Shown: positions 1 to 64,000 of the stretch, one piece after another | Layout of the letters: every line of letters begins with the position of its first letter | Position numbering within the stretch: the first letter of the stretch is position 1 | From: Planctomycetia bacterium | GTDB lineage: Bacteria > Planctomycetota > UBA8108 > UBA1146 | Direction of reading: 5' to 3' | Length of the DNA: 64,000 nt | Assembly: GCA_012269595.1 (NCBI GenBank) | Contig: JAAXJX010000011.1 | Span: 68,184 to 132,183 of the forward strand | Notes under the pieces: generated by a model | Seen by the model: the letters and a program-made list of their open reading frames with translations, nothing else | Told to the model about the DNA's origin: nothing | Databases searched by the model: none | Position numbers and translations under genes: made by a program

Positions 1-238
1 GATCCAGGCCGTTTATGCAGAGTCCGGGTCTTTCCATTGCTACGTCATGACCACCGGGAAACCGGAGAAGCGGAGCGTTCAGGTAGGGCGTTCGAATGAG
101 AGTTATCTTGAAATCACAGAGGGTTTGTCTGAGGGTGAAAAAGTCCTGCTTTACAAACCTGATCAGGCAGAGTCTTCCACTGAAGAAAAACCGGCAGTAG
201 GAACGACGGCAGCCATTCTTCCCGGAAGTAATCCCTGA
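1..238 (+). CDS. HlyD/MacA-family efflux membrane-fusion (periplasmic adaptor) protein, C-terminal fragment; the 5' end lies upstream of the window
   Basis: The frame is open from the window edge, with no stop before 238. The tail ...KRSVQVGRSNESYLEITEGLSEGEKVLLYKP matches the C-terminal beta-barrel of MacA/HlyD adaptors. It is followed 1 nt later by a MacB-type ATPase and an FtsX permease. Confidence 0.6.
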   Translation, partial: IQAVYAESGSFHCYVMTTGKPEKRSVQVGRSNESYLEITEGLSEGEKVLLYKPDQAESSTEEKPAVGTTAAILPGSNP

Positions 239-239
239 G

Positions 240-923
240 TTGCCCCAGCCGATCATTTCCCTTGAGGGAATTCACAAATACTACGGTGAAGTTGAACCAC
301 GATTGCATGTTCTCAAGGGGATTCACCTTGATGTCACTCAGGGGGAGTTCGTTTCAATCATGGGAACCTCAGGGTCTGGCAAGTCTACCCTTTTGAATCT
401 GCTGGGGTGTCTGGATGTTCCGACAGAGGGGTCTTATCTCCTGGGTGGAAAAGATGTTTCCCAGCAGTCCGATGACGAGCTTTCAAGAATCCGAAACGAA
501 GATATCGGATTCATCTTTCAGAGTTTTCAGCTGATTCCACAATTGACCGTTCTTGAGAATGTTCAGGTACCACTCTTGTATGGAGAATCTTCCATCAGGG
601 AAAAAGAGGAGCACTGTCGCTCGATTCTCGATTCAGTGGGTTTGTCTCACCGGCTCTCTCACCGTCCGTCTCAATTGTCCGGAGGAGAATGTCAACGCGT
701 GGCAATTGCCCGGTCTCTGGTCAATGATCCCTTGATCCTTCTGGCTGATGAACCGACCGGAAATCTGGATTCCAAAACAGGTCAGGAAGTTCTCGAGTTG
801 ATGGATTCTCTTCATGGTGAGGGAAGGACCATCATCATGATCACCCACGATCAGGAGGTGGCTCTGCGAGCTCAGAGGCAGGTTCGTATCCACGACGGAC
901 TGGTGATCGAGGAGACCTCATGA
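240..923 (+). CDS. ABC transporter ATP-binding protein, MacB/LolD-like
   Basis: Walker A GTSGSGKST, ABC signature LSGGECQRVAIARS, Walker B LLADEPTGNLD and H-loop ITHD. The start is TTG, directly after the adaptor stop. Confidence 0.92.
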   Translation: MPQPIISLEGIHKYYGEVEPRLHVLKGIHLDVTQGEFVSIMGTSGSGKSTLLNLLGCLDVPTEGSYLLGGKDVSQQSDDELSRIRNEDIGFIFQSFQLIPQLTVLENVQVPLLYGESSIREKEEHCRSILDSVGLSHRLSHRPSQLSGGECQRVAIARSLVNDPLILLADEPTGNLDSKTGQEVLELMDSLHGEGRTIIMITHDQEVALRAQRQVRIHDGLVIEETS

Positions 924-2209
924 TTTCGCGCAAGAAAAAAGAACTTTTGCGTATGGGATTGCAGAGCCTTCTGGGCTACCCCATGAGGACAGTTCTGACC
1001 ATGTTGGGGGTCGTGTTTGGAGTCGGATCTGTCATCGCGATGTTGGCTCTGGGGGCTGGTGCCGAGAAAGAGTTGCTGCAGGAAATCGGTCGTTTGGGAA
1101 TCCAGAACATCATCATCAACTCTGTTGAGCCGGAACAGCCAGAGAATAACAGCAGCAGTAGCAGTAGTCGCAGGGGGTGGATCAACTACTACGGTCTGAA
1201 ATTCAAGGATCACCGGCAGATCGTTGAGACGATTCCCGGAATCGAACGGGTGCTTCCAGTCCATCTCAGTAAAAAAAAGGCATGGAATGGAAGCCGCTGG
1301 ATCGAAAGTACCCTTTTTGCTGTTGAGCCGGACTACTTTGAAGTGTTCGGATTGGAGATTGCCAGTGGAAGGGCACTGAGTCCCCAGGATGAGGAAGACT
1401 TGGCCCGCGTTTGTGTGGTCCGCTCAGGCCTGCTTCAGGAACTGGGGATTTATGAAGACCCCGTCGGTTATGTACTGACGATCGAGGATCAAAAGTTCAC
1501 TATCGTCGGTGTTCTTTCGGAGGACCGTTTTCAGGGTTACGCACAAAAGGCCCTGGTCGCCGACGCCCGCAGTTCGGAAATCTATGTTCCCTATCAGACG
1601 GTACTCAAGCGACAGGGAACGAGATCCTTTTCAGGAAGCGCAGGTAGCTGGGAAGCCACCGACGTGGAATTGAACCAGATCGTGGTTGAGGTTGAAGACC
1701 TTGATCAGGTGATCTTGACCTCTCGAACGATTGAAAATCTTCTCTCCCGAAATCACCCGGAAAAAGATTACGAAATGATCGTTCCGCTGGAGGTTTTGGC
1801 CCAGCGACGAAAAACCCAGCAGGTCTTCAATATCGCACTGGTAGCCATCGCGTCCATATCCCTCCTGGTAGGAGGGATCGGCATCGCCAACATCATGCTG
1901 GCGACTGTCACTGAACGCACACGAGAGATTGGAGTTCGCAGGGCATTGGGGGCTCAAAAGAGACATATCATCGCCCAGTTTCTGACTGAGACGACAACGA
2001 TCTCTATCCTGGGGGGCGTTTTGGGTATCTTCCTGGGGTTTGCCCTGGTCCAGATCCTCGTGATTTTCACGGGTTGGACTGCGGTGATAACCCCAATAAG
2101 CATACTGGTCGCCTTGACGATTTCCGTCGCTGTCGGAATTACGTCAGGAATTTATCCGGCCAGAAGAGCTGCTGCTCTTGATCCCATCTCAGCACTTCGA
2201 CATCAGTGA
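920..2209 (+). CDS. ABC transporter permease, FtsX/MacB family
   Basis: 429 aa with an N-terminal TM helix, a large periplasmic domain and three C-terminal TM helices, the typical MacB-type FtsX permease layout. Its ATGA overlaps the ATPase stop. Confidence 0.9.
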   Translation: MISRKKKELLRMGLQSLLGYPMRTVLTMLGVVFGVGSVIAMLALGAGAEKELLQEIGRLGIQNIIINSVEPEQPENNSSSSSSRRGWINYYGLKFKDHRQIVETIPGIERVLPVHLSKKKAWNGSRWIESTLFAVEPDYFEVFGLEIASGRALSPQDEEDLARVCVVRSGLLQELGIYEDPVGYVLTIEDQKFTIVGVLSEDRFQGYAQKALVADARSSEIYVPYQTVLKRQGTRSFSGSAGSWEATDVELNQIVVEVEDLDQVILTSRTIENLLSRNHPEKDYEMIVPLEVLAQRRKTQQVFNIALVAIASISLLVGGIGIANIMLATVTERTREIGVRRALGAQKRHIIAQFLTETTTISILGGVLGIFLGFALVQILVIFTGWTAVITPISILVALTISVAVGITSGIYPARRAAALDPISALRHQ

Positions 2210-2234
2210 CCGGGCTGATGACACAAACTGAGGA

Positions 2235-2579
2235 TTAATCTTGCCCTGGAATGGTTCCGTGTTCGAAGGTTGTCTCGGCCTTGATTCCGTAACCTGCAAT
2301 ACAACGCAAAAGTTCAATCACTCCGGAGTTCGTCACGGTGTAGTAGATCTTGCGACCCTCCCGTTGACTCGAGAGCAAACCTGACCTTTGCATCAATCGA
2401 AGGTGTTCGGAAGCCATGTGATTTTGAATCTTGCAGACCTTGGCGAGTTCACCCACGTTGTAACGATTCAGCATCAACAACTGAAGCATTCGCAGGCGCA
2501 TGGGATGGGCCATGGTGCGCAACAAATCACTGACCAATACAGGATCGAACGGTAGTGTTTGATTTCTGTACTCTTCCAT
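2235..2579 (-). CDS. ArsR/SmtB-family HTH transcriptional regulator
   Basis: 114 aa winged-helix protein: ...MAHPMRLRMLQLLMLNRYNVGELAKVCKIQNHMASEHLRLMQRSGLL... Confidence 0.75.
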   Translation of the reverse strand: MEEYRNQTLPFDPVLVSDLLRTMAHPMRLRMLQLLMLNRYNVGELAKVCKIQNHMASEHLRLMQRSGLLSSQREGRKIYYTVTNSGVIELLRCIAGYGIKAETTFEHGTIPGQD

Positions 2580-2698
2580 AAGGGAAAATATACCGCCTGC
2601 AGATAATAAGTACTTGGGTTATTGGGGTCCGGAATACCTTTGTTCCAAAGGACCTGATTGGCACTCGTCAGAGGGAGAAATCAGCGAAAGAGGTCAGC

Positions 2699-3307
2699 CT
2701 AGTCACGAATGACAGGTTCCAGCCTCTGGCTTACCCAAAGTGCGATCAGCAGGCTTGCGAGTACGTCAGTGGGGTAGTGCCCGTGTTCGAGAATTCGAGT
2801 CGCTGCACAACCTGCTGCTGCCAGAAAGATCCATGGGGTCGTACCGGGCCAATGTCTGCTGATGGCGATGGCTGCACCGAACGCCACTGCGCTGTGACCG
2901 CTGGGAAAGCAGAAATCAGTGCCGTCCCACCACTCAGGCCCAAAAGGGGCCCGTTGCCACGTATCGACCAGCCCGGGAAATGGATCAGGCCTTCTGAAGA
3001 TCGGTTTCAAGGCCTCTGAGAGGGCCCCTGAGATCATTGGAGTCAGCAGGAGACTCTTGGTGTGCGAAGGCAGTCGGGGCCTGTCAGTGTTCGATTGGGC
3101 GACCAGCAGGAGGAGGGAGATTCCCACCCATGTCGGCAGGTATCCGAGGATTCTGAAGAGTGCCATCAGATCACCTCTTTGTTGACCCGGACTTTCCGGA
3201 ATTGCAGAGATGATCCCACTGTCGAAGGGGGTCAGCAGGGCGATCATGATCAACACTGTCAGGAAGGACCAGCGTGGAATCGCGGGGACCGGGTCCAGTG
3301 AGTTCAT
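2699..3307 (-). CDS. PAP2-family phosphatase (phosphatidic acid / undecaprenyl-PP phosphatase-like)
   Basis: PAP2 motifs KxxxxxxRP (LKPIFRRPDP), PSGHS and SRxxxxxHxxxD (TRILEHGHYPTDV) in a multi-TM protein. Its start overlaps the downstream GT39 gene. Confidence 0.8.
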   Translation of the reverse strand: MNSLDPVPAIPRWSFLTVLIMIALLTPFDSGIISAIPESPGQQRGDLMALFRILGYLPTWVGISLLLLVAQSNTDRPRLPSHTKSLLLTPMISGALSEALKPIFRRPDPFPGLVDTWQRAPFGPEWWDGTDFCFPSGHSAVAFGAAIAISRHWPGTTPWIFLAAAGCAATRILEHGHYPTDVLASLLIALWVSQRLEPVIRD

Positions 3308-4860
3308 GGGCGATTCCCTTCTGAAGTACGCAACTTTGCCACAAAGATTTCGCGGGGCCGATTTCTTTGAATCAGTGTACCGAGTGACCGAATCTCTGTC
3401 GGTTGGAGGGCCAACTTCCAGGACTCGAGGTCTGCTCCGACCAGGATCACCTGCCTGCCGGAAAAACGGGAAGAAGGAAACCGGGTGCTCGTGAAATCAT
3501 CATACGCTGAAGGTCGGGATCCGAGTGCGACAGAAGCGCAGTAGACTTCGGGCTTAAGCGGAAGATAGTAGGCCAGCAGTGCAGTCTTGTCGTAGTAGTT
3601 GCAGACGACAGGGGCCTCAGAAAGACCTTCATCCTGCATTTTTCGGTGTAACTGGTCTGCAAACTGTTGGTGCCCGGAAATCCTGTGAATCGGCAGCCCC
3701 TTCAGGCCTGCCGAATTGAGCCAGGAGTTGAGAGTGGGAGCACTGGTGATCAAGGTCAACAACAGTATCCCCGTCAACAGTCCTCGTATTCCGATCAGGA
3801 TGCACCAGATTCGCTTCTGGAAGTCAGAGCATTCATGCTGGAGCCAAAATGCACCGAGGGGAAGCAGAGGGGCGTAGGCACCGACCGCCCAGTTTCCCTC
3901 AGTGGGTCCCTTGATGGAAACGAGCAGGTAAAAAGCCAGTAAAGGCAGGGCACTCCAGCGCAACACCGAGATGATTCTGGATTGTTTTGGAGTCACTGGA
4001 TTGCGAAGAAAAAAGCTTCTCAGCATGATCCAACCCAGCAGGGGGCCAGCGAGACCGAGAACTTGTGCCAGATACTTCAGAGTCCAGATCGGATCATACT
4101 CGAGCCATGAGGTGGTTCCGCTGTCACCGCCAGGGACATGAAGGTGTCCCAATAGGTGCTCAATCGTTGGCCAACCACGCTGGGCATTCCAAAGGATGAC
4201 TGGAAGCATTCCCAAGAGAAGAAATCCACAGGCTCCTGCGATTCCGGTGCGGAGTCCGCTGGTATTTTTCAACCGGGATCGTTGCAGCCAGAGTGCGACT
4301 CCCAAACCCAACGCTCCCAGTAGAGCGGTGTATTTGGCGAGAAATGCAAAACCGAGAGCGAGACCCATGACCCAGAGTGGAAGACAAACAGAGCGCCCCT
4401 CATCGGCTTTTTCCAGAGTTTGAAGTGTGGCGAGAGTGGCGATGGACCAGCCAGCGACCATCATCATGTCCACCGTGATCAGGGAGCCACCGATCTGGTA
4501 CCCGAGGAGGCATTGAAAACCGATCACAGTCATCAAAACTGTAGGGGGGTGCTGGTCCGACAGTCTGGTGGCAATGCTGCCGACGGCGACTCCGGCAATC
4601 CCATGACAGAGAAAACTTCCCAGGCGAATTCCGAAAATACCGTCACCAAAGATGGACGTGGTGATCGTGATCAACCAGGTCACTCCCGGACCCTTGGTGT
4701 AATACGAAAGGGAAGGATGTCGTGACCAATCCCAATACTGGGCTTCATCTCCACTCAGCTCCCATGGATAGAGAAAACCTTGAAAAAGGCTGCGGAGAAT
4801 CAATACGGCGAGGGGAACCCCCCAAATCCAATAGATCAGAGAGTGGTCACGGTTCAGCAC
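3304..4860 (-). CDS. GT-C glycosyltransferase, family 39/83 (ArnT/PMT_2-like)
   Basis: 518-aa polytopic membrane protein. The first periplasmic loop carries the GDEAQYW..SRHP...YYTKGP motif characteristic of ArnT/PMT-type lipid-linked sugar transferases. Confidence 0.8.
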   Translation of the reverse strand: MLNRDHSLIYWIWGVPLAVLILRSLFQGFLYPWELSGDEAQYWDWSRHPSLSYYTKGPGVTWLITITTSIFGDGIFGIRLGSFLCHGIAGVAVGSIATRLSDQHPPTVLMTVIGFQCLLGYQIGGSLITVDMMMVAGWSIATLATLQTLEKADEGRSVCLPLWVMGLALGFAFLAKYTALLGALGLGVALWLQRSRLKNTSGLRTGIAGACGFLLLGMLPVILWNAQRGWPTIEHLLGHLHVPGGDSGTTSWLEYDPIWTLKYLAQVLGLAGPLLGWIMLRSFFLRNPVTPKQSRIISVLRWSALPLLAFYLLVSIKGPTEGNWAVGAYAPLLPLGAFWLQHECSDFQKRIWCILIGIRGLLTGILLLTLITSAPTLNSWLNSAGLKGLPIHRISGHQQFADQLHRKMQDEGLSEAPVVCNYYDKTALLAYYLPLKPEVYCASVALGSRPSAYDDFTSTRFPSSRFSGRQVILVGADLESWKLALQPTEIRSLGTLIQRNRPREIFVAKLRTSEGNRP

Positions 4861-5558
4861 GTCTCGCCAGCCTCTTCCAGAAAACCACCGGGAAGCAACT
4901 GAGGTTCACCGAAGAGCAGTCTCAGGAAGACGAGAAGATCTGCAGGGAGAGGATCGATCTGTCGATGCTCTGAAATGGAGGAAGTTCCTCCGGGGTGATC
5001 GAGGAGATAGGCGTGAAGGAAGAGCCTGGGAAGGCCGTGGTCTCTCCGCAAGCTGTCATTGATTCGGCCTTTGCCGTAGGTGCTGTCTCCGACCACTTGA
5101 TGACCGAGGCGTGCGAGGTGCCTGCGGATCTGATGCCTTCTCCCTGTTTCAATTCTGGCTTCAAGCAGGCTGAAACCATTTTTCCCCATGATCTTGCGAA
5201 AACGGGTCAAGGCCGGGACAGGGGGTTCTTTCTTTTTTCTCGAGAGTGGCAGGTCACACTCAAACTCGAGGGGGGTGTCGCCTCTGGCCAGTACGAGGTA
5301 ACTCTTGATGGCCTGAGGGGCCTGGATCAACGCTTGCAACCCGGCTGCGGATTCCGAACTCATTCCCATACATACGATTCCAGATGAAGCCCGATCGATT
5401 CGATGAACAGGGTAGACGAATTGACCGACTTGATCGCGAATCCATGTCAACAGCGTCTCTCCGCTGCCTCGCTGCTCATCGGTAGGGTGAACAAACATGC
5501 CAGAGGGCTTGCTTGCATAGACTGCTTGATCCGTTTGATGAAGAATCTTTGGCAGCAT
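4854..5558 (-). CDS. RluA-family pseudouridine synthase
   Basis: Catalytic motif HRIDRASSGIV (HRLD motif with the catalytic Asp) and a conserved RluA-family core. Confidence 0.85.
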   Translation of the reverse strand: MLPKILHQTDQAVYASKPSGMFVHPTDEQRGSGETLLTWIRDQVGQFVYPVHRIDRASSGIVCMGMSSESAAGLQALIQAPQAIKSYLVLARGDTPLEFECDLPLSRKKKEPPVPALTRFRKIMGKNGFSLLEARIETGRRHQIRRHLARLGHQVVGDSTYGKGRINDSLRRDHGLPRLFLHAYLLDHPGGTSSISEHRQIDPLPADLLVFLRLLFGEPQLLPGGFLEEAGETC

Positions 5559-6043
5559 TAATCCAACTCCTCGAGTCGGATCAGGGGTGAGGAAAAATGA
5601 GGATTCCCGTTTTCTATGATCTGGTCAATTCCATGACAAAAGTTCTGGATGTGGATCCCCCGGTAATGAGAGTCATCCTGTTGTGAATCAATCAACACGA
5701 GTCTGGATTTCCCCCTGCCCCAGATCGAGTTGGCGGGGCGAGGTTGTTGAAGACGAATTTTCAAAAGTGCAGCACTCGCCTGGATCAAACCCTGGGTAAA
5801 GATTCTCAGGGGGTCTTCATTTTCGAGAGGAAGCCACAGGTCCTCCCAGGCTTCATGGGCTTCCCAGTAACAACCATGATTGAAAAGATCTACTCCGTGG
5901 AGGTAACTGTGATCCTCACTCCATGGACCGGGGGACTGCCTTGGCAGGATATGGAAATCGGGGTCCTTTTGATTCACTCCTGGCCAATAGGGAACGCCCG
6001 GGAGAGGAGCATTGGGTTGATATCTGGGAATTCCGGTGCCCAA
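5558..6043 (-). CDS. DUF309 domain protein
   Basis: Contains the DUF309 signature ...GCYWEAHEAWEDLW... Confidence 0.65.
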   Translation of the reverse strand: MGTGIPRYQPNAPLPGVPYWPGVNQKDPDFHILPRQSPGPWSEDHSYLHGVDLFNHGCYWEAHEAWEDLWLPLENEDPLRIFTQGLIQASAALLKIRLQQPRPANSIWGRGKSRLVLIDSQQDDSHYRGIHIQNFCHGIDQIIENGNPHFSSPLIRLEELD

Positions 6044-6162
6044 GCTGCCCCCTGAATGAAACGGGTTTCCTGATCAAGCAGAGGCAGAATACCCGCTTGC
6101 AGTGAATAAATCACAGAAGAAGTAGTCAGGATTTCGGAAGTGTTACTGCTTGAGCCGACCGA

Positions 6163-6984
6163 TCAGTCGCAGATCAGGAATTCTGCGCAATCGAGGGGAT
6201 CGTCATTGGTCAGATCCGGATTACAGTTCCCATCTGATCCCGGGATCGGGGCTCCGCCTGTGAACATGTACTGGAAGAGGTAGACCGCATCCCCGATCGT
6301 CAAGACTCCATCGTCATTGATATCGTCGGCGTCACGACAGCTGCCGGGGGGCTCGAGCCCGGAAACCCGGTACAGGAGGAGAACTCCATCGAGAAGACTG
6401 ACGCTGCCATTCTGATTCAGGTCCCCGCGGATAAAGAGAGGTTCTGTAATCAGGATAGATCCGGAAGCCATCGTGGGGGTCACCTCTGCCAACTCAAGGA
6501 CCATGACGGTTTGCACGGGTGGGCTGCCCAAATCGGAGGTCAGGGTCAAGGGTGAAAGAGTGCCCACTGGAGCATCCGGGAGAATCAGGTAATCGATCTG
6601 GATCAGGGGTTCTGAGGTCATCATGGGTAACAGGTCGAAGGGGCTGAACAGATCGGTAATGCAGGCAACGGTGATTCCGGTCCCGCCAGCAGGAGCGATA
6701 TTGACTTCAAAGAAGTCGGGGCCGGAATTGCCATTCAAAGCCTGAAGGAGTGCTCCGGCGTGAACATTCGTGAGGGATTCCACTGACAGAATCGCAGGAT
6801 CGTGGGATACACCAAGGCTGAAGCCGTGGGTGGGAAGATCGGTTGAGAAGAGAATCTGGGCTGTAATCGTTGTTTCGGCGTATCCTTCTCCACCGACGAT
6901 TTCCAGTCCGGCCACCTGAGCTTCAAGATTTGTTGTCTGGAATGCAATTACAAGAATCAACAATGAGATCGTTCGGAAACTCAT
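6163..6984 (-). CDS. Secreted protein with a C-terminal dockerin-type repeat pair and a Cys-rich tail
   Basis: Signal peptide MSFRTISLLILVIAFQTTNLEAQ, with start moved to the internal ATG that has a GGGGGAAA RBS. Dockerin repeats GDLNQNGSVSLLDGVLLL and DADDINDDGVLTIGDAVYLF, ending ...CNPDLTNDDPLDCAEFLICD. Paralogous to the genes at 34842 and 51421. Confidence 0.7.
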   Translation of the reverse strand: MSFRTISLLILVIAFQTTNLEAQVAGLEIVGGEGYAETTITAQILFSTDLPTHGFSLGVSHDPAILSVESLTNVHAGALLQALNGNSGPDFFEVNIAPAGGTGITVACITDLFSPFDLLPMMTSEPLIQIDYLILPDAPVGTLSPLTLTSDLGSPPVQTVMVLELAEVTPTMASGSILITEPLFIRGDLNQNGSVSLLDGVLLLYRVSGLEPPGSCRDADDINDDGVLTIGDAVYLFQYMFTGGAPIPGSDGNCNPDLTNDDPLDCAEFLICD

Positions 6985-7116
6985 ATCATTTCCCCCAATA
7001 AACGTATGTTCAAAATTTGCAGGGGACTGGCCCCATCTCATTTATAGCATTGCCATAAGGGATGACTTTGTGTCGGAAGTGTGAGCGTTACCAGATACAC
7101 AAATGACAAGTGGGAG

Positions 7117-8931
7117 TCACTTGACGGGTATTGAAACAGTGCGATTCAATCCCTCGGGCTCAAAGGTGTAGGCAGATTTTCCCTGCTCAAGAACGGTGAT
7201 AACGGGGATTTCTGTGGAATTCCCCAATCCAAAGGTGGCCACTGCTTCGCACTGGCTCAAATAGGAGCGGGTGGTCCCGATCATCTGCCTTTGGACTGAT
7301 TCTCCCTGACGACACTCAATCCAACTGCCGGGCGAGATTCCTTCAGTGCGGATGCGAATCCATTGGTGTCCTGTCCCTTGATCGTTTCGGAGCAGGCGTA
7401 CAGGTTCACCCACCTGGGTCAACAGAAGGTCCAGATCTCCATCCCCGTCGATGTCTGCACTGGCGAGGCCTCGGCCAATCGCCGGAATCGACAGATCACC
7501 GGTCTTGTCGCCAGCAACCTCTACATAGCAACCCGCACCGGGACCACGATTCCAGAAAAGTTGTGCCTGCTGTCGGTACTCTTGGCCCGGTTGAACTGTG
7601 GCAATCTCTTCCTCGAGATGCCCGTTGGCCTGAATCAGATCCTGGCGGCCATCCAGATCGACATCAAAAAAGAGCAGTCCAAAGGAAAGTGCCTTTCGAC
7701 TGGGGGGACCAATCCCCTCGTTCACCGATTCGTCGATAAAAAGCTCTGAAGCGGGCATCGAGCGGTAAAGGCCTGTCATCTCTGCCGAAAAGTTGGCAAC
7801 GGCAATTCCCAGTCCGCCATCATTGCGGTAATCGCAAAGGTCCAGTCCCATCGCTCCTGTTGCAGATCCATTGGCGTCATATGCCAATCCACATTCGACT
7901 CCGACTTCTTCGAATCGGGCTTGCCCGTCGTTTCTGAACACAAAGTTTCGTGTGGTGTCATTGGCGACGATGACGTCGATGTCGCCATCGCGGTCGAAGT
8001 CCGTCGTCAACATGGCAAGAGCTTTGGTCGCCTTGGAGAGATCCGGTGTCTGTAGCCCTGCCTCGATGCTGAAGTCATTAAAGGTACCGGAACCATCGTT
8101 GAGGTGAAGACGACACGGACTTCCCTCGAAGTTGGTGGGGGGGCCATAGGCCCTGCCAACCCCGGTGAGTCGATAATCGACTTCGAGGTCCTTCTCTGGG
8201 GACCATTGAACATACTGACAAACAAAGAGATCCAGATCTCCATCAGCATCCGCATCGAAGAAACCTGCACTGCTCGACCAGGCGTCGGAGCCGCCGGAAA
8301 CACCGGCTTGATCGGCAACACTGAAGTGATCCCCCTGATTCATCAGGAGCAGGTCCGAACCCACCGCCGCGACGAAAACATCCTGATCTCCGTCACCGTC
8401 GACATCACCGACGGCCAACCCTGTGCAGTACGCGTCGATCTCGAGTCGCCATTCCCGGCTGGCTTCGACAAACTGGCCGTTTCCGTCGTTCAGCCACAAT
8501 CGAAGTGTGGAATTCGCAGGTTTTTCGCTGGTCCATTTCCACGGGCGGCCACTGGCGAGAAGGATATCACTGTCCCCATCGGAGTCGACATCCACAAATG
8601 CACAGCCGCTTCCCATCGTTTCGGGGAGCAACTTTTTGCCTCGGGCCCCATCGTCGTGGGTGAAATCGATGCCTGCACTGAGAGTAATATCCTTGAAAGG
8701 GAGAGGGGGAGCACTGACTGTTCCATCATGACTCCTGGGACGGATCGGTACTTCAGGCCCAGATTCGACCGGTTCTGCGGAAGGCTCGTAGTTAGAGAGG
8801 AACCATAACCCGGCTGCGAGAAGAGCGAGGATTCCAAGGAATCGAACACTTTTTTGGAATGCTTGCCCAATGACTTCGTCGTCCTGATTTTCGGGATCAG
8901 GAGAGTCTGGAATATTGGAAGGATCGGTCAT
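7117..8931 (-). CDS. ASPIC/UnbV-domain FG-GAP repeat protein (CRTAC1-like)
   Basis: Multiple FG-GAP calcium-binding repeats (DVDSDGDSDILL, DVDGDGDQDVFV, DADADGDLDLFV, DFDRDGDIDVIV, DIDGDGDLDLLL) and a C-terminal UnbV/ASPIC domain. Its start overlaps the stop of the upstream cytochrome gene (TAATG). Confidence 0.85.
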   Translation of the reverse strand: MTDPSNIPDSPDPENQDDEVIGQAFQKSVRFLGILALLAAGLWFLSNYEPSAEPVESGPEVPIRPRSHDGTVSAPPLPFKDITLSAGIDFTHDDGARGKKLLPETMGSGCAFVDVDSDGDSDILLASGRPWKWTSEKPANSTLRLWLNDGNGQFVEASREWRLEIDAYCTGLAVGDVDGDGDQDVFVAAVGSDLLLMNQGDHFSVADQAGVSGGSDAWSSSAGFFDADADGDLDLFVCQYVQWSPEKDLEVDYRLTGVGRAYGPPTNFEGSPCRLHLNDGSGTFNDFSIEAGLQTPDLSKATKALAMLTTDFDRDGDIDVIVANDTTRNFVFRNDGQARFEEVGVECGLAYDANGSATGAMGLDLCDYRNDGGLGIAVANFSAEMTGLYRSMPASELFIDESVNEGIGPPSRKALSFGLLFFDVDLDGRQDLIQANGHLEEEIATVQPGQEYRQQAQLFWNRGPGAGCYVEVAGDKTGDLSIPAIGRGLASADIDGDGDLDLLLTQVGEPVRLLRNDQGTGHQWIRIRTEGISPGSWIECRQGESVQRQMIGTTRSYLSQCEAVATFGLGNSTEIPVITVLEQGKSAYTFEPEGLNRTVSIPVK

Positions 8932-11759
8932 TACTTCTTGCCCTCTTCTTCACCGGATTCTATCGGCTGAAGAGGGTAAATCACAATCGCTTCGGCTGAG
9001 GCATTTGCGGGTGGATTATTGGCCCGGTGGGCGGAAACGGCAACATCCCGGGCATTGTCGTCAACTTTGTATCGAGAGTGCTCACTTCTGTGGAAATTGG
9101 CCTTGGCTGCATGGTCGACCGAATCGGATGGGGAATCGGCGCCCTGATTTTGATCCAGCGCCAACAGGTCGTGGATTTGGGCCAGGTTCCAATGAGCGGA
9201 GGTATTTTCCGGGTCTTCTACCAATACCTTGTCGAACCAGTTGAGGGCGATCTGGAGATTTTCCGTTTTGCCTTCTTCTCTTTGACGGGCGATGGCAAAG
9301 CAGACTGTTCCCAGTTCATTGAGAAGACGCACGTCTCTGGAAAAATCAAAGCCTCTCTCGGCAGCACCGGGATAGCGGGTTTCGTAGAGGCGCAGAAGGG
9401 TTGTCAGGGCGGCGTCGTAATAACCGTTTTCCCGGTTCACAAGGCTGCCAAACCAATCGAGGCTCCATGGCGGGGGAGGAGGATCGTGTTGAGCTGCTTT
9501 GTCCAGAGACAAGGCCGCTTCATCCAGTCTTCCTGCCTTGATCAGTGCCCTTGCCTTGTTCATGGCACCGTCAGGTCGTCCGAGGCGAGTCACTTCTTCG
9601 AAGGCAGAGATGGCCGTGACCAGCTCTCCTCGAACAGCGCCTTTGGCTCCCTTGCGAAGCATGCCGATTCCATAATCATTCCAGCGCATCCAGGTGGGCT
9701 TGCTCTCTTCGATATCGATCTCGATTTCGGGGCCGCCGATGACAAAGGTCACTTCGTCCTCACCCAATGTCACCACAGGAAGATCATTTCGCTCACCATC
9801 CATGAACAGGCTCAGGAAGTGAGTGTCAAATTTTCTGTAGAGTGCTTTGGCTCGTACTGTCAACTTTGACCCCGGTGCATTCGGAACGTCGAGGCGATAG
9901 TGGAGAGAGTCCGCCGCGCCCGGAGGAATCTGGTGGTTGTAGAGCGCAATAAAGATGTCTTCGACATTGCGTTCGTGGATCCGATTCCCTTCCCGGTCAA
10001 GAACAAGGGCGTTCATCATGTGAGACCAGGGGTCCAGAACTCCCTTTTCATCGAGAAGTCCGCTGGAAGCGATCGGTTCACCGTCCAAAAAGACTTCCAT
10101 TGAGACCCAAGTCTGATTGGAGTCGGCTGTCCCCTCGGTGAAATGGTGACCCATTCCCATCGTTCGCAGGACTGTTTGGACGAGAATGGTCTCGCCAGGC
10201 TCGATTGCAGGAATTCTCGGATGAATCGGGGCCTCAAGGGGAGCATCCACATCGTCTCCACGGCGAATACCGAAGATATCGACGTCGATAGAACCTTCGA
10301 GGAACTTCCGATGCACTTCCAGCGAAGATTCGCTGGTTCCGACCATGGCTCGCATCGCCGTATTGGCTCCCGGGAACAGGTGGTCATGCACAGAAAGGAT
10401 TCCCGTACCGGTGATGTCTTTTGCACCAAAATCGGTACTGGGCATCGCCGGCATGTGACAGCCATTGCAATCGTTCTCAGCCTGGGCGGGGTAATAGAAG
10501 GAAGCCACACCGTGCCCACTGACTCCACTGAGAAGCCACGAATCGTAGTGATTCTGCCCTCGGAGCCATTTGTAATGATTGAGTTCTTCGGGGATATGAA
10601 CCTTGTGACATGAACCGCAGAACTCTGCCTGCTCATGCAAAGGCTTGAGGTAAGTTTTTTTGTGGAACGCAGGCTTGGCCTTGATCAATTGACGATTGAC
10701 CCATTTGAGAAGCGGGTCTTCGCTCATGGCAAACGGGTACAGCTCAGGCTGTCCGATCACATATTCGCCATTTCCTCTGGGACCCGGGACTGACTCAATG
10801 GCATGACAAACGGTGCATGTGATGGCGGCATGGGCTGTGGGGTGGTTGTCCATGTCGAAGTCCGGGTCATCAAATGCACCACTGAAGAATGGAACCGGGT
10901 CATGGCAGCCGGCGCAGAATCGGGAGGCATGGACGTCGCCATCCCTCTCCATGAGGAAGTCACGAGTGTTTTTGACACTCGCCAGATATGCAGGGTTGTT
11001 GAATGAACTGAATCGGTGTGCCGATTCGGACCAACGGGAATGAACGTCTGGGTGGCACTCTCGACAAGAGTCATCCCGCATCAAACGGTGGGCCTCGATG
11101 AACTTGCCATCACTGGTCCGTGCAAGTGATGGCTCAAAATACTGGTCTCCTGCCGCAGGCGTCATTCCGGGTGGGACCGAGTACTGATGCCAGACGAGCA
11201 TCAGGAGAACGAACAAGAGTCCGGCGAAACTCCAGCGATAACTGACTGCCCAGCGGATCGGTACTCCTGCAAGCCTGTGAAGAACAAAGAGCCAAATTGT
11301 AACCAGCGGTGTGGCAACATGAGTGGCATAGAAGATGGTTCTCCAGGCGGGGGACCGGATCTCGAGAATCCCCTCAATCCTGGTCAGTAACACCCCGGAA
11401 ATCAGGAGTAGCAAGCTGGCTATGAAAAGGCCCATACCCGCTTTGACAGCCCGTCTGTTGGGGTGAGACCAAGATCGTTTCAGGTGCCAGAAGCCAAAAA
11501 CCACAAAAGGCAAAATGATCAGTACACCCAGAACCAGATGGACGAGGAACATCCATTGGTAAAAGGAATCCTGAAACTGACTTTTGAGAACCTTTTCAGC
11601 GACCGTGACCGCCAACAGGTAGAAAGAGTTGATTCCCAACAGGGCAAACAGACCAAAGACCGCGGCCAGCCAGGGGCGCAATCCTGAGTGAACGGGGTCC
11701 GGTCGGGAACTCCGTGACTTTCGGCTATTTTGGTCGGGGTTTGTTTCTTGATTGCCCAT
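8931..11759 (-). CDS. Membrane-anchored multihaem c-type cytochrome with a C-terminal TPR domain
   Basis: Five predicted N-terminal TM helices followed by five CXXCH motifs (CRECH, CAGCH, CTVCH, CGSCH, CNGCH) and C-terminal TPR repeats. The ORF track extends it to 11873. I chose the internal ATG at 11759, which leaves a plausible divergent intergenic region; the start is uncertain. Confidence 0.75.
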   Translation of the reverse strand: MGNQETNPDQNSRKSRSSRPDPVHSGLRPWLAAVFGLFALLGINSFYLLAVTVAEKVLKSQFQDSFYQWMFLVHLVLGVLIILPFVVFGFWHLKRSWSHPNRRAVKAGMGLFIASLLLLISGVLLTRIEGILEIRSPAWRTIFYATHVATPLVTIWLFVLHRLAGVPIRWAVSYRWSFAGLLFVLLMLVWHQYSVPPGMTPAAGDQYFEPSLARTSDGKFIEAHRLMRDDSCRECHPDVHSRWSESAHRFSSFNNPAYLASVKNTRDFLMERDGDVHASRFCAGCHDPVPFFSGAFDDPDFDMDNHPTAHAAITCTVCHAIESVPGPRGNGEYVIGQPELYPFAMSEDPLLKWVNRQLIKAKPAFHKKTYLKPLHEQAEFCGSCHKVHIPEELNHYKWLRGQNHYDSWLLSGVSGHGVASFYYPAQAENDCNGCHMPAMPSTDFGAKDITGTGILSVHDHLFPGANTAMRAMVGTSESSLEVHRKFLEGSIDVDIFGIRRGDDVDAPLEAPIHPRIPAIEPGETILVQTVLRTMGMGHHFTEGTADSNQTWVSMEVFLDGEPIASSGLLDEKGVLDPWSHMMNALVLDREGNRIHERNVEDIFIALYNHQIPPGAADSLHYRLDVPNAPGSKLTVRAKALYRKFDTHFLSLFMDGERNDLPVVTLGEDEVTFVIGGPEIEIDIEESKPTWMRWNDYGIGMLRKGAKGAVRGELVTAISAFEEVTRLGRPDGAMNKARALIKAGRLDEAALSLDKAAQHDPPPPPWSLDWFGSLVNRENGYYDAALTTLLRLYETRYPGAAERGFDFSRDVRLLNELGTVCFAIARQREEGKTENLQIALNWFDKVLVEDPENTSAHWNLAQIHDLLALDQNQGADSPSDSVDHAAKANFHRSEHSRYKVDDNARDVAVSAHRANNPPANASAEAIVIYPLQPIESGEEEGKK

Positions 11760-11901
11760 GAAGAAAGTATAACTCCTGCGGTACCGAATGAGAATTCCGG
11801 CAAGTTCTATTTTTGGATTTGGGTGACGGTGAATCAGGTCCAGAATACCGGAATACCGGGGCCGGCGGGGCAAGGGCCGAGGATCATGTCAGGAGTTTCC
11901 C

Positions 11902-12732
11902 ATGACAGCAAAATTACACCTGATGACGAGAGTGGCCCCAGGAGAGAGCCCACAAAAATGGGTCCTTTTGCTGCACGGAATTCTGGGGGCCGGGGGGAAT
12001 TGGGCGGGATTTGCCCGAGATCTGGCCGAAGCCAGGCCTGATCTGGGGGTACTGGTCCCTGATCACAGACTGCATGGTCGATCCGAATCAGGAAGTCCGC
12101 CGGATCAACTGGATTCCTGTATCACCGATCTTGAAGAGATGATGGAGACCTTTGAGGGTGAGATTCATGCGGTGGTGGGGCACTCTTTCGGTTCCAAGAT
12201 TGGCATTCTGCTCGCTCTTCGACAGTCGTCTATTCGTCAGGCGTTTGTACTGGATGCGGACCCGGGACCCTTGTTGATGTCCGGGAAATCCAGAGCGGAT
12301 TTTCAGGTTTTGACGTTGATGGATGCACTTCGGGCAGCACCAGCGGCGTTTGCTTCTCGGGGAGAGTTCGTCGAATACATGGGTAGATTCGGTTTTCGAC
12401 CTGAGATTGCCGGTTGGGTCGGAAAAAACCTTCGCAGGGAGGGCGAAACACTGCACCTGCCACTCGACCTGGACCGTATTGAAAATCTCCTGGTGAGTCA
12501 TCATGAGTTTGACGCATGGCCGTGTCTTTCCCATGAAGGTGTCGAACGAATCGATTTCATCGTGGGGGAGCGATCGAAAGTAGTGGGAGAGTCGACCCGA
12601 TCCCGAATGAGATCTCTGTGCGACAGTGATCGGCTCCGGCATACACTGGAAGTGTTACCGAACGCCGGCCACTGGTTGCACGTGGATCAGCCAAAACTGC
12701 TTTTGCAGTCTCTTTTGAAACGACTGATCTAG
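11902..12732 (+). CDS. Alpha/beta-fold hydrolase
   Basis: HGxxG oxyanion region (LLLHGILGAGGNW) and nucleophile elbow GHSFG; 276 aa. Confidence 0.8.
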   Translation: MTAKLHLMTRVAPGESPQKWVLLLHGILGAGGNWAGFARDLAEARPDLGVLVPDHRLHGRSESGSPPDQLDSCITDLEEMMETFEGEIHAVVGHSFGSKIGILLALRQSSIRQAFVLDADPGPLLMSGKSRADFQVLTLMDALRAAPAAFASRGEFVEYMGRFGFRPEIAGWVGKNLRREGETLHLPLDLDRIENLLVSHHEFDAWPCLSHEGVERIDFIVGERSKVVGESTRSRMRSLCDSDRLRHTLEVLPNAGHWLHVDQPKLLLQSLLKRLI

Positions 12733-12745
12733 ATCTTCATTCTCC

Positions 12746-14089
12746 TCAGGGAGCGAAGTTCCCACTTCCGGAAGTTCTCGAGAGTTCTCCTCCCGGGCCA
12801 AACTTTTCCACCTGTTGTCGGAGCTGATCTCCGGAGGGCACTTTTTCTTCCGGGAAGGGGTGCTCTGGAGTGGACTCGACGTAAAGGCTGGTTGATGGGA
12901 AAGCGAACCCGACTTCCAATTCCTCTGCAAGACGAATCACTTCGAGAAGGAAGCGCTGTTTGACCTGAAGTTCTTCGGTGTAATCCGCAACGATCAAGCG
13001 AACGTTGACGAGGACGTCCAGGCTGGATGCTCCGAAATCCACGAGAGCCGCTCTGACCGTCTCTGTTTCAATCTTCTCCTGAGCCGCTGCGATCGCTTTG
13101 ACGCCTTCACAAAACGCTTCAATTTTGTCTGCGGGGGTTTCGTAGCGGAGACCAACCATGGTTTTGAATCTGCGGTAGTTTCGTTGGCCCATATTGTCGA
13201 TCACGCCGTTGACCAGCTCCGAGTTGGGCACACTGACCAGAGAACTCTCAAAAGTGCGGATCCGGGTGCAACGGAAACCGATCTCCTCGACGACCCCCTG
13301 GATCCCTCCGACCTTGACCCAATCGCCGAGTTGGAAGGGGCGATCGGTGAAAACCGTGATGGAACCAAAAAGATTGGCGAAGGTGTCCTTGGCAGCAAGA
13401 CTGACACCGATACCGAGCACACCGAGACCGGTGACAAGGGGCATCACGTCTTCTCCAGTACTCTGGATCAGGTATATCACTGCTCCAATGGTGACGAGAA
13501 ACTTCAGGCTTTTGCGAATCATGGGGGCCAGCTGGTCGTCCAGTTTGCTTTCAGAGAGACTGGCGGCCTCCTCCATGCGGGCACCGAGAAGATCAACCAG
13601 GCGATAGGCCAAAAGCAGACCGCCGATGGTTGCGAGTGCTCGCACGACCACGTCCATGATGGAAACACCAAATTGTGAAAATTGGAGTGCCGGAGCCAAC
13701 AGGTCGACGGTCAGTGCTGATGCAAACCATCCCAGTGATTTACCGACCGATGTAATCACGGCAGTCGTCTTTTCAGACTGGCCGACTCTTGCCAGGATGG
13801 AATTCAGAATGGAACCACCGATATGCGAGCTGATTTTTTGAATCAGCCAGGCGGCAATGGCGATCACTGCCAGAAGCAACCATTGCCACTGTTCCATAAA
13901 CAGGATGGTTGATCTCATCCCATCGGGGATTCGATCCTGAAGCCACTCAAACCCTGTTTCGGTCACCACCAAAGGGGCCGGGTCAGAGCCGGATTCCTGA
14001 GGCTGTGCCGAGATGGCCATTGGGCAAAGCAACAGAAGTGCCCCAAGGAAAAATGCCTGAAGACGCATCAGCAAACTCTCTTCCCTCAC
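12746..14089 (-). CDS. Mechanosensitive ion channel, MscS family
   Basis: A conserved MscS pore helix and beta domain (...GVLGIGVSLAAKDTFANLFGSITVFTDRPFQLGDWVKVGGIQGVVEEIGFRCTRIRT...), with N-terminal signal and TM segments. Confidence 0.85.
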   Translation of the reverse strand: MREESLLMRLQAFFLGALLLLCPMAISAQPQESGSDPAPLVVTETGFEWLQDRIPDGMRSTILFMEQWQWLLLAVIAIAAWLIQKISSHIGGSILNSILARVGQSEKTTAVITSVGKSLGWFASALTVDLLAPALQFSQFGVSIMDVVVRALATIGGLLLAYRLVDLLGARMEEAASLSESKLDDQLAPMIRKSLKFLVTIGAVIYLIQSTGEDVMPLVTGLGVLGIGVSLAAKDTFANLFGSITVFTDRPFQLGDWVKVGGIQGVVEEIGFRCTRIRTFESSLVSVPNSELVNGVIDNMGQRNYRRFKTMVGLRYETPADKIEAFCEGVKAIAAAQEKIETETVRAALVDFGASSLDVLVNVRLIVADYTEELQVKQRFLLEVIRLAEELEVGFAFPSTSLYVESTPEHPFPEEKVPSGDQLRQQVEKFGPGGELSRTSGSGNFAP

Positions 14090-14118
14090 GCAACTGCGGC
14101 AAAATGCCGGCCGTGCTC

Positions 14119-15270
14119 TCAGGGAAGGAATTTACCCGGATTTTTCAGCTTTTGGGGCAAATATTCTTCAATGACGTAGTTCAGGCCCCACATCGCCAAA
14201 GCCTGTTGTTCGGCACGGACTCCCATCGACAACAATTGCTCAATCGCCGATTTCCACTGCTTCTTGCTCTTGAAGAAGGGGTCATTCTTGAGGGCGTCCT
14301 TGGCACGCTTGATATCGACATCCTTCAAGGGGTGGGTCGGAAGTTCGTAGTCGATGATGTCCTGGGGAGTCACTCCCAGATAGGTGGCATTGGGAACACA
14401 GAAGAAGCGATTGATGTGCGCGGCGTTACCCGATCCGACCTTCAAGGTTCGATAAATGTTGGAGATCCCGTAGGGATCGCAATCGACGAAGGCGTAAACC
14501 GGAATCTTGGCCTGTTCGCTGAGTCGGCGAATGAATCGGCGGGTCGAGCGGGTGGGGACTCCCGCCATATTGACGAGAATGCAATTGGAGGTTTTCCAGA
14601 ACTTGTGACTTTGCAGTCTTTGGAAAACACCTCCGGTTTCGATGGCGAGGATGAACTTGGCGCCGGTTTCAAAACTCAAATGCTCGACGGAAGTGGGAAT
14701 GGAATAGGCGCCACTGCCGAAGCGTGTGCAGTCAATGCGTTCGATCTCTCCGGATTCCAGATCGGGATCGAGGACCACCAGATCCCCAGCCACAGCTCCG
14801 CCATGCTCATCGGGCACAAAGCGCAACTGCTCACGACTGACATCGTCGACTGAGAAGAGCGCCTCGATGTCATCCATGACCGTGTCCGATTCGGTTTGGT
14901 CGTCAAACTTGGCTTCTTCCCAGTTTTTGGATTGGTAATAAACGTCTCGCTTGGTAGCAAAATCGTTGTTGATCACCAGTTCCCGGGAAAGGCCCATCAT
15001 GCGCAGTGTTTGTGCGAATCCCTTGACGGTGTTGACGGTCAGGGTGCGTTCCTTGCGGGCGCGGCCAATTTCGAGGTAACCCTTGCGCTTGTCGTAGGAG
15101 ACGTTGCTGAGACTGCGAACCGGGAAACGCATCAAGGGCTTGCCCTTGCGCTGAATCTTTTTGTAAATGTCATCTGCAGCACTCTCGATGCTGGAGATGG
15201 TCTTCTTGTCTTTTTTGGCGTTTTCCCGGCGGACCTTGTCCATGTATGCCCGGGTGATTTTCTTCGTCAT
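14119..15270 (-). CDS. top6A: DNA topoisomerase VI subunit A (Spo11/Top6A)
   Basis: Catalytic-tyrosine motif KRDVYYQSK in the CAP domain and the Toprim acidic motif AFVDCDPYGISNIYRT. 383 aa, with an AAGGGAG RBS. It starts 10 nt after the top6B stop. Confidence 0.9.
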   Translation of the reverse strand: MTKKITRAYMDKVRRENAKKDKKTISSIESAADDIYKKIQRKGKPLMRFPVRSLSNVSYDKRKGYLEIGRARKERTLTVNTVKGFAQTLRMMGLSRELVINNDFATKRDVYYQSKNWEEAKFDDQTESDTVMDDIEALFSVDDVSREQLRFVPDEHGGAVAGDLVVLDPDLESGEIERIDCTRFGSGAYSIPTSVEHLSFETGAKFILAIETGGVFQRLQSHKFWKTSNCILVNMAGVPTRSTRRFIRRLSEQAKIPVYAFVDCDPYGISNIYRTLKVGSGNAAHINRFFCVPNATYLGVTPQDIIDYELPTHPLKDVDIKRAKDALKNDPFFKSKKQWKSAIEQLLSMGVRAEQQALAMWGLNYVIEEYLPQKLKNPGKFLP

Positions 15271-15280
15271 TCAGTCTCCC

Positions 15281-17119
15281 TTACATCTTCCGGCTTTTTT
15301 CGAGAACATCGGCCAGTTTGGATTCTGCTCCGGTTCTCTGTTTATCGCTCAGCTCCAGAATGTCCTGGAGGGCGATGCCGATCTGGGGAATATACTTTTT
15401 GATGTAATCCTTCTTGCGCTCTGCATCCGCGAGTCGACGTTTCTTGCGCAGGTGGATCGCCAATTTTCGGCCCGCCTCCATGATGGCGAGGCGCATCTCC
15501 TTGAGGATCTCGTCGTATCCGGCGACCGCTTTCTTGCTTTCCGAGGTGAATGGAACCCACACACTCGCAATGTGAACCAGGATCGCCAGTGGACCGGTTG
15601 GCAGTGCTCCCCGTGCCTGTTGGACCTCGTAGTTTTTCCACGGGGTCGAAATGATCGATTGCGTGATGGCGCATGCACCCTGTTCGTATTGCAAGGGAAC
15701 CCGATTGGCGAAGCGGAAAATGCTGGCGAGCTCGTCTCCGGGAAGTTCTCCGCCATAAGCGATCCCCGCCTCTACCTGAAAGGGATTTCCGCGATAGACG
15801 GCAGGTTGACGGGTGACTGTCAGGACCAATTCGGGGTCAAAGTTGCGCCGGAGGGTTTTCGCCATCAAATCTTCTCCGATGGGGGAGAGGCAGTTGGTTG
15901 GCGGCGCCATCATCTTGGTCTGTTCGATGGACTTGTGAAGAATCTTGACATCGGCACTGCTCAGCCTGCGGGGGTGACGATCGGTATCGATGTACTTGCC
16001 CAGTTCTTCGCTTTGCTCACTGACCTTTTTCACCACATTCGGGGTCATTCGACAAAACTCGCTGCACAGGAATCCGCTGACAGTTCTGGAAGAGGTGTCC
16101 TTCATCATTTGCATGAGGATTCCCAGTTCCACTCCGTGTGGATGAGGCAGGATTTCCATGGGGGCTTCCGGAAGTTTCTTTGTCACCCGTTCCCAAATGA
16201 TGGGCGCTTTGTCCACAGGGTTTTTGTACTGGATTTCGACTTGGGGGTTGGCGAGGGAGACCTGTTCCAGGAAAGCATCGATAGAGTGCTTGCCTTTCTT
16301 GTAGGTCCCCTCCAACTCGATATGGATTTCGGTTCCATGGGCCCAATCGACGTCGACTTCCTGCTCTTTTTTGACCACCGGTTGGTTTTTTGCCATGTCG
16401 ATGGCAAGGGTGACCCGGGTGGCGGGTTTTCTTTTGGAGGTTCTGCTGGTGACCACCATCGGTTTACCGGTGGTCAGGTTTCCGTACATGCCTGCAGCAC
16501 TGATCCCGATTCCCTGTTGCCCCCGGGTCTGCTTGCGGGCATGGAACTTGGATCCATAAAGCAGTCGACCAAAAATCTTGGGCAACTGCGCAGGAACGAT
16601 GCCTGGCCCATTATCCCTTACGAGAATGGTGTGTTGTTCCTCGGAGGCCGCCGTGACTTCAACGACAATTGTCGGCAGGTATTCCGCTTCCTCGCAGGCA
16701 TCCAGAGAGTTGTCGACCGCTTCCCTGACGGTAGTCAGGAGAGCTCGCGCCGGGCTGTCAAAACCCAGCAGGTGGCGATTCTTGGCGAAGAACTCACTGA
16801 CGGAGATGTCTTTCTGCTTGGCCGCCAACTGTTCAGCCTTATTGGCAGATGCGAAGTCATCTCCGGAGGTCGCACGAGATTTTTTGGTCTTCTTTTTGGA
16901 TCGGGGAGCGGAGCTCTTGGCGGCTTTGCCCCTGGGGCTTTGACTGAAAAGATCCGCCTGTTCCGGTTTCGATCGGGATCCGGTCTTGCCACCGGAAGAT
17001 CGTTTTTTGGCCGCTTTTTTCGTGGCCTTCTTTTTGGCGACTTTTTTGGCTGCCTTTTTTGTCGTTTTTTTGGTGCTCTTCTTCGCGCTCTTTTTCTTTG
17101 CGCTTTTGGTCGGGGACAA
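15281..17119 (-). CDS. top6B: DNA topoisomerase VI subunit B (GHKL ATPase) with an N-terminal Lys/Ala-rich histone H1-like extension
   Basis: Bergerat-fold N box [16 protein letters not shown]1 box DNGPGI, and downstream transducer-domain regions. The first ~100 aa are [31 protein letters not shown]-type repeats. TTG start preceded by GGAGG. Confidence 0.9.
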
Positions 17120-17225
17120 CCCGCCTCCTCATCCACTCCGCGATGTTCGCGGGCTTTCAACTCTGGCGTGCACGAATCCTAGCCGCTCTTTCCGCAGCAT
17201 CCAGTAACGCTTTGCCGAGAAACGG

Positions 17226-17768
17226 TCAGTCTTCCTCTGCCCAAAAGTCGACTCCGGTTCCCGCCTCGATGGGAGTGGCGAGGGCCACTTTGAGATGGGG
17301 GGGGCGAATATCGAGATGTTCCAGCCTTGAGCGGGGAATCCACTCCAGGTCTTCGGTTGCCTGGACCCCATCGACTCCATGAACAAAGTTCTCACGGGAC
17401 CCCGGCGTAACCTTGCAGCGGTAGATCAGGGCGATCACATGCAGTTCGGGTGGCATCTCGGGAGAAAGGCGTTGGTGTCGGCCCGCGATAAACTCCCGCA
17501 GAAAGGCGGGTTGCAAAGCCTCGATCTCGAGACCGGTCTCTTCTCGTATCTCCCTGCAAAGTGCGGATTCAAGGGTTTCGCCGTGTTCGACATGGCCTCC
17601 CGGCAGGAAATACCAGCATCCATCCTCTGCGGACGAACTGGAGTCCTTTGCCCGCAAAAAGAGGATTTCATCGTCGCGCTCGACGGCAGCCCTGACCGTA
17701 AATCCCGGTTTGCGTTTTCTTGGCTTCTCTGTCACCCATTCCCCCGTCCGAAGGCGATCTAGGCCCAT
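17226..17768 (-). CDS. NUDIX hydrolase
   Basis: Nudix box GGHVEHGETLESALCREIREETGL. Confidence 0.85.
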   Translation of the reverse strand: MGLDRLRTGEWVTEKPRKRKPGFTVRAAVERDDEILFLRAKDSSSSAEDGCWYFLPGGHVEHGETLESALCREIREETGLEIEALQPAFLREFIAGRHQRLSPEMPPELHVIALIYRCKVTPGSRENFVHGVDGVQATEDLEWIPRSRLEHLDIRPPHLKVALATPIEAGTGVDFWAEED

Positions 17769-17858
17769 CTGGAGACCAAGTTATGATAACCTGAGCCCGC
17801 CTGCTACCGATCAGAAGGATCGATGGCACAAGTTTGACGTACGAGAGGACCCTGAAAC

Positions 17859-18911
17859 ATGACCGGTTCACGTCTGCGGATATTGATCGCACTGCTTGCC
17901 TTGCTCCCGGCAAGCTTCCTGATCTCCAGTGATCTGGGAGCCCAATCGCCGGAAGAATTGGAGCGCCGCTGGAAAAAGAAGCAGGAGTCCTCCTTTCTCA
18001 AGGCGGTCAAATGGGAGCGCTCCCTCGACTCTGCGGTGGAAAGAGCGCGCAGGGACAATCTGCCCATCGTGGCCTACTTCACCCGATCCTATGCCCCATG
18101 ACCGCCTTGCACCGCTTTGGAGAGGGGTCCTCTCCAGTCCGATTGGTGGAAGGAAATGGCCGGCAAGGATTTTGTGCCCTACGTCAACATCAGTGCTCGA
18201 CTTCAGGACAAGCCTGATCAGGATCTGCTGAGAGAGATCGGAGCACGATCCTTTCCGACCACGGTGGTGATGGACGCAGACGGTCAGGTGATCTTGCGTA
18301 ATGACACGGCGGGAGCTTTCCGACCGAATGCAGAAAACAGGGTTCGTGGTGCGGTGGAGGTCGCCTCCGAGTTGGTCAAAGCGAGGTCCTGGGTCAAAAA
18401 CAGTGAAGAAGGTTCCGCAGATCAGGCCGCAGCCAAGGCGAGCCTGTTGCTGCTGGAATCGATTATGGATCTGCGCAAATCCACGGAAAAGGAACTGAAG
18501 CAGGCGGCCAAAACCGAAGGAGTCGACAAAAAGTTGTTGGCCCGTTTTGAGCGCTGGAATGCCTATCAGCCTGTGAACCGCCTTTTGCAGGAGTATGTCC
18601 GCAAGGTCAGGGCTCTCGATTCCGAGGACAAGGTCGGGCGCGGGAAGTTGTATCTGGATACTTCCCGGGAGATGCTCGAACTGTATCGGGCGGGGACCCG
18701 TCTCAATGATGCCAGAATCAACATCTTTTCCGATTACTGGCGGCTGGTTTTTGATGGGGCGATCACCGCAAAGGACCTCGCTGCGGCTGAAACAGCATTG
18801 ACGACCTACCGCAGGGCCTACGGATCCCGAGCTGATCTCAAACCCCGGATCAATCTCATGAGTTCCAAACTCGCAGCCCTGAAAGAAGAACTGGAAGTGA
18901 GTCAGCCATGA
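17859..18911 (+). CDS. Secreted thioredoxin-fold protein; candidate selenoprotein with in-frame TGA (Sec) at 18099-18101 giving a UPPC redox motif
   Basis: ORF-track entries 17859..18101 and 18117..18911 share one reading frame, separated only by TGA plus 5 sense codons. The read-through product ...LPIVAYFTRSYAP-U-PPCTALE... aligns with the Trx motif ...vvdFyAdWCgpCk... (UXXC in place of CXXC). Downstream a cis-Pro FPTTVVMDADGQV matches the Trx fold. A stem-loop lies about 17 nt after the TGA. Confidence 0.5.
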
Positions 18912-19843
18912 AGTCGAAGGATCAGCCTGTTGAATTGATCGGTGTGCCACTGGATCACGGTGCAGGGCAGAGAGGGGTCGCCATGGGCCCGACAGCCTTG
19001 AGAATCGCTGGGCTGACCAAGGCATTGGAGCGACTTGAGCTGAATGTGATAGACGGAGGGGATATTGCGGTTCCCATCCCTGAGCTGGAAAAGCCGGGAG
19101 ATCCGAAAGCCCGTTACCTTGAGACGATTTCCCAGACATGCGGTCAACTGAGTGATCGCGTGAAGGGGGCACTGGACAGTGGTCGGTTGCCGCTGGTGCT
19201 GGGAGGGGATCACTCCGTTGCTGTGGGAACCATCAGTGGTGTTGCCAGTCACTACAACAGTCAAAACCCCGGTTCGATTCCAAAAATCGGTGTGCTCTGG
19301 CTGGATGCCCACGCTGACCTGAATACTCCGGACACTTCACCTACAGGTAATGTCCACGGTATGCCCCTTGCCTGTCTTCTTGGGAATGGGCCCCGCGAGT
19401 TGACCGAAGTCGGTTATGCCGGAACCAAGTTGGAACCCCACCGCATCGTGCAGGTCGGGCTCCGCGATCTGGATCCTGGGGAACGTCGGAATATCCGCGA
19501 AAACAACATTCGTGCCTACACGATGGAAGACGTTGACCGCAGGGGCTTGCCCGTGGTGTTGGAGGAAGCGATCTCTCATGCTCTTGAGGACTGCGATCAC
19601 CTTCATGTGAGTTTCGACATCGATGTCATCGATCCCAGATTTGCACCGGGTACCGGAACCGCGTTGGAGGGGGGCTTCACCTACCGGGAGGCTCATCTGG
19701 CGATGGAAATGATCGCCGAGACTGGCAAGGTTGGGTCCCTTGAACTGGTAGAGGTCAATCCCGTGCTCGATCATGGCAACAAAACCGCAGAAGTGGGCGT
19801 TGCCATCCTCGCGAGTGCGCTGGGAGAGGAAATCCTCGGATAA
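18908..19843 (+). CDS. Arginase-family ureohydrolase (likely arginase)
   Basis: Mn-binding motifs GGDHSVAVG, DAHADLNTP and SFDIDVIDP. ATGA overlap with the upstream gene. Confidence 0.88.
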   Translation: MKSKDQPVELIGVPLDHGAGQRGVAMGPTALRIAGLTKALERLELNVIDGGDIAVPIPELEKPGDPKARYLETISQTCGQLSDRVKGALDSGRLPLVLGGDHSVAVGTISGVASHYNSQNPGSIPKIGVLWLDAHADLNTPDTSPTGNVHGMPLACLLGNGPRELTEVGYAGTKLEPHRIVQVGLRDLDPGERRNIRENNIRAYTMEDVDRRGLPVVLEEAISHALEDCDHLHVSFDIDVIDPRFAPGTGTALEGGFTYREAHLAMEMIAETGKVGSLELVEVNPVLDHGNKTAEVGVAILASALGEEILG

Positions 19844-19945
19844 ACTCCCTATGGGGCTCTCTGAGGCCCTCTGTTCTCATTGTGGGATTTTTCGCCAACC
19901 TTTATGATGTGCGGCGAACAGAAGTCCCGTCAGACAGGGGGAAAG

Positions 19946-21175
19946 ATGGCGTCAGTTCCTGCAGGCAATGACATCCCGGACAGTTGGCCTCCACCACCAC
20001 CGGATAAACCAGGCAAAAGATCCGGGGGAGGCGGTGGCAAACGAAATTCAGGAGGCGGCGACTTCCAATTGCACCCTATGGCGGTTCCAGGATTTTTGCT
20101 GGCTCTGATTTTGGGGGTCTTCCTCTTTCTGGTGCTCACCGGCAGAGCGGGAATCGTCGATATTTCCGATACGGAAGTCGCGGTGATCGTCAACTACCTG
20201 ACCGGTGAAGAAGAAGTGGTCACCACTCCGGGAGTGACCTTCTTCCTGCCATGGCTCAGCGAGGCGTATGTCATGGACAAATCGCCGAATGAGTTTCAGA
20301 TGACGGGAACCAGAAACATTGATTACAACCATGTCCGTGAATTGTCCGTCAGGGCCTCGGATGGTTCCTCTTTCAAATTCAATGTGATTTCACTTCAGTA
20401 CCAGTTGATCCCCTCCGAAGCAGCGAGGGTATTACAGGACAGTGGGCCCGGTGAAGCCTTCAAGCGTAACTGGGTCAGGGCCTTCGCAAGGTCGGTCCTT
20501 CGTGACGAGTTCGGTCGCTACTCTTCCGAGGATATTGCCGACCCGAGCAACTACACCACCGCGACGAATCAATCCAAGAATCGCCTGAATGAATATCTCA
20601 GGGATCACGGCATCGAGATTCTGCAGATCATCACTCCGAAACCCAGTTTTGATATCAAGGTCGAGAATGCCATCGAGGATCGCAAAAACGCCAACCAGGA
20701 GGTGGAGCGACTGCGCATCGAGCAGGCCAAACTGATCAATGAGCTGGAGCGCAAGCTCGCGGAAACAGAGCGAACCAAGGCCTCCGAATATGAACAGGCT
20801 TTGGGAAAACTCGAAGCAGACAAGATCAATGCGGAAAAGGATCGGGTCCAGATCGAGAAATCGGCAGACGCCTACAAGATCACCCAGATCAACGCAGGCA
20901 AGGCAGAAGAGGCTCGCAAGACTCAGGAAGCACGGGCTCTGGAAAACAGTGCCCGCAAGGAAGCAGAAGGTTTGCTGGCCCGTGTCGCCGCACTGGAGCG
21001 TCAGGGTGAAGTCCTCGTCCGTGAGGAACTCTCCAGGCTCTTCCAGCGTGTGAAATTCAGTGTGGTGCCGTATCGCAGGGATTCCGCACCGGTTCGAGTG
21101 GAGCATTTGCTTCCTCCGGCGGGACAATCCGCAGGGGCTCAGGGGATTCCCGAGTTGAAGGGAGACCGTCGATGA
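19946..21175 (+). CDS. SPFH/band-7 domain protein (HflK-like) with a C-terminal coiled coil
   Basis: TM helix followed by an SPFH core (IVDISDTEVAVIVNYLTGE...TPGVTFFLPW) and a long coiled coil. Start set at the ATG with the GGGGGAAAG RBS; the ORF track starts at 19880. Confidence 0.8.
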   Translation: MASVPAGNDIPDSWPPPPPDKPGKRSGGGGGKRNSGGGDFQLHPMAVPGFLLALILGVFLFLVLTGRAGIVDISDTEVAVIVNYLTGEEEVVTTPGVTFFLPWLSEAYVMDKSPNEFQMTGTRNIDYNHVRELSVRASDGSSFKFNVISLQYQLIPSEAARVLQDSGPGEAFKRNWVRAFARSVLRDEFGRYSSEDIADPSNYTTATNQSKNRLNEYLRDHGIEILQIITPKPSFDIKVENAIEDRKNANQEVERLRIEQAKLINELERKLAETERTKASEYEQALGKLEADKINAEKDRVQIEKSADAYKITQINAGKAEEARKTQEARALENSARKEAEGLLARVAALERQGEVLVREELSRLFQRVKFSVVPYRRDSAPVRVEHLLPPAGQSAGAQGIPELKGDRR

Positions 21176-22275
21176 AGTTTCTCTCCGTAATTCTGTCGAT
21201 TTTGATTGTTGGTTTGTTTCTGCTGACCGCCGTCACCCAGAAAATTCCACCTGCTTCCATCGGTGTCAAACAAGTGGTTTTCGGACCTGGCAAGGGAGTG
21301 GTGCAGGAAGATTTTCGCACCGGGCTGGTTCTTGCCATTCCCAGTTATCATCGTTGGCACCTGTTGCCCCGCCAGACTCATTTCCTGCATTTCGTCAGTG
21401 GTGAGAAGCTGCGAGACAACCGGAATACTTCCCGGGGGATCGAGGATTGGCAGCAGCCCCTCGAGCTTCGTACCAAAGACAACAACAATGTGACCATCGA
21501 TGTTTCATTGACCTATCGAATCGTCGAAGGGTCCGGTTACAAGTTGGTGGAAGAGGGATTGCGTCTTTCTTACGTGGAGCGTGTCCGCTCGCAGGTTCTC
21601 AATGTTTTGCGGACTGAACTTGCGAAGTTGACTTCTGAAGACCTTCAGTTGACGGACAAGCGATCGGTGCAAGCGGCGGAAACCCTCACCGTTCTTCGAT
21701 CGGAACTGGCGAGTTTTCATGTCGAGCCGGAAGACCTGTTGATCCGTGCGGTAAAATTCCTTCCCGACTACGAAAGCAAACTTCAGAACAAACAGCTTTT
21801 GCGTCAGGAATCAAAACTGGAAGAGGCTTTGACCAAACAGGCTGAGGAAGATCAGAAGGTTCAGACCCAGAAGCGCCAGATTGCGGCAGCAGTCCTTGCC
21901 AAGGAGCGGGACTGGGAGAAAAGGATTCAGGAGCAGCGATCGGCATTCGAGGTGGAAATCGCCACGATCTCGTCAGAAGCCCAGCTCTACGACCGCAAAA
22001 CCCGATCTGAGGGCGATGCAGAGAGGGATATCCTGATCGCGGAAGGGGATCTGGCCATCGAAAAGTCGAAGGCCCTGCGCGACGACTTGCGAAATCAGGC
22101 TCTCGATACCACCGGGGGCCGAATCCTGCTCGCACTGGAAGCGGTCAAGAATCTGGAGATCCCGGAAGTCATTCTCAACAGTGATGATCCCTCGGTTCCG
22201 ATGCTTCTCGATATGAGTCGCATGACGAGGCTGTTGGTCGGGGAATCTCCGCCACCGCCGTCATTGACAGATTAG
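21172..22275 (+). CDS. SPFH/band-7 domain protein (HflC-like)
   Basis: N-terminal TM helix, SPFH domain and coiled coil. ATGA overlap with the upstream SPFH gene, the typical HflK/HflC-like pairing. Confidence 0.8.
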   Translation: MKFLSVILSILIVGLFLLTAVTQKIPPASIGVKQVVFGPGKGVVQEDFRTGLVLAIPSYHRWHLLPRQTHFLHFVSGEKLRDNRNTSRGIEDWQQPLELRTKDNNNVTIDVSLTYRIVEGSGYKLVEEGLRLSYVERVRSQVLNVLRTELAKLTSEDLQLTDKRSVQAAETLTVLRSELASFHVEPEDLLIRAVKFLPDYESKLQNKQLLRQESKLEEALTKQAEEDQKVQTQKRQIAAAVLAKERDWEKRIQEQRSAFEVEIATISSEAQLYDRKTRSEGDAERDILIAEGDLAIEKSKALRDDLRNQALDTTGGRILLALEAVKNLEIPEVILNSDDPSVPMLLDMSRMTRLLVGESPPPPSLTD

Positions 22276-22367
22276 GTTGACGGACTGATTCTCAGGACTG
22301 ATTCGCACGATTGATTCAGTGCGAGGCAGTTTGAAATGGAAGTAAAAAAGGAATCAAAAAAAGAAGA

Positions 22368-22408
22368 GGGAGTTGCCAGAGTCAGGACTCTGGCAACTCC
22401 CCTTTTTG
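22368..22408. terminator. Bidirectional rho-independent terminator between convergent genes
   Basis: Perfect 16-bp inverted repeat GGGAGTTGCCAGAGTC-agg-GACTCTGGCAACTCCC, flanked by a T-tract on the + strand (CTTTTTGATT) and an A-tract upstream (the T-tract for the - strand). Confidence 0.6.
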
Positions 22409-22681
22409 ATTGACGTCAGAAAGTCTGACCAGTGCGCTCACCGTTTCTCGGGGAATGCGAATGGTCGAAACTCTGGGCCAGTGTCCCATCTGTCGGGCTC
22501 TGGAGAGCCAATCGACAGGATTCTCGTCACTTTCACTGACCACGTGCTGGTCGGCATCGTGAAGGATGACCTCGATGGCATCCTCACTGTGACAGCGGCC
22601 GATCCAGGTGTTTCCATCTTTTTGGCGGACCACCACGGTGATGCCGTGGAGTTCACCCATGTGGTCATGAAACGTACCCAA
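22382..22681 (-). CDS. Hypothetical small protein (99 aa)
   Basis: Begins 4 nt after the BrxA-like gene stop, with a TTG start and no clear RBS. Its 3' end runs into the terminator stem. No recognisable domain. Confidence 0.3.
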   Translation of the reverse strand: MGTFHDHMGELHGITVVVRQKDGNTWIGRCHSEDAIEVILHDADQHVVSESDENPVDWLSRARQMGHWPRVSTIRIPRETVSALVRLSDVNQKGELPES

Positions 22682-22684
22682 GGT

Positions 22685-23113
22685 TCAGTTGGCCTTGCTG
22701 GAGCAGTGCTCTTCGTACGCCTGGACCAGATCGAAAGCAATGCTCTGAGGGTCACGGCCTTCAATCATATGGCGTGGCAGGAACCAGACCAGCTCCGAGC
22801 CCTTGAAGAGGGCCATCGATGGGCTGCTGGGGGGGACCTGTGAACAGAAGTCACGGGCTTTTTGAGTCGCTTCCACATCCTGACCGGCGAAGACGGTACC
22901 GATGCGATCCGGTTTCGTTTCGGCCTGAATCGAGAGAACAGCACCGGGGCGTGCACCACCAGCGGCACAGCCACAGACGCTGTTGATGATGACCAGTGAA
23001 GTTTCTTCAGATCCGAGGAAATCCTCTACCTCAGTAGCAGATTTCAGTTCGGTGACTCCATGGTCGGTCAGTTCCTTGCGCATGGGCGCAACCAATTCTT
23101 CAGGGTAAGGCAT
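22685..23113 (-). CDS. BrxA/YphP-family (DUF1094) thiol-disulfide oxidoreductase (bacilliredoxin-like)
   Basis: Contains the CGC-type motif INSVCGCAAGGARP characteristic of the YphP/YqiW (BrxA/B) family; 142 aa. Confidence 0.75.
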   Translation of the reverse strand: MPYPEELVAPMRKELTDHGVTELKSATEVEDFLGSEETSLVIINSVCGCAAGGARPGAVLSIQAETKPDRIGTVFAGQDVEATQKARDFCSQVPPSSPSMALFKGSELVWFLPRHMIEGRDPQSIAFDLVQAYEEHCSSKAN

Positions 23114-23221
23114 GGGCCTTCCTTCCTCAGGGGTTCAGGATCCCCGCAGGGATCTCCCCGATGCTAGCCACAGAAGGTGCTCAGGACAACCAGACCCGAC
23201 CGGGTCTCAGGATCAGGAGCA

Positions 23222-25075
23222 TCATGAACCGCCAGATGGCGGAGTCGGAGGAGTCGGTTCGACCACGTTGGAAGAACAGCATGAGCCGTCATCTTCCTGA
23301 TTGTCGGTGGTTGGAACTCCGAAGACCTGGGTCATGAATGGCCTGGGCCCTTTGCGGAAAAGACTGAGCAGGAAGAGTCCACCAAGGGCATAGAGAGCAA
23401 TTTTGGTGAGTTCGAAACCTGATTCGGAATGATCGTGCATGTGATCATGGCCCAGATGGGCGGCTGCACCGACTTCCACCGAGGGAAGAGCGGCGTCGAC
23501 CGCATATCCGCAACCGATCGCTCCAAGGCCGACGCTGACCGCAAAAAGGATGGCCGTTTTTTTGCCGTGAAGATCTGCGAGCACCCCAAAGGTGGTGGCG
23601 TTGGTGGCTGGACCAGTGAGCAGGAATGCCAGTGCTGCGCCGGGAGATGCCCCTCCTGCAATCAGGACTGCAGCCAGAGGAGTGGCACCACTGGCGCAGA
23701 CGTAGACCGGCAGGCCGAGCAGGGCAAAGGCCGGAACCTTCAGCATTTCGGGGATTTTTTCGAGGACTGAACCGTCCGCAACCAGGGGGGACAGGGCGGA
23801 AGCCAGAAACAGTCCGAGAATAATCCATGGAGCGGTGCCGTCGACCAGATCACAGAGGCCCACTTTCAATCCTGCAAAGATCCGTTTTCCGAGCGGGGCT
23901 TCCGGCTCGGAAGGCTGTTCCTTGAGAAGGTGTCCCTTGATCCTGGGCACATAATGAACTGCGAGCAGGCCTCCAAAGATGGCCAATGCTGCGGCTGCCA
24001 AAACTCTGGCCAAGGCAAAGGGGCCGTCGATCATGGTGACGGACAGGAAGACTGCATCGATTCCCAACTCGGGGGTGGCGATCAGAAGAGTGATCGCCGC
24101 AGCTGTCGGGACTCCCCGTTCAACCAGACTTCGATAGAGGGGGAGTACTCCGCAGGAACAGATCGGCAATGGCAGGGCAAACAACATGCCGCGTACAGAT
24201 TGCTGGGCATGAGAGCCTTTTCCCATCCAATCGATGGTGGTTTTGGGAAGCAGGGCATGGATCAGGCCGGCCACGGTATAGGCAAGTAACAGAGCCGGTG
24301 CGCTTTCCTGCGCCAATGCCAGAAAGTTTTCAAACAGTTGAGCGACTCCGCCATGGGCGTGATCATGACCGGATCCGATATGGGCGCTGTCGGTGACATG
24401 GGTTGCCAAAAACAACATCCCCAAGAGGGCCCCGATGGCGGAGAGAGCCGGCGTTTTTCCAGACTCCTCGATTTTTGGAGAAGCGGAATGGATCAGGACG
24501 TGGAGCAGAGATCCGCCGAGGAATGCGAGTAATCCACCCAGAGGAAAGTTTTTCAGGGCCGTTTGAATTTCCTGTCCCCCGATAAATCCACCAGCGTGGA
24601 TCAATGTTCCCAATCCTATGAGAGCCAGAGCAGGGGCTATCCCGTATTGGGGACGAACAATCCACCAAATGGCCATTCCTTCGACAAGTCGGTGAAGGAT
24701 CACTGCCAAAGCCAATCCTTCAGTCTGGGTTCCCGCGCTACCCAGAGACAGTGCGACGCCATCCAGAGTCGAGTGGATCAGGATGGCGGAGACTCCAAAC
24801 CAGGTCGCCCAATGATGGGCACTGTGAGCCATTTTGTGGTAGCGCTTCTCAATCATGCTGGGAACGAGAAGCCCCAGCAGTGCCAGTGGAATCGCCCACA
24901 GGCCGACTTCCTCCATGGAATGGGGGATCACTTCCATGAGAATCAGGCCTGTCACCGAGAGCAGGACAAAGCCATCGAGAACCGGCAGGAACAAGGGAAA
25001 CCTGCGGCCCAATGAAGCAGTGGCGGGGCCCAGAATGAAGGCCACCGTGCTCAACAAAAGAAGATTCAGATCCAA
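23222..25075 (-). CDS. Metal permease fusion: N-terminal ZIP-family domain and C-terminal COG0701/DUF318 (ArsP-like) permease
   Basis: ZIP signatures HSTLDGVALSLG and HRLVEGMAIW in the first ~230 aa. DUF318 repeat units with PLPICSCGVLP, plus His-rich loops GSGHDHAHGG and HLGHDHMHDHSESG. Confidence 0.7.
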   Translation of the reverse strand: MDLNLLLLSTVAFILGPATASLGRRFPLFLPVLDGFVLLSVTGLILMEVIPHSMEEVGLWAIPLALLGLLVPSMIEKRYHKMAHSAHHWATWFGVSAILIHSTLDGVALSLGSAGTQTEGLALAVILHRLVEGMAIWWIVRPQYGIAPALALIGLGTLIHAGGFIGGQEIQTALKNFPLGGLLAFLGGSLLHVLIHSASPKIEESGKTPALSAIGALLGMLFLATHVTDSAHIGSGHDHAHGGVAQLFENFLALAQESAPALLLAYTVAGLIHALLPKTTIDWMGKGSHAQQSVRGMLFALPLPICSCGVLPLYRSLVERGVPTAAAITLLIATPELGIDAVFLSVTMIDGPFALARVLAAAALAIFGGLLAVHYVPRIKGHLLKEQPSEPEAPLGKRIFAGLKVGLCDLVDGTAPWIILGLFLASALSPLVADGSVLEKIPEMLKVPAFALLGLPVYVCASGATPLAAVLIAGGASPGAALAFLLTGPATNATTFGVLADLHGKKTAILFAVSVGLGAIGCGYAVDAALPSVEVGAAAHLGHDHMHDHSESGFELTKIALYALGGLFLLSLFRKGPRPFMTQVFGVPTTDNQEDDGSCCSSNVVEPTPPTPPSGGS

Positions 25076-25160
25076 GAGGTTCCCTTTCGCCTATTAGAAT
25101 AACGTAAAAGCGTCATTCTTAAAGCGATCTGATCAGGTCGCGGATCCCACTCGGGCCAGA

Positions 25161-26372
25161 TCAGCCCCTGCGAATCACGTCGAGCGGTTTGGCCCCGCGG
25201 GAAACCTCAGATCTGCCTTTCAGACCGAACCATTTCTGTTCAATGGTGGCATAGAGGCGGCGGTAGTCGGTGGTGTGGATCAGGTCATCCCTGACCAATT
25301 TCCCGAGATCAGGCTGTCTGCCGGAGAAGCCTCCCTTGATATTGCCACCGAGCAACAAGTGTGGGGCGGCGGTGCCGTGGTCGGTTCCCTCACTGCCATT
25401 CTCTCTGGCACGGCGTCCAAACTCCGAGTAGGTGCTGATCAGGGTGCGATCCCATTTACCGGTGGCGATCAGTGCCTTGCGCAGGGCTGCCAAACCATCC
25501 GCCAACTCTGTCAACAGACGGGAGTGGCGATTGAGTTGGTTGTTATGCGTGTCAAAGCCGCCGATGGAGATCTTGATGACTGGGCAGGGAACTCCGGAGG
25601 TGACCATCTCTGCGGCAATCTTGCAGCGTTGGCCAAACCGGGTGCCGGGGAACCGGACTCCGTGATCCGGTGAAGCCTGAATCTTTTCTTCGATGATCCC
25701 TGCCGCTTTTTTGATGTCATCCTGAACATCGAGAAGGTGCTCCAGTGCCTTGCGAGCATCCGTACCGCGAGCGACTTCCGGAACTGCACGGGCCTGGCGT
25801 GAAAATTTTTCGGGGTCATCCATGTTGATCACTCGCAAGCCGGTTCCGTACAGAGGGCCAGCGTCACCTCCACCGATGATGATTCCTTCGGCGGCACGCT
25901 CCGGATCGGGCTGAGCCTTGAGCATTCTCGTCAGCCAGCCTTCCTGCAATTCCTCGTCGCTGTCGGAACCGGTTTCCCAGATTTCGATGGACCGGAAGTG
26001 AGACCGATTGGGATCCGGGTAGCCGAGGCCGAGTATCCAGTTGGCTTCCTCAGCCTCCCATGCCTCTGTCAGCGGTTTCAGGGAAGAATGCATTCCCTGT
26101 TTAGAATCCAACTCGATGATCTGGTTCTTTTTCAAGCCGATACGGGGTCTCAGTTCCTGATAACGCTCATCACGGAGGGGGATCACGGTATTCAAACCGT
26201 CATTTCCTCCCTGAAGCTCCACGAGTATCAGAGTCCGTTCGCGTAATCCGGGTGCGACCTTCAACTGCTTCTGTTGCGGGTCGTCAAATGCCCAGGCTTC
26301 CACTCCGGGAACCAGCCATGGAAGGCATGCTCCTCCGCTGAGATGAAGAAAGGTTCTGCGATCAAATTCCAT
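25161..26372 (-). CDS. DUF1501 domain protein (sulfatase-like, Tat signal)
   Basis: Twin-arginine signal MEFDRRTFLHLSGGA and a conserved DUF1501 core (...ISIGGFDTHNNQ...). Downstream partner of DUF1800. Confidence 0.9.
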   Translation of the reverse strand: MEFDRRTFLHLSGGACLPWLVPGVEAWAFDDPQQKQLKVAPGLRERTLILVELQGGNDGLNTVIPLRDERYQELRPRIGLKKNQIIELDSKQGMHSSLKPLTEAWEAEEANWILGLGYPDPNRSHFRSIEIWETGSDSDEELQEGWLTRMLKAQPDPERAAEGIIIGGGDAGPLYGTGLRVINMDDPEKFSRQARAVPEVARGTDARKALEHLLDVQDDIKKAAGIIEEKIQASPDHGVRFPGTRFGQRCKIAAEMVTSGVPCPVIKISIGGFDTHNNQLNRHSRLLTELADGLAALRKALIATGKWDRTLISTYSEFGRRARENGSEGTDHGTAAPHLLLGGNIKGGFSGRQPDLGKLVRDDLIHTTDYRRLYATIEQKWFGLKGRSEVSRGAKPLDVIRRG

Positions 26373-26378
26373 GGGATC

Positions 26379-27998
26379 TCATTTCAGCTGATAGGTCGGG
26401 TCGAGAATCAGTTCCTGCAGGCGTCCAAAACCGGTATCGCTCTGATCGGCATCCGTCACCGGTTGAAAAGGCAACCACGAAAGGGTCCATGCTTCTTCGT
26501 TCATCGATTTACCGTCGATGAATTGCTGGTACAGCTTTTCAACAGACTGTGCTGCAACTGGGCGATAACGGCGAATCTGTCGCCGGTTCAATCGCCTGGT
26601 CGCCCTGTTTCCTGCTGGATTCATTTCCGGTTTCATGTCCGGTGACATCTCCGGATCCATTTCCGGGTTCATTTCTGGATCCATCTCGGGTGTTTTTTCG
26701 GGATTCATCCCGGACTTGCCGACATTGGCAGAGCCTTCCCGCTTTTGCCACGTGGAAAAAATCATGGCTGTGGGGACGGCATCCTGAAGAAACTTTCGTC
26801 TCTCCAGCAAAGACGTCGTATCGATCCATGCAGTTCCACCGGGCCACCCAGCCACATTTGGCGGGTCGAAGAGAACCTGTCCCATCGCTTGAAGATTGCG
26901 GTTGAGCTGCAGCCCTGGAATCTCGCTGATTTCCAATCTTCGCAGAGAGCCCATCACCAGATCGACCGGGCTTTTGACCAGCGCTCCCCGATATTCTGAT
27001 GACCAGAATTGATCTGATTTGAAGACGTGTGACAGGAATGCTTTCAAATCCCAATCGGATCGGCGCAGCACCTTGCCCCACTTTTTGATCACATCCTGAT
27101 CGGGGGTGGGTGAGACGAATTCGAGCCAGAACCTGCGTGCAATCCACTCACCACAAGCGGGATGCTTGAGGACCAGATTGACGACGTCCAGCCCATCGAG
27201 GCGGCCTCTTTTACCCAGGACGGTTTTGACGGAAGAATCATGGAGACGGGAGACTTTGCGAACCTGACCCTGACCCTGGACTCGATATCCGGTAAAGGCA
27301 CGGGCGGCTTCCTTGACGTCCCGTTCTGTGTAATGACCTTCTCCAAGACTGAAGAGTTCGAAGAGTTCCCGGGCAAAGTTCTCATTGGGTTTGCCCTTTT
27401 TGCTCTGTTGGGTGTTGAGATAGATGGCCATGGCGTTGTCCATGGAAACAGCTCTCAAGAGATCAGCGAAGTTGTCGCTTCCATTTTTACGGAAGAGCTG
27501 ATTTTGAGCGAGCATTGCGTGCGGTGATCTGACGGTCCGCATTTCTGAAGTGAAATGCCCATGCCACATCAATACCAGGCGTTCAGTCAGGGGCGATGAA
27601 GTGGTCAGGATTTCCTGTGCCCACCAGGATCGGGCTTCCTGTTGCCAACCTCTTTGCGTTCTACCGAATGCTTGCCTGTCCTCCAGCCGAAGATCCCGAA
27701 TCTCCTGAAACGATAATCCGGTCCATTCGGGAAGGGGGGTTTGTGCTTCGGTTTCCAAGGTGCTGACCAGTTGATCGACGGCTTGATCTCTGGTCAGGGA
27801 AGCGTAGTTCTCCAGCGTTTGATGGGGGGCTCCGAAGCAGGTTCGATCGAGGAGGTGTCTCGCGTCGGCGATCCCCATCCCTTTTGGGGAATCGGTTCGA
27901 TCAACTTTTGCCTGTTGAGCGGTCGAAGGAGAATCGATGACCGGCTGAACAGCGATAAGGCTGCCAACGATGATCAGAAGGCCGGGAAGTGGACTCAT
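26379..27998 (-). CDS. DUF1800 domain protein
   Basis: Signal peptide and DUF1800 core (RHLLDRTCFGA...). Start moved to the ATG with a GGAGAG RBS; the ORF track extends to 28055. Contains an internal PEM(N/D) tandem repeat. Confidence 0.85.
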   Translation of the reverse strand: MSPLPGLLIIVGSLIAVQPVIDSPSTAQQAKVDRTDSPKGMGIADARHLLDRTCFGAPHQTLENYASLTRDQAVDQLVSTLETEAQTPLPEWTGLSFQEIRDLRLEDRQAFGRTQRGWQQEARSWWAQEILTTSSPLTERLVLMWHGHFTSEMRTVRSPHAMLAQNQLFRKNGSDNFADLLRAVSMDNAMAIYLNTQQSKKGKPNENFARELFELFSLGEGHYTERDVKEAARAFTGYRVQGQGQVRKVSRLHDSSVKTVLGKRGRLDGLDVVNLVLKHPACGEWIARRFWLEFVSPTPDQDVIKKWGKVLRRSDWDLKAFLSHVFKSDQFWSSEYRGALVKSPVDLVMGSLRRLEISEIPGLQLNRNLQAMGQVLFDPPNVAGWPGGTAWIDTTSLLERRKFLQDAVPTAMIFSTWQKREGSANVGKSGMNPEKTPEMDPEMNPEMDPEMSPDMKPEMNPAGNRATRRLNRRQIRRYRPVAAQSVEKLYQQFIDGKSMNEEAWTLSWLPFQPVTDADQSDTGFGRLQELILDPTYQLK

Positions 27999-28112
27999 GG
28001 TGTCTCTCCAATTGATCGTATCGGGCCTCAAAAGAACCGAAGCCGTCAGGGTCACAAAAGAATAACACCGAATCTGCTAAATGGTTGCACCTAATGATTA
28101 CCGCAGGGTGAC

Positions 28113-29132
28113 TCAGGAAGCGGATTGCTCCAGAGTCTGATCCCACTCTCCTGTCGATGCGGCGGCATTGCTTCGAGCCCTTTGCATGAAGGCTGCTGAG
28201 GCAGCGGCAAGATTTTCCGCCTTGCCCGACCAGGTCTTCATGGCTGTTGCCTGAAGCGCTCTGCCATAGGAGAAAGTCAGGTTCCAGGGATGACCACCCA
28301 ACTTGTTCATCGCATCCAGATGACCTGTGGCGTCCTCATCGCTTTGCCCGCCAGAAAGGAATGCAATACCCGGAACGGCATCAGGAACGGTACGTTTGAG
28401 ACAATCGACGGTTCTGGAGGCCACTACGTCACGGCCTGCCGCTGTGGCACCGGTTCCCGGGATGATCATGGAGGGTTTGAGAACAATCCCTTCGAGCATC
28501 ACGTCCTGCTCTTCCAGTTGACGGAAGGTCAAATGCAAGGCATTGGTGGTCACGCGGTCACATACATCGATGTCGTGGTCGCCGTCCATCAGCACTTCCG
28601 GTTCGACGATGGGGACGATCGAAGCTTCCTGACACAATCGGGCATAACGGGCGAGGGCATGGGCATTGGCCATGTAGCATCCCTCGGACGGAATACCGTC
28701 TCCGATGGTGATCACGGCACGCCACTTCGCAAAGCGGGCACCCAACTCAAAGTATTCTGCGAGTCGATCCCTGAGACCGTCGAGGCCTTCCGTGACTTTC
28801 TCTCCCGGGAATCCGGCGAGATCCTTGGCTCCCGTATCGACCTTGATTCCGGGAACGATCCCTTTTGCATTCAGATTTTCCGGGAAAGGAACGCCGGCAT
28901 CGTCGCTCTGGCGAAGGGTTTCATCAAAAAGGATGACCCCGGAGATGTATTTTTCGACATCGGGACTGTTGAAAAACATTTGCCGGTAGATTCGGCGGTT
29001 TTCTGAGGTGTTTTCGATGCCGAGAGCCTCAAAGCGTTTTCCACAGGTGGGGTGGCTCTCATCGGCAGCAAGGATGCCCTTGCCGCGGGCGACCATCTTT
29101 TGTGCAGTTTCTTTCAGCAGGTTCTTGTCCAT
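28113..29132 (-). CDS. fba: Fructose-bisphosphate aldolase, class I
   Basis: Class I aldolase signature GKGILAADES and a Schiff-base lysine region. 339 aa, with a GGGGAG RBS. Confidence 0.9.
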   Translation of the reverse strand: MDKNLLKETAQKMVARGKGILAADESHPTCGKRFEALGIENTSENRRIYRQMFFNSPDVEKYISGVILFDETLRQSDDAGVPFPENLNAKGIVPGIKVDTGAKDLAGFPGEKVTEGLDGLRDRLAEYFELGARFAKWRAVITIGDGIPSEGCYMANAHALARYARLCQEASIVPIVEPEVLMDGDHDIDVCDRVTTNALHLTFRQLEEQDVMLEGIVLKPSMIIPGTGATAAGRDVVASRTVDCLKRTVPDAVPGIAFLSGGQSDEDATGHLDAMNKLGGHPWNLTFSYGRALQATAMKTWSGKAENLAAASAAFMQRARSNAAASTGEWDQTLEQSAS

Positions 29133-29304
29133 CGGGCACTCCCCATTTCATGCTTGATCCGGAATCGGGATCGAGAACTCTGTCGCAACCATAGAAGGGC
29201 GACGGGATCTTTTTACAGTATGGGGTGAGACCATGCCACCGGAGTGGATGGTTGAAAGATCTGATTCTCGTCAGCGGGGAAGGGGAACCGGTTTCCGGAG
29301 GAAA

Positions 29305-29406
29305 CTAGTTCTTGAACTTGGCCGTGCGCTTCTGGCGGCGGTTGTGGTTCGCCGGACGCTTGCCGTGGTTGGCCTTCTTGACCCGTCGGTTGTTTCTGTT
29401 GGACAT
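29305..29406 (-). CDS. Possible small, highly basic protein (33 aa)
   Basis: ATG...TAG ORF MSNRNNRRVKKANHGKRPANHNRRQKRTAKFKN. Preceded on the - strand by TTGACC-N18-TAATTT and a hairpin. Absent from the ORF track because it is shorter than the 60-aa cut-off. Confidence 0.25.
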   Translation of the reverse strand: MSNRNNRRVKKANHGKRPANHNRRQKRTAKFKN

Positions 29407-29418
29407 GGTGCGAAATTA

Positions 29419-29475
29419 CCGCAGACCCCCCAGCCGGGTCAACTGAACCCGGGGGAGGTCTGCGGCTCTTTTTGG
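29419..29475. terminator. Strong GC-rich hairpin with flanking T-tract (terminator-like) downstream of the tricorn-like gene
   Basis: CCGCAGACC....GGTCTGCGG with an internal CCCGGG core, followed by CTCTTTTTGG on the + strand and TAATTT on the - strand. Confidence 0.4.
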
Positions 29476-29483
29476 CGAAAGAC

Positions 29484-32400
29484 CTAAAAAGTGGCCCTTG
29501 GGGCAGGGGGAAGGTCTTCCAGAAGCCGTTCGATGGCCATGTCCAGCTGGAAATCCCAGTGGTTTTCCTCTGCTTCCGGGGTGGAAGGAACCAGGAGGTC
29601 GGGGATCGCTCCATTCAGATCCATGTCGAGCCCTCCTGGAATGGTGTACCAACCGCGGAAGGGAACCCGAATACTGCTGCCGTCGATCAGGGTAGAGCTG
29701 CCGGTACTGATCACGCTTCCCGATGTGGGCATGCCGATCAGGGGGCCGCGTTTGAGGTTTTTGATGGCGTGGGAGAAGATTTCGGCATTGCTGTAGGAGT
29801 TTTCATTGCACAGGACCGCAATCGGTTTTGTCCACGAGGGAGCAGCGAGGCGATCATTGGGATAACCCAGGCCGCCGGCACGGGGTTGAGTCAACGCATG
29901 GGGTTGCCGGGTCAGGGAGACGAGCAAGCGGTCGGTAGTCCATCCACCGCCATTTTCACGCACATCAATGATCAGGCCTTCCCGATCGTGGCCCGCTTCG
30001 TAGAGCTGCACTGCAAAGCGGTCGAGGCTGGTCTGGTCCATGCTTCGAATGTGAAGGTATCCGAGTCGTCCGGCGGACTCCCTGTGGACCTGCTGACGAC
30101 ATTCCTCGAGCCAATGATCGTAGAGCCTGCTGCGCAGAACGTTGTTGGAGATGGGACGAAGAATCACTTCGAAGGCTTCTCCGTCGCGTTCCAATTCGAA
30201 TGCCACCCGCTTGCCGACTTTGCCGTTGAGCGGGATGGAGGTGTTGCTGCCGAGAGTCAGAGGCGATCCGTCGATGGCAAGGATGAGATCACCGGGTTGG
30301 ACGTCGACCGCTTCGTCCGCAGCCGGGGTTCCCGGAACGATCTGTCCGACCTGGTATCGCCCTGAATCGGAATCCCTTTCCCAGCGCCAGCCGGGAACTC
30401 CCGTGGCACGGATTGACCGGGACCATTTTCCGGCAGCCGAGAATCGCTGATGGGAGGAGTTCAACTCACCAATCATGCGGTTGATGATCCACTCGAATTC
30501 GCTGCGGTGGCGCCTTTGTACCGCGTAAGGGCGGTAGAGTTCTCCGATGGCGTCCCAATCCAGTCCCTTGAGATCGATGTCATAGAAGCGATCCCGCATC
30601 GTTGCCCAGGCCTCATCAAAAACTGCGCCCTGTCGCTCCTGTTGATCGACGGTGAATTTGCTGGAAATCGGCAGGCTGGTGCTGGATCCGCTTTCACTGA
30701 TGAGATTGGGAACCCCGGAAGCCAGTCGCAGATATTTCTTCGATTTCGCAATCCAGGGACCGAAGGGATCCCGTCCGCTGGTGACCTTTTTGGCTGAGGA
30801 TCTGGCAGTCGTGTCGACGCTGTATACGGCAGAGGAAGACTCATGGCTCGAAACAAAAAAGATCTTCTTCGATTTTGATCCCCAGGCGGGCCCACGCACT
30901 CCGGAATCAGAGCTGAAAGCCCGGGTGAAGCGATCGCGGATTCCCTTCAGATCGATTTTGACTTCCGGAGCTTTTTTGGTGGAGTCCTCTTTTTCATTCT
31001 TGGACCCGTTTTTTTCCTTCTTCCCATCTTCCGATTTTTCCTGGGGAGGAAGGGGGTCGCTGGCGAGCTCCCGATCCTCCGCTCCGGGTTGGTCATCTGC
31101 TTCCGTCAGCCACAACCACCAGAGGTCACCACCGGATTCATCTCTTTGTGAGATAAAGGCCAGCTTCTTTCCGTCTGGACTCCAGCGGGGACTGCGGTCG
31201 GGGCGAGGGTTGGCGGTCAAATTGAAGGGGGCACGGGTGCCATCGACGGGGACGAGCCAGATGTCCCGGTTGAAATTGTTGTCCTGGGTCGAAAAGGCGA
31301 TCCAGCGACTGTCCGGGGACCACTCAAAGCTGGGAGGTGACCAGCCGGTGTGAAGAACCCGTGAATCACTGCCATCCAGATTTTGAATGGCGAGGTCACC
31401 GTCTCCCAGAACGAAGGCCAGCAGTTTGCCATCGGGAGATATCTGCGGATACCTGCGGCGGTCGCCAGATCCGGGGAAAGGCGTGACTTCAGTAGAACGA
31501 CAGCGATCCAATCGGGGTTCACCCTCTTCAGTGCTTTTCAACGTGTAGAGATTTTCTGTTCCTCCTCGACGACTGACGAAGAGCAGATTCTGAACCGATT
31601 GTCCTTCTTCCAAAGGAAGCCAGACCGGATTCGTGTCTTTGGCAGGGTGGTGCGTCACACGATTGACGGAGAGGCCCTTTTTGACCCTGCGCACCAGAAT
31701 GTCACCTTCACTGCCCACCGCCAGCATTTTGCCGTCAGCGGAGATGGAGGCACTGGTGGCGCGGTTGTAGGAGAGGTCTTGCAACCCGAGAACAGCCAGA
31801 TCTTCGAGGGCATACCAGGACACCTTTTTCAACTCTCCTGTTTTTCTGTGAAGGTGCCACGCGTTCATCTCTGACTCGAAGAAGATGTGTTGTCCATCAC
31901 GGGAAATACTGGGGGACCGCACCGAATCGGATTCGATATTGGTCCAGACCTTTTCAAAGTTCCCAGAGAGATCCCGCTCGACCAATTGACCGCGACCGTC
32001 GATGGTTTTGACCATGAGAAAGTGATCGTCGTCGATCCAGACCGGAGACCGATGGTCCTTGTAGGTCGGGGTCAACTGTGTCCATTCCTGACTGGTCAAA
32101 TCGTAGAGCCAGATCTGGCTCGCCATCGATCCTTCATAGCCTTGGCGGGTGACGCCTGTTCCCCAACGGGTTGCAAGGATCTTCTTTCCCGAAGGAGAAA
32201 GTCGTGCGTTGGCTGCGGCAGCCAGAGTGAGGCGCTGTGGTTCATGAATTATGGAATCGTCTCCGGGGAGAGTCAGGGAGTAGAGGCGAGTTCCACCGCG
32301 CTTCCAGGTATCAACACGATCACTGGAAATCAGGATCGACTTTTCATCCGGATACCAGTCGCAAGCGCGATCGGTTCCACTCCACCAGGTCAGCCTTTGT

Positions 32401-32765
32401 GGTTGGCCGCCATCCACGGAGATCTTCCAGACATCGTCACTCCCCTCCCTTCGGGAGGAGAAGAGCAGTTGTGTGCCACTTCGATTCCAACGGACACCAG
32501 AATCCATCGCCGGGTGATCCGTCAATCTCTTGGCTTGGCCACCGTTCGTCGGGGCAAGCCAAAGGTCCCCTTCCCACAGGAAAGCGACCTGATCTCCATT
32601 AGGAGAGATTTGTGGGAAAAGGGGCCACCGCATCGGTTCGCCCCCGCTGGGAGCGAGGGTGGCCTGGGAGGCGGAAGAGGCTTCGATCGGATTCAGGAAG
32701 GTGAGTAGCCAGCAAGTGGTCAACACGGTGAGCAGTGGCAATGTTGAAGGCCGTAGTATCTTCAA
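29484..32765 (-). CDS. Tricorn protease homologue (TolB-like beta-propellers, PDZ and a C-terminal S41 peptidase domain)
   Basis: 1090+ aa. N-terminal propeller repeats (FPQISPNGDQVAF, RWNRSGTQLLFSS...) and a C-terminal S41 core (LIIDVRENGGGW ... NENSYSNAEIFSHAIKNLKRGPLIGMPTSGS). Start moved to the TTG with an AGAGGA RBS, which gives a canonical signal peptide MKILRPSTLPLLTVLTTCWLLTFLNPIEA. The ORF track extends to 32858. Confidence 0.85.
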   Translation of the reverse strand: MKILRPSTLPLLTVLTTCWLLTFLNPIEASSASQATLAPSGGEPMRWPLFPQISPNGDQVAFLWEGDLWLAPTNGGQAKRLTDHPAMDSGVRWNRSGTQLLFSSRREGSDDVWKISVDGGQPQRLTWWSGTDRACDWYPDEKSILISSDRVDTWKRGGTRLYSLTLPGDDSIIHEPQRLTLAAAANARLSPSGKKILATRWGTGVTRQGYEGSMASQIWLYDLTSQEWTQLTPTYKDHRSPVWIDDDHFLMVKTIDGRGQLVERDLSGNFEKVWTNIESDSVRSPSISRDGQHIFFESEMNAWHLHRKTGELKKVSWYALEDLAVLGLQDLSYNRATSASISADGKMLAVGSEGDILVRRVKKGLSVNRVTHHPAKDTNPVWLPLEEGQSVQNLLFVSRRGGTENLYTLKSTEEGEPRLDRCRSTEVTPFPGSGDRRRYPQISPDGKLLAFVLGDGDLAIQNLDGSDSRVLHTGWSPPSFEWSPDSRWIAFSTQDNNFNRDIWLVPVDGTRAPFNLTANPRPDRSPRWSPDGKKLAFISQRDESGGDLWWLWLTEADDQPGAEDRELASDPLPPQEKSEDGKKEKNGSKNEKEDSTKKAPEVKIDLKGIRDRFTRAFSSDSGVRGPAWGSKSKKIFFVSSHESSSAVYSVDTTARSSAKKVTSGRDPFGPWIAKSKKYLRLASGVPNLISESGSSTSLPISSKFTVDQQERQGAVFDEAWATMRDRFYDIDLKGLDWDAIGELYRPYAVQRRHRSEFEWIINRMIGELNSSHQRFSAAGKWSRSIRATGVPGWRWERDSDSGRYQVGQIVPGTPAADEAVDVQPGDLILAIDGSPLTLGSNTSIPLNGKVGKRVAFELERDGEAFEVILRPISNNVLRSRLYDHWLEECRQQVHRESAGRLGYLHIRSMDQTSLDRFAVQLYEAGHDREGLIIDVRENGGGWTTDRLLVSLTRQPHALTQPRAGGLGYPNDRLAAPSWTKPIAVLCNENSYSNAEIFSHAIKNLKRGPLIGMPTSGSVISTGSSTLIDGSSIRVPFRGWYTIPGGLDMDLNGAIPDLLVPSTPEAEENHWDFQLDMAIERLLEDLPPAPRATF

Positions 32766-32874
32766 GGGGGATCCTCTCAGCTGATTCGTGGGTCCAGTCT
32801 GTGGTGAGTTTGGGTTCCGGGCAAGGCCGGACTTGACCTTCCGGGTACGAATGGGCACGCTTTAGGAAACCGAT

Positions 32875-33621
32875 ATGGGGGCAGGGGAATCTCGCATGGA
32901 TCAGTCCGACAACAAGGGGAACAGTTCTTCCAAGGAATCCACGGGTGAGAGCACCCTGGTTCAAAGATTTCCCGCATCCAATCTGCAGGTCCTGGCCCAT
33001 TTCTATCGTGGAGAACTGGCGAGGGCGAATGTCTGGCGTCAGCGAATGGATGCGACGACCCATTGGGCGGTGGTTTCGACGATGGCCATCATTTCTCTGG
33101 CCTATTCCACTCCGGAAGCATCGATGCTGTTGTTGCCTTTCTGTTGTGTCCTGCTGTATCTGCTGTTGCACATCGAGGCGCGCCGGTACCGGTACTTTGA
33201 TGTCTGGCGCATGAGGGTTCGCATGCTAGAAGTCCATCTGATGGTACCCGCACTGTTACAGGGGCAGGATCTCGCGGAAGGCAATTGGCGGGAAACCCTC
33301 TGCAATGATTTACTCGCCCCTCATTATAAAATGAGTCGGATCGAGGCTCTGGGTCGCCGATTGCAGCGAACCTACATATGGCTCTTCCTGATTGTTCTGG
33401 GGACCTGGTTGCTGCTGGGCTTCAATCGCGTACCCGCAGAGAAAATGGACATCGGTTCCTTTTTGTCCGTCTTTGGTCAGGGATCTGTCTCCGGTGCAGC
33501 GGTGCTCGGATTCGTGGGCGTCTTTTACCTCTACCTTTTTTCGATTCTGGTGATCGCAGGACCGCGACAGGATACGGAAATCCGTCGCAAGGAGCCTTCG
33601 CGACAGCACTGGCCGATTTGA
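32875..33621 (+). CDS. DUF2270-like integral membrane protein
   Basis: The N-terminal motif YRGELARANVWRQRMDATTHWAVVST resembles DUF2270, followed by 4-5 TM helices. Confidence 0.55.
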   Translation: MGAGESRMDQSDNKGNSSSKESTGESTLVQRFPASNLQVLAHFYRGELARANVWRQRMDATTHWAVVSTMAIISLAYSTPEASMLLLPFCCVLLYLLLHIEARRYRYFDVWRMRVRMLEVHLMVPALLQGQDLAEGNWRETLCNDLLAPHYKMSRIEALGRRLQRTYIWLFLIVLGTWLLLGFNRVPAEKMDIGSFLSVFGQGSVSGAAVLGFVGVFYLYLFSILVIAGPRQDTEIRRKEPSRQHWPI

Positions 33622-33625
33622 TCGG

Positions 33626-34669
33626 TCACTTCTTGCGGGAGCCCGCCCTGAAACTTTCGAGGAGTTTTTTGGCCTCCTGGGCGATCGCAGTTTCCCCAAG
33701 TCTCTGGACCAGTTGTTCCGCTTCGGTCATGCGTCCTGCCTGAAGCAGAGTGCTGACCGTCTCGAGGGGGGGCTCGGAAGCATTGGGCATTGCCGCCCCT
33801 GCACGGGCAAACCAGCGCAGTGATTCTCCATAGACGGAAAGATCACGGTGGACCCTTCCCAATTCGAGAAGAATGGATCCTTCTTCCGGATTCAGAGCCC
33901 AGCGTTCCTTCAGCAAAGCAATCCTCGATCTCCCCGACAGGATTTTCTGATAACGGGCCATGGCTGACCGTGCTTCTTCAGGTTTCTTCAGGTTCCTCAA
34001 GGCCAGTGCACGGTTGTATGCGGCGCCATGTTGAAGTGGGTCTCGGAGCAGTACCTGATCGAGCAGATCGAGGGCAAGGCGGGGATCCTCGTCCAGAAGC
34101 AGTTGTGCCAAACGGTAGCGAGCCCGATCGAATTGATCATCAATCTTCAGGACTTCCTCAAATTTATGACGAGCTTCCTGGAGCTGATTTTGCGATTGAA
34201 GGGAAAGCCCTTCACCAAAGATGCCCCGAACCCTGAGAGCCGTTTCCTGTCGACTCTGCATCGCACGGAAAACCCTGATTGCTTCCCCATGCTGACCCAG
34301 GTTCTGAAGCGCACGACCATAGTTGAACAACTCACCCAGTTTTTTCGGCTCCTTTTCAACTCCCCTGGAAAAGGAATCCACTGCCAGCTGATACCTCTCA
34401 AGGGCAAAACAGGCTTCTCCCTTGAGGAGCAACAGGGCCGGGTTTTCGGGATATTGAACCAGGTAGGCCTCCAGATAAGGCAGAGCGACGATGGATCGTC
34501 CCTCTGCGATCAGGCTTCGAAGGCGAATTCGTTCTGAGGGCAGTTGCTGAATCGACACCGGAGCCACAGACGCGGGGCCTGAATCGGTTCCCGTTGTCGG
34601 CGGGGTCTGTGCCTGAATGGGATCAGGCAGGATGAGCAGCAGGATCAGCAGGACAGCAGCCAACTTCAA
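33626..34669 (-). CDS. Secreted TPR-repeat protein
   Basis: Signal peptide followed by multiple TPR-like helical repeats. Confidence 0.75.
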   Translation of the reverse strand: MKLAAVLLILLLILPDPIQAQTPPTTGTDSGPASVAPVSIQQLPSERIRLRSLIAEGRSIVALPYLEAYLVQYPENPALLLLKGEACFALERYQLAVDSFSRGVEKEPKKLGELFNYGRALQNLGQHGEAIRVFRAMQSRQETALRVRGIFGEGLSLQSQNQLQEARHKFEEVLKIDDQFDRARYRLAQLLLDEDPRLALDLLDQVLLRDPLQHGAAYNRALALRNLKKPEEARSAMARYQKILSGRSRIALLKERWALNPEEGSILLELGRVHRDLSVYGESLRWFARAGAAMPNASEPPLETVSTLLQAGRMTEAEQLVQRLGETAIAQEAKKLLESFRAGSRKK

Positions 34670-34841
34670 TTCCGTTTCTTAAGGTACAGATTTCTTCTGC
34701 CCTGAAATCATCCGGAAATTTCAGGGGGAAATCAATCCCACCGCCGACTGGATCAGTTGTGAGTATTCTTGTCATTCTGCAAGAGAGTGCCTGATACAAT
34801 GAAATAGCTCTACAAGGTACGACAATAATGAGGGAAAAAGC

Positions 34842-35984
34842 ATGAAGAGATTCTACTTCAAAGGTCTGCTGACTTTTCTTTGTCTGTTGCTGGGGCAGGA
34901 TCAGGCGGAGTCCCAACAGCTCATTCCCCGAACCGTGGACGTCAATGGCGTGACGCGGGAGTATACGGTTTACCTGCCCGTCAACTTTGATCCGGCCGAT
35001 CAGCTTCCCGTACTTTTTGCATTTGGTGGAGGGGGTGATACCGGGGCTTTTTTCATGCAGTTTGAAGGAGATTTCCGTCCGCTGTCGGATGCGGAGCGAT
35101 TTATTGCGGTCTACCCCGAGCCGCTCCTTGACGTCAACGGTTGCCTCTGCTGGAACAACCTGGGGCCTTACAGTACAGGGATCGACGAAGTCGGATTTGC
35201 GGATGCCATGATCGATGCCATGGTCGCCGATTATTCTGCGGACCCTCAGCGGATGTTTGCCTGCGGGTTTTCGCTCGGTGGCAGCCTGATGTGGGATTAC
35301 GCCTGTGAGCTCAGTGACCATTTTGCGGCAGTGGGTGTCGTTGCGGCCAACATGTGGGAATGGACCCAGTCCGCCTGCACACCCGCCCAACCCATCGGCA
35401 TCGTCCACGTTCTCGGGACCAACGACTTTTATGCTCCCTACAACGGTAACCAATATTCGATTGCGACCAATGTTCAGAACAGCTTCTGGGCTGGTGTGAA
35501 TCAGACCCAGTCCGCGCCGACAGAAACTTCCCAGGGCGGAGGGGTCACCCTCTTCGAATGGACCGAGGGGCCCGGTTGCCATACGGTCGCACACTATCGC
35601 ATTCAAAATGGAGATCATGTCTGGCCTGCATTTTCGCAGCAGGCGCTGTGGAACTTCTTCTCGAATTACACTCTTTCCGGAACGGGAATCGGCCCCGGCT
35701 GCGCCCCAGCCACCGGTGGCTTCCGCAGGGGCGATGTCAATGGCGATGGCAGCCTGAACATCAGCGATGCGGTATCGGCCCTGATTTACCTGTTTGATGG
35801 GGGACAGGTCGACTGTGAGAGTGCGGTCGACGGCAATGACGATGGTTCGATCAACCTGGCGGATGCCGTCTCGATCCTTGCCTACCTCTTCAGCGGCAGC
35901 GGGACGCTCCCCGCTCCCTTCCCCGATTGTGGAGCCGATTCGACTATCGATACGCTGGATTGTCTTCAGTACAACGGCTGTTGA
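34842..35984 (+). CDS. Secreted esterase (PHB-depolymerase/LpqC-like alpha/beta hydrolase) with a C-terminal dockerin pair and Cys-rich tail
   Basis: Signal peptide, nucleophile elbow GFSLGG, and dockerin repeats GDVNGDGSLNISDAVSALIYLF and VDGNDDGSINLADAVSILAYLF, ending ...PFPDCGADSTIDTLDCLQYNGC. Confidence 0.8.
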   Translation: MKRFYFKGLLTFLCLLLGQDQAESQQLIPRTVDVNGVTREYTVYLPVNFDPADQLPVLFAFGGGGDTGAFFMQFEGDFRPLSDAERFIAVYPEPLLDVNGCLCWNNLGPYSTGIDEVGFADAMIDAMVADYSADPQRMFACGFSLGGSLMWDYACELSDHFAAVGVVAANMWEWTQSACTPAQPIGIVHVLGTNDFYAPYNGNQYSIATNVQNSFWAGVNQTQSAPTETSQGGGVTLFEWTEGPGCHTVAHYRIQNGDHVWPAFSQQALWNFFSNYTLSGTGIGPGCAPATGGFRRGDVNGDGSLNISDAVSALIYLFDGGQVDCESAVDGNDDGSINLADAVSILAYLFSGSGTLPAPFPDCGADSTIDTLDCLQYNGC

Positions 35985-36010
35985 TTTCAGGGAGAGTCGG
36001 GAGAGAAAAA

Positions 36011-36086
36011 TGGTGGGCGAAGAGGGACTCGAACCCCCGGCATCTTCGGTGTAAACGAAGCGCTCTACCAACTGAGCTATTCGCCC
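36011..36086 (-). tRNA. tRNA-Val (anticodon TAC)
   Basis: The reverse complement GGGCGAATAGCTCAGTTGGTAGAGCGCTTCGTTTACACCGAAG...GGTTCGAGTCC...CGCCCACCA folds as a cloverleaf with anticodon loop TTTACAC. CCA is encoded. Confidence 0.85.
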
Positions 36087-36239
36087 TGATCGTGATCGAA
36101 ACTCCATCGTAAGGATTCCGTCGGAAAATCCCAGCGGAAAGACTGAGATCGCACAAGAGTTTCCTAGTCTGAACAAATCTGCTCTGTGAGTTTTAAGGCT
36201 TTTGGGTATTCTGTTTTACAACCAGCGAAAGGAACCCTG

Positions 36240-36605
36240 ATGAGCGAAGAACGGGAAATCGAGCAGTTGGTCCAGAGGTATTACGAAAGCCTCTACGAGT
36301 CGGACGCAGAGAAAGTGCGGTCGGTCTTTCATGAGAAGGCGATGATCGCAGGTTATCTTCATGGTGAATTGGTTCAGATGTCTTTGGAAGAATTCGCCGG
36401 TTTCGTCGCTGCCCAACAACCTTCACCTCAGGAGAGCGGTGCGAAGCAGCATCTTGAGATTGAATCTGTAGAGTACGCGGGTGAAACAGGTTGTGTCATG
36501 CTGAGTGAAGAGTATCTGGGCATGACCTTCTTTGACACACTTTCATTGCTGAGAGTGGATGGTGAATGGAAGGTCTATAATAAACTCTTCCATGTCGAGG
36601 ATTAA
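36240..36605 (+). CDS. NTF2-like/SnoaL-like (lumazine-binding-type) small protein
   Basis: About 120 aa with the EQLVQRYYESLYESDAEKVRSVFHEKAMI... pattern typical of NTF2-like folds. Start set at the ATG with an AAAGGAA RBS; the ORF track starts at 36186 (GTG). Confidence 0.55.
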   Translation: MSEEREIEQLVQRYYESLYESDAEKVRSVFHEKAMIAGYLHGELVQMSLEEFAGFVAAQQPSPQESGAKQHLEIESVEYAGETGCVMLSEEYLGMTFFDTLSLLRVDGEWKVYNKLFHVED

Positions 36606-36660
36606 ATCGATTTAATAGAACGATTGCTGTTCTTTTTTCATGAAGGAATAGGGATCCATT

Positions 36661-37461
36661 ATGAGTTCTGAATCTGATCCATGGCCAGCCAACCCGGAAG
36701 CGGCACTCCCCCGATTGGTGGAGGAGCAAGGGGGGCGACTCTACTCTCTCGGATTGAAATTCTGCGGAAATGCGGCTGAGGCAGAGGATCTGGTTCAAGA
36801 GACTTTTATTCTGGCATATCAGAACTGGGAATCCTTTGAAGGGCGTTCAAAGGTCTCAACCTGGCTGTACTCCATTGCGGCCCGGGTTTGTCAAAAAATG
36901 CATCGCAAGCGTGCCGGAGAGCCGGATCAAATCGGATCTCTCGAGGAATTACTTCCATTTGGCGAGCCCCGGATCGCGCAAACCGCTTCCGAAATGGATC
37001 CCGCTGATATCCAAATGATCCATATCGAGTCGAGGGAGGATTTGGAGCGGGCCATCGCTAAAATGCCCCAGGACTTTCGTATGCCACTGGTACTCAAGGA
37101 CATCATCGGTTTGACCGTTCCCGAAATTGCTTCAGTGATGGGAATGGAAGAGGGGACGGTGAAATCCCGGGTCCACAGGGCACGGCTCAAACTGAGGAAA
37201 CTGGTCGACGACCGTCTTCCCAGAACCCCCGATGACGTGCCACCTGCTGCCTATCCGATTCAGGTTTGCCTCGATTTGCTTGAGGCGAAGCAGCGATCTC
37301 TGGATCTGAATGAGGAGTTCAGTTCTGAGGTGATCTGCCAGCGGTGTCAGTCCGTCTTTGCTTCCATGGACCTGGCTCAGGATATCTGTCAATCCCTGGC
37401 GGAGGATCATATCCCAGAGGGGTTGAATGAGCGTTTGCGGAAGGCTCTGTCAGAGCTGTAA
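36661..37461 (+). CDS. ECF (sigma-70 family) RNA polymerase sigma factor with a Cys-containing C-terminal extension
   Basis: Sigma-2 region (DLVQETFILAYQNWESFEG) and sigma-4 region (EIASVMGMEEGTVKSRVHRARLKLRK), plus about 90 extra C-terminal residues containing the spaced cysteines VC..ICQRC....ICQ. Confidence 0.85.
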   Translation: MSSESDPWPANPEAALPRLVEEQGGRLYSLGLKFCGNAAEAEDLVQETFILAYQNWESFEGRSKVSTWLYSIAARVCQKMHRKRAGEPDQIGSLEELLPFGEPRIAQTASEMDPADIQMIHIESREDLERAIAKMPQDFRMPLVLKDIIGLTVPEIASVMGMEEGTVKSRVHRARLKLRKLVDDRLPRTPDDVPPAAYPIQVCLDLLEAKQRSLDLNEEFSSEVICQRCQSVFASMDLAQDICQSLAEDHIPEGLNERLRKALSEL

Positions 37462-37560
37462 GTCCCAACTCTCAAACCAGTTAAAAAAAACTCAAAAAAG
37501 TCGGGAACGATGACGGCGTTTTCTGCCTCTCAGATGATGAACCTGAGTGGAGGTGCGCCC

Positions 37561-38985
37561 ATGTTTGTCAGGCAGATCACAGACGATCAGTTGGCTCAAT
37601 ACAGCTATCTCATTGGCTGTCAGCGCACCGGTGAAGCCATCGTTTTCGATCCCATGCGGGATATCGACCGCTACGTCGACCTGGCGAAGCAGCAGGGGCT
37701 CAAGATTGTGGCCGCTGCGGAAACCCACATTCATGCGGACTTTTTGTCGGGACTCCGGGAATTGGGTGAACTTCCCGGTGTAGAGCTGTTTCTTTCGGGT
37801 GAAGGTGACAAGGAATGGAGTCCCCGCTGGCTCGATCAGCATTCAGGGGGTGGTTCCTATGATCATCGGCTTCTGAAGGATGGAGAGGTCTTCTCCATAG
37901 GAAATATCGACTTCAAGGTTCTTCATACCCCCGGACATACTCCTGAGCACTTGTCCTTTCTGGTCACCGATCGTGGGGCAGGGGCTGATCAGCCAATGAC
38001 ACTGATTTCCGGAGACTTTCTATTTGTGGGTGATCTGGGGCGCCCGGATCTGTTGGAGACCGCTGCTGGCCATGCAGGGTCGATGGAGCCCGCAGCCCGA
38101 GAGCTTTTCCAGAGTGCTCACTTGATCAACCTTCTTCCCGAGTTTGTTCAGGTCTGGCCCGGTCATGGATCTGGCAGTGCGTGTGGAAAAGCATTGGGCG
38201 CAGTGCCCACAAGTACCATTGGTTATGAAAAGAGATTCAATTCTGCCCTCTCCCATTCAGCGAGCGAAGAGGAGTTCGTGCAGAAAATCCTTTCGGGACA
38301 ACCGGAACCCCCTCTGTATTTTTCAGAAATGAAACGCCTCAACAGGGATGGGGTTCCGGTACTTGAAAAGATCAGAACTCCAAAAAGAATGAATGAGGAT
38401 CAGTTTGTTGCCGCTTATGAAAGCGGTGCCATCGTGGTGGATGCCCGCGATTGGGTACTGTTCAAGGAGCAGTTTTTGCCGGGATCCCTGTCGATCCCCA
38501 TGAACAGCAAGCTTCACTCGATGTTGGGCAGTTTTGTTGAACTCCAAGATCGCCTGCTTCTCGTGTGTGAAGAAGAAGACCTCAAGGTGCTGGTCCGTCG
38601 CCTGATCAGAATCGGATACGACAAGATTCTGGGGTGGGTCCATCCTGACGAAATCATCGGTTTAAGCAGTTATCTGGGAGCATGGGGAACGATTGAAGAG
38701 TCGGATCCGGTAGAGATTTCCACAAAGATCGAGTTATCGGGACGCAGGATTCTGGATGTTCGAAAATCCTCCGAATTTGAAAATGATCATATTCCTGGCG
38801 CAATCAACATCCCTCACACACTCTTGAGGTCTCGTCTCAAAGAGTTGGATCGTGGGGTGACCTGGTACGTCGTCTGTGAAACAGGTGATCGCTCTGCTCG
38901 CTCAGCCAGCTTTTTGAATGCCATGGGCTGGCCAGTCGTCAATCTCTCCGGTGGCATGCATGCATTGCGTGCGAAGAGGGTTTAA
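37561..38985 (+). CDS. Persulfide dioxygenase (MBL fold, ETHE1-like) fused to two rhodanese domains
   Basis: MBL metal motifs ETHIHADF and HTPGHTPEH, and a C-terminal rhodanese module (...VVCETGDRSARSA...). Start at the ATG with GGAGG 8 nt upstream; the ORF track starts at 37510. Confidence 0.85.
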   Translation: MFVRQITDDQLAQYSYLIGCQRTGEAIVFDPMRDIDRYVDLAKQQGLKIVAAAETHIHADFLSGLRELGELPGVELFLSGEGDKEWSPRWLDQHSGGGSYDHRLLKDGEVFSIGNIDFKVLHTPGHTPEHLSFLVTDRGAGADQPMTLISGDFLFVGDLGRPDLLETAAGHAGSMEPAARELFQSAHLINLLPEFVQVWPGHGSGSACGKALGAVPTSTIGYEKRFNSALSHSASEEEFVQKILSGQPEPPLYFSEMKRLNRDGVPVLEKIRTPKRMNEDQFVAAYESGAIVVDARDWVLFKEQFLPGSLSIPMNSKLHSMLGSFVELQDRLLLVCEEEDLKVLVRRLIRIGYDKILGWVHPDEIIGLSSYLGAWGTIEESDPVEISTKIELSGRRILDVRKSSEFENDHIPGAINIPHTLLRSRLKELDRGVTWYVVCETGDRSARSASFLNAMGWPVVNLSGGMHALRAKRV

Positions 38986-39581
38986 TGGCTATGGAAAAAG
39001 AAACTGTCCAAAAGAATCTTCAGAGAGGGCTTTCGAACGAAGAGTCCCGGGCACTGATTGAACGTGGACAGGCCCTGCTGATCGATGTGCGAGAACATGC
39101 CGAGTTTAAGGCAGAGGCGATTTCAGGAGCACTGTCGCACCCACTTTCAACATTTGACTCTGAAACCCTTCAGGTCTTCATGGGGAAGCGGGTACCGATT
39201 TTTTACTGTCGTACCGGCATTCGTTCTGAAGAAGCGTTACAGCGCTGGTTAAAAGAGGAGAGAGACGGATTCCATCTCGTTGAAGGAATCCGCAATTGGA
39301 CCTCTGCAGGTTTTGAAGTGAGAACTCGTCAGGCAGGGTCAAGGATCGATGTCATGAGACAGACCCAGATGGTGGCTGGATCCCTGATTTTAAGCCTGTC
39401 CTGTTTGGCCATTTTTGTGAATTCGCTCTTTTGGATCGGTTCAGTCGCAATTGGATTGGGCTTGTTCCATGCCGGAGCCAGTGGAACTTGTGGGTTGGCC
39501 ACGGTGATCTCCTGGCTCCCCTGGAATCGGCGAGTCCCTGTATCAGTTGTGGGTGATGCAGGAGTGGGATCGATTTCATAG
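38985..39581 (+). CDS. YgaP-like protein: rhodanese domain plus C-terminal DUF2892 membrane domain
   Basis: Rhodanese active-site loop FYCRTGIRS followed by two TM helices with a GxxxG-rich DUF2892-like segment. ATGG overlap with the upstream gene. Confidence 0.75.
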   Translation: MAMEKETVQKNLQRGLSNEESRALIERGQALLIDVREHAEFKAEAISGALSHPLSTFDSETLQVFMGKRVPIFYCRTGIRSEEALQRWLKEERDGFHLVEGIRNWTSAGFEVRTRQAGSRIDVMRQTQMVAGSLILSLSCLAIFVNSLFWIGSVAIGLGLFHAGASGTCGLATVISWLPWNRRVPVSVVGDAGVGSIS

Positions 39582-39924
39582 AAATTGAAGAGAGATTCCT
39601 CCCGACTTTAATGGCTGGGGGGGCGGCCTGGGACTTCCCATCCCTGCTCAGAGGGCAAAGAGACCTTTGAGTGGAGTCCGGGTCGAGACGAAGAAGGAAC
39701 TTCCGAATCTCAAGGTCGGAGTGCCTGAAAAAAGAGAGTTAACTCAGCTGCCAATGCACCTCCTCAGAGGCGGGCCAGCGATTCACCCCAAACGGTGTCG
39801 TTGGCCTCGCCTCTATTATTTTGGCGGGCCATGAGACATTTTTTTGCGGGACGGGATACCCCGAATCGTCACCAGCGTTCGCCTCAGAGAGGCAGAATAA
39901 TTTTGCCTCCAGGCAGGAGAAACA

Positions 39925-40118
39925 TGGAAATAGCCCTGGGGATTCTTTTCGTCGTCATTGCTGCCATTCCGGTGGTCTACCTGCTGAATGACAAACGTTT
40001 GAAGAAGCAAAAACGTCCTCATCCCCGATACACCAAAGATCAGGCTGTACGCCTGTTTTTGATTGGGGAGATGAACGATGACATCCTCGACAGCCTGGAA
40101 CGTGGCCCGGATCGTTAA
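39925..40118 (+). CDS. Small single-TM membrane protein (64 aa), hypothetical
   Basis: ATG with an AGGAGA RBS 4 nt upstream: MEIALGILFVVIAAIPVVYLLNDKRLKK.... Followed by a terminator hairpin at 40147-40178. Confidence 0.4.
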
Positions 40119-40146
40119 TCGCATTACCGTGAATGCCAAAAAGAAA

Positions 40147-40180
40147 TCCCGCTTCAGCCAATGACTGAAGCGGGATTTTG
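40147..40180 (+). terminator. Rho-independent terminator
   Basis: CCCGCTTCAGCC-aatga-CTGAAGCGGG followed by ATTTTGAATT. Confidence 0.55.
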
Positions 40181-40188
40181 AATTCTGG

Positions 40189-40265
40189 ATGGTGGGCGAT
40201 ACTGGACTCGAACCAGTGACCTCATCGATGTGAACGATGCGCTCTAGCCAGCTGAGCTAAACGCC
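40189..40265 (-). tRNA. tRNA-Val (anticodon CAC)
   Basis: The reverse complement GGGCGTTTAGCTCAGCTGGCTAGAGCGCATCGTTCACATCGATG...GGTTCGAGTCCAG...CGCCCACCA folds with anticodon loop TTCACAT. Confidence 0.85.
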
Positions 40266-40279
40266 CCCAAGTTTTAAAG

Positions 40280-40370
40280 TTGGTGCCGAAGAGAGGATTC
40301 GAACCTCCACCCGGTGTGAACCGGACCAGGACCTGAACCTGGCGCGTCTGCCAGTTCCGCCACTTCGGCA
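40280..40370 (-). tRNA. tRNA-Leu (anticodon CAG), class II with a long variable arm
   Basis: The reverse complement GTGCCGAAGTGGCGGAACTGGCAGACGCGCCAGGTTCAGGTCCTGG...GGTTCGAATCC...GGCACCA has anticodon loop TTCAGGT; 91 nt. Confidence 0.85.
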
Positions 40371-40502
40371 CAAGCAAGCATGAATATCCTTTCCCCCGGG
40401 GAAAGTCAAGACTCCCCGACGATGTTGGCCCAGTTCATGGTAAAACTCTTCCTTGACCCCGCTATTCGGGGGTGGATCGGGAGCGAGGAAGGAATCGATG
40501 CG

Positions 40503-40952
40503 ATGAAGGTGGTGGCCCAGAATCGACGGGCACGCTTCGAACTGGAGATCCTTGACACTCTGGAGGCGGGAATCGTCCTGCAGGGCTCCGAGGTCAAGAG
40601 TCTTCGTGCAGGCCAATGTGAAATGGTCGATGGTTTTGTCCGTGTTGAGGCGGGTGAGGCCTTCATGCACAAGGTGCGCATCGCAGAATACAGTCATGGT
40701 GGTTACTCCAATCATGAGCCGACCCGCAAGCGCAAACTGCTGGTTCACAAACGTGAGGCCAACCAGCTACGGGTCAAGATGGAGGAAAAGGGTCTGACCA
40801 TCGTCCCCCTGAAGATCTATTTCAACGAGAAGGGCAAGGTCAAGGTCGAGATCGGTATCGGTCGCGGCAAGAAGGCCCATGACAAGCGCAAGGCCACAAA
40901 AGACAGGGAAACGAAGCGGGAGATCGACCGCGAAATGCGTCGACGTCGCTGA
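40503..40952 (+). CDS. smpB: SsrA-binding protein SmpB
   Basis: Canonical SmpB sequence (MKVVAQNRRARFELEILDTLEAGIVLQGSEVKSLR ... KLLVHKRE...) with a basic C-terminal tail. Start set at the internal ATG to give 150 aa; the ORF track starts at 40380. Confidence 0.9.
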   Translation: MKVVAQNRRARFELEILDTLEAGIVLQGSEVKSLRAGQCEMVDGFVRVEAGEAFMHKVRIAEYSHGGYSNHEPTRKRKLLVHKREANQLRVKMEEKGLTIVPLKIYFNEKGKVKVEIGIGRGKKAHDKRKATKDRETKREIDREMRRRR

Positions 40953-41053
40953 CGAGTCGGGCTTTGCCTTGTCAGGATTCCTTGCCGAATCCGTAAATCA
41001 GGATAGATTAAGAGATCACACGTTTACTGTTTCTCAGTAAACGCGGTTCTGTC

Positions 41054-41406
41054 GGGGGCGAAACGGTTTCGACCGGACGATGGAACGTCGTGTGGCAGGT
41101 GGAGGTTGTCCGGAGGCCTCCTTAAACACCGGCAAAATTTTTGACTGCGAACAACAACTTCGCACTGGCTGCCTAATACTGGCGCCCCTTCCCCCGCGGC
41201 ATGTCCAGGGCCGCGGACGGAGGGCCATTTTTCTGGACTGGCCGAAGAAGACCCTGCCAGTGGTCTTTGAGGCGAGATCGAACTGGCGACCGTGGATCGG
41301 ATCCTGTCCGTTGGAGCTGACCTCGGTTTTAAAGAACGGACTATGCCTGTAGAAGCTCGGCGGGAAACGTTTCGGGACCCGGGTTCGACTCCCGGCGCCT
41401 CCACCA
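41054..41406 (+). ncRNA. ssrA: tmRNA (ssrA)
   Basis: The 5' end GGGGGCGAAACGGTTTCGAC pairs with the 3' end. The 3' T-arm-like GGGTTCGACTCCCGGCGCCTCCACCA ends in CCA. An internal tag-peptide frame ...GCG AAC AAC AAC TTC GCA CTG GCT GCC TAA gives (A)NNNFALAA. It lies immediately downstream of smpB. Confidence 0.85.
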
Positions 41407-41431
41407 TATTCAACACGCGTCTCTTGCGTGG

Positions 41432-41884
41432 TCAGGAAACGGCTCTCCTGTGCGCAAGCATGATCAGGGGAATCCCTATGGCTGTGGGGGTCAGCCAGGC
41501 AACCCACGGTGAGAACTGGTTGAAGAGGGGAAGTTCCATGGCATTCACGGCAAGGATGGCCGTGACCATGGCAATGTAGGACCCCAGCATTCCTGTGATA
41601 TGTTTTTTCAGCCAACCATTTGCTTTCCGCTTTGCGGCCAGAAAGCCGTAGAGGGCGAATGCATAACTGACGATGGCGATGAAAAACAGATACCAATGTT
41701 TATCCCAGGTCATGGTCGAGAAGATCATGCCGGTGGAGCAGGTCACCAGTACCAGCCAGTGGTATAGGTTGCCAGATCTTGTGTGCCAACCCCGGGATTT
41801 TTGGGTGAAACTCGCCAAAGGACCCAGAAGCAACCCCAGATTGGCGGCAGCCAGGTGGACGTAGAGCAGATAGTTTTCCCACAT
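41432..41884 (-). CDS. Hypothetical 4-TM membrane protein
   Basis: 150 aa with four hydrophobic helices and no recognisable motif; coding-like composition. Confidence 0.55.
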   Translation of the reverse strand: MWENYLLYVHLAAANLGLLLGPLASFTQKSRGWHTRSGNLYHWLVLVTCSTGMIFSTMTWDKHWYLFFIAIVSYAFALYGFLAAKRKANGWLKKHITGMLGSYIAMVTAILAVNAMELPLFNQFSPWVAWLTPTAIGIPLIMLAHRRAVS

Positions 41885-42077
41885 GATCAGCGACTCCTGA
41901 CGATCCCGGACGAAGGATCGTCATTCTAGTCAATCCGGCTCTCCAGTGACAGATTCATGAAGTGGTGGCGGCAGTCTCTCCACACTTCTTGCGATCAGTG
42001 GCAACTGGGCAGGAATTGGTTTAGATAATTCTATTCAGTAAGAACTGTGCTTTCTGACGGGGGCCGCAATCGGAATT

Positions 42078-43010
42078 GTGGGTGGTATGGGTCGCCGATC
42101 CCGAAAATCGCGAAATGAAGAAGAGGTTCTGGATGGCGGCATCGTCGTCTGGAAGCCGCGGGGACCATCTTCCCGCGCAGTGGTCAATCGTGTCCAGCGC
42201 CAGGTGGGGTTTCGGGGTCTCGGCCACTGTGGAACTCTCGACCCTCTCGCGAGTGGGGTCATGGTTCTCACCGGTGGTTTGGGCAGCAAATTCCAGCAGT
42301 GGCTGACGGTTCACGACAAGAGTTATATTGCAACCATCTGGTGGGGGTTGGGGAGTGACAGCGGTGACGCAGAGGGGCCCTTGTGGCGACCAGAGGAGCC
42401 CGTGTCGATTCCGACCAGAGCTGCCATCGAGGCTGTTCTGCCAAAGTTCCTCGGTGTGCAAATGCAGATTCCTCCCCGTCACAGTGCGATCCGTGTCGAC
42501 GGTCGTCGCTCCTATGATGAAGCCCGCGCTGGAGTGGAAGTTGACATGAAACCCCGGGAGGTTCGGATCGATGCTCTGGAGTTGCTGGAAGTGGAGGGGC
42601 CCCGTTGTCGTCTGCGAATCGATTGTGGTCCCGGGACTTACATCCGAAGCCTTGCCCATGATCTGGGATCGGCATTGGAGGTACCGGCAACCCTGATCGG
42701 CTTGCAGCGAACCGCTTGTGGAATCCACACCCTCGCTGATTCGACTCGTATCGATCAAATTGGCAGATCGGAGTGGTGGCCTCTGGAGCGGTTGGTGGAC
42801 CACCTGCCAAAGCAGGAACTCTCTGAGCCTGAGTGTCTGGTACTCGCACAGGGGCAGCAAATTCCCGGACAGATTTCAGAAGAATGCGTGGCATGGTCCG
42901 GTGGAGTGGTCCAGGGAATCCTTGAGCCTGCGGGGGACGGCACCATCAAGGCGCGTCGCTGGCTCTCCAGGGGGATCCGCAAGTGGGAATCGAAGGCTGA
43001 GACCGACTAG
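42078..43010 (+). CDS. truB: tRNA pseudouridine(55) synthase TruB
   Basis: Catalytic motif GHCGTLDPLASGVMVL and a conserved YIRSLAHDLG region. Start ambiguous between GTG at 42078 and ATG at 42087. Confidence 0.85.
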   Translation: MGGMGRRSRKSRNEEEVLDGGIVVWKPRGPSSRAVVNRVQRQVGFRGLGHCGTLDPLASGVMVLTGGLGSKFQQWLTVHDKSYIATIWWGLGSDSGDAEGPLWRPEEPVSIPTRAAIEAVLPKFLGVQMQIPPRHSAIRVDGRRSYDEARAGVEVDMKPREVRIDALELLEVEGPRCRLRIDCGPGTYIRSLAHDLGSALEVPATLIGLQRTACGIHTLADSTRIDQIGRSEWWPLERLVDHLPKQELSEPECLVLAQGQQIPGQISEECVAWSGGVVQGILEPAGDGTIKARRWLSRGIRKWESKAETD

Positions 43011-43975
43011 GGCCTCTCGAGCTTGACGGCATCGATGACGAGCGTTTTCTTGTGCGACGGGGGAACCGTCAGCAGCATCATCGACTGGATGTCGGTCCAG
43101 GTCAGATTGGGATCCTTTTTCAATTCCCTGGCGAGATCGACACGGAAATGATTCCAGCCTTTGCGACGGATCGTGATCTGATGTGAATAGCAGTTGTTAC
43201 GCAGGTAACCGGCGAGCCCGCCCGCGTTAGCCCAGCCCTGATTGCCACCCTGAATCGGATCGGTGCCGAAATAGACGATGTATTTTCCGAAGTTGTCGTC
43301 TTCATTGAAAATCGAGAAATTCAGCCAGCGGTAATCATCGACAACCACTTCTTCAAGACTGGCCAGCGGCAATCTGCCGAATGCAAAGTTCCCGAAGCCG
43401 CCAAATCCTGCTCCCCCGGTGTTTCCTGCAGACCAGATCAGGGCTCCCTTGCCTTCATGAATCACGTCCGGATCCTGGGTCAGGCGTGTCTGATTTTCGG
43501 GCCATGCTTCGCGGGCCTTTTTTTCCGGCTCCGGAGGATCGGTTTCAAAGGTCGCAAGATCGAAGAACAGTTCCGGATAGATGGTCTTGTGCAATTCTTC
43601 GAGGTGGGTGGACAAGGGCGTTGAGCCATACTTTTTCTGTTGGGTCAGCCAGCCGGTCCAGGCCTTGCGCCATTTTTTCTTTTCGATGTCCTTGCTGATA
43701 CGATCCAGCTTCTTCCCGCCCTTGGCGGCATCGACATAGGCGTCCACGATCTTTCGCGAAGCCTTGTCTGCAGTTTCCTTGACGATTTCCTGGAAAGCCC
43801 TGGTCGCTTCCTTCCAGTTCTTCTCAGAAAAAACGACGCAGGCTTCCTTGAACTTTTGAAGGGCTTCGGGAGTCTTGAAGGTGGGTTCTTTGTCTTCAGC
43901 ATTGATGAGGGCAGGAGCCTTCGCCTCGAGAAGGAGAGGAAGACCCAGACCAAAAGTGAGGCTGAAAAGAGCCAT
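43007..43975 (-). CDS. Hypothetical secreted protein
   Basis: Signal peptide MALFSLTFGLGLPLLLEAKA; start moved to that ATG (the ORF track extends to 44104). A Lys-rich helical N-terminal half and a Gly/aromatic-rich C-terminal half. Confidence 0.5.
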   Translation of the reverse strand: MALFSLTFGLGLPLLLEAKAPALINAEDKEPTFKTPEALQKFKEACVVFSEKNWKEATRAFQEIVKETADKASRKIVDAYVDAAKGGKKLDRISKDIEKKKWRKAWTGWLTQQKKYGSTPLSTHLEELHKTIYPELFFDLATFETDPPEPEKKAREAWPENQTRLTQDPDVIHEGKGALIWSAGNTGGAGFGGFGNFAFGRLPLASLEEVVVDDYRWLNFSIFNEDDNFGKYIVYFGTDPIQGGNQGWANAGGLAGYLRNNCYSHQITIRRKGWNHFRVDLARELKKDPNLTWTDIQSMMLLTVPPSHKKTLVIDAVKLERP

Positions 43976-44163
43976 CAGGCAAATTGGGAAAAAAAGATCC
44001 CGTTGCCCTGATCGTGGTTGGAAATGGTTCAAAGTTCCTCCTCGAAAGCAAAAATGTCCGTGGGGTCCGTTCTGACAGGCTTCGATCGGATCGATTCGGT
44101 GCACCCGGGGATGACGCCTTCTTTATTGGTGTTATTCTATGATTGAGTAAGGGGGAGATTCCA

Positions 44164-45855
44164 GTGAGCAACGAATTCATCGGACAGAACGTGATCGTTT
44201 TGGTCCAAAAATCGTTTTTGACCCATCTGTTGATCTTCTGCATGGTTTTGACCGGTTGCACCGCTGAAAGACCCACAGTCCCCGTTGAGAAGGTCTCAGA
44301 GGCTCCTGAGCCTGCTCCAAAAGCGGAAAAAGCCGTTACTCCCTCCTCGAAGGAGGCTCTCCCCGAAGAGTCTCTCTCTTTCCTCATGGAACCCAAACTC
44401 AAACGGGCAGACTTGCCGAAGCCCACCGATGAACAGATCGATCAGGCTGAGAACCTGGTGATGGGAGCGTGTAGCCGATGTCACTCTCCTTTGCCTGCGG
44501 ATGCCCTTCCGAAGGCTGCCTGGGAAAAGGTGATCCTCTCGATGGCTGAGATGACAGGACCCTGGGATCAGCCACCGCCCACTCCCGAAGAGCTGGCCAT
44601 CGCACTTTACTGGTATGAAAAGGAAGCCCCGGAATCGTTGGAGGTGGTTCGCCATCCCGCCGAGGAGGATTTGCAGTTTGAAGTGATCGGTTTGACACCC
44701 AGAGGGCTGGAAAAGGAACGCATCCCCGCGGTTTCTGACATCATGTTGCTCAAGGGTGAAAGAGGCGTTCCACAGGGGATTTTGATTTCCGAGTTGAGAA
44801 GCCGACGGTTGATGGCGATCCCTTACGGATCCATCGACTCGGGGTCGCTTCGTCCTTTCATGGGGCCTGTGGATTTCAATTATCCCGCAGCGATCTCTCA
44901 CGGTGACTATAACAATGATCGAAAGCTCGATATTTTTGTCGCCAGCCTCGGGGGCATGAATCCCACCGATGAAGAAAAAGGCGGAGTCTCCTACATCCTT
45001 TCAGAGGATGGCGGCTGGAGAACCGTATCGGTTCCCGTGAATCTGGGAAGAGCCTGCGACATCGATGTGGCTGATCTTGATCTGGACGGGGACACGGACA
45101 TGGTCGTTTGTGCGTTCGGTTTTCGTGGTCCCGGAAAGCTGCTGTGGTTGAAAAACATTCAGGATCAGTTCGTGGTCAAAACCCTCGATGAACGTGACGG
45201 ATTTGTCGCAGCGATCCTCGACGACATCGACGACGATGAAGACGAAGACATTATCGCCCTGCTCTCTCAGGAGCACGAAGTTCTGATTCAGTTCACCAAC
45301 GATGGCGAAGGCTCTTTTACCATGAAGGAACTTTTGCGCCTTCCGCATGCGGCATGGGGATCTTCCGATCTGATGCGGGTCGATATTGATCGGGATGGGG
45401 ATCGGGACCTGCTGTTGGTCAATGGCGACACACTCGATGACCATACTCCCAAACCTGTTCATGGAGTTCGTTGGCTGGAGCGAGTGGGGAAAGAGTTTGT
45501 GGGTTTCCATGAAATCCTGTTGTTGCCCGGTTGCGAGCGCGCCGCTGTCGGCGATCTCGATGGTGACGGCGATTACGATGTGGTCGGTGCTGCATTCATG
45601 CCGCAGATTCCGTCGGAAGAGTGGGGGCAATGGGACTCATTGGTCTGGGCGGAAAATCTCGGAGATTCCAAAGCGTGGGATGTCAAAACCCTGGAGGTGG
45701 GCAATCCGGTTCACTCTGCCGTTCATCTCGATGATCTCGATCGAGATGGGAATATGGATATTGTGACCGGAAACTACGTCTGGATACGGGGCAAAGGCGA
45801 AGATCAGATTCGCCGTGATTATTTGACCGTATGGAAGGGCCAACCACGGCCCTGA
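44164..45855 (+). CDS. FG-GAP repeat lipoprotein with an N-terminal CXXCH (Planctomycete cytochrome-C-like) segment
   Basis: GTG start with an AAGGGGGAG RBS. Lipobox LTGC. CSRCH motif. Multiple FG-GAP calcium-binding loops (DVADLDLDGDTDMVV, VDIDRDGDRDLLLV, GDLDGDGDYDVV, DLDRDGNMDIV). Confidence 0.8.
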   Translation: MSNEFIGQNVIVLVQKSFLTHLLIFCMVLTGCTAERPTVPVEKVSEAPEPAPKAEKAVTPSSKEALPEESLSFLMEPKLKRADLPKPTDEQIDQAENLVMGACSRCHSPLPADALPKAAWEKVILSMAEMTGPWDQPPPTPEELAIALYWYEKEAPESLEVVRHPAEEDLQFEVIGLTPRGLEKERIPAVSDIMLLKGERGVPQGILISELRSRRLMAIPYGSIDSGSLRPFMGPVDFNYPAAISHGDYNNDRKLDIFVASLGGMNPTDEEKGGVSYILSEDGGWRTVSVPVNLGRACDIDVADLDLDGDTDMVVCAFGFRGPGKLLWLKNIQDQFVVKTLDERDGFVAAILDDIDDDEDEDIIALLSQEHEVLIQFTNDGEGSFTMKELLRLPHAAWGSSDLMRVDIDRDGDRDLLLVNGDTLDDHTPKPVHGVRWLERVGKEFVGFHEILLLPGCERAAVGDLDGDGDYDVVGAAFMPQIPSEEWGQWDSLVWAENLGDSKAWDVKTLEVGNPVHSAVHLDDLDRDGNMDIVTGNYVWIRGKGEDQIRRDYLTVWKGQPRP

Positions 45856-45889
45856 ATTCGAAGTCGGGATTCAGATCTGCTGAGGGTAA

Positions 45890-47857
45890 TCAGTCTTCGG
45901 AGGCAGAGCCCTCACTTGAAGTGGCTTCGGATTCAACCAGAGTTCGCAACTGATCCTGCAAGCGGGATCTCAGCTCTTCGAGACCGGGATAGAGCTCCCG
46001 GCCTGCCGTTCGATCGAGGAGCCTTTCTGCCTGCCCGGTTTCACGCCTCAACAAGCGGACTCTCGCTTCCAGGAGCACCGCCAGGGGGTTCTCCGGCTCG
46101 AGTCTGCGGGCTCTTTGATAGGCATCCAGTGCACCCGGATACATCTGTTGGGACTCCAGCAATTGACCCAGATTGAGCCAGGCATTGGTGTATTGGGGGT
46201 CGACCTCCACGGCTTTGCGAACAGACTTCAGCGCACGGGGGCCATCGATGGTGGTCAGCATCGTTCCAAGGCTGTTCCAGGAAGGGGCATGATCCGCATC
46301 GGCAATCACTGCTTTCTCAAAGAATTGCAGGGCAATGCCGAAGTCGCCCCGGTTTTGACTGAGATGCCCCAAATTGTGCAATGCCCGGACGTCATCCGGA
46401 TCCTGCTCCAGGCATTTCTGATACCACTCTTCTGCGAGAGTGAGGTCTCCCCGTTGCTCATGGATGTATCCGATGGCCATCGGATCGATGCAGTAGGTTT
46501 CCATCAACGATTTCGATGGGATGGGAATCAGGTGAGTACTCAGGCTCAAGAGCAAGAGGGGGATTGCGTCGCGCCAGTGAAGCGTTGCCCGGGTCAGTCC
46601 CACACCCCCGAGAACGCACCCCAGGGCGATCATGGGAACCCGATAACGCCCGGCGACAAAAAAGACCCACGTCAGGAGAGTGAGAATGACGATGGTCACC
46701 ACGATGGGAAGCCCGCGACTCCACAGTTCACGGCGCAGCTTCCAGCCTCCAAAGAGCATGAGTGCGATGAGAAAGCCGGAGGTTCCGGGGCCGAAACGGA
46801 GGATCTTCAAGACGGGATTCAGTTCTTCTTCATCGACCAGATTTTTGTTGTTGGGAACATCTCTGGCAGAGATCAGGGCCAGAGCCTTGACGCCCATTCG
46901 CTTCAGCCAGGCACCTGGATCAGCAGAGATCTCAGCCCAGGCGAGGCGGGTATAGAGTTGGCTTCGTTCAGAAGGCTTTTCCAGATGGTCTGCCAACTCA
47001 AGGAGTTCATCCCATCGTGGCCCTGCAGCTACTGAGGTCAGTCCATCCGCACCGATACCTCCTCCGGCACGATTTCCGATCAGCAGGTTGATTCCACCAT
47101 TGGAACTGACGAGAACCCGATCTTCACCGGCCCAGCGATTCAGGGCCATCACCGGTCCGACTGACATGAGAAAGCCGAGAAGCAGAGCCCCGAAAGCGTT
47201 CCAGCGTTGAGGAGTGTTCCAGGTTGCCCGCAATGCGATCAGTGAATAAAGGGGGCCAAGTGGCAGTGCGATGGCCCGGGTGATGGCTGCGAGACCGGTC
47301 ACGAAGCCGACGAGAGCCCAGGATTTCTCCCGGGGTTGGCGACTTTCGTCTTCCAGTTTGAGTACTCGATCGAGGCGTTCTACAGAAAGAATGATCAGGA
47401 AAGTAAAAAGAGTGGTGTCGAGAAATTGACCTGCAAAATAGGCGGATAACCCACACAGACCATGGAGCGCGCCTGTCCACAGTGCCGCTCGGCGACCACC
47501 CCAACGGAATGCCAGCAGTGCGAGGAGAAGGGTGGTCCCCGCATCGAGCAGGGCCTGAATCACTTTGACGGTCCACGCCCATGATGGGGGGACTCCCTGA
47601 CCCATCGGACCGATATCGTCAAAGCCGCTGCCGATGGCTGCCAGAAGGGCTGGATATCCGGGGGGTTTCCACCATGGGGTTCCTGCGGCTGGCCCCTCCT
47701 CCAGGAAGAGTCGAGCCTGATCGACATTCGTCATTTCATCCACGAAGGGGTAGTGAAAACAGATGTCATGAGCAGACATCTGACTGATCACTGCGAGGCG
47801 AATCAGAAGTGAGCCAAAAAACAGAATCAGAAGCAGGCGTGACTTTTCGGGGATCAC
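45890..47857 (-). CDS. GT-C glycosyltransferase (family 39/PMT_2-like) fused to a C-terminal TPR domain
   Basis: About 11 TM helices with a DEM/D-type first-loop motif (YPFVDEMTNV), followed by at least four TPR repeats. Confidence 0.8.
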   Translation of the reverse strand: MIPEKSRLLLILFFGSLLIRLAVISQMSAHDICFHYPFVDEMTNVDQARLFLEEGPAAGTPWWKPPGYPALLAAIGSGFDDIGPMGQGVPPSWAWTVKVIQALLDAGTTLLLALLAFRWGGRRAALWTGALHGLCGLSAYFAGQFLDTTLFTFLIILSVERLDRVLKLEDESRQPREKSWALVGFVTGLAAITRAIALPLGPLYSLIALRATWNTPQRWNAFGALLLGFLMSVGPVMALNRWAGEDRVLVSSNGGINLLIGNRAGGGIGADGLTSVAAGPRWDELLELADHLEKPSERSQLYTRLAWAEISADPGAWLKRMGVKALALISARDVPNNKNLVDEEELNPVLKILRFGPGTSGFLIALMLFGGWKLRRELWSRGLPIVVTIVILTLLTWVFFVAGRYRVPMIALGCVLGGVGLTRATLHWRDAIPLLLLSLSTHLIPIPSKSLMETYCIDPMAIGYIHEQRGDLTLAEEWYQKCLEQDPDDVRALHNLGHLSQNRGDFGIALQFFEKAVIADADHAPSWNSLGTMLTTIDGPRALKSVRKAVEVDPQYTNAWLNLGQLLESQQMYPGALDAYQRARRLEPENPLAVLLEARVRLLRRETGQAERLLDRTAGRELYPGLEELRSRLQDQLRTLVESEATSSEGSASED

Positions 47858-47882
47858 CCGGCGCTCCTTCTTGATCAGGTGG

Positions 47883-48272
47883 CTACTGAAGACCCTTGAC
47901 GATCTCGATTCTGCCCGTCAGTCCTGTGATTTGCTTAAAGGAGTCCTCAGGAGTAAAGGTTCCCAGCATGACGGGTTGATCGCGGCGGAAGACCTTTGTG
48001 TTCCCGGAGGCATCGAAGGAGCCAAGGATTTCAAAGACGGTGTTGTACACGTAGTTGATTTCGTTCTCGGTTTGGGTTCCACCGACCTTGACGTCGATTT
48101 TCCGAAACCCGACATAACCCACCAACTCATCCTCAAGAAGGACTCTCGACCAGGAGATGGGTGTCGCCGAGGCAGATTGGTCGACGGTGATTTTTGCTCC
48201 CTGGGTTCCTGAGCAGCCACTGAAGCTGATCAGGCTCACCAGCAGCAGGCAGACCAGATGAAAGATCGACAT
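47883..48272 (-). CDS. Hypothetical lipoprotein
   Basis: Signal peptide with lipobox MSIFHLVCLLLVSLISFSGCSG; start moved to that ATG (the ORF track extends to 48323). Confidence 0.5.
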   Translation of the reverse strand: MSIFHLVCLLLVSLISFSGCSGTQGAKITVDQSASATPISWSRVLLEDELVGYVGFRKIDVKVGGTQTENEINYVYNTVFEILGSFDASGNTKVFRRDQPVMLGTFTPEDSFKQITGLTGRIEIVKGLQ

Positions 48273-48431
48273 GGAAAGGTTGCTCCGAAGTGACAGGGAT
48301 TCTTGTTTGTCAGTGGGACTCATGATGGCATCCTTTTCGGAGGCTGAGGGTGTCAGCTCTCAGGCAAAGTTTTTTGTTCAATGGTCACGTGAGAAATCAC
48401 TTGTCAGGTATCGCGACCCGGGATCCGCCAA

Positions 48432-48992
48432 ATGGAAGGGAACCCCATGGAAATTACCCTAGCGGAGACCGTTGGAGGGATCTACTACCTCGTCATTGCA
48501 CTCTCCTCATTGTTGGGGTGTTTTTTGGTGGCAATGGGATTTCCAGGCCAATTTTTTCCAGGTGTGACCGCCGCCATATTATGGCTCTCCGGGGTGTCCG
48601 ACGAGGCCGGTGAAGTCATCATCGGGGGTGAGGTCGTACTGACCCTGTTTGGTTTGGGGTTATTGGCGGAAGGGTTCGAATTCGTCAGTGGTCTGGTGGG
48701 CGGAAAGGCCGCAGGATCCCGCTGGCGGGGAGCCGTGGGGGGCATGATCGGGGGCTTTGCCGGAGCGATCTTTGGAAATCTGCTGTTCCCACTCTTCGGA
48801 GGCTTGCTGGGAATCGTCGTCGGGACCCTGTTCGGAGCAATTTTCGGGGAGATGCAAGGGGAGGAAGCTGCCGGAACAGAGCAAGCGGTCAAGGTCGGTC
48901 TCGCCTCGGCAATCGGCAAGGCGGTCGGGCTGGTAGCCAAAGTTGCGCTCAACTTTGCCATCGGTTTCTGGGCAATTCTGCAGTTGTTTTGA
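48432..48992 (+). CDS. GxxxG-rich small membrane protein (DUF456-like)
   Basis: 186 aa with four or five TM segments rich in GxxxG / GGxxG motifs. Confidence 0.55.
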   Translation: MEGNPMEITLAETVGGIYYLVIALSSLLGCFLVAMGFPGQFFPGVTAAILWLSGVSDEAGEVIIGGEVVLTLFGLGLLAEGFEFVSGLVGGKAAGSRWRGAVGGMIGGFAGAIFGNLLFPLFGGLLGIVVGTLFGAIFGEMQGEEAAGTEQAVKVGLASAIGKAVGLVAKVALNFAIGFWAILQLF

Positions 48993-49211
48993 CGATCTGC
49001 CAGCAGATCCCAACTCGTGAAAAAAACGACGATTTTCGGCCTTTGATCGAGCTGAAATTGTGATTCCCGCCTTCTTTCGGAAGTCATTCCCGGTTTGCCA
49101 ACAGGTGATCTTGACAGAACCGAGAAGAGGGATATGCTTCATCCTCTGGCGGGAATTCGTCTCAGCGAAATCCTGCCACCTGCCTTCGTATGCTCAGGGC
49201 CACGACTGGTA

Positions 49212-49288
<77 letters not shown>

Positions 49289-49395
49289 GTCGTGGCCCTT
49301 TTCTTTTTTCCTTATTTTCCTTCTCTCCCAAATTTTCACACTTCATTTGTAATTCGTTTTTCGGATTCCATGTCGCTCCGGGTATTTCCGTCTTG

Positions 49396-49415
49396 CTTGT
49401 CGATTCATCGACAAG
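49396..49415. promoter_or_regulatory. Perfect palindrome CTTGTCGAT-tc-ATCGACAAG; candidate operator upstream of the sugar-isomerase/oxidoreductase locus
   Basis: 9-bp arms with a 2-bp spacer, about 70 nt upstream of the ATG at 49485. Confidence 0.35.
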
Positions 49416-49484
49416 GATGCTGGGACACGCAAATCTAGTCGCCCTCTGCCTGCAAGCGGAGGCCCTGGTTCAGTGTTCTGAAGC

Positions 49485-50312
49485 GTGAGGATTCCGATGC
49501 GTAAAGCGGTTTGTTCCTGGTCGCTGCAACCCACAGGGGTGCAGGATCTTTTGACCAAAGTTGGTGAAACCGGTGTGAAGGGGATTCAGCTCGCCCTGGA
49601 TCCTTTGCGTTCTTCCACTTCCGTGACCGATGATCTGCAACTGTTGCGGGATTCGGATTTGACCATCGTCAGCGGAATGATGGAGATGGTGGGGGAAGAT
49701 TATTCGACCTTCGAGACGATCAGGGAAACCGGTGGAGTTCGTCCTGATCAAACCTGGGAGTCCAACCTTGAAAATGCCCGTGGGAACGCGGTATTGGCCA
49801 GTGAGTTGGGATTGAGTCTGGTCACTTTTCATGCCGGTTTCATTCCACATGATCCCGCTGACCCGGAGCGACAGCAGATGATGGATCGCCTGGTGATGAT
49901 CGCAGACGTCTTTGCTGAACAGGGTTGTCAGGTTGCGCTGGAGACGGGCCAGGAAAGCGCAGAAACTTTGCTGACCGTCCTTCAGGAAATGAATCACCCG
50001 GGAATCGGAGTCAATTTCGATCCGGCCAACATGATCCTCTACGGTATGGGTGAACCGGTCTCCTCTCTGGATCTCCTTTCTGCCTGGGTTCGGCAAATCC
50101 ACATCAAGGACGCCGACCCCTCTTCAACAGCCGGGACCTGGGGGAGTGAAGTCCCCGTGGGCACGGGAAGTGTCGACTGGGGGCGGTTTTTTGAAGTCGT
50201 CAGGAAGTGCAACCTTGCCGTGGATCTCGTGATTGAACGAGAAGCGGGCGACGATCGTATCGGGGACGTGAAAGTGGCTTCTTCAAGGTTGAGCGAGTGG
50301 CAGGGAATTTGA
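49485..50312 (+). CDS. Sugar phosphate isomerase/epimerase (xylose-isomerase-like TIM barrel), cytoplasmic
   Basis: 275 aa with AP-endonuclease-2/TIM-barrel family features (...VTFHAGF..., ...HIKD...); no signal peptide. Confidence 0.85.
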   Translation: MRIPMRKAVCSWSLQPTGVQDLLTKVGETGVKGIQLALDPLRSSTSVTDDLQLLRDSDLTIVSGMMEMVGEDYSTFETIRETGGVRPDQTWESNLENARGNAVLASELGLSLVTFHAGFIPHDPADPERQQMMDRLVMIADVFAEQGCQVALETGQESAETLLTVLQEMNHPGIGVNFDPANMILYGMGEPVSSLDLLSAWVRQIHIKDADPSSTAGTWGSEVPVGTGSVDWGRFFEVVRKCNLAVDLVIEREAGDDRIGDVKVASSRLSEWQGI

Positions 50313-50323
50313 GGGGCAGGAAG

Positions 50324-51343
50324 ATGGCGACAGGTATTGGAATCATCGGTTTTGGATTTATGGGCAAAACCCATTTGCATGCATGGCTGGATGCCATCGA
50401 AGGCGGTGCCGATGCCAGAGTGGTGGCGATCCAGTGCCCCGAGGATCTCACTTCTGCTTCGGCAGGGAATGTCGAGACGGGAGCGGAAGAGGAAGTGAAT
50501 CCTCTCGACCTGGGGATCACCCATCACCGGGATCTGGATTCTTTTCTGGCGGATTCCCGGGTGGAAGCGGTCAGCCTGTGTACACCCACGGACACCCATG
50601 TGGAGCTGGCCACTCTCGTCTTGCAGGCGGGCAAGGATGTCCTCATCGAAAAGCCGGTTGCCCTCGAGGCTGAAGAGATTGAGAAGCTTGCGAAGGTGGC
50701 TCAAGAGAACGACAGGGAATGCATGCCAGCGATGTGCATGCGTTACTGGCCTGGTTGGTCATGGTTGCGAGAGCAGGTCAAAACCGGTTGTTTGGGCCCG
50801 GTCCACACTGCCCACTTTCAGAGGATTGGTGCCATACCCGGCTGGAGTCAGGATTTTTATCACGATGAATCCCGTTCCGGTGGAGCCCTGACCGATCTTC
50901 ATATTCATGACGTGGATTTCATTCTTTCCACTTTCGGATCTCCTGCGACGGTGACGACCAGTGGTAACCGCAATCAGATGATGACAACGTACGCCTACCC
51001 TGAAGGTCCCTCTTCTGTCACAGCGGAGGGTGCGTGGTATCCCGCGGCCAGTTATCCCTTTCAAATGCGCTATCGGGTTTCCTTTGCTGATGGGGTCGCA
51101 GATTACGACCTTGCACGGGAGGGACGGGAGTTGCTTCTTTATCAGGGAGATTCGGTGGAGGAGATCGAACTGACTCCGACCGGTGGATATCAGTTGGAGA
51201 TCGAGCACTTTCTGGCTCTGGTCAGAGGGGAGTCCCCAACACCTGCTCCGACCTTGGCGGAGGCGGCAAATGTGGCACGGTGGATTCAGGCGGAGGCCCG
51301 AAGTCTCTCCAGTGGCCTGGCGACAGAAAGAGATCCCTCCTGA
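50324..51343 (+). CDS. Gfo/Idh/MocA-family NAD(P)-dependent oxidoreductase (no signal peptide)
   Basis: Rossmann motif IGIIGFGFMGKTH and an EKP motif (VLIEKPVA). Start at the ATG with a GAGGGG...GAAG RBS; the ORF track starts at 50297 (GTG). Confidence 0.85.
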   Translation: MATGIGIIGFGFMGKTHLHAWLDAIEGGADARVVAIQCPEDLTSASAGNVETGAEEEVNPLDLGITHHRDLDSFLADSRVEAVSLCTPTDTHVELATLVLQAGKDVLIEKPVALEAEEIEKLAKVAQENDRECMPAMCMRYWPGWSWLREQVKTGCLGPVHTAHFQRIGAIPGWSQDFYHDESRSGGALTDLHIHDVDFILSTFGSPATVTTSGNRNQMMTTYAYPEGPSSVTAEGAWYPAASYPFQMRYRVSFADGVADYDLAREGRELLLYQGDSVEEIELTPTGGYQLEIEHFLALVRGESPTPAPTLAEAANVARWIQAEARSLSSGLATERDPS

Positions 51344-51420
51344 CAGAGGGGGGGCGGAAATGAAAAGTGGTGTGATCCGGGGTTCGGATCACACCACTTT
51401 TTTATGCTGAGACAGCCTTG

Positions 51421-52782
51421 CTAGTTGCAGTAAGGGTGCTCAAGACAGTCGGTCGGCTCCTGATCTGCGGCGATTCCGCAATCCGGGAACGGTGCGGAAG
51501 GTGCCGCTCCGTCAAGGAACTGGTAACTGATCACGAAGACCGGGTCTGCTGTGTCGTAGAGACCGTCGCCATTGGCGTCGTTGGCGGCCAGGCAGTTGTA
51601 GGTCGGTCCACCCAGGAAGAGATCTGAGAGCATCCAGATCGCATCGGCGACGTCATTGCGACCGTCCGCATTGGCGTCACTGCGCAGGAATGGAGTGACC
51701 GAAACCGCTTCAAAAGTGAGCGAGGCATCGTTGAGCTGGGCAGCCAGTGAGTTTCCACCGACCACCATGACGTTGCTGACAGGAGGGGATCCGAGTCCAC
51801 CGGACCATGTCAGAGCGGAAGATGCTCCGTCCTCGTCTCCTGCCAGAGCTCCGGCAACCGTGGAGTAATCGGCGATGACGGCGGTCTCACCTGCAGTGCT
51901 GAAGGTGATCGTCTCGGCACCAATGAAGGAGTAAACGACTCCACCGGTCCAACCGTCGGTGTAGATGCTGAGTTCAGCGAATCCGGGGCCATTGCCTCCG
52001 TCGAGAGCCGCCACGGATCCGGTGAAGGAAACGGAGGTGGCTTCGAGAAGGGCCGGGTCATGGGCCAGGCCCATGGAGAAGCCCTGAGTGGCATTCGGGA
52101 ACGGAGTTCCCAGTGCACTGTTGTCAATCTCGGCAATGGTGACGTCGATGCTGAAGGAGGCATTGCCGTCGTCCGGCGAGTAATTGACGGTTCTGTCGGA
52201 AGCGGTGTAGGAGTAGCCCGGATCGGGGATGTCGATCACGGTGATGGATCCACTGTTTGTTGAAGGAGTATTGGAAGATCCGCCAACAACGACCACCGTG
52301 CTGACCGGCGGTGATCCAAGGGTTGAGCAGTAATCGAGGGGGAAATCTCCCGGAGAAGCTCCGCCGTCGATATCGTAGCTGGTGCTGGCCATAAGGAATC
52401 CACTGGTTCCACCAGCAAGAGTTGCGCAGCCGGTGAAGCAGATGACGACTCCCTGAGTCCAACCATCCGAGTAAAGGCTGCCCTCAAGGAAGTCCGCTGG
52501 ACTGCCATTTTTGACGGTGGAGGTACTGTTGGCCGCACCATCTCCAGTGCCGATGGCTGTAGCGGTTACTTCGGGTCCATTACAAACACCCAGAGACCAG
52601 CCCTGGATATCGCCTGCCCCGGCGTCCAAGGTGAAATCGACCGTGACTGATGAACCTGCGGCTCCGGAAGCGGATCCCCCGTTCATCGTCTGTGATTCGG
52701 CAGTGCCGAAGGGGAACAAAGTCATGACCGCGAAGATCATGGCATGTGAAATAAAACGTGACATCGAACGAATTCCTCCCAT
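51421..52782 (-). CDS. Secreted protein with two copies of a ~120-aa domain, a C-terminal dockerin pair and a Cys-rich tail
   Basis: Signal peptide MSRFISHAMIFAVMTLFPFGTAESQ. Repeated domain (...GFSMGLAHDPALLE...LGSPPVSNVMVV...). Dockerin repeats DANADGRNDVADAIWMLSDLF and ANDANGDGLYDTADPVFVISYQF, ending ...PFPDCGIAADQEPTDCLEHPYCN. Confidence 0.75.
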   Translation of the reverse strand: MGGIRSMSRFISHAMIFAVMTLFPFGTAESQTMNGGSASGAAGSSVTVDFTLDAGAGDIQGWSLGVCNGPEVTATAIGTGDGAANSTSTVKNGSPADFLEGSLYSDGWTQGVVICFTGCATLAGGTSGFLMASTSYDIDGGASPGDFPLDYCSTLGSPPVSTVVVVGGSSNTPSTNSGSITVIDIPDPGYSYTASDRTVNYSPDDGNASFSIDVTIAEIDNSALGTPFPNATQGFSMGLAHDPALLEATSVSFTGSVAALDGGNGPGFAELSIYTDGWTGGVVYSFIGAETITFSTAGETAVIADYSTVAGALAGDEDGASSALTWSGGLGSPPVSNVMVVGGNSLAAQLNDASLTFEAVSVTPFLRSDANADGRNDVADAIWMLSDLFLGGPTYNCLAANDANGDGLYDTADPVFVISYQFLDGAAPSAPFPDCGIAADQEPTDCLEHPYCN

Positions 52783-52935
52783 GGGTCGATAAAGAACGAC
52801 AGGTCTCAGAAGTTTGAATATTTACTTTGGGCCATAATTCTGGCCGTTAGTAAGTAGTTTCTTTGTGTTTACAGGGGGATTCAAGTACTAGTTTGTAAAA
52901 TTCGCACGAGAAAATGTCACTGGAGGAGATTGGGG

Positions 52936-53640
52936 CTAAAGTTCTTTAATGGTGATATTACGGAACTTTAGGGGCGTTCCATGGCTTTGAAGTTCTATGG
53001 GACCGCGGATGGGGAGCGGCTCGTTCCTCCTCCAATAGTTTTCCAGGGGAGTGTCTTTTACAACTAACCTGTCATTCAAGTATACGGTGACGCGATCCGC
53101 CTTCATCAGGATGCGGAAGTGGTTCCAATCCCCAAGGGGTGAATCAGCCACTTCCAGAGGGTTCGCCCCCCCTTTTTGATTGTTGAAGAGTCCTCCGGAG
53201 CCGACTGGGTTTTTCAGGTGATCCCAGATCTGGACCTGCGGGCAACCCCTCAAGTAGACCCCGCTGTCACCTCCCGGGGTGATCTGCCACTCCATTTGCA
53301 ACTCAAAATCTCCATATTCCTTTTGAGTCACCAGATGGCTGCCTTTGCCGTCGAAGCACAGGACTCCGTCCTCCACTTTCCAGTGCCGGCGCATCTTTTC
53401 ATTCGCTTCGTGTTGGAGCTGTGTTTTCTCTGCGGCGCCCATGTTCTGTAACTGATAGGGGTTTGCAACCAGCCCCTGCCATCCATTCAGGGAGACTCCG
53501 TCGAAGAGAGAGATCTCCCGGGAGTGGGTTTCAGGGCCAATTGAGGCGATTCCGGAGCAGCCTGCGATCAGTGCAGGCAGGATCAGTGCTGGAAGGATGA
53601 AACACAGAGGGGTCCTCAGGGTGAGTAATCGGGTCTTCAT
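52936..53640 (-). CDS. DUF1080 (3-keto-disaccharide hydrolase / LamG-like) lipoprotein
   Basis: Lipobox LIAGCSG. DUF1080 pattern (FDGVSLNGWQG ... VEDGVL ... YGDFELQMEWQITPGGDSGVYLR ... GPIELQSHG). Confidence 0.85.
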   Translation of the reverse strand: MKTRLLTLRTPLCFILPALILPALIAGCSGIASIGPETHSREISLFDGVSLNGWQGLVANPYQLQNMGAAEKTQLQHEANEKMRRHWKVEDGVLCFDGKGSHLVTQKEYGDFELQMEWQITPGGDSGVYLRGCPQVQIWDHLKNPVGSGGLFNNQKGGANPLEVADSPLGDWNHFRILMKADRVTVYLNDRLVVKDTPLENYWRRNEPLPIRGPIELQSHGTPLKFRNITIKEL

Positions 53641-53845
53641 CGGTCATTTCCTTCCGTTCATGGGTTCAGGGGTCGGTCATAGCCTCGGAAGATCACAGAC
53701 CTTACGATCTTTTCCCTGTTGATCCGCCATGGAGTCGAAGCTGGATGGGGTTCTGGCAGGCCAAATCGGGCCTGGTTCGCATTTTTCAGTCGAGACCCGT
53801 CGGAGTCTGCCTCGGTTGACGACCTCTGTCACAGGAAGGGTAACC

Positions 53846-55198
53846 GTGACTCAGCCCCTCGATAAAGTTCTGAATTTCAAATTGTCGCTGATGATGTTTC
53901 TCCAGTATGCGATCTGGGGGGCATGGCTGCCGCTGTTGTACCCCTATCTCAAGAATCACATGAAGTTTGCCGACGGAGACATTGGCAACATGTTCGCGGT
54001 GGGTGCCGTCGGTGCGATTCTGGCTCCCTTTATCGCCGGTCAGATCGCGGATCGATTCTTTCGGACGGAGCATTTCCTGGCACTCAGCCATCTGGCCGGT
54101 GCTGCGGTGGTTTGGCAGTTGGCTTCCATCGAGCCCGGCGAGGGGGCTGTGAACCAATTCCTGATCTTCAGCCTGATCTACAGTTTGATCTATTCACCAA
54201 CTCTGTCGTTGACGAATTCCCTGAGTTTTCATCATCTTCCCGATCGGGATCGCGACTTTGGTCGTGTTCGGGTATGGGGCACGGTGGGGTGGATCGCAGT
54301 TGGAATCATCATCGGCCAACATCTTCTCAAAAGTTATGCTGGGGGAGATTTTGCCAATGCGGCGAGTCCCGAGGTTTATGCGGGCTACGCTGATGCGTTC
54401 AGACTGTCAGCCATCATCGGTGCAGGAATGGGAATCTTCTGTTTTCTGCTTCCTGCCACGCCGCCCGGAGGCAAAGCGGAGGACAACGCAACCTTTGCCG
54501 CTCTGGGTGAGGTCAAGCGCCAGCCTTTGCTGACCCTTTTTGCTCTTGCGGTGCCGATCTCCTGTATCCATCAGTTCTACTTTGTTCACACATCCGGATT
54601 CCTGGGCACACTGCAAACGCAGTTGAATGACGCCGATCTCGCGAACTCCATCAATACCCTGTTTGGTATCGGTGGCGGAGGCCTGATGACGGTGGGTCAA
54701 ATGAGTGAGATTCTGGTTCTCGCGATGATTCCCCTGCTGGCCAGCAAGTTTTCGCGGAAACAACTGCTGCTCATGGGATTGATCGCCTATGCCTTGCGCA
54801 TGGCCATCTTCGCTTATGCCCCGGGTTGGCTCGGTGAATCTGCCATGGGGCTGGTACTAGTGGGAGTGGCTCTGCACGGATTCTGTTTCGGCTGCTTCAT
54901 CTTTGTCGCCTTCATGATCGTCGATGAAGAGTGCCGGATGGACATCCGTGCCAGCGCACAGAGTCTCTTTAATCTGGTGATTGTCGGAATCGGCATCATC
55001 GTGGGCAGCAAGATCGCCACAAGCGTCTCTGTTTGGGCGAATGACACCAGTGTGATCACTGAGGGGACGCCCTGGCATTTGCCTTATGAGCGTCTCTTCT
55101 CGATTCCGATGTGGGCGAGTGTGATCTGTATTGGAATCCTGCTCTTGTGCTACCCCTCTGGATCCAACTCCGACAACGAAGAAAAAACGGCCTCATGA
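53846..55198 (+). CDS. MFS transporter, nucleoside:H+ symporter (NHS) family-like
   Basis: 12-TM protein whose N-terminus ([23 protein letters not shown]) resembles NupG/XapB-type transporters. Start set at the GTG with an AGGAAGGG RBS; the ORF track starts at 53729. Confidence 0.75.
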
Positions 55199-56163
55199 AC
55201 GACTCCCTTGAATCCATCGATCGCAGGAAATTTCTGTCCCTTGCCGGTGCCGGTTTGGCCGCTGGATTATCCGGTTGTGGCGGATTGAGTGTGGGAGGCT
55301 ATCAGTTGATTCCTGGACCTCAACCCCCGCAGACATTCGACATCTCTCTGGCGGAGTGGTCTTTGCACCGAACTCTTCGCAAGGGCGAGATGACGAACCT
55401 CGATTTTCCCCGGGTCACCCGGGAGAAGTTTGGCCTCGATGCGGTGGAGTACGTCAACAGTTTCTTCAAGGACAAGGCCCGAGATGAAGTCTACCTCAAG
55501 GATCTTCGACAGCGCTGTGAAGACCATGGAGTCAAAAGCCTCCTGATCATGTGCGATGGCGAAGGAAATTTGGGAGACCCGGACGACGCGGCTCGCTCAC
55601 GGGCCATCGAAAATCATCATCGCTGGATCGATGCCGCGAAGTTTCTCGGTTGTCACTCCATCCGCGTCAATGCCGCGAGCTCCGGCAGTTACGAGGAGCA
55701 GATGCGACTTGCAGCGGACGGTCTGTCCCGGTTGACCGAATACGGTGCTTCCCAGGGACTGAATGTCATCGTTGAAAATCATGGCGGACTTTCTTCGAAT
55801 GGGGCATGGCTCGCTGGAGTCATGAAGATGGTGAACCATCCCCGATGTGGAACGCTGCCCGATTTCGGCAATTTCAACCTCGGCAACGGAAAGACCTACG
55901 ACCGTTATCAGGGGATTGAGGAATTGATGCCCTTTGCCAAAGCGGTCAGTGCAAAGAGTCACGAGTTTGATGAGAATGGAAACGAAGTTCACACGGATTA
56001 TCGAAGAATGATGAGACTCGTCCGTGATGCCGGATACCAGGGCTACGTCGGCATTGAATTTGAAGGCCCCGGTGATGAAGCCGAAGGCATTCTTGCGACC
56101 AAGAGACTTCTCGAAAGGGAACGCGATCGCTGGTGGCAAGATGATGAAATCAAGAAATCCTGA
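55195..56163 (+). CDS. Sugar phosphate isomerase/epimerase (xylose-isomerase-like TIM barrel) with a Tat signal
   Basis: Twin-arginine signal [22 protein letters not shown] and the TIM-barrel family fold. ATGA overlap with the transporter stop. Confidence 0.85.
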
Positions 56164-56188
56164 ATTGAAAAGCAGAGAGGAACCTGCA

Positions 56189-57529
56189 ATGACACAGCAA
56201 AATCAAAATGCGGCACCCCAAAACGGCCGCAGGGACTTTCTCAAGGGTGCAGCTCTTGCTGCAGGAGCGATGGCCGTCACCGGTTGTGTTGCTCCGGGAG
56301 CGGCGCGGATCGGCGCGGTACCGGGAACCATCGGAACCGCCCGCACTCGAACTCCAGTGGGAGAAGACGGTCTGGTCAATATCGCCATTCTGGGCACCGG
56401 CGGCATGGGTGGGGGTCACATCGATTCCTTCATGCGCTTTGCCAAGAAGGGTGAGGAGAAGGTTCAGATCGTTGCGGTCTGTGACGTCAATACGGTTCGC
56501 CGCAAGGTGGCCGAAGACAAGGTCAACAACAGTCAGGGTGGAGAGGTGGCGGTCTACACCGATTACCGCGAGATGCTCGAGAGAGATGACATTCACGGAG
56601 TGGTCATCGCCTCACCGGAGCACTGGCATGGCAAGCAGGCAGAGGACTGCCTTCTTGCGGGTAAAGACGTTTACCTCGAAAAACCGATGACACTGAACCT
56701 TCCCGACGCCCTGCGCCTGCGGGAAGTGGTTCGGAAGAATCCGGATGTCCTGATTCAGGTGGGCACCCAAAAGATCATGTTGCCCAAATACAAGGCGGCT
56801 CAAGAACTGATGGGACGCGGGGACATCGGCAAGATGACCTTCAGCCAGACCTCATACTGTCGCAACTCCAAGAATGGAGAGTGGCTCTACTACGGCATCG
56901 ATCCCAAGGTACAACCGGGTGAAACTCTCGATTGGGATATGTGGTGCGGCCCTCTGGGCAAGAGGGAGTGGGATCCGGCGTTCTATGCACGCTGGCGCCG
57001 TTACCGGGATGCCTCGACGGGCATCATCGGAGACTTGCTGGTCCATGAGGTGACTCCGTTGGTCATGGCTCTCGACCAGGGCTGGCCGACACGCGTGGTC
57101 GCGACCGGCGGTCACTATGTCGACAAGGCGATGGAAAACCACGACCAGGTCAACCTGCAGGTACAGTTTGAAAAAGGACATACCCTGATCGTTGCAGGAT
57201 CGACCTGTAACGAAAATGGTCTGGAGACGATGGTTCGTGGCCATATGGGAACCGTCTACCTCAATGGCGGAAACTGCAAAATGGTTCCGCAGCGGATCTT
57301 TGCCGACGATGTTGACCCTGAAGAGGTCGTCTGTGAAAACATCGGCAATGATCAGGATGCCCTGCGCAAGAATTGGCTCGATTGCATCCGTACCCGTCGC
57401 CAGCCCGACTCCAATGTCGAGTTGGGAACCAAAGTGATGGTGATCGTTGATCTGGCTTCCCGTTCGATGTGGGAAGGCAAGGCCTTCGAGTTTGACCCGG
57501 CCACGATGACGGCCTCCGCCATCGGCTAG
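56189..57529 (+). CDS. Gfo/Idh/MocA-family oxidoreductase with a Tat signal (periplasmic)
   Basis: Tat motif NGRRDFLKGAALAAGAMA, a Rossmann-like IAILGTGGMGGGH and an EKP motif (VYLEKPMT). ATG with a GAGAGGAA RBS. Confidence 0.85.
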   Translation: MTQQNQNAAPQNGRRDFLKGAALAAGAMAVTGCVAPGAARIGAVPGTIGTARTRTPVGEDGLVNIAILGTGGMGGGHIDSFMRFAKKGEEKVQIVAVCDVNTVRRKVAEDKVNNSQGGEVAVYTDYREMLERDDIHGVVIASPEHWHGKQAEDCLLAGKDVYLEKPMTLNLPDALRLREVVRKNPDVLIQVGTQKIMLPKYKAAQELMGRGDIGKMTFSQTSYCRNSKNGEWLYYGIDPKVQPGETLDWDMWCGPLGKREWDPAFYARWRRYRDASTGIIGDLLVHEVTPLVMALDQGWPTRVVATGGHYVDKAMENHDQVNLQVQFEKGHTLIVAGSTCNENGLETMVRGHMGTVYLNGGNCKMVPQRIFADDVDPEEVVCENIGNDQDALRKNWLDCIRTRRQPDSNVELGTKVMVIVDLASRSMWEGKAFEFDPATMTASAIG

Positions 57530-57532
57530 GGG

Positions 57533-58459
57533 GTGGACTTGTTGGAGCGCGGCGCCCTCGCGGCGATGGGGACACGATTTGAAATCATCGTCGCGGGGGA
57601 GCCCGGCTCCCACGCGAGGGCTTCCATCGAGGCAGCCCTCGCTGAGATTGAGCACTGTCACAAGCTCTGGAGTCCCTTCAGCGGGGACAGCATGTTGGCT
57701 CGTCTCCACGATCCCATGCGTGAAGTGGTCCCCATCGATGGGTTAACGCTGGAACTGCTGTCTCTCTGCGAAAGACTGGAACGGGAGACCGGTGGAGCCT
57801 TCTCGGCGACGGTGGGTTCTGTTCTGGCTTCCCGTGATCCCCGCAGGGAGTGCCATGAGGGGGCAGGGGTTCCTGAGGGCCGATCCGCATATGAAATCCA
57901 TGACCAGCCTCCCTGCGTACGAATCCTCCATCCCGATGTCCGTTGGGATTTCGGAGCCATCGCCAAAGGTTTTGCTCTGGATCTCGCCGTGGAGGTCCTG
58001 CGGGAGTCGGGAGTGGAAAACGCATTTTTGCATGGGGGATCGAGCAGTATCACCGTATTGGGCAGTGCTCCGGGATTGACCGGTTGGGACGTCCAGCTTC
58101 CTCATGGAGAAGTGGTTTCGCTGCAGGACGGGCAGAGCCTCGGTGTCAGCAGTGATGCCGGAAGCTACGAGGGAGATCATTTGATCGACCCTTTCGGCGG
58201 AGAATGGATCGAGAGTCAGTCCATGGGCTGTTGGGTCCTTGGGAAAAGTGGTGCGGAAGTGGATGCATGGGCCACCGCGCTCCTGGTTTCCCGACTCCGT
58301 TCCACAACAGCAACGAATCCCGGTAATGAGGGGGAAGACTGGGGCTTCTTCGAGCACCCCCGTTCAGAGAAGCCTGTCCATGATGAGACTGCTGAAGTGC
58401 AAGTCTCTTCATTGGTTGCTGAATCCCCTCGTGATTGCGGGTTCAGGAAAGAAATTTGA
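57533..58459 (+). CDS. apbE: FAD:protein FMN transferase (ApbE family)
   Basis: ApbE hallmarks AAMGTRFEI (MGT motif) and GAIAKGFALD. Confidence 0.85.
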   Translation: MDLLERGALAAMGTRFEIIVAGEPGSHARASIEAALAEIEHCHKLWSPFSGDSMLARLHDPMREVVPIDGLTLELLSLCERLERETGGAFSATVGSVLASRDPRRECHEGAGVPEGRSAYEIHDQPPCVRILHPDVRWDFGAIAKGFALDLAVEVLRESGVENAFLHGGSSSITVLGSAPGLTGWDVQLPHGEVVSLQDGQSLGVSSDAGSYEGDHLIDPFGGEWIESQSMGCWVLGKSGAEVDAWATALLVSRLRSTTATNPGNEGEDWGFFEHPRSEKPVHDETAEVQVSSLVAESPRDCGFRKEI

Positions 58460-58505
58460 CCGACGAGAGAAACCTATCGGGGAAAGGATCCCCACTGGAG
58501 GAAAC

Positions 58506-59735
58506 ATGGCGACTGATCGCAGAGAGTTCATGATTCAAAGTGCCGGTGCTTTGGCGGGGGTAGCCCTGCTTCCGGGTTTGGAAGGCTGGGCCCGATCCAT
58601 CGAGGATGGTTATCCGGTGGGAATCATCGGTACCGGTCGCCAAGGGCGGGCCATCGCTGCTGAATTACAAAAGATCGGTGCAAAGATCGTGGCGATCTGT
58701 GACAACGATGCTCCCCGTCTTCGCAGCGGCAGTCGCCGGGTCAAGGAAGCGAAGACCTATTCGGATGCCGCCGAAATGCTGGCCACGGAAAAAGGAATGG
58801 AAGCGGTCTTCGTGGCCACTCCCACCCATTTGCATCGGGAAGTGGTGGAGGCAGCCATCGCTGCAGGGAAACACGTGTACTGTGAGGCTCCCCTTGCCCA
58901 TACCATCGAAGACGCAAAGGCCATCGCAATGGCTGCTCGAGGCAGCTCGAAAGTGTTTCAGGCTGGACTGCTGGCCCGTTCGAACCCGGTGTACTCTCTG
59001 GCACGTTCCTTCTATCGCACCGAGGCGTTTCTCAAACTGGTCTCCATGAGAGGGCAAAACTCGCGCAAGGACAGTTGGCGTCAGGCGGCATCCACGGCCG
59101 AGCGTCAGGCTCGTCTCGATTGGCGTTTGAATGAAGCCACTTCAACCGGATTGCCGGGTGAGTTGGGGACCCACCAGTTCGATGTTTTCCACTGGTTCAC
59201 CGGCAAGTATCCGGTGCGTGTGCAGGGACGTGGGGGAGTTCTGGTTTGGGAGGATGGTCGCAAGGTTGCCGACACCGTCAATCTCGTTCTCGAGATGGAA
59301 GGCGGAGAATGTATCGAATATCAGGCGACTCTCGGCAACTCCTATGGCGGGCGCTATGAAGTGCTCCATGGAGTCAACTCCGCGTTCCGATTGGCCTGGT
59401 CCCATGGCTGGATGTTCAAGGAAGCGGATGCGGCAACTCAGGGATGGGAAGTCTATGCCAATCGTCAAAGATTCTTCAATGACGAAGGCATCACCCTGAT
59501 TGCTGACGCAACCAAGTTGGCAAGCCAGAATAAATTGAAGGATGGTGTGGGACTTCCCCATGATTCTCTCTACTACGGAATCATGGATTTCCTCACCAGT
59601 TGTCAGGAAGAGAAGTTCCCTACGACGGGAGCAGGTGAGGGGTACCGGGCTACCGTGGTGGGCATTGCTGCTCACAGGGCAGTGGTGGAGGGGACGACCG
59701 TGGAAATCTCCCCTGACGACCTGAAGGAGGCCTGA
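58506..59735 (+). CDS. Gfo/Idh/MocA-family oxidoreductase with a Tat signal
   Basis: Tat motif TDRREFMIQSAGALAGVA, a Rossmann-like VGIIGTGRQGRA and a family-characteristic CEAP segment (EKP-type position). ATG with a GGAGG RBS. Confidence 0.85.
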   Translation: MATDRREFMIQSAGALAGVALLPGLEGWARSIEDGYPVGIIGTGRQGRAIAAELQKIGAKIVAICDNDAPRLRSGSRRVKEAKTYSDAAEMLATEKGMEAVFVATPTHLHREVVEAAIAAGKHVYCEAPLAHTIEDAKAIAMAARGSSKVFQAGLLARSNPVYSLARSFYRTEAFLKLVSMRGQNSRKDSWRQAASTAERQARLDWRLNEATSTGLPGELGTHQFDVFHWFTGKYPVRVQGRGGVLVWEDGRKVADTVNLVLEMEGGECIEYQATLGNSYGGRYEVLHGVNSAFRLAWSHGWMFKEADAATQGWEVYANRQRFFNDEGITLIADATKLASQNKLKDGVGLPHDSLYYGIMDFLTSCQEEKFPTTGAGEGYRATVVGIAAHRAVVEGTTVEISPDDLKEA

Positions 59736-59736
59736 T

Positions 59737-60510
59737 TTGAAAATCGGAATCGGAGAGGGGCTTCACTCTCTTCCATTGGGAGCGCGACTGGGTTTGACGG
59801 GATTGTGCATCGTTCTTTTGGGCGGGCTCTTTGCCAGCTTCCAGCATATGAAGAATCACTATGCCGATCGCGATGCCAAACCCGAGTTTTCCACGGACGA
59901 TGTCGTCAGTGCCTATCATGGTCTCGACAGTCCTGCCCCACTGAAAGTGGCCATCGAGAGTGGGCATCCTGAAACCCTTCCGCAAGAGCAACGTGACATC
60001 CTTCTCAGCTGGTTGACGGGGGATCGTGTACTCATGAAGTATGACAGTGAAGACTGGCCTCAGGTTCCGGCAGATATTCTGGATGAATATTGCCTCTCCT
60101 GTCATACGCGTGATCTGGCAGAGCAACAGGGGATTCCTGCCCTCGAATATTTCGACGATATCAAGCCACTGGTGATTTCACGCAAGGTGGAGAGAACTCC
60201 GGATGAAATCCTTGCAGCATCGACCCACGCTCACGCCCTGAGCATGTCGATTCAGGGGATCGTGGTGCTGTTTCTGGCTTTGCTGACTGCGTGGCCGACA
60301 AAGGGGATCAGTCTTCTTTGTGCATTCATGGGCCTGGGTCTGGTCGGTGACATCGGGGGTTGGTGGCTCGCCCGATACAGTGCATCATTTGTCACCATGA
60401 TCATGATATGCGGAGCGGCATACAGCGGCGTACAGACCCTGTTGCTCGGCGGGATCATCTGGGACACCTGGCTCGGTCGGGGAAGCTCAAAAGAGCAAGA
60501 CCAGAGCTGA
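59737..60510 (+). CDS. Membrane protein with a single CXXCH motif (putative c-type cytochrome subunit)
   Basis: An N-terminal TM helix, a periplasmic segment containing CLSCH, and two or three C-terminal TM helices. Sits between two Tat-Gfo/Idh/MocA genes, 1 nt after the previous stop. Confidence 0.55.
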   Translation: MKIGIGEGLHSLPLGARLGLTGLCIVLLGGLFASFQHMKNHYADRDAKPEFSTDDVVSAYHGLDSPAPLKVAIESGHPETLPQEQRDILLSWLTGDRVLMKYDSEDWPQVPADILDEYCLSCHTRDLAEQQGIPALEYFDDIKPLVISRKVERTPDEILAASTHAHALSMSIQGIVVLFLALLTAWPTKGISLLCAFMGLGLVGDIGGWWLARYSASFVTMIMICGAAYSGVQTLLLGGIIWDTWLGRGSSKEQDQS

Positions 60511-60542
60511 ACAGATCAAAAACGCTCTTCGAAGGAGGAACG

Positions 60543-61820
60543 ATGACTTCAAAATCCTCAGGAACTCACCGCAGGGATTTTCTCAAGGGTGCGGCAGCCA
60601 CTGCGGCGCTGGCTGGATTGGCACCGGGTCTTTCCATGGGAATGGGCCCTGTTTCCGGATCGGATGAGATTCGTGTCGGATTGATCGGTTGTGGTGGTCG
60701 CGGTTCCGGTGCTGCTGACAACTGTGTGAAAGCAGCAGACGGAGTCAAAATCGTCGCCATGGCGGATCTGTTCCGCGACCGACTGGAGTCGAGTCGCAGT
60801 CATTTGATGGGACTTGGAGACAGTTTTGACGTACCTGAAGAGCGCTGTTTTGTCGGCTTCGATGCCTATCAGCAGCTGCTCGCCTGTGATGTCGATCTGG
60901 TCATCCTTGCGACTCCTCCGGGGTTCCGTCCGATGCACTTTGAAGCAGCCATCGAGGCGGGGAAGCACGTCTTTATGGAAAAACCGGTAGCCACCGATGC
61001 ACCGGGAATCCGCAAGGTTCTGGCAGCAGCCCGAAAGGCCAAGGAAAAGAATCTGGCCGTGGTCGCCGGAACCCAGAGACGCCACCAAAAGGGATACATC
61101 GAAACGATGGAGAGAATCCACGATGGAGCCATCGGTGAGTTGGTCGGCGCCCAGGTCTATTGGAATCAGGGCGGTCTGTGGGTCGTTCCGCAGAACAAGG
61201 AAATGTCGGACATGGAGTGGCAGTGTCGAAACTGGCTCTATTTCACCTGGGCCAGTGGCGACCATATCGTCGAACAGCACATTCACAATATTGATGTCAT
61301 GAATTGGGCTTTCGGCGGTCCTCCGAAGAAAGCGTTGGCGATGGGAGGAAGGCAGGTCCGTACCGGAGAACAGTATGGAAACATCTTCGATCACTTCGCC
61401 GTCGAGTTTGAATTTGAAGGCGGTGTTCGTGCTCTCAGCGAATGTCGCCAGATCGACAACTGCTGGAATCGGGTTTCGGAGAAGATCATCGGAACTGAGG
61501 GAACCGCCAACCCTTCAGGAAGTATCTCCAGCAGCAAGAATGGTGACTGGCGTTCCAGCGGCGGAGGAAAGAATGCCTACGTCCAGGAGCACACGGATCT
61601 GATCGAGAGTATCCGTCGTAATGAAGTTCTGAATGAGGGCGAGACGGTCGCGATGAGCACCCTGACCGCCATCATGGGCCGCATGAGTGCCTACACCGGC
61701 AAGGAAGTGACCCTCGAGTTCGCTCTTCAGTCGCAGGAAAGCCTGTTGCCCGAAAAATGGGAGTTTGGACCTCTGGCCACACCTCCCATCGCAGTTCCCG
61801 GAAAAACCCCGTTGATCTGA
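60543..61820 (+). CDS. Gfo/Idh/MocA-family oxidoreductase with a Tat signal
   Basis: Tat motif THRRDFLKGAAATAALAGLA, a Rossmann-like VGLIGCGGRGSGA and an EKP motif (VFMEKPVA). ATG with a GGAGGAA RBS. Confidence 0.85.
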   Translation: MTSKSSGTHRRDFLKGAAATAALAGLAPGLSMGMGPVSGSDEIRVGLIGCGGRGSGAADNCVKAADGVKIVAMADLFRDRLESSRSHLMGLGDSFDVPEERCFVGFDAYQQLLACDVDLVILATPPGFRPMHFEAAIEAGKHVFMEKPVATDAPGIRKVLAAARKAKEKNLAVVAGTQRRHQKGYIETMERIHDGAIGELVGAQVYWNQGGLWVVPQNKEMSDMEWQCRNWLYFTWASGDHIVEQHIHNIDVMNWAFGGPPKKALAMGGRQVRTGEQYGNIFDHFAVEFEFEGGVRALSECRQIDNCWNRVSEKIIGTEGTANPSGSISSSKNGDWRSSGGGKNAYVQEHTDLIESIRRNEVLNEGETVAMSTLTAIMGRMSAYTGKEVTLEFALQSQESLLPEKWEFGPLATPPIAVPGKTPLI

Positions 61821-61836
61821 TACTGAAGGAGACTCC

Positions 61837-62766
61837 ATGGATCGTCGCACCTTTATGACTCTGACCGCACTTGGATTGCTGGGAGGGTGTGCCAACACCA
61901 TGACCGGAAGTCGAAATCCCTGGGCTGGAAATTACCCGTCGCTGGTGGGAAACAACCGATCCAAAATTCTGAAGTGTCTCAAGATCGGTATGGTCAATGT
62001 CGAGGGAACCCTCCATGAAAAGTTCCAGCTTCTGAAAGAAGTCGGTTTTGACGGAGTGGAGATGGATTCTCCTTCCGGAGTCGATTGGGACGAAGTGGTT
62101 CAGGCTCGTGATGATACCGGGTTGGTGATTCCGGGAGTGGTTTGCTCAACTCATTGGGGAAAGCCGCTCTCCTCTCCCGACCCGGCGGTTCGCAAGTCCG
62201 GTATCGAGGGAATGGAAACGGCACTCAGAGACTGTCGAAAGGTGGGTGGCTGGACCGTTCTTCTGGTTCCCGGTGTGTGTAACAAGGAAGTTTCTTATGA
62301 GCAGGCCTGGGAGAGATCGACGGAGGCGGTCAAGGAGTTGATTCCTCTCGCCGAGGAATTGAAAGTTCAGATTGCTTTCGAAAATGTCTGGAACAACTTT
62401 ATCACCAAAGCGGATGAGGCCGTTCGCTATGTAGACCAGTTTGAGAGTCCGACGGTGGGTTGGTATTTCGATACGGGCAACATTGTTCGTTACGAAGAAC
62501 CGGTCGACTGGGTCCGTAAACTGAATTCCAGAATCCTCAAACTCGATATCAAGGACTACTCTCGCAAACTGATGGAAGCGGAGGGGGTCTGGGCCGGTTT
62601 CCGATGCAAGATCGGGGATCCGGACTCGTCGGTCGGTTGGGCTGCCGTCATGGCTGAAATCCGCAAACTCGGTTTCTGTGGCTGGGGTTCGGCGGAAGTC
62701 TCCGGTGGAGGCAAGGAACGCCTGGCAGACATCTCGAAAAGAATGGACGACGTTTTCAACCGCTGA
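61837..62766 (+). CDS. Sugar phosphate isomerase/epimerase (xylose-isomerase-like TIM barrel), Tat/lipoprotein signal
   Basis: MDRRTFMTLTALGLLGGC signal and the TIM-barrel family fold. Confidence 0.85.
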   Translation: MDRRTFMTLTALGLLGGCANTMTGSRNPWAGNYPSLVGNNRSKILKCLKIGMVNVEGTLHEKFQLLKEVGFDGVEMDSPSGVDWDEVVQARDDTGLVIPGVVCSTHWGKPLSSPDPAVRKSGIEGMETALRDCRKVGGWTVLLVPGVCNKEVSYEQAWERSTEAVKELIPLAEELKVQIAFENVWNNFITKADEAVRYVDQFESPTVGWYFDTGNIVRYEEPVDWVRKLNSRILKLDIKDYSRKLMEAEGVWAGFRCKIGDPDSSVGWAAVMAEIRKLGFCGWGSAEVSGGGKERLADISKRMDDVFNR

Positions 62767-62841
62767 GATGGGTGTTTGGAAGTCTGCTCCCCAGTGAATA
62801 CAATAGGGTTCCACCTTAAAGGAATACCTGTTCGGAGGAAG

Positions 62842-64000
62842 CATGATTTTCAACGCAAGTCTGCCTTGCAGATTTCTGTTGGTTTTGATCGTTTTGATTC
62901 TGCCGCAATGTTTGCCTCATGGGGTTCATGGCCAGGAGTCCTGGACCAACTGGGAGAGTCCGCCGGTTCATCCGATTGAAAAGGTTCCCGGATCTTCCCT
63001 GCTTTTGGCAGTCAATACGGCGGATGGACAACTGGAGGTTCACGACGTCTCCGGTGGCAACCTGGCTCCGTTGATGTCGATTCCGGTAGGTCTTGATCCT
63101 GTTTCGGTCAGAGCCCTTTCTTCTTCCAAGGCGTGGGTCGTCAATCGCATCTCAGACAGTATCAGCATCGTTGATCTGGATCGGGGTGTGGTCGAATGGA
63201 CCATCCTGACACCGGACGAACCGGCGGATGTGGTTTTTGCCGGTTCCCCCTTGCGTGCATTCGTGTCCTGTTCCGGAACGGATCAGGTTTTGGTTTATGA
63301 CCCGCTGCAGCCGCGACCGGTTCCACTGGCAACGCTGGAAATCATTGGCGAGGAGCCGCGGGCACTGGCAGTCAGTCCTGATGGCATGACCGTCTATTGC
63401 GCCATTTTCGAATCGGGTAATGCGACGACGATTCTGGGTGGAGGACTGGAAATCAGCACGACTCTGGCGTTTCCGCCGAATGTGGTCAATCACCCCTCGG
63501 GTCCCTATGGAGGAGTCAATCCTCCTCCCAACGCCGGATCTTCTTTCGTACCGCCTCTCAATCCACTGGCGGGAACCCCTCCTCCGGTGGGATTGATCGT
63601 CCGTCGTGTGGCCCCGGGAGTCTGGCTCGATGACAACGGGGGCGACTGGTCCAATTTGGTCTCCGGTCCCCAAGCGGATTTGAGTGGACGCCCCGTGGGT
63701 TGGGATCTCACAGACAATGATGTGGCCGTCATCGATACCGCCACTCTTTCCGTCAGCTACATCGGTGGATTGATGAATATTTGCATGTCATTGCAAGTGC
63801 GATCGAGTGACGGTGCTCTTTCGGTCATCGGTACGGAGGCTCACAATGAGGTCCGGTATGAACCGAATTTGAATGGCAACTTTATTGACGTTTTGCACGC
63901 CATGATCACACCCGGGGGGGCGTCTGTTTCCCTCAACGATCTCAATCCACATCTGCCTGACAGTGGTTCCTCGGTTCCTGCGGATCTCCGTGAAATCAGT
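62842..64000 (+). CDS. Secreted YVTN/lactonase-type beta-propeller protein, N-terminal part; the 3' end lies beyond the window
   Basis: ATG with a GGAGGAAG RBS, a signal peptide, and repeats such as ...LAVSPDGMTVYCA.... The frame is open to the window end. Not in the ORF track because no stop falls inside the window. Confidence 0.55.

Follow-up and report, generated by a model that had tools for sequence, protein, structure and literature searches.

Topoisomerase VI and related enzymes

Topoisomerase VI (topo VI) is a two-subunit type IIB enzyme represented in archaea by the proteins of M. mazei (2Q2E/9O0G) and S. shibatae (2ZBK) and by Top6A of M. jannaschii (1D3Y). In bacteria, it has been described in five planctomycete families; members of the PVC group possess gyrase and lack topo IV, and the bacterial cluster adjoins Methanococcales (Allen and Maxwell, 2024; PMC11302465). 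The same authors mention, as unpublished data, that an E. coli parE(ts) mutant was complemented by M. mazei topo VI. Our literature search found no biochemistry of any bacterial topo VI. Topo VI and topo IV seldom cross between domains of life, which has been explained by the need of each for domain-specific partners (Forterre and Gadelle, 2009).

Two other groups of enzymes are relevant for comparison. Topo IV (ParC/ParE), the usual bacterial decatenase, belongs to the type IIA subfamily, which is unrelated to topo VI and differs from it in cleavage stagger and domains; the likely role is nevertheless the same, namely unlinking of replicated chromosomes and relaxation of supercoils, as can be inferred from PMC11302465. 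Topo VIII and Mini-A, which are also found in some Planctomycetes, have the type IIB catalytic domains in common with topo VI, but each consists of one fused polypeptide or of an A-only protein located on a plasmid or integrated element (PMC7671362), in contrast to the two-gene locus analyzed here.

Organization of the top6B-top6A operon

The DNA stretch analyzed (the window, 64,000 nucleotides) derives from an uncultured marine clade of Planctomycetota that lies outside the 17 families listed in PMC11302465. It contains the following genes and signals.

15281..17119, minus strand: top6B, topoisomerase VI B subunit, 612 aa, TTG start, assigned from ORF, profile, PDB and fold matches
14119..15270, minus strand: top6A, topoisomerase VI A subunit, 383 aa, ATG start, assigned from ORF, profile and PDB matches
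15271..15280, minus strand: top6B-top6A spacer, GGGAGACTGA, 10 nt, containing the top6A ribosome-binding site (RBS) GGGAG, read from the sequence
17124..17130, minus strand: Shine-Dalgarno sequence of top6B, GAGGAGG, 4 nt upstream of the TTG, read from the sequence

The TAA codon of top6B ends at 15281 and the ATG of top6A begins at 15270, thus leaving a gap of 10 nt. A previous sequence-only reading of this DNA had described an intact operon with its two genes 10 nt apart and preceded by good RBSs, and in these respects it was accurate: both ORFs lie on the minus strand where it had placed them, GGGAG and GAGGAGG precede top6A and top6B, respectively, and all the motifs that it named are present. 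A scan of positions 12600..18000 revealed no σ70-like promoter, and a terminator scan of the same region detected only weak terminator-like hairpins, many of them on the non-coding strand.

The arrangement was compared with that of related loci (L001-L020, some of them short). A top6B-like ORF occurs on the same strand wherever the contig extends far enough upstream of top6A, and its open frame is retained across all of these loci; the near relatives L001-L006 also share the TTG start codon and the initial residues of the protein.

Catalytic domains of the two subunits

The Top6A protein matched the Pfam families PF21180 (5.8e-60), PF04406 (1.3e-15) and PF20768 (3.5e-15) and, among PDB sequences, chain 1d3y_A (1.6e-106); over 306 aa, it shares 54% of its residues with M. 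jannaschii Top6A. Its catalytic features are as follows.

14935..14949, minus strand: RDVYY, catalytic-tyrosine site in the 5Y-CAP (winged-helix) domain, aa 108-112, PF04406
14146..14655, minus strand: Toprim domain of Top6A, aa 206-375, PF21180 covering 1-170 of 170 profile positions

The RDVYY motif aligned with REAYY of M. jannaschii Top6A, and its second tyrosine is presumably the catalytic residue, by correspondence to M. jannaschii Tyr103. The Toprim domain has its glutamate (E211) within AIETGG (aa 209-214) and its DxD motif as DCD (aa 263-265). The protein thus combines a tyrosine-bearing 5Y-CAP domain with a Toprim domain holding both glutamate and DxD, the features of the Top6A/Spo11 family, and the RDVYY and DxD motifs named in the sequence-only reading were both recovered.

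The Top6B protein scored 645 bits with the NCBIfam model NF003218 (cutoff 274; model positions 4-505 of 539) and 513 with TIGR01052 (cutoff 381), and it matched Pfam families PF09239, PF02518 and PF13589, as well as PDB chain 2q2e_B (3.2e-137). The AF2 model of Top6B superimposed on M. mazei topo VI-B with a Foldseek E value of 1.3e-53 and a TM score of 0.70 over 498 aligned columns, with 45% identity in this structural alignment. Two domains were delimited.

16361..16747, minus strand: GHKL (Bergerat) ATPase domain of Top6B, aa 125-253, PF02518 and PF13589
15413..15904, minus strand: transducer domain of Top6B, aa 406-569, PF09239 (3.8e-58)

The ATPase domain includes the N box (EAVDNSLDA, 133-141), the G1 box (DNGPGI, 169-174) and the G2 box (GQQGIG, 200-205), among which the N box and DNGPGI had been pointed out earlier. 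WKNY (494-497) is present in the transducer, as is the switch lysine, which forms part of SESK (526-529), and the H2TH domain is covered by the full-length alignments with NF003218 and in Foldseek. The H2TH domain and a transducer with its switch lysine are the features that separate Top6B from degenerate TopoVIB-like proteins. These family matches far exceed chance, and profile searches, which the sequence-only reading had named as the check that could refute it, assigned the two proteins with confidence to Top6A/Spo11 and Top6B. As expected for a topo VI holoenzyme, A and B are separate subunits whose genes lie side by side.

Like archaeal topo VI, the pair has all the domains and catalytic motifs; unlike it, it resides in a bacterial host and its Top6B bears a polybasic N-terminal tail of 94 aa. 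The C-terminal Ig-like domain of M. mazei Top6B is missing from the protein studied here, as it is from the bacterial topo VI of PMC11302465, with which the locus also shares the two-subunit composition, the phylum and the affinity of Top6A to Methanococcales.

Loss of topoisomerase activity from this scaffold is documented by the eukaryotic Spo11/TopoVIB-like complexes (PMC11302465), and the genes might accordingly be a decaying relic or encode a Spo11-like DNA breaker devoid of strand passage. We consider this very unlikely, as none of the motifs is damaged (N, G1 and G2 boxes, switch lysine, WKxY, Toprim acidic residues and tyrosine motif), an alignment of 40 homologues shows no variation at the ATPase motif residues, and no other gene in the neighborhood is as conserved as top6A. 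The best overall explanation is that the locus very probably encodes a functional, chromosomally fixed A2B2 type IIB topo VI of an uncultured marine lineage of Planctomycetota.

Host and genomic neighborhood

The locus belongs to a bacterium and lies within a conserved gene order under strong constraint. It is 99% identical to contigs of Planctomycetota metagenome-assembled genomes, a tmRNA is found on the same contig (41054..41406), and the window includes neighbors of planctomycete type (DUF1501/DUF1800, FG-GAP/ASPIC and GFO/IDH/MocA). The order arginase, hypothetical, NUDIX, top6B, top6A, MscS, α/β-hydrolase, cytochrome and FG-GAP is largely retained in the related loci L001-L020, with each neighbor gene present in 13-18 of them. 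In locus L008, for instance, Top6A shares 89% identity with its counterpart in the window; identity is 82% across the initial 166 core residues of Top6B (aa 95-260) and 47-69% for the neighbor proteins.

An archaeal contaminant or a chimeric assembly could account for a Top6A so similar to the M. jannaschii protein, all the more as the close relatives are all metagenome-assembled genomes. This is scarcely credible given the bacteria-specific tmRNA and the typical planctomycete neighbors on the contig, the same junctions in independent assemblies from different studies, and the exact copies of the protein on many contigs, the longest of 1.18 Mb.

Plasmid-borne or integrated type IIB enzymes do exist in bacteria, including Planctomycetes (PMC7671362), and the pair could in principle be a recently acquired mobile-element set, of the Topo VIII, Mini-A or island type, and not a housekeeping one. 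This too is very improbable: the two separate subunits best match Topo VI models and not those of the fused Topo VIII, no integrase or plasmid gene was found near the operon among the annotated ORFs of the window, the GC content of the locus is average, and the same flanking genes are common to about 19 related species that have diverged to 45-65% identity. Membership in the Topo VIII/Mini-A group was rejected, as the locus consists of two genes in a conserved chromosomal order.

Neither gyrase nor topo IV genes were found in the 64-kb window, among ORFs of at least 600 aa and the annotated ORFs.

Distribution in bacteria

Topo VI had been said by the sequence-only reading to be only sporadic in bacteria, which understates its spread. 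In a pattern scan of species-representative genomes, at least 484 loci of close relatives were identified, in Planctomycetota, Myxococcota, Acidobacteriota, Eisenbacteria and other phyla. In a search of 50%-identity representatives, the bacterial clade was collapsed to a few representatives, and many entries were long or split; these are probably intein-bearing or fused. The occurrence of topo VI in a planctomycete is confirmed, and it was already documented, both in PMC11302465 and by the GenBank entry of this exact protein, titled "DNA topoisomerase VI". Since bacterial topo VI is published and the protein is named in GenBank, the finding as originally stated is correct but ordinary, adding another uncultured lineage to a documented phenomenon.

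A polybasic N-terminal tail in Top6B

The sequence-only reading had overlooked a lysine-rich N-terminal extension of about 94 aa in Top6B.

16838..17119, minus strand: Top6B N-terminal tail, aa 1-94 (about 94 aa), rich in lysine, alanine and serine, predicted disordered

The tail contains 34 lysines and arginines against four acidic residues (D+E), has AF2 pLDDT values of about 40 over residues 1-92, and has no K-rich equivalent elsewhere in the window, among 111 ORFs of 150 aa or more. Archaeal Top6B proteins are devoid of it: their PDB chains align from their own residues 3-6, and the tails of archaeal-like representatives in the 50%-identity set do not exceed 20 aa. In related species, the frame of the tail is retained despite many changes in length. 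In many Myxococcota, plain poly-K/R/A tails are present on A as well as on B. No paper on a polybasic Top6B tail was found, and a text search of PMC11302465 yielded no mention of a disordered region, tail, lysine or sliding-clamp motif of bacterial Top6B.

An in-frame TTG is located at residue 98 of Top6B (Met in some relatives), from which a tail-less isoform could be produced.

A candidate β-clamp-binding motif

The tails are otherwise fast-changing, and their alignment showed a single conserved island.

16946..16960, minus strand: QADLF, candidate β sliding-clamp-binding motif, aa 54-58, within the tail

Clamp-binding motifs are defined as Qφx[L/M][F/L] or Qφx[L/M]x[F/L] (PMC11139829), and QADLF conforms to this definition. 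A Q..LF sequence occurs in 18 of the 19 tails of the planctomycete lineage. In the tails of L001-L016, the only Phe, and the only Leu besides the TTG-encoded start residue, both fall within the motif; in the Top6B tail encoded in the window, a further Phe lies close to the core. The motif is thus located in a segment predicted to be disordered, and orthologues share it, although not in every phylum: about half of the species tails, mostly from Myxococcota, have no clamp motif. In species with a motif-less B tail, no clamp motif was found on Top6A either, only poly-K/R/A tails.

The island takes several forms. Planctomycetota tails show QADLF, QASLF, QLDLF and QLSLF; Acidobacteriota tails show QIELPL, comparable to QLSLPL of Hda; some Myxococcota have QLVLGL, identical to the Pol IV motif; and Eisenbacteria have QLEVDF, comparable to QVELEF of Pol III α. 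Two forms, QGGLF and QLEVDF, are not covered by the published definition in its strict sense. With a relaxed pattern, 32 of 65 species tails matched, against 0.33 in shuffled tails and none with the pattern reversed. The relaxed hexapeptide pattern is also present in 97 of 117 folded Top6B cores, and it is therefore informative only in the hydrophobic-poor tails; for this reason the test was repeated with the stricter published definition, under which 21 of 65 tails matched, compared with 0.42 after shuffling and 1 when the pattern was reversed. As the patterns were chosen after the tails had been viewed and the species are related, these counts do not represent independent events.

The tail resembles known β-clamp partners (Hda, QLSLPL; Pol III α, internal QADMF; Pol IV, QLVLGL) in motif pattern, in the disordered segment and in the range of variants. 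In contrast to those partners, Top6B is a candidate clamp binder. Topoisomerases are absent from the 2024 β-clamp review, and the bacterial clamp partners given in the 2022 review include none. By means of QADLF, Top6B may dock on the β sliding clamp (DnaN), a proposal that we regard as slightly less likely than not.

The tail might instead be merely a non-specific polycationic DNA-binding arm, increasing the affinity for DNA or its crossings in the manner of the additional DNA-binding elements found in other topoisomerases, with the QxxLF island binding another partner or folding back on the enzyme. This reading is a serious one, to which we give a little less than half of our confidence. Many Myxococcota A and B tails are pure K/R/A repeats without the motif, indicating that a basic tail can exist without it, and no topoisomerase is named among known clamp partners (PMC11139829). 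It fits less well with the island being the sole conserved feature of the tails, and with its several forms in different phyla, each a known clamp-binding sequence, a repertoire that would be unexpected for another partner.

Proposed mechanism and function

The genes probably derived long ago from a euryarchaeon near Methanococcales, with vertical inheritance in the lineage thereafter, in keeping with the conserved gene order. Judging from its archaeal homologue, the enzyme would bind ATP and thereby shut the GHKL gate of its two B subunits on the transported duplex, and the transducer would relay the signal to the A dimer. The tyrosine of RDVYY, along with the Mg2+-binding Toprim site (E211 and DCD), would then cut the gate duplex, pass the other duplex through it and reseal the break; such strand passage would result in decatenation and DNA relaxation. 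We infer from this homology that the planctomycete topo VI is enzymatically active.

The task of topo IV, the unlinking of daughter chromosomes, is most likely carried out by topo VI in this lineage, a replacement suggested by the literature on other planctomycetes (PMC11302465). The bacterial addition to the enzyme would be the disordered polybasic tail of Top6B, probably providing non-specific affinity for DNA, and docking of QADLF on DnaN would place the enzyme at or behind replication forks. We tentatively propose, at somewhat under even confidence and from sequence comparisons, that after its transfer from archaea topo VI may have joined the bacterial replisome by means of the polybasic Top6B tail and its β-clamp motif.

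If this is correct, topo VI would become the first type II topoisomerase attached directly to the sliding clamp of bacteria, and would offer a concrete example of a foreign DNA enzyme gaining host-specific partners. An acquired clamp motif would locate the action of the enzyme, at the fork and on precatenanes, and would explain how an archaeal enzyme became adapted to the bacterial replisome. A clamp-binding Top6B would also bring a new protein class into the β-clamp interactome, itself a drug target.

Identity of the two subunits

The interval singled out in the sequence-only reading (14119-17119) is the exact span of two minus-strand open reading frames:

14119..15270, -, top6A, topoisomerase VI A subunit, 383 aa, ATG start
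15281..17119, -, top6B, topoisomerase VI B subunit, 612 aa, TTG start

Along the coding strand, a GAGGAGG Shine-Dalgarno site lies 4 nt 5' of the top6B TTG, and the top6B stop TAA (15283..15281) is followed by the spacer GGGAGACTGA and the top6A ATG, confirming the reported distance of 10 nt. The motifs previously named were all found: RDVYY (108-112) and DxD, as DCD (263-265), in the A subunit, and the N box EAVDNSLDA (133-141) and DNGPGI (169-174) in the B subunit. The A subunit also carries the Toprim glutamate within AIETGG, and the B subunit GQQGIG (200-205), WKNY (494-497), and SESK (526-529), which contains the switch lysine. An antisense frame of 671 aa (15167..17182, +) spans all of top6B and looks like a shadow of the coding strand, without evidence for a gene.

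Profile searches (Pfam, NCBIfam), named beforehand as a possible refutation, placed both proteins in topoisomerase VI families. The A protein matched PF21180 (5.8e-60), PF04406 (1.3e-15), and PF20768 (3.5e-15); the B protein matched PF09239 (3.8e-58) and GHKL ATPase families, and exceeded the NCBIfam cutoffs of NF003218 (645 vs 274 bits) and TIGR01052 (513 vs 381 bits). Among solved structures, the sequence matches were M. jannaschii Top6A (1.6e-106; 54% identity over 306 aa) and M. mazei Top6B (3.2e-137). The AlphaFold2 model of the B protein (mean pLDDT 79, core confident) had M. mazei topo VI-B as its best Foldseek match (E 1.3e-53, TM 0.70), whereas the ATPase domains of gyrase B and ParE were distant matches only. 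Among the six Top6A models of NCBIfam (NF003332-NF003337), five (NF003332, NF003333, NF003334, NF003336, and NF003337) bear the title "DNA topoisomerase IV subunit A", a name also given to this Top6A in some GenBank records (e.g., MBA4683728.1), which looks like a propagating naming error.

Topo VI was earlier described in three bacteria as clear lateral transfer (Forterre and Gadelle, 2009; PMC2647321), and later in 17 bacterial families, five of them planctomycete, with one bacterial cluster adjoining Methanococcales (Allen and Maxwell, 2024; PMC11302465); the 54% Top6A identity to M. jannaschii is in line with that placement. GenBank lists this very Top6A protein as "DNA topoisomerase VI [Planctomycetota bacterium]", with the misnomer under other accessions. 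Given these published cases and this entry, an intact planctomycete topo VI is a correct finding and not a new one.

Bacterial host and conserved neighborhood

Apart from the topoisomerase genes, the window contains the following features:

7117..11873, -, protein of 980 aa that combines a cytochrome c554-like multihaem region with TPR repeats at the C-terminus, abutting a 604-aa FG-GAP/ASPIC protein
36011..36086 and 40190..40369, -, and 49212..49288, +, four tRNA genes (Val-TAC, Val-CAC, Leu-CAG, Asp-GTC)
41054..41406, +, tmRNA (Rfam, 160 bits; without an ARAGORN call)
56024..61820, +, and also 50297..51343, a run of GFO/IDH/MocA-type oxidoreductases, one with a TAT signal
52936..53640, 3-keto-disaccharide hydrolase
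53729..55198, nucleoside-permease-like MFS transporter

The oxidoreductases, hydrolase, and transporter may form a sugar-oxidation cluster.

The window is bacterial, as indicated by the tmRNA, by genes typical of Planctomycetota (DUF1501/DUF1800, FG-GAP/ASPIC, many GFO/IDH/MocA oxidoreductases, a TPR multihaem cytochrome), and by a protein 99% identical to Top6A on contigs of marine Planctomycetota MAGs. The order arginase, hypothetical, NUDIX, top6B, top6A, MscS, α/β-hydrolase, cytochrome, FG-GAP is largely kept in about 19 related species, across which Top6A retains 79-93% identity while flanking proteins fall to 45-69%, and GC content is average for the window. The operon thus has a stable chromosomal place in the lineage and is under strong constraint; it is neither a genomic island nor a contaminant. 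Myxococcota, Acidobacteriota, Eisenbacteria, and others also have close relatives, at 73-80% Top6A identity, and at least 484 loci were confirmed in one pattern scan.

The cytochrome-TPR and FG-GAP/ASPIC pair is kept beside topo VI in 13-15 related planctomycete loci. One related locus labelled Bacillota (L015, QNYK01000089.1) has the gene order of Planctomycetota MAGs and 87% Top6A identity, so the name Bacillota probably reflects a mistake in binning or labelling. Two contigs of MAG CAZSDP01 (L020 and L021) each have a top6A region with identical neighboring protein matches, a pattern more suggestive of a duplicated assembly or of mixed strains than of two loci.

The N-terminal tail of Top6B

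Missed in the sequence-only reading, Top6B starts with 94 residues (16838..17119) absent from archaeal Top6B, and alignment of PDB chains and archaeal-built profiles begins only at residue 94-100. Among representative homologues, tails of 54-142 aa occur on most of those with at least 50% identity whose match begins at the core N-terminus, and tail-less representatives (at most 48% identity) include named archaea (Aenigmarchaeota, Thermoplasmata, Methanolinea). The tail is strongly basic (K+R 34 vs D+E 4), is predicted to be disordered (pLDDT about 40, AlphaFold2), and is the only lysine-rich stretch among the 111 long ORFs of the window. It appears to be translated: despite many length changes among related species (75-132 aa), the frame runs uninterrupted into the core, near relatives keep the TTG start and its Shine-Dalgarno site, and the first in-frame ATG falls within the ATPase domain.

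An in-frame TTG (16826..16828, Leu98) lies just past the start of the conserved core, and several relatives have Met at or near it, where some gene callers begin, giving proteins of 515-517 aa; a tail-less isoform could arise from such a start. Many representatives reach 1000-1570 aa, with the match divided into two or three separate stretches (P0241, P0246, P0248, P0283, P0301, and others), and may contain inteins or fusions; long basic N-terminal regions also occur on P0241 and P0242.

A candidate clamp-binding motif

Alignment of the fast-changing tails of related loci revealed one conserved island, which is QADLF (aa 54-58, 16946..16960) in the window and close relatives, QASLF, QGGLF, QLDLF, or QLSLF in other Planctomycetota, QIELPL or QFELPL in Acidobacteriota, QLEVDF or QIEVDF in Eisenbacteria and relatives, and QLVLGL in two Myxococcota. 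Published β-clamp-binding definitions are QL[S/D]LF, Qφx[L/M][F/L], and Qφx[L/M]x[F/L], and known examples include QADMF and QVELEF of Pol III α, QLSLPL of Hda, and QLVLGL of Pol IV. With patterns selected after the tails had been inspected, the strict published definition matched 21 of 65 species tails (shuffled mean 0.42, maximum 4; reversed pattern 1), one of them (L077) probably false and located in a long, spurious ORF upstream, and a relaxed pattern, whose hexapeptide form is frequent in folded cores, matched 32 of 65 (shuffled mean 0.33, maximum 3; reversed pattern 0). These counts are not independent because the species are related; different canonical variants nonetheless occur in at least four clades. 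In the closer relatives (loci L001-L016), the sole Phe of the tail, and its sole Leu besides the TTG-encoded start residue, fall in the motif; in the window, another Phe is present in the tail, close to the core.

In about half of the species, most of them Myxococcota, both subunits carry plain poly-K/R/A tails and the motif is missing. In many Myxococcota (among L022-L080, the Myxococcota and "Deltaproteobacteria" loci) these N-terminal tails are long (MAARKKK...), and no clamp-like motif was found on their Top6A or Top6B. Seven species (L025, L028, L030, L033, L048, L062, L068) instead have EQ[QE]x-F-x-F at the very N-terminus of Top6B, e.g., SEQQSFGFR (shuffled mean 0.01), which could represent another form of the clamp motif or a different element. 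Literature searches turned up no study that connects topo VI with the bacterial clamp, and a 2024 β-clamp review (PMC11139829) does not mention a topoisomerase among clamp partners.

Proposed function

Non-proteobacterial, non-terrabacterial topo VI carriers have gyrase and lack topo IV, and a decatenase role has been put forward for bacterial topo VI (Allen and Maxwell, 2024; PMC11302465). It can be predicted with high confidence that the pair is an active A2B2 type IIB topoisomerase operating like its archaeal counterpart, most likely the decatenase of the cell, an ordinary claim. More tentatively, and with a likelihood a little short of even, the tail would both raise the DNA affinity of Top6B and, through the candidate motif, dock topo VI on DnaN at the replication fork. 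This second claim is a new and directly testable hypothesis of how a transferred archaeal enzyme may have been fitted to the bacterial replisome.

Follow-up and report, generated by a model that had tools for sequence, protein, structure and literature searches.

We observed that the B subunit of a bacterial topoisomerase VI (Top6B), encoded on the minus strand of the 64-kb stretch of DNA analysed here (the window), carries a Lys-rich N-terminal tail, in which two basic arms flank a short motif, QADLF, that resembles the docking motifs of sliding-clamp partners. The explanation we favour, and to which we give somewhat better than even weight, is that this tail is bipartite, with Lys arms that would bind DNA and a QADLF motif that would tether the enzyme to the sliding clamp. 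To our knowledge, Topo VI has been well studied in archaea and plants, while bacterial Topo VI is essentially uncharacterized. The features of the locus are as follows.

15281..17119, minus strand: Top6B gene, tail included (612 aa, TTG start; from the ORF list)
17124..17131, minus strand: initiation context, in which an in-frame TGA overlaps the Shine-Dalgarno sequence and is followed by CGGG and then TTG
17117..17119, minus strand: TTG start codon, the first start after the upstream stop, conserved in orthologs
16970..17116, minus strand: basic arm 1, residues 2-50, with 20 K, a net charge of +22 and no acidic residue
17003..17098, minus strand: (KKxx)8 array, residues 8-39, a strict repeat inside basic arm 1
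16946..16960, minus strand: QADLF, residues 54-58, a clamp-binding-motif-like short linear motif between the two Lys-rich arms
16874..16936, minus strand: basic arm 2, residues 62-82 (from composition; disordered in the AF2 model)
16838..16873, minus strand: linker from the tail to the folded core, residues 83-94 (AF2 pLDDT below 50 through residue 92)
16787..16837, minus strand: N-terminal strap of Top6B, residues 95-111 (aligns with residues 6-22 of Methanosarcina mazei Top6B)
16397..16747, minus strand: GHKL ATPase domain of Top6B, residues 125-241 (Pfam PF02518/PF13589)
15413..15904, minus strand: transducer domain of Top6B (Topo-VIb_trans), residues 406-569 (PF09239)
14119..15270, minus strand: Top6A, 383 aa (Pfam TP6A_N, Topo_VI_alpha, TOP6A-Spo11_Toprim)

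The sequence-only reading had described this region as a Lys-rich tail fused in frame to Top6B, and the domain searches bore this out. Pfam placed HATPase_c and HATPase_c_3 across residues 125-253, as expected for a GHKL (Bergerat-fold) ATPase, and the N box (E..DN) and the GxxGxG-type residues were invariant in alignment A1 and aligned to 2q2e_B. The transducer profile PF09239 was covered over its whole length (1-159) with E=3.8e-58. In the strap, A95, Q102, I105 and SEFF were invariant in the alignment, and the AF2 model has a helix at 94-104. Top6A, with its 5Y-CAP/WHD and Toprim domains, starts 10 nt past the Top6B stop.

The closest characterized proteins are the archaeal Top6B of M. mazei (2Q2E) and Saccharolobus shibatae (2ZBK/1MX0), which share the strap, GHKL, H2TH and transducer domains with the query; the adjacent Top6A is a further likeness to archaeal Topo VI. 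Top6B matched PDB 2q2e_B over query residues 95-590 (E=3e-137), with residue 6 of the M. mazei protein aligning with query residue 95, and residue 3 of the S. shibatae protein with query residue 100. The archaeal proteins start at the strap and have neither an N-terminal tail nor a QxxLF motif, whereas the query has both. At the other end, the M. mazei protein runs about 110 residues beyond the end of the alignment (its published Ig-like C-terminal domain), for which the query has no counterpart; bacterial Top6B proteins lack this domain (Allen and Maxwell 2024). The same tail is thus not present in all Top6B proteins. The suggestion that it is lineage-specific held in so far as the characterized archaeal proteins lack it, but most bacterial Top6B homologs do carry N-terminal tails, of 20-170 aa. 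The strap lay within the first 30 residues in 88 of 114 diverse Top6B representatives.

The Lys-rich nature of the tail was confirmed. Codons 1-100 of the Top6B ORF (15281..17119, minus strand) correspond to window positions 16820..17119, and residues 1-94 contain 29 K, 5 R, 15 A and 16 S, giving a net charge of +30 and a pI of 11.4. Lys makes up 31% of the tail (Ala 16%) and 8.1% of the Top6B core (binomial P ~2e-10 for the enrichment). The peptide of KKxAKK/TKK type quoted earlier was correct; the strict repeats are the (KKxx)8 array at 8-39, seen by TRF as a 12-nt period repeated 5.7 times at 17003-17073, and a second, shorter Lys repeat, KKKTKK at 74-81. QADLF falls in the non-repetitive stretch 51-64. 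When all frames of the 64-kb window were scanned, only the Top6B tail reached 16 Lys per 30 residues. We also considered Lys-rich tails as a genome-wide habit and rejected this, as such a tail is unique to Top6B among the ORFs of the window.

Residues 1-94 are predicted to be intrinsically disordered. The AF2 model has pLDDT below 50 and no secondary structure at residues 4-92, and its first helix begins at 94. Within this stretch, pLDDT is about 30-39 in basic arm 1 and about 35 over residues 51-60, so that QADLF lies in a segment predicted to be disordered. Eukaryotic H1 C-terminal domains and chlamydial Hc1 are likewise Lys/Ala/Ser/Thr-rich, disordered and of high pI, and the resemblance to these and to planctomycete histone-like proteins, noted earlier, stands as far as composition goes. 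Homology does not: the tail has no globular H1 domain and no detectable H1/Hc1 homology, and Pfam found no family in residues 1-94, whether searched with the whole protein (E <= 0.01) or with its tail by itself (E <= 10). On this basis we rejected homology to H1, to Hc1 and to further histone-like families. Since the tail matches no Pfam family, the likeness is, as judged from these searches, one of compositional convergence.

Comparison with orthologous loci indicates that the Lys-rich tail is translated, because the RBS-start context is conserved, the indels are in phase, and one ortholog (L002) has no start near the core. The TTG is preceded, four codons 5', by an in-frame TGA at 17131..17129, and GAGGAGG occupies 17130..17124. 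The sequence TGAGGAGGCGGG-TTG is identical in L002 and L005, and GAGGAG..TTG is found in L001; the TTG start and GGAGG RBS that had been proposed are therefore present, in a conserved context. Leu-start homolog proteins are also found in JGI records. A frame-blind DNA alignment with L005, the closest ortholog, had gaps of 3, 6, 6 and 9 nt only. We relied on the start context, the indel phase and synonymous change because an open frame is uninformative here: none of the three minus-strand frames is interrupted by a stop across the A-rich stretch, and we rejected the open frame as coding proof. A promoter scan 5' of the start gave no sigma-70-like site, and the terminator-like matches on the plus strand were meaningless, being the antisense of Lys codons.

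The tail could instead be an annotation artefact, the real start being TTG codon 98 (16826..16828, minus strand) within the strap, the sole alternative in-frame start, and the Lys region an untranslated A-rich leader that is open by chance. The three open frames fit this, as do a weak AAGG 8 nt 5' of codon 98 and the fact that some gene callers begin homologs at the strap Met (P0043, P0044, P0089, P0098). However, L002 has CTT at the strap-proximal position, and the one other in-frame start of its gene is a GTG that lies within the tail and lacks an RBS. With the codon-1 context conserved across three orthologous genomes, the indels in phase, QADLF kept at the amino-acid level in the tail frame only (the changes being synonymous), and motif and composition kept at the protein level across phyla of differing codon usage, we regard the artefact as very improbable. 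Gene callers that choose the strap Met in these genes would remove a functional tail, and constructs designed after the archaeal enzymes would leave it out.

Codon comparisons show purifying selection on QADLF, and family comparisons show that the motif is specific to the tails of Top6B. Q..LF occurs once in the protein, at QADLF. Its codons differ from those of L005 and L002 by three synonymous changes each and no non-synonymous ones, while the remainder of the tail is fast-evolving (39 non-synonymous versus 23 synonymous). Among 138 non-redundant Top6B tails of Planctomycetota and Myxococcota, 104 carry a Q-x-x-L-Φ or QLxVxF form, against about 1 per set expected from shuffles, which ignore shared ancestry. 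With the patterns Q..LF or Q[LIVM].[LIVM].F, the count was 37 of 58 non-redundant tails versus 0.04 in shuffles (shared ancestry again ignored). The Myxococcota form, QL[E/S/D]L[V/L/I/M/F], is present in 64/74 tails, with Leu at position 2 in 60 of the 64. None of 48 Lys-rich Top6A tails has the motif. The motif-bearing matches with a taxon label belong to Planctomycetota, Myxococcota and Eisenbacteria, most representatives carrying no label. As the tails are of low complexity, pairwise protein alignment misplaced the motif in the L001 tail, and motif-anchored profiles were used instead. Lying mid-tail, QADLF is the most informative part of this region and had been passed over by the sequence-only reading.

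Positions that were left unconstrained in the search were also informative. D or S occupies position 3 in 24/30 tails, and A or L occupies position 2 in 18/30, so that the free positions reproduce the β-clamp-binding consensus QL[S/D]LF. Relatives carry QLSLF, QLDLF, QLEVxF and QLSLL. The clamp motif is defined as Q-phi-x-[L/M]-[F/L] or Q-phi-x-[L/M]-x-[F/L], and acidic residues C-terminal to it favour binding (PMC11139829). Both traits recur in the Top6B family, in which pentapeptide and hexapeptide forms are present and the acidic fraction over the four residues that follow the motif is 0.25, versus 0.07 elsewhere in the tail. QADLF fits the consensus with a sub-optimal Ala at position 2, and differs only by Met to Leu from QADMF, the functional motif of Pol III alpha (PMC11139829), which has the same Ala. 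Hda offers a likeness in placement, as its motif QLSLPL also sits in a disordered N-terminus (PMC11139829).

The family also shows deviations. The query clade has Ala at position 2, where some relatives have Gly or Ser, and deviations of this Ala/Gly/Ser type in consensus peptides lower the affinity about 40-fold (PMC11139829). In the hexapeptide variant position 4 is taken by Val, and the last residue of many Myxococcota motifs is Val, Ile or Met, unlike β-clamp-binding motifs, in which Phe or Leu is canonical. The motif is missing from roughly one tail in four and from entire lineages, among them those of L004 and L007; it is therefore dispensable for Topo VI as such.

Comparison of tails across loci showed the Lys arms and the motif to be separable modules, which other genomes carry apart from one another. 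Elsewhere in the Planctomycetota, it is Top6A and not Top6B that bears the Lys array. L010, which has the gene order arginase-NUDIX-Top6B-Top6A found here, carries QLSLF on a Top6B tail that is not basic, and its Lys array belongs to Top6A. The same division is seen in L008, and in L004 and L007 the Lys tail of Top6A is all that is present. The Top6A of the present genome, compared at its N-terminus with the other loci, has no Lys array. Lys arrays without the motif are found on Top6A and on the Top6B proteins P0056, P0117 and P0121, and the motif is found on non-basic tails not only in L010 but also in P0052 and P0053. The P0104 locus was uninformative on the tail question.

For the Lys arms, the best functional precedent is Streptomyces TopA, which likewise has a terminal low-complexity Lys/Ala-rich array on a topoisomerase; these C-terminal lysine repeats act as a DNA clamp (PMC5714199). 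For the actinobacterial TopA tail, stabilization of the DNA complex and processivity have been shown. The two tails share composition without sequence homology. TopA is a monomeric type IA enzyme with a C-terminal tail and no embedded docking motif, whereas the query tail is N-terminal, on the ATPase subunit of a type IIB enzyme.

This precedent, the strong positive charge and predicted disorder, and the motif-free Lys arrays on Top6A and some Top6B proteins would all suit a tail that is purely a non-specific, H1-like DNA or nucleoid tether, with QADLF as a spacer or an aid to DNA or nucleoid binding that has no dedicated partner. A spacer, however, would not preserve Q, L and F via synonymous-only change, nor recur in that many tails in two phyla between flanks that cannot be aligned. 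The motif also sits on non-basic tails, and is therefore not a by-product of Lys arrays, and the H1/Hc1 homology is absent in Pfam. We consider a pure tether rather doubtful. The earlier interpretation, a nonspecific DNA-binding tail that might tether the enzyme to the nucleoid, is thus partly supported: it is plausible for a polycationic segment that is predicted to be disordered, but QADLF points to a specific protein partner too.

That partner need not be the clamp. The motif could dock on the GHKL domain or ATP gate, or on Top6A, as a latch regulating closure, or on an SMC/Mks-type complex, ParB or SSB. The tail does leave the strap at the ATP gate, the deviations described above (Val/Ile/Met at the last position, Ala/Gly at position 2) fit the clamp less well, and other bacterial topoisomerases are tethered otherwise: Topo IV (ParC) via the MukB hinge and Topo III via SSB. 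The logic is shared with these systems, in which a decatenase is brought to replicating or segregating DNA by a protein partner; Topo IV (type IIA) and Topo III (type IA) have other partners, however, and make folded-domain or SSB-tip contacts, not contacts of the clamp-motif type. Against docking elsewhere, the AF2 single-chain model has no docking or confidence bump at the motif (this lack of order being neutral for the clamp reading), and the QL[S/D]LF-like free positions, the penta and hexa forms and the acidic C-terminal flank are specifically the clamp-motif pattern. No other bacterial motif known to us shows such a signature, and we judge docking elsewhere unlikely.

The bipartite tail thus remains our preferred explanation, under which we infer that the arms bind DNA, that DnaN is the partner and that the role is coupled to replication. 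The Lys arms (net +30 per protomer) most likely bind DNA non-specifically by electrostatics. On closure of the ATP gate the strap swaps onto the GHKL domain of the partner (PMC13040014), and because the tail extends from this strap, the arms would lie at the gate mouth, the entry point of the transported duplex, and could there increase the local affinity for DNA and aid the capture of a second duplex. QADLF most likely docks in the hydrophobic pocket of DnaN, and the A2B2 enzyme would offer two motif copies for the two pockets of the clamp dimer. Topo VI is a preferential decatenase, and such a tether would enrich it on newly replicated DNA, where clamps remain. The broader proposal is that bacterial Topo VI is a sliding-clamp client, with a canonical motif in the Top6B N-terminus that couples the decatenase to DnaN in at least Planctomycetota and Myxococcota, and a polylysine module, separable and borne by either Top6B or Top6A, that gives DNA affinity; we place this at an even chance.

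The targeting of decatenases to replicated DNA differs by system, with MukB serving Topo IV and SSB serving Topo III. For bacterial Topo VI, a clamp-type motif with a movable polylysine module is a concrete and cheaply testable hypothesis for both targeting and DNA holding. If true, a topoisomerase would join the short list of β-clamp clients, as the first type II topoisomerase recruited via the common docking pocket of the clamp, and a short motif would wire an enzyme family otherwise characterized only in archaea and plants into the bacterial replisome. The clamp-motif proteins also include Pol II/IV/V and MutS, and the 2024 review of β-clamp partners names no topoisomerase (PMC11139829). 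In the literature on Topo VI we found no description of the tail or the motif and no report of a DNA-binding tail or clamp tether, and neither dnaN nor other clamp clients are encoded in the 64-kb window. The only related hint that we found is an indirect one from P. abyssi, where a NucS pull-down recovered Topo VI subunits together with PCNA.

The Lys-rich peptide quoted in the sequence-only reading matched the translated sequence exactly. Its fusion in frame to a genuine Top6B was borne out by Pfam, which placed a GHKL ATPase and a Topo VI-B transducer in the same ORF. The features of this region are:

15281..17119, minus strand: Top6B ORF, 612 aa (ORF list, Pfam)
16820..17119, minus strand: flagged segment, Top6B codons 1-100 (sequence)
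Top6B residues 125-241, minus strand: GHKL ATPase (Pfam)
Top6B residues 406-569, minus strand: Topo VI-B transducer (Pfam)
14119..15270, minus strand: Top6A, the following gene; it begins 10 nt past the end of Top6B
17226..17768, minus strand: NUDIX gene, upstream of Top6B
18908..19843, plus strand: arginase-family gene
19880..22275, plus strand: two adjacent SPFH/Band 7 genes
25161..28055, minus strand: DUF1501/DUF1800 gene pair
29484..32858, minus strand: tricorn-like S41 protease, 1124 aa

No dnaN or other replication gene was found within the 64-kb window.

The tail (residues 1-94) contained 29 Lys, 5 Arg, 15 Ala and 16 Ser, with a net charge of +30 and a pI of 11.4. The Lys share of the Top6B core is 8.1% (P ~2e-10 for the excess in the tail), and no other ORF, in any frame, within the 64-kb window had a comparable Lys-rich stretch. 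Residues 8-39 form the true repeat, a (KKxx)8 array whose DNA shows a 12-nt period at 17003-17073 (TRF); a second, shorter Lys block, KKKTKK, lies at residues 74-81. The likeness to H1 and Hc1 noted earlier stood as one of composition but not of homology, since the tail alone matched no Pfam family at E ≤ 10. An AlphaFold2 model drawing on 60 homologs (mean pLDDT 77) showed the tail as disordered: residues 4-92 had pLDDT below 50 and no secondary structure, and the Top6B fold started at helix 94-104. The solved archaeal Top6B chains start exactly there, past the tail, with residue 6 of the M. mazei chain aligning to residue 95 and residue 3 of the S. shibatae chain to residue 100. The strap swaps onto the partner ATPase at dimerisation of the ATP gate (PMC13040014), and since it is the first folded element, the tail would extend from the gate's top.

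All three minus-strand frames are open across the A-rich tail DNA, so an open frame was no proof of coding, and ORF callers could easily choose the wrong frame or start. The only in-frame starts ahead of the conserved core are the TTG at 17119 and a TTG at codon 98 (16826..16828). An in-frame TGA, four codons before the former, overlaps the Shine-Dalgarno GAGGAGG. The proposed TTG start with a GGAGG ribosome-binding site held up in orthologous Planctomycetota genomes: TGAGGAGGCGGG-TTG is identical in L002 and L005 despite diverged tails, and L001, whose tail has also diverged, has GAGGAG..TTG. Gaps relative to the closest ortholog in a frame-blind DNA alignment were of 3, 6, 6 and 9 nt only. 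L002 has CTT in place of the strap-proximal start codon, and the one further in-frame start there, a GTG inside the tail, lacks a ribosome-binding site. The five codons of QADLF (residues 54-58) showed three synonymous changes versus L005 and three versus L002, with no replacements. Elsewhere in the tail, 39 replacement changes stood against 23 silent ones, and in the core 33 against 246. These four observations (start context, indel phase, no L002 alternative, QADLF selection) favour the upstream start and make it very unlikely that the start was mis-called, with translation beginning downstream of the Lys-rich region. The tail is almost certainly translated. By these observations it is a coding segment that evolves fast in sequence but is under constraint both in composition and in a single motif. 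We also observed that some database entries for homologous proteins (P0043, P0044, P0089, P0098) begin at the strap Met, and that a 671-aa ORF antisense to Top6B (15167..17182, plus strand) is a shadow ORF.

Nearly all of the 120 best Top6B homologs, whose taxon-labelled members are mostly Planctomycetota MAGs, begin with a basic extension, 20-165 residues long, that precedes the conserved strap (...MAxxQ[KR][DE]I-SVSEFF). In a diverse library clustered at 50% identity, the strap lay inside the first 30 residues in 88 of the 114 proteins where it was recognisable. Myxococcota (Anaeromyxobacter, Vulgatibacter) were sampled by a second search that started from a distant representative; their tails had a median length of 69 residues. 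By this comparison, tails go with the bacterial-type strap. The suggestion of a lineage-specific tail was correct insofar as characterised archaeal enzymes lack it, but it is typical of bacterial Top6B: not every protein has it, and it is not confined to this genome. Many Top6B representatives of 1000-1570 aa (P0122, P0126, P0128, P0164, P0183 and others) matched in two or three separated stretches, and may contain inteins or fusions.

QADLF, passed over in the sequence-only reading, sits between the two Lys-rich arms, and the single aromatic residue of almost every homologous tail lies in an equivalent Q-x-x-L-F (QADLF, QGGLF, QLSLF, QLDLF, QSDLF, or the hexapeptide QLEVxF). Q..LF or Q[LIVM].[LIVM].F occurred in 37 of 58 non-redundant tails, against 0.04 expected from composition-preserving shuffles that ignore shared ancestry. 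The positions left free by the pattern reproduced the Dalrymple consensus QL[S/D]LF (D or S at position 3 in 24/30 tails; A or L at position 2 in 18/30), and acidic residues were enriched in the four residues after the motif (0.25 versus 0.07). Among the Myxococcota proteins (P0130, P0391-P0509; Anaeromyxobacter, Vulgatibacter, Myxococcales), 64 of the 74 non-redundant tails carried QL[E/S/D]L[V/L/I/M/F], placed some 20 residues in from the N-terminus; 60 of these 64 had Leu at position 2. Combined, 104 of 138 Top6B tails had the generalised motif (about 1 expected per set by shuffles, shared ancestry ignored), while as a negative control none of 48 non-redundant Lys-rich Top6A tails had Q..L-phi. 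A 2024 review gives the clamp-binding motif as Q-phi-x-[L/M]-[F/L] or Q-phi-x-[L/M]-x-[F/L], with QADMF in Pol III alpha, a motif in the disordered N-terminus of Hda, and helpful acidic residues downstream; its list of clamp partners includes no topoisomerases (PMC11139829). On this sequence evidence, QADLF is a selectively maintained motif of clamp-binding type embedded in the tail.

The Lys array and the motif were separable. L010 has the same arginase-NUDIX-Top6B-Top6A order as the window, and its Top6B (68% identical) begins MPEGDEQLSLFGEE..., with the motif on a non-basic tail, while its Top6A begins MAKKKAAKKAAPKKTTAKKTTAKKTTAKK.... L008 shows this division of the modules between subunits too; in L009 both subunits bear Lys arrays, and L004 and L007 have a Top6B without a tail and a Top6A with a Lys tail. 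A large Planctomycetota Top6A clade bears such N-terminal arrays on Top6A, not Top6B. Top6A loci with an array include:

L004, 5761-6996
L007, 4001-5236
L008, 2363-3628
L009, 4001-5227
L010, 5710-7029

In the window, Top6A is plain, and arms and motif are concatenated on Top6B. The array can move between subunits and the motif, where present, was found only on Top6B, which argues that the array would give the holoenzyme generic DNA affinity and the motif a distinct, position-specific role.

From the sequence we propose that electrostatic DNA binding by the Lys-rich arms, at the entrance of the ATP gate, would raise DNA affinity or second-duplex capture. That the tail binds DNA is probable; the parallel is Streptomyces TopA, which owes the stability of its DNA complex and its processivity to Lys repeats (PMC5714199). 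Such binding could make up for the lack of the archaeal C-terminal domain, which is missing from bacterial Top6B (PMC11302465). A purely non-specific H1-like tail would leave unexplained both the conservation of the motif and its presence on non-basic tails. QADLF may dock to DnaN; the A2B2 enzyme has two copies of the motif, as many as there are pockets in a clamp dimer, and this would concentrate Topo VI, a preferential decatenase (PMC8837201), on newly replicated DNA. The motif could also bind another partner or act as an intramolecular latch: other bacterial topoisomerases use MukB or SSB, and the last residue is Val, Ile or Met in some variants. Taken as a whole, though, the signature is of the clamp-binding kind, and no docking of the motif is seen in the single-chain AlphaFold2 model. 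We lean, by a modest degree, towards DnaN as the partner.

The Topo VI family, Lys-repeat tails of topoisomerases and clamp-binding motifs are each already known. In the searchable literature we found no description of the tail or motif for Topo VI, the only, indirect, hint being co-purification of archaeal Topo VI with PCNA. The QADLF tail offers a directly testable link from a type II topoisomerase to the bacterial sliding clamp, and the Myxococcota carriers, being cultured organisms, allow the motif to be tested.

The arginase-family and NUDIX genes adjoin Top6B-Top6A both in the window (17226..19843) and in L010 (954-3639), which suggests that local synteny is conserved in this lineage. 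Many Top6A homologs (P0298, P0300, P0314 and others) bear the NCBI product name 'DNA topoisomerase IV subunit A', a misleading label for the A subunit of a type IIB enzyme. The Top6B of L004 (4103-5761), which has no tail, carries a charge-rich insertion, …DDKGRIRKVKKKKGAFDTEDLLGNADEP…, in the transducer region (residues ~395-440); the window Top6B lacks this insertion.

Follow-up and report, generated by a model that had tools for sequence, protein, structure and literature searches.

A candidate DsbH-like selenoprotein gene with a UPPC redox motif and a coding-region SECIS-like hairpin in Planctomycetota

The classic example of a bacterial SECIS element is that of Escherichia coli fdhF. According to the current model, a bacterial SECIS has a loop of 3–9 nt with G in the first two loop positions, 16–37 nt between the UGA codon and the loop, and a folding energy of at most -7.5 kcal/mol (PMC13188914). 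Thioredoxin-fold proteins with a UxxC motif are the commonest type of bacterial selenoproteins (PMC1794560, PMC13188914), in agreement with the preliminary description of the locus considered here, which called the Sec/Cys position of this fold the most common bacterial selenoprotein site. Known UxxC proteins include thioredoxins (PF00085), thiol:disulfide interchange proteins (PF13098), DsbA-like proteins, and VPGUxxT proteins (NF041383) (PMC13188914). The table of the 2026 review contains no UxxC family based on PF13899, and Planctomycetes are unmentioned in the main text of that review (PMC13188914) and the BSepDB paper. At the same time, complete selA/B/C/D sets have been documented in two Porphyra-associated Planctomycetes, Gemmata obscuriglobus, and Isosphaera pallida (PMC4807772), and hence Sec decoding is plausible at the level of the phylum. 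In one of the Porphyra strains, candidates described as "thiol-disulfide isomerase-like thioredoxin" have been reported, with the nearest Cys homologue in Singulisphaera (PMC4807772); these may be an earlier sighting of the DsbH-like Sec family described below.

The analysed stretch of 64,000 nucleotides, hereinafter the window, contains a single reading frame of 350 codons, from ATG at 17859–17861 to TGA at 18909–18911, with TGA at 18099–18101 (codon 81) as its sole interruption. Reading through this codon yields ...PIVAYFTRSYAP, then the residue encoded by the TGA, then PPCTALERGPLQS...FPTTVVMDADGQV... The features of the locus are as follows (window coordinates).

17843–17849, plus strand: Shine–Dalgarno-like GAGAGGA, 9 nt 5' of the ATG, read off the sequence
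17859–18911, plus strand: candidate full-length selenoprotein gene, including Sec81 and the terminal TGA (single frame; pN/pS on both sides of codon 81)
17859–17942, plus strand: predicted N-terminal signal peptide MTGSRLRILIALLALLPASFLISSDLGAQ with a putative cleavage site (hydrophobic stretch)
18012–18278, plus strand: thioredoxin-fold domain of the Thioredoxin_7/DsbH–DsbD-gamma type, extending across the TGA
18099–18101, plus strand: putative Sec codon TGA, codon 81, the first position of the UPPC redox motif (18099–18110)
18117–18137, plus strand: bSECIS-like hairpin UUGGAGAGG-GGU-CCUCUCCAG (folding, and a consensus stem with compensatory changes)
18255–18257, plus strand: codon of proline P133 (FPTTVV), invariant in alignments A1 and A2
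18351–18908, plus strand: C-terminal all-alpha domain of ~185 residues (model of a Cys homologue)
18908–19843, plus strand: arginase gene (TIGR01229), whose ATG (18908–18910) overlaps the terminal TGA as ATGA
19880–22275: two Band_7 genes, 3' of the arginase gene

Re-reading of the sequence confirmed the layout given in the preliminary description, that is, one frame broken only by the TGA at 18099–18101 and an ATGA overlap of its 3' end with the arginase gene, whose identity follows from the NCBIfam model TIGR01229 (306 bits). The upstream signal peptide proposed there is consistent with a strongly hydrophobic N-terminal stretch of 12 residues (Kyte–Doolittle 2.58); such a stretch is present in 70 of 77 homologues. 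A similar GAGAGGA precedes the start codon in an orthologue (L009), and a consensus scan yielded no sigma-70-like promoter.

The codon at position 81 is not a random stop, as the preliminary description had maintained: the homologous codon is TGA in every TGA-bearing relative examined. A protein search retrieved eleven close relatives of about 251 amino acids, each beginning shortly after the TGA (the closest ones at an internal Met), and one full-length homologue of 311 amino acids with CPPC at the active site. Upstream translation of the contigs encoding the close relatives revealed an in-frame stop at the same codon (YFTRSYAP-stop-PPC or YFTRSYSP-stop-PPC), TGA every time, with synonymous differences in the flanking codons. 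The window itself is 98–99% identical to the MAG contigs CAJXMG010000015.1, JACETR010000007.1 (MCMED-G47), and JAPOLY010000004.1, and all syntenic orthologues first examined, with identities of 40–85%, retain the TGA. A breadth scan with one genome per GTDB species provided 70 loci, nearly all of them from Planctomycetota MAGs. In the window and all fetched loci taken together, codon 81 is TGA in 69 cases, TGC or TGT in nine, AGC in one, and never TAA or TAG, so that 69 out of 69 stops at this position (about 60 unique sequences, almost all of Planctomycetota MAG origin) are TGA. Since 63 unique genes of the TGA form end in any of the three stops (36 in TGA, 21 in TAG, six in TAA), this exclusive use of TGA is not an effect of codon usage.

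More distant homologues have Cys exactly at this position, as expected for a Cys/Sec pair: CPPC, CGPC, CVPC, and CPFC proteins all place Cys at the UGA position, and the full-length CxxC forms in the protein collection (P0012–P0027) are single continuous proteins. Cys homologues of 300–350 amino acids align with the window protein end to end. Within the subfamily carrying the PIxAYFTRS motif, TGA forms outnumber Cys forms approximately 60 to eight. The TGA forms come from independent ENA, JGI, NCBI, and Logan assemblies and amount to about 60 distinct sequences, the most divergent with a protein identity of roughly 25%. With E ≤ 1e-30 as the threshold, a profile search against 1.84 billion cluster representatives yielded 506 clusters (50% identity). 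Among the 157 representatives that scored highest and had not been retrieved before, at least 36 begin just after the active site, and a start just past the active site is the signature of truncation at the TGA.

A hairpin lies directly 3' of the TGA, at 18117–18137, with a stem of 9 bp, the loop GGU (18126–18128), and an energy of -12.4 kcal/mol; the stem begins 15 nt after the TGA, and 24 nt separate the UGA from the loop. Hence, it agrees with the bacterial SECIS model in loop size, loop sequence, spacing, and energy. A stem of 7 bp or more without interruption was found in 55 of 60 unique TGA forms (9–10 bp in 43 of them) and in none of the eight Cys/Ser forms, whose stems are all of 3–5 bp despite the retained amino acid pattern L-E-x-G-x-L; in synonymous recodings used as a control the stem averages 4.4 bp. 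In a strict test for a bSECIS without bulges, 54 out of 60 TGA forms pass and six fail, vs. zero out of eight Cys/Ser forms passing. Both marine and freshwater Planctomycetota share the TGA together with the hairpin. Thus, the search for a SECIS suggested in the preliminary description produced a hairpin of the bacterial type 3' of the TGA that is absent from the Cys forms.

There are 35 distinct stems, in which the seven inner pairs are always formed, each by two to four types of pairs. Depending on the clade, the hairpin is placed differently with respect to the codons, in three registers in all (column sums 58, 59, and 60); the stem measures 7–10 bp throughout, and the loop is the Gly codon GGN, GGUC (4 nt), or, with a one-base shift, G-U-N. 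This shift of the register argues that the structure itself, rather than the encoded peptide, is conserved. Since the register differs between clades, RNAalifold applied to all 57 sequences together retains only five pairs, and given these differences two subgroups were analysed separately. Both have 9-bp consensus stems of about -14.7 kcal/mol, with double compensatory changes in four pairs each and few broken cells, mostly at the two outermost pairs. The consensus stem for the window element occupies alignment columns 19–27/31–39 (columns 19–40 of alignment A4 correspond to window positions 18117–18138). The Rfam SECIS families yielded no match at either gathering or permissive thresholds; these models may not cover the hairpin at 18117–18137.

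A separate observation concerns a Cys form retaining the LEGGPL peptide (P0027, L081:3001–3960), whose gene has a PepSY_TM gene on one side and a radical SAM gene on the other. It has only a weaker, shifted hairpin of 7 bp with a CCA loop and an energy of -7.0 kcal/mol, and may have passed from Sec to Cys recently, with the SECIS in decay.

The encoded protein belongs to the Thioredoxin_7/DsbH–DsbD-gamma group, as follows from a significant match of the family profile to solved members and from the arrangement of the active site. Pfam Thioredoxin_7 covers residues 52–140, across the TGA, with E = 1.4e-5 and 25.6 bits, slightly under the gathering threshold of 27, and PF13098 scores 21.4 bits, also below its gathering threshold of 27. 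A profile of 31 family sequences matches DsbH (PDB:2ju5) with E = 8.5e-12, followed by DsbD-gamma and other Thioredoxin_7 members. In the profile alignment the TGA codon falls on the first Cys of the DsbH CMWC motif, which bears out the reading ...YAP-U-PPC with the TGA as the first Cys of CXXC. An AlphaFold model of the Cys homologue P0012, built with 27 sequences (pLDDT 92.4, pTM 0.83), contains a signal-like N-terminal helix, a thioredoxin fold in which Cys78 precedes helix 79–86 at its N-terminus, and, starting at residue 149, eight helices that make up the remainder of the chain, the part from residue 175 onwards being helical with pLDDT above 90. DsbH and DsbD-gamma are the top matches in the structural search with this model. 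The redox dyad thus lies at the N-terminus of helix α1 and is accompanied by the conserved P133 in the FPTTVVMD segment. The cis-Pro strand noticed downstream in the preliminary description stands as far as the invariance of P133 is concerned; that this residue is the cis-Pro of the thioredoxin fold is suggested by the motif. Q29 is nearly invariant in alignment A2, and the signal-peptide region has low pLDDT in the homologue model. For the C-terminal helical domain, the sequence search of the PDB gave nothing beyond weak similarity to designed helical repeats, and the fold search provided no match. Taking the modelled fold and the N-terminus together, the protein is most likely a thiol-disulfide oxidoreductase that is exported to the periplasm and whose attacking residue is Sec.

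In every assembly examined, gene callers split this gene into an 80-amino acid ORF and a 251-amino acid ORF starting from the internal ATG at 18156. These automatic calls, together with the GGAAGGA preceding the internal ATG, speak for two separate genes, an 80-residue exported peptide terminating at 18099–18101 and a 251-residue protein; still, we consider this arrangement highly improbable. Such a split would cut the thioredoxin fold between strand β1 and helix α1, several orthologues have no ATG at the start position of the 251-amino acid ORF, and the Cys homologues are continuous. Besides, in-frame conservation extends to the 18 codons that separate the TGA from the internal ATG: in four orthologues aligning without gaps, pN/pS is 0.16–0.40 over these codons, 0.09–0.15 over the 50 codons upstream of the TGA, and 0.02–0.09 further downstream. 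These values (0.02–0.40 overall) point to purifying selection on both flanks; synonymous divergence is reduced in the hairpin-bearing stretch, where the counts are small. The same selection speaks against a former Cys codon turned into a stop by a nonsense mutation or by a sequencing artefact. In favour of such a pseudogene or assembly error, a change from TGC to TGA takes only one base, but the same TGA recurs in independent assemblies from the four sources and in about 60 distinct sequences, the stop is never TAA or TAG, and the probability of this explanation is close to negligible. Hence, the possibility raised in the preliminary description that orthologues would reveal a genuine gene boundary or a pseudogene came out against both.

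It is thus very probable, as judged from comparative sequence data, that 17859–18911 is a genuine selenoprotein gene with UGA-81 read as selenocysteine, and the proposal of the preliminary description gains support from the conservation of the TGA, the Cys/Sec pairing, the hairpin, the fold extending across the TGA, and purifying selection. The comparative results demonstrate recoding of the UGA rather than the identity of the inserted residue, and selA/B/C/D and the gene of tRNA-Sec were not found within the window; both circumstances would also be compatible with near-cognate, hairpin-stimulated reading of the UGA as Trp, Cys, or Arg, or with a lineage-specific recoding independent of SelB. 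We regard such non-Sec read-through as quite improbable. At the position of the CxxC nucleophile, the sole alternatives to this codon are Cys and, in a single case, Ser, which is the signature of Sec; the hairpin conforms to the SelB-type bSECIS model in its spacing and G-first loop; selA/B/C/D are present in other Planctomycetes; and the codon has not been reassigned, since TGA also terminates this very gene, as well as 36 of the 63 family genes.

The search for the Sec machinery covered the window and related loci. None of selA, selB, selC, and selD occurs in the 64 kb of the window, which is hardly informative for a genome that measures several megabases. ARAGORN identified no tRNA-Sec in the window and 60 loci, Pfam and NCBIfam yielded no components of the machinery among about 45 ORFs of the window, and tblastn with E. 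coli probes against 1.26 Mb of related loci found no SelA, SelB, or SelD, the single match being to a generic GTPase. A scan for further selenoprotein genes, based on a TGA beside Cys and a bSECIS-like hairpin, gave only off-frame noise.

Under the selenocysteine reading, 17859–18911 would encode one exported thiol-disulfide oxidoreductase of 350 residues. Decoding of UGA codon 81 as Sec would create a U-P-P-C site at the N-terminus of helix α1 of a DsbH/DsbD-gamma-type fold. It would be directed by the coding-region stem-loop at 18117–18137, whose loop coincides with the Gly codon in the conserved L-E-x-G-x-L pattern and which would, if other bacteria are a guide, recruit SelB loaded with Sec-tRNA(Sec). 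Sec would presumably be inserted by SelA/B/C/D, the product is probably exported to the periplasm, and its function there may be of the reductase or isomerase type, with Sec as the attacking nucleophile.

The genomic neighbourhood is well conserved among close relatives. Their contigs carry TopoVI-A/B and NUDIX genes on the opposite strand, followed by the 80-amino acid ORF, the 251-amino acid ORF, arginase, and two Band_7 genes. The synteny holds throughout the orthologue group L001–L029, most loci of which include arginase itself. As a functional clue for the whole family the arginase link was rejected, being confined to the marine orthologue clade, and in the loci compared the wider family shares no conserved neighbour. 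The distant Cys homologue P0012 (L005:6869–10936) is encoded just 5' of an arginine repressor and argC/B/D/F-like genes; the coincidence of these arginine neighbours with the marine arginase coupling may be accidental, most family members having no link to arginine genes. In the window, the genes of Topoisomerase VI A (14119–15270) and B (15281–17119), identified by Pfam TP6A_N and Topo-VIb_trans, are on the minus strand, and wherever an orthologous locus extends far enough upstream, they adjoin the selenoprotein operon there too. Topoisomerase VI is mainly an archaeal and plant enzyme. In the JGI contig KVRMV2_100000189, TopoVI-B (L001:7111–8956) and the second Band_7 gene (L001:12987–14092) are each in two pieces, probably due to frameshift errors of that assembly, the near-identical NCBI contig (L002) being intact.

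Several MAGs contain a second paralogue with 33% identity, U-G/P-P-C at the active site and MEGGPLLS, which also has the TGA. Many MAGs with the arginase-linked copy also have this paralogue (L030–L044, e.g., L033:9977–10996), whose neighbours are genes for a Peptidase_S49 protein and a GTPase (GTP-bdg_N/M, MMR_HSR1). One locus (L068:9926–11785) has two tandem TGA copies.

Two other same-frame pairs of ORFs interrupted by TGA on the minus strand of the window were considered and rejected as Sec candidates, namely, Disulph_isomer (PF06491) with a 99-amino acid ORF at approximately 22687 (22380–23140) and the DUF1800/DUF1501 pair at 26381 (25161–28055). In both cases the frames differ in L003, and since the shared frame is not conserved there, these are ordinary gene boundaries. 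Elsewhere in the window, an ECF-type sigma factor gene is followed by genes for a metallo-beta-lactamase–rhodanese fusion (37510–38985) and a rhodanese/YgaP-like membrane protein (38985–39581), so that the region 36661–39581 looks like a sulfur-handling cassette, and a cluster at 40190–41406 comprises tRNA-Val and tRNA-Leu (40190–40369, minus strand), SmpB (40380–40952, plus strand), and, beside them, tmRNA (41054–41406, 160 bits).

The selenoprotein family is new, in that no NCBIfam selenoprotein model reaches its cutoff, but it is of the well-known and unsurprising UxxC type, and our understanding of how selenoproteins work is unchanged by it. A family-specific model would correct many annotations, given that the gene is split in two across the assemblies examined; Planctomycetota would join the lineages with lineage-specific selenoproteins; and studies of SelB recognition would have in this family a bSECIS that is compact, well sampled, and accompanied by natural Sec and Cys controls. 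A much broader claim, to which we assign a low probability, is that this is a Planctomycetota-wide, Sec-dominated, exported DsbH-like family with a new helical partner domain, missed by the curated selenoprotein models, whose marine copy ties the arginase operon to selenium. Were it true, largely aerobic marine Planctomycetota would have an overlooked selenoproteome, and the marine-clade gene would be translationally coupled, via ATGA, to arginase and two Band_7 genes. When selenium is scarce, UGA-81 would remain undecoded and ribosomes would stop about 800 nt short of the arginase start, linking expression of the arginase operon to the selenium supply.

Among the described proteins, the closest is DsbH, the periplasmic disulfide reductase of Chlamydia (PDB:2ju5). 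The CMWC motif of DsbH corresponds to UPPC of the window protein, with Sec in place of the first Cys; the differences are the additional C-terminal helical domain of ~185 residues and an identity of only about 22–26%, and the NCBIfam DsbH model NF043050 scores 24.4 bits vs. the cutoff of 190. The gamma domain of DsbD (PDB:1uc7, 2fwe, 1vrs) belongs to the same thioredoxin subfamily and has CxxC at the same position; the window protein, however, is not fused to the DsbD membrane domain, and no conserved DsbD/CcdA-type neighbour was seen in the compared loci. From the known UxxC selenoproteins the family differs in its architecture and lineage (Planctomycetota), and the scores of NF041383 (VPGUxxT type 2; 31.2 bits) and NF045694 (TsoB; 19.4 bits) are far from the respective cutoffs of 275 and 805. 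Compared with the bSECIS consensus underlying bSECISearch, the loop in this family is very small (3–4 nt) and the stem is perfect, without a bulge; SelB binding is putative; a stem-loop within the coding region and agreement with the loop, spacing, and energy criteria are common to both. Finally, the known UxxC selenoproteins and the window gene have in common the N-terminal position of Sec in the redox dyad, the bSECIS situated directly 3' in the coding region, and the existence of Cys-containing homologues.

Follow-up and report, generated by a model that had tools for sequence, protein, structure and literature searches.

Does the UGA codon that interrupts a thioredoxin-like reading frame at position 18099 of this planctomycete locus specify selenocysteine (Sec), and is the stem-loop that follows it the element directing that decoding? 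The window, that is, the whole stretch of 64,000 nucleotides that was analyzed, comes from a Planctomycetia bacterium (GenBank assembly GCA_012269595.1, contig JAAXJX010000011.1). Its first-pass annotation had placed a two-tier hairpin immediately 3' of this UGA and likened it to the bacterial SECIS (bSECIS) elements that bind SelB. From folding, comparison with homologous loci, and database searches, we consider it highly probable that UGA 18099 is served by a bacterial SECIS whose SelB-binding core is the upper hairpin; the part assigned to SelB is one that we infer. The features concerned are listed in Table 1.

Table 1. Coordinates of the candidate selenoprotein gene, its decoding element, and the adjoining gene (window positions).
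Feature	Position	Strand	Basis
Predicted selenoprotein gene, 350 codons	17859..18911	+	Two ORFs sharing one frame
In-frame UGA, codon 81, Sec reading	18099..18101	+	Family Sec/Cys codon counts
Probable SECIS upper hairpin, conserved	18117..18137	+	Folding, covariation, RNAalifold, synonymous recoding
Lower stem CACC 18110-18113 / GGUG 18145-18148	18110..18148	+	Predicted in window, not conserved
Alternative lower helix CCGCC 18102-18106 / GGUGG 18145-18149	18102..18149	+	Orthologue folds
Arginase gene	18908..19843	+	NCBIfam rocF arginase, E = 2.4e-91

The Gene and Its In-Frame UGA

The upstream open reading frame (17859-18101, 80 aa) ends at the TGA, and the downstream one, in the same frame, extends from 18117 to 18911. 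Read through, the product contains the motif YFTRSYAP-*-PPC with the stop as codon 81, and the UxxC motif, of thioredoxin type, begins at the UGA (YFTRSYAP-U-PPC). The UGA and the hairpin both lie within this single reading frame, which is the arrangement that the bSECIS model calls for. In the orthologues, the protein sequence is kept on both flanks of the TGA.

The product has a signal-peptide-like N-terminus, a thioredoxin-like domain at about residues 50-147 with Sec81 in U-P-P-C, and, at the C-terminus, a helical domain of about 200 aa. Judging from its residues, the N-terminus is a putative signal peptide. When Cys was written in place of the stop, Pfam Thioredoxin_7 matched residues 52-140 (E = 1.4e-5) in an alignment that crosses the UGA; this match and that to Trx_2 were both under the gathering score. 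With the family profile, DsbH (PDB 2ju5), a periplasmic disulfide reductase, was matched at E = 4e-6, the first Cys of its CMWC active site being aligned to codon 81 (U81). In an AF2 model of P0012, a Cys homologue, the C-terminal domain comes out as helical and the N-terminal domain is poorly resolved (pLDDT < 50). A Foldseek search of this model against the PDB gave nothing significant, the best being weak TPR-like matches (E > 0.1).

TGA is the commonest genuine stop in the window, where it terminates 27 of the 38 long frames, which indicates a standard genetic code in which UGA is not reassigned. No comparable hairpin accompanies the TGA that ends the selenoprotein gene (18909-18911). When the window was scanned for further in-frame TGAs flanked by open frames and followed by a hairpin with a G loop, 18 candidates emerged, and a redox motif together with long frames on both sides was found only at 18099.

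Homologues and the Sec/Cys Codon

The family was sampled at 153 loci from Planctomycetota genomes and metagenomes, about 150 of them added by scans of GTDB genomes and JGI metagenomes; the loci from these scans are nearly all in Planctomycetota MAGs. The codon at the UGA site was TGA at 137 loci, TGC at 13, and TGT at 3, with TAA and TAG at none, and the Sec form is thus about nine times as frequent as the Cys form in the loci recovered. TGA persists across the 137 loci down to a protein identity of about 30%, and the sources of these loci include marine, freshwater, soil, and groundwater samples. We read the UGA as Sec because the position it occupies is that of the catalytic Cys in a CxxC motif, and Cys codons are the only ones found in its place.

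Protein searches returned C-terminal fragments of about 251 aa, gene calls that had been cut at the stop. The exception was P0012, a full-length homologue of 311 aa with CPPC, in which the codon is TGC. In the fetched contigs, an in-frame TGA was present at the equivalent codon in every orthologue; proteins from contigs CAJXMG010000015.1, JACETR010000007.1 (MCMED-G47), and JAPOLY010000004.1 are 98-99% identical to that of the window. Eleven MAGs hold both the orthologue and a 33%-identical paralogue, with a TGA and a hairpin in each.

The paralogue clade (L041-L056 and L102-L110; e.g., L043:10217), about 33% identical to the orthologues, has the signature YFTRSYAP-U-[GP]PC..MEGGPLLSDWW, and its SECIS hairpin is like that of the orthologue, often with the 4-nt loop GGUC. 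Tandem family copies about 1 kb apart were observed in L067 (10148, 11080), L082 (443, 1385), L083 (10154, 11126), and L117 (636, 1605), while L060 has a Cys copy (7223, TGC) beside a Sec copy (8359, TGA). Apart from the Cys copy in L060, every tandem copy is provided with a TGA and hairpin of its own, and the two members of a pair often differ in pairing register. The gene for P0012, a distant family member (L007-L009), lies directly upstream of ArgR and an argC/B/D/F/G/H cluster.

Folding of the Window Sequence

The core of the upper hairpin is a 7-bp stem formed by GGAGAGG (18119-18125) and CCUCUCC (18129-18135), which closes a GGU apical loop at 18126-18128, 24 nt past the UGA. A U-A pair and a U.G pair lengthen this core to 9 bp. 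The placing of these elements in the first-pass annotation, with the lower stem starting 8 nt and the upper stem 17 nt after the UGA, agrees with the sequence, as do the upper stem and the GGU loop that it described. The predicted free energy is −12.8 kcal/mol for the 21-nt hairpin and −11.7 kcal/mol for the 7-bp core.

Folding of the 62 nt from the UGA onwards gave a minimum free energy (MFE) of −26.9 kcal/mol (z = −2.6), which was equaled by 3 of 200 shuffles. The upper part of this MFE structure consists of UUGGA/UCCGA and GGGG/CUCC (pair probability ~0.54). The conserved upper stem, in its 9-bp form, belongs to the second-best structure, at −26.2 kcal/mol (pair probability ~0.45). The annotation had held that its hairpin should be the MFE structure, and taken literally this fails, as the upper stem lies 0.7 kcal/mol above the minimum and makes up about 45% of the ensemble. 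Hairpins at this spacing also arise by chance, with at least 9 bp after about 3% of the TGA trinucleotides of the window and at least 7 bp after 15%. The hairpin of a single sequence is thus weak evidence by itself, and since such a hairpin is not rare by chance, comparison with other sequences is needed.

The lower tier was considered separately. In the window sequence, CACC/GGUG is part of the MFE structure and has a pair probability of 0.999. As a family feature it was rejected, with 74% of cells paired in 24 distinct orthologue sequences; its middle two pairs are A-G mismatches in 13-14 of the 24. Most orthologue MFE folds have CCGCC/GGUGG as the lower helix, in which Pro-Pro codons pair with Trp-Trp codons, and 98% of its cells are paired in the 24 orthologues with variation at a wobble column only. 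This helix is uninformative because near-invariant codons make it up, and the two Trp codons are absent in more distant family members. On this comparison of sequences, the conserved element is the upper hairpin alone, and the CACC/GGUG stem is lineage-specific. Of the two tiers originally described, the upper one has stood and the lower one has not.

Conservation and Covariation of the Hairpin

Among the distinct sequences of the family, 7 or more contiguous base pairs were found in 92 of 99 with TGA vs. 1 of 14 with a Cys codon, the other 13 Cys sequences having at most 6 bp at the SECIS position. This bears out the expectation that the hairpin would be kept in orthologous genes. In 95 of the 99 TGA sequences, the best hairpin has a loop whose first nucleotide is nt 28 or 29, numbering from the U of the UGA, a spacing of 24-25 nt. 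One family member with a TGT codon (L114:273-323) retains an 8-bp hairpin, GGAGGGCG-GUC-UGCUCUCC, at the SECIS position, and this is plausibly a 'fossil' SECIS left after a recent conversion from Sec to Cys.

The TGA sequences fall mainly into two pairing registers. Register A (alignment A2, pairs 19-39 to 27-31), to which the window belongs, has 92.4% of cells paired and 4 compensatory pairs, and register B (alignment A3), shifted by 1 nt, has 94.6% and 4, both percentages being inflated because each sequence was assigned to a register by its best helix. Registers A and B together account for 84 sequences out of the 99; of the 15 left over, 11 have a 7-9 bp stem closed by a 4-nt loop. Two examples of compensatory change in A2 are pair 27-31, which occurs as G-C or C-G, and pair 25-33, which occurs as G-C, A-U, or C-G. 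For covariation, A2 scored 0.335 compared to 0.147 in shuffles, none of 500 of which reached it, and controls in which the pairing was slid along A2 had at most 65% of cells paired. The distance from the UGA stays constant while the register of the hairpin slides by 1 nt relative to the codons.

RNAalifold, run with no structure supplied, gave exactly the 7-bp stem GGAGAGG/CCUCUCC as the A2 consensus (columns 21-27 with 31-37), which is the stem of the first-pass annotation, and an equivalent 8-bp stem on A3. The upper structure of the single-sequence MFE was rejected as the biological fold, as it had only 70.5% of cells paired, did no better than shuffles, and had no covariation. The literal failure of the MFE prediction is thus reversed, because the comparative data (92.4% vs. 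70.5% of cells paired, covariation, and RNAalifold) favor the stem that the annotation had claimed.

Comparison with Known SECIS Elements and Selenoproteins

The bSECISearch consensus model (Zhang & Gladyshev 2005, as summarized in PMC13188914) has four requirements: an apical loop of 3-9 nt on an upper stem of 4-16 bp; at least one G in loop positions 1-2, usually with G or U next; a distance of 16-37 nt between UGA and loop; and an MFE of at most −7.5 kcal/mol (PMC13188914, Fig. 2A). The window element agrees with all four, having a 3-nt GGU loop, a stem of 7-9 bp, a spacing of 24 nt, and −12.8 kcal/mol, and the match in spacing and G/U loop that had been claimed for it is thereby upheld. 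Its loop, G-G-U, follows the rule on G. In 24 of the 99 family sequences the loop is GGC or GGA, in which the second G fits 'G or U' and no U is present; in the E. coli SelB-contact model a U comes after the G, and its absence from these loops is a point against the SECIS reading. Like the elements described by the model, that of the window is a stem-loop within the coding sequence, directly 3' of the Sec-UGA, with a small loop that starts with G and then G or U. Its primary sequence is unrelated to those of characterized elements, as is usual for bSECIS, and it differs in that the stem is a perfect helix without a bulged nucleotide and conservation within the family does not extend to the lower helix.

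Another close comparison is the SECIS of E. coli fdhF, a SelB-binding minihelix in which G23 and U24 of the loop contact SelB and U17 is bulged. Both elements are hairpins downstream of the UGA with GU in the apical loop, and the same tethering of SelB.GTP.Sec-tRNA(Sec) is presumed. In the planctomycete element, however, the GU is at nt 29-30 from the U of the UGA rather than 23-24, two codons further on; it has no bulged U, and its loop is of 3 nt compared to 4-6 in fdhF. The host is a planctomycete, and the product has a thioredoxin fold, whereas that of fdhF is a formate dehydrogenase.

An Rfam search of the hairpin region matched no SECIS family at the gathering score or at E ≤ 10, and the comparison with covariance models that had been proposed for this element is in this form uninformative for bSECIS. 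The sole match at E ≤ 10 was a chance one to CRISPR-DR52 (E = 9.5). Since bSECIS sequences are too diverse for such models, the miss was expected and is not counted against function. A covariance model built from A2 (R1) matched only the family's own site in the window and 754 kb of loci, which makes it a homology detector and not a general SECIS finder.

With respect to the protein, the compared group comprised UxxC selenoproteins (the thiol:disulfide interchange protein PF13098, VPGUxxT NF041383, and Trx7/PDZ NF041199) and DsbH (2ju5). The planctomycete family resembles them in its thioredoxin-like fold, a Sec at the N-terminal position of a CxxC-type motif, apparent export, and the existence of Cys homologues. 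It differs in the YFTRSYAP-U-xxC motif, the helical C-terminal domain of about 200 aa, and the linkage to arginase, which are specific to it. None of the curated NCBIfam selenoprotein models reached its cut-off (best scores: NF041383, 31.2 bits against 275; NF045694 TsoB, 19.4 against 805). Searches of the literature by motif and by phylum found no mention of the family.

Selenocysteine Machinery

Searches of the 64-kb window and of 1.55 Mb of related loci found neither selA, selB, or selD nor a tRNA-Sec, an outcome that is uninformative about the remainder of the genome and not a negative result. ARAGORN reported no tRNA-Sec in the window or in all 173 sequences, Pfam and NCBIfam scans of 20 window ORFs gave no SelA, SelB, or SelD, and tblastn of E. 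coli SelD had no match in the 1.55 Mb of loci. As no Sec machinery lies within the window, we infer the dependence on SelB. Complete Sec machinery has been documented in other Planctomycetes (PMC4807772), and this, together with the MAGs that carry two TGA-plus-hairpin paralogues, is indirect support for a Sec-decoding trait.

Alternative Explanations

The hairpin could be a by-product of G/C-rich, partly self-complementary codons (GAG...CUC) with no role in decoding, in which case Sec insertion, if any, would rely on something else. The stem encodes a conserved L-E-(G/R)-G-P-L-Q in which GAG (Glu) is invariant and is followed by Leu or Phe, and part of the conservation of the stem is indeed at the protein level, as its codons encode conserved residues (L-E-x-G-x-L). 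In addition, 3-4 stem pairs are invariant within each register class, and a 9-bp hairpin follows about 3% of the TGAs of the window. However, the Cys homologues carry the same L-E-x-G-x-L motif, and 13 of the 14 lack the hairpin. When the window peptide was recoded synonymously 2000 times, with codons resampled by the codon usage of the window, a stem of at least 9 bp survived in only 0.6% of the recodings, and 3.2% folded as stably; for stem length, the family-wide median p in such recoding was 0.03 for Sec forms vs. 0.62 for Cys forms. That few recodings keep the stem, and that Cys homologues have the motif without the hairpin, indicates that selection acts on the RNA. The compensatory changes at pairs 25-33 and 27-31 also cross amino-acid changes, and the distance from the UGA is held even though the register slides relative to the codons. 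An origin as a coding by-product is very improbable on this evidence.

Decoding without SelB, in which the hairpin would promote near-cognate readthrough (Trp or Cys) or translational pausing, would agree with the lack of Sec machinery in the window and the 1.55 Mb of loci and with the lack of an Rfam SECIS match. In other systems, readthrough of a stop codon is known to be promoted by structures downstream of it. Yet the UGA stands exactly at the catalytic Cys of the CxxC motif and alternates only with Cys codons, which is the signature of Sec; the position of the loop and its leading G agree with the bSECIS model; and a paralogue carried by the same genomes is arranged likewise. We consider this explanation very improbable. 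Finally, the TGA could be a true stop that separates two genes (an 80-aa peptide and a protein of 251-264 aa) or marks a pseudogene, with the hairpin irrelevant or acting as a terminator or attenuator. Apart from P0012, the database entries are fragments that start after the TGA or end at it, and a TTG or ATG start exists downstream. Such a stop, however, would break the thioredoxin fold midway through its active site. All orthologues conserve, in frame, the 16 codons that separate the TGA from the called starts, full-length Cys homologues such as P0012 exist, and the TGA is retained at the 137 loci to about 30% identity with no replacement by TAA or TAG. A true stop has hardly any likelihood.

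In the SECIS reading that we prefer, a ribosome translating 17859-18911 would meet UGA 18099, and the hairpin, with its GGU loop starting 24 nt downstream, would tether SelB.GTP.Sec-tRNA(Sec). Selenocysteine would then be inserted in place of termination, and the resulting oxidoreductase, of thioredoxin fold and exported, would have U-P-P-C as its active site.

Gene Neighborhood

The start codon of the arginase gene overlaps the terminal TGA of the selenoprotein gene (ATGA), with CCATGAAG at 18906-18913. The order of selenoprotein and arginase was also found in L001, L004, L006, L011, L013, and L014, and it is kept in all marine orthologous loci. By gene neighborhood, a link between the selenoprotein family and arginine metabolism is suggested.

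Directly upstream is a topoisomerase VI pair on the minus strand (14119-15270 and 15281-17119), which is syntenic in all orthologous loci; its subunits correspond to A (TP6A/Spo11-like) and B (HATPase/Topo-VIb), names taken from the Pfam families of the syntenic genes and applied to the window ORFs by position and length only. Topoisomerase VI is uncommon in bacteria. A BrxA/BrxB-family bacilliredoxin (22685-23113, minus strand; TIGR04191, E = 8e-57), a thiol-redox protein, is encoded 4 kb downstream in the conserved neighborhood. Further along the plus strand, a metallo-beta-lactamase/rhodanese fusion (37510-38985) is followed by a stand-alone rhodanese-domain protein (38985-39581), and the two (37510-39581) look like a sulfur-transfer or persulfide-handling pair. 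The same strand encodes smpB (40380-40952) and, immediately after it, a tmRNA gene (41054-41406; Rfam RF00023, 160 bits).

Implications

The SECIS mechanism at this locus is ordinary and of the textbook kind, and the gene is best regarded as coding for a thioredoxin-fold UxxC selenoprotein with a canonical bSECIS. The family itself seems to have gone unrecognized, as the database entries that two protein searches returned are unnamed or labeled 'hypothetical protein' and all but P0012 are truncated. A broader proposal, which we make tentatively and with slightly less than even confidence, is that this is an undescribed selenoprotein family confined to Planctomycetota, with an exported thioredoxin fold, the YFTRSYAP-U-xxC motif, a helical domain of about 200 aa, and translation coupled to arginase in the marine clade. 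It would combine a Sec to Cys ratio of about 9:1 with a hairpin held at a fixed distance from the UGA in a sliding register, and annotation would have turned each of its members into two 'hypothetical proteins'.

The result leaves the biology of recoding unchanged, and its practical value is in annotation: a sizeable Planctomycetota family, with at least 137 TGA-bearing loci, is mis-annotated as truncated hypothetical fragments. Its 99 distinct variants in two registers, together with the one Cys-form 'fossil', are a natural data set for a lineage-specific SECIS consensus. The family adds to the evidence for the use of selenocysteine by uncultured marine Planctomycetota, and the arginase coupling, being conserved, hints at a link in function as yet unexplored.
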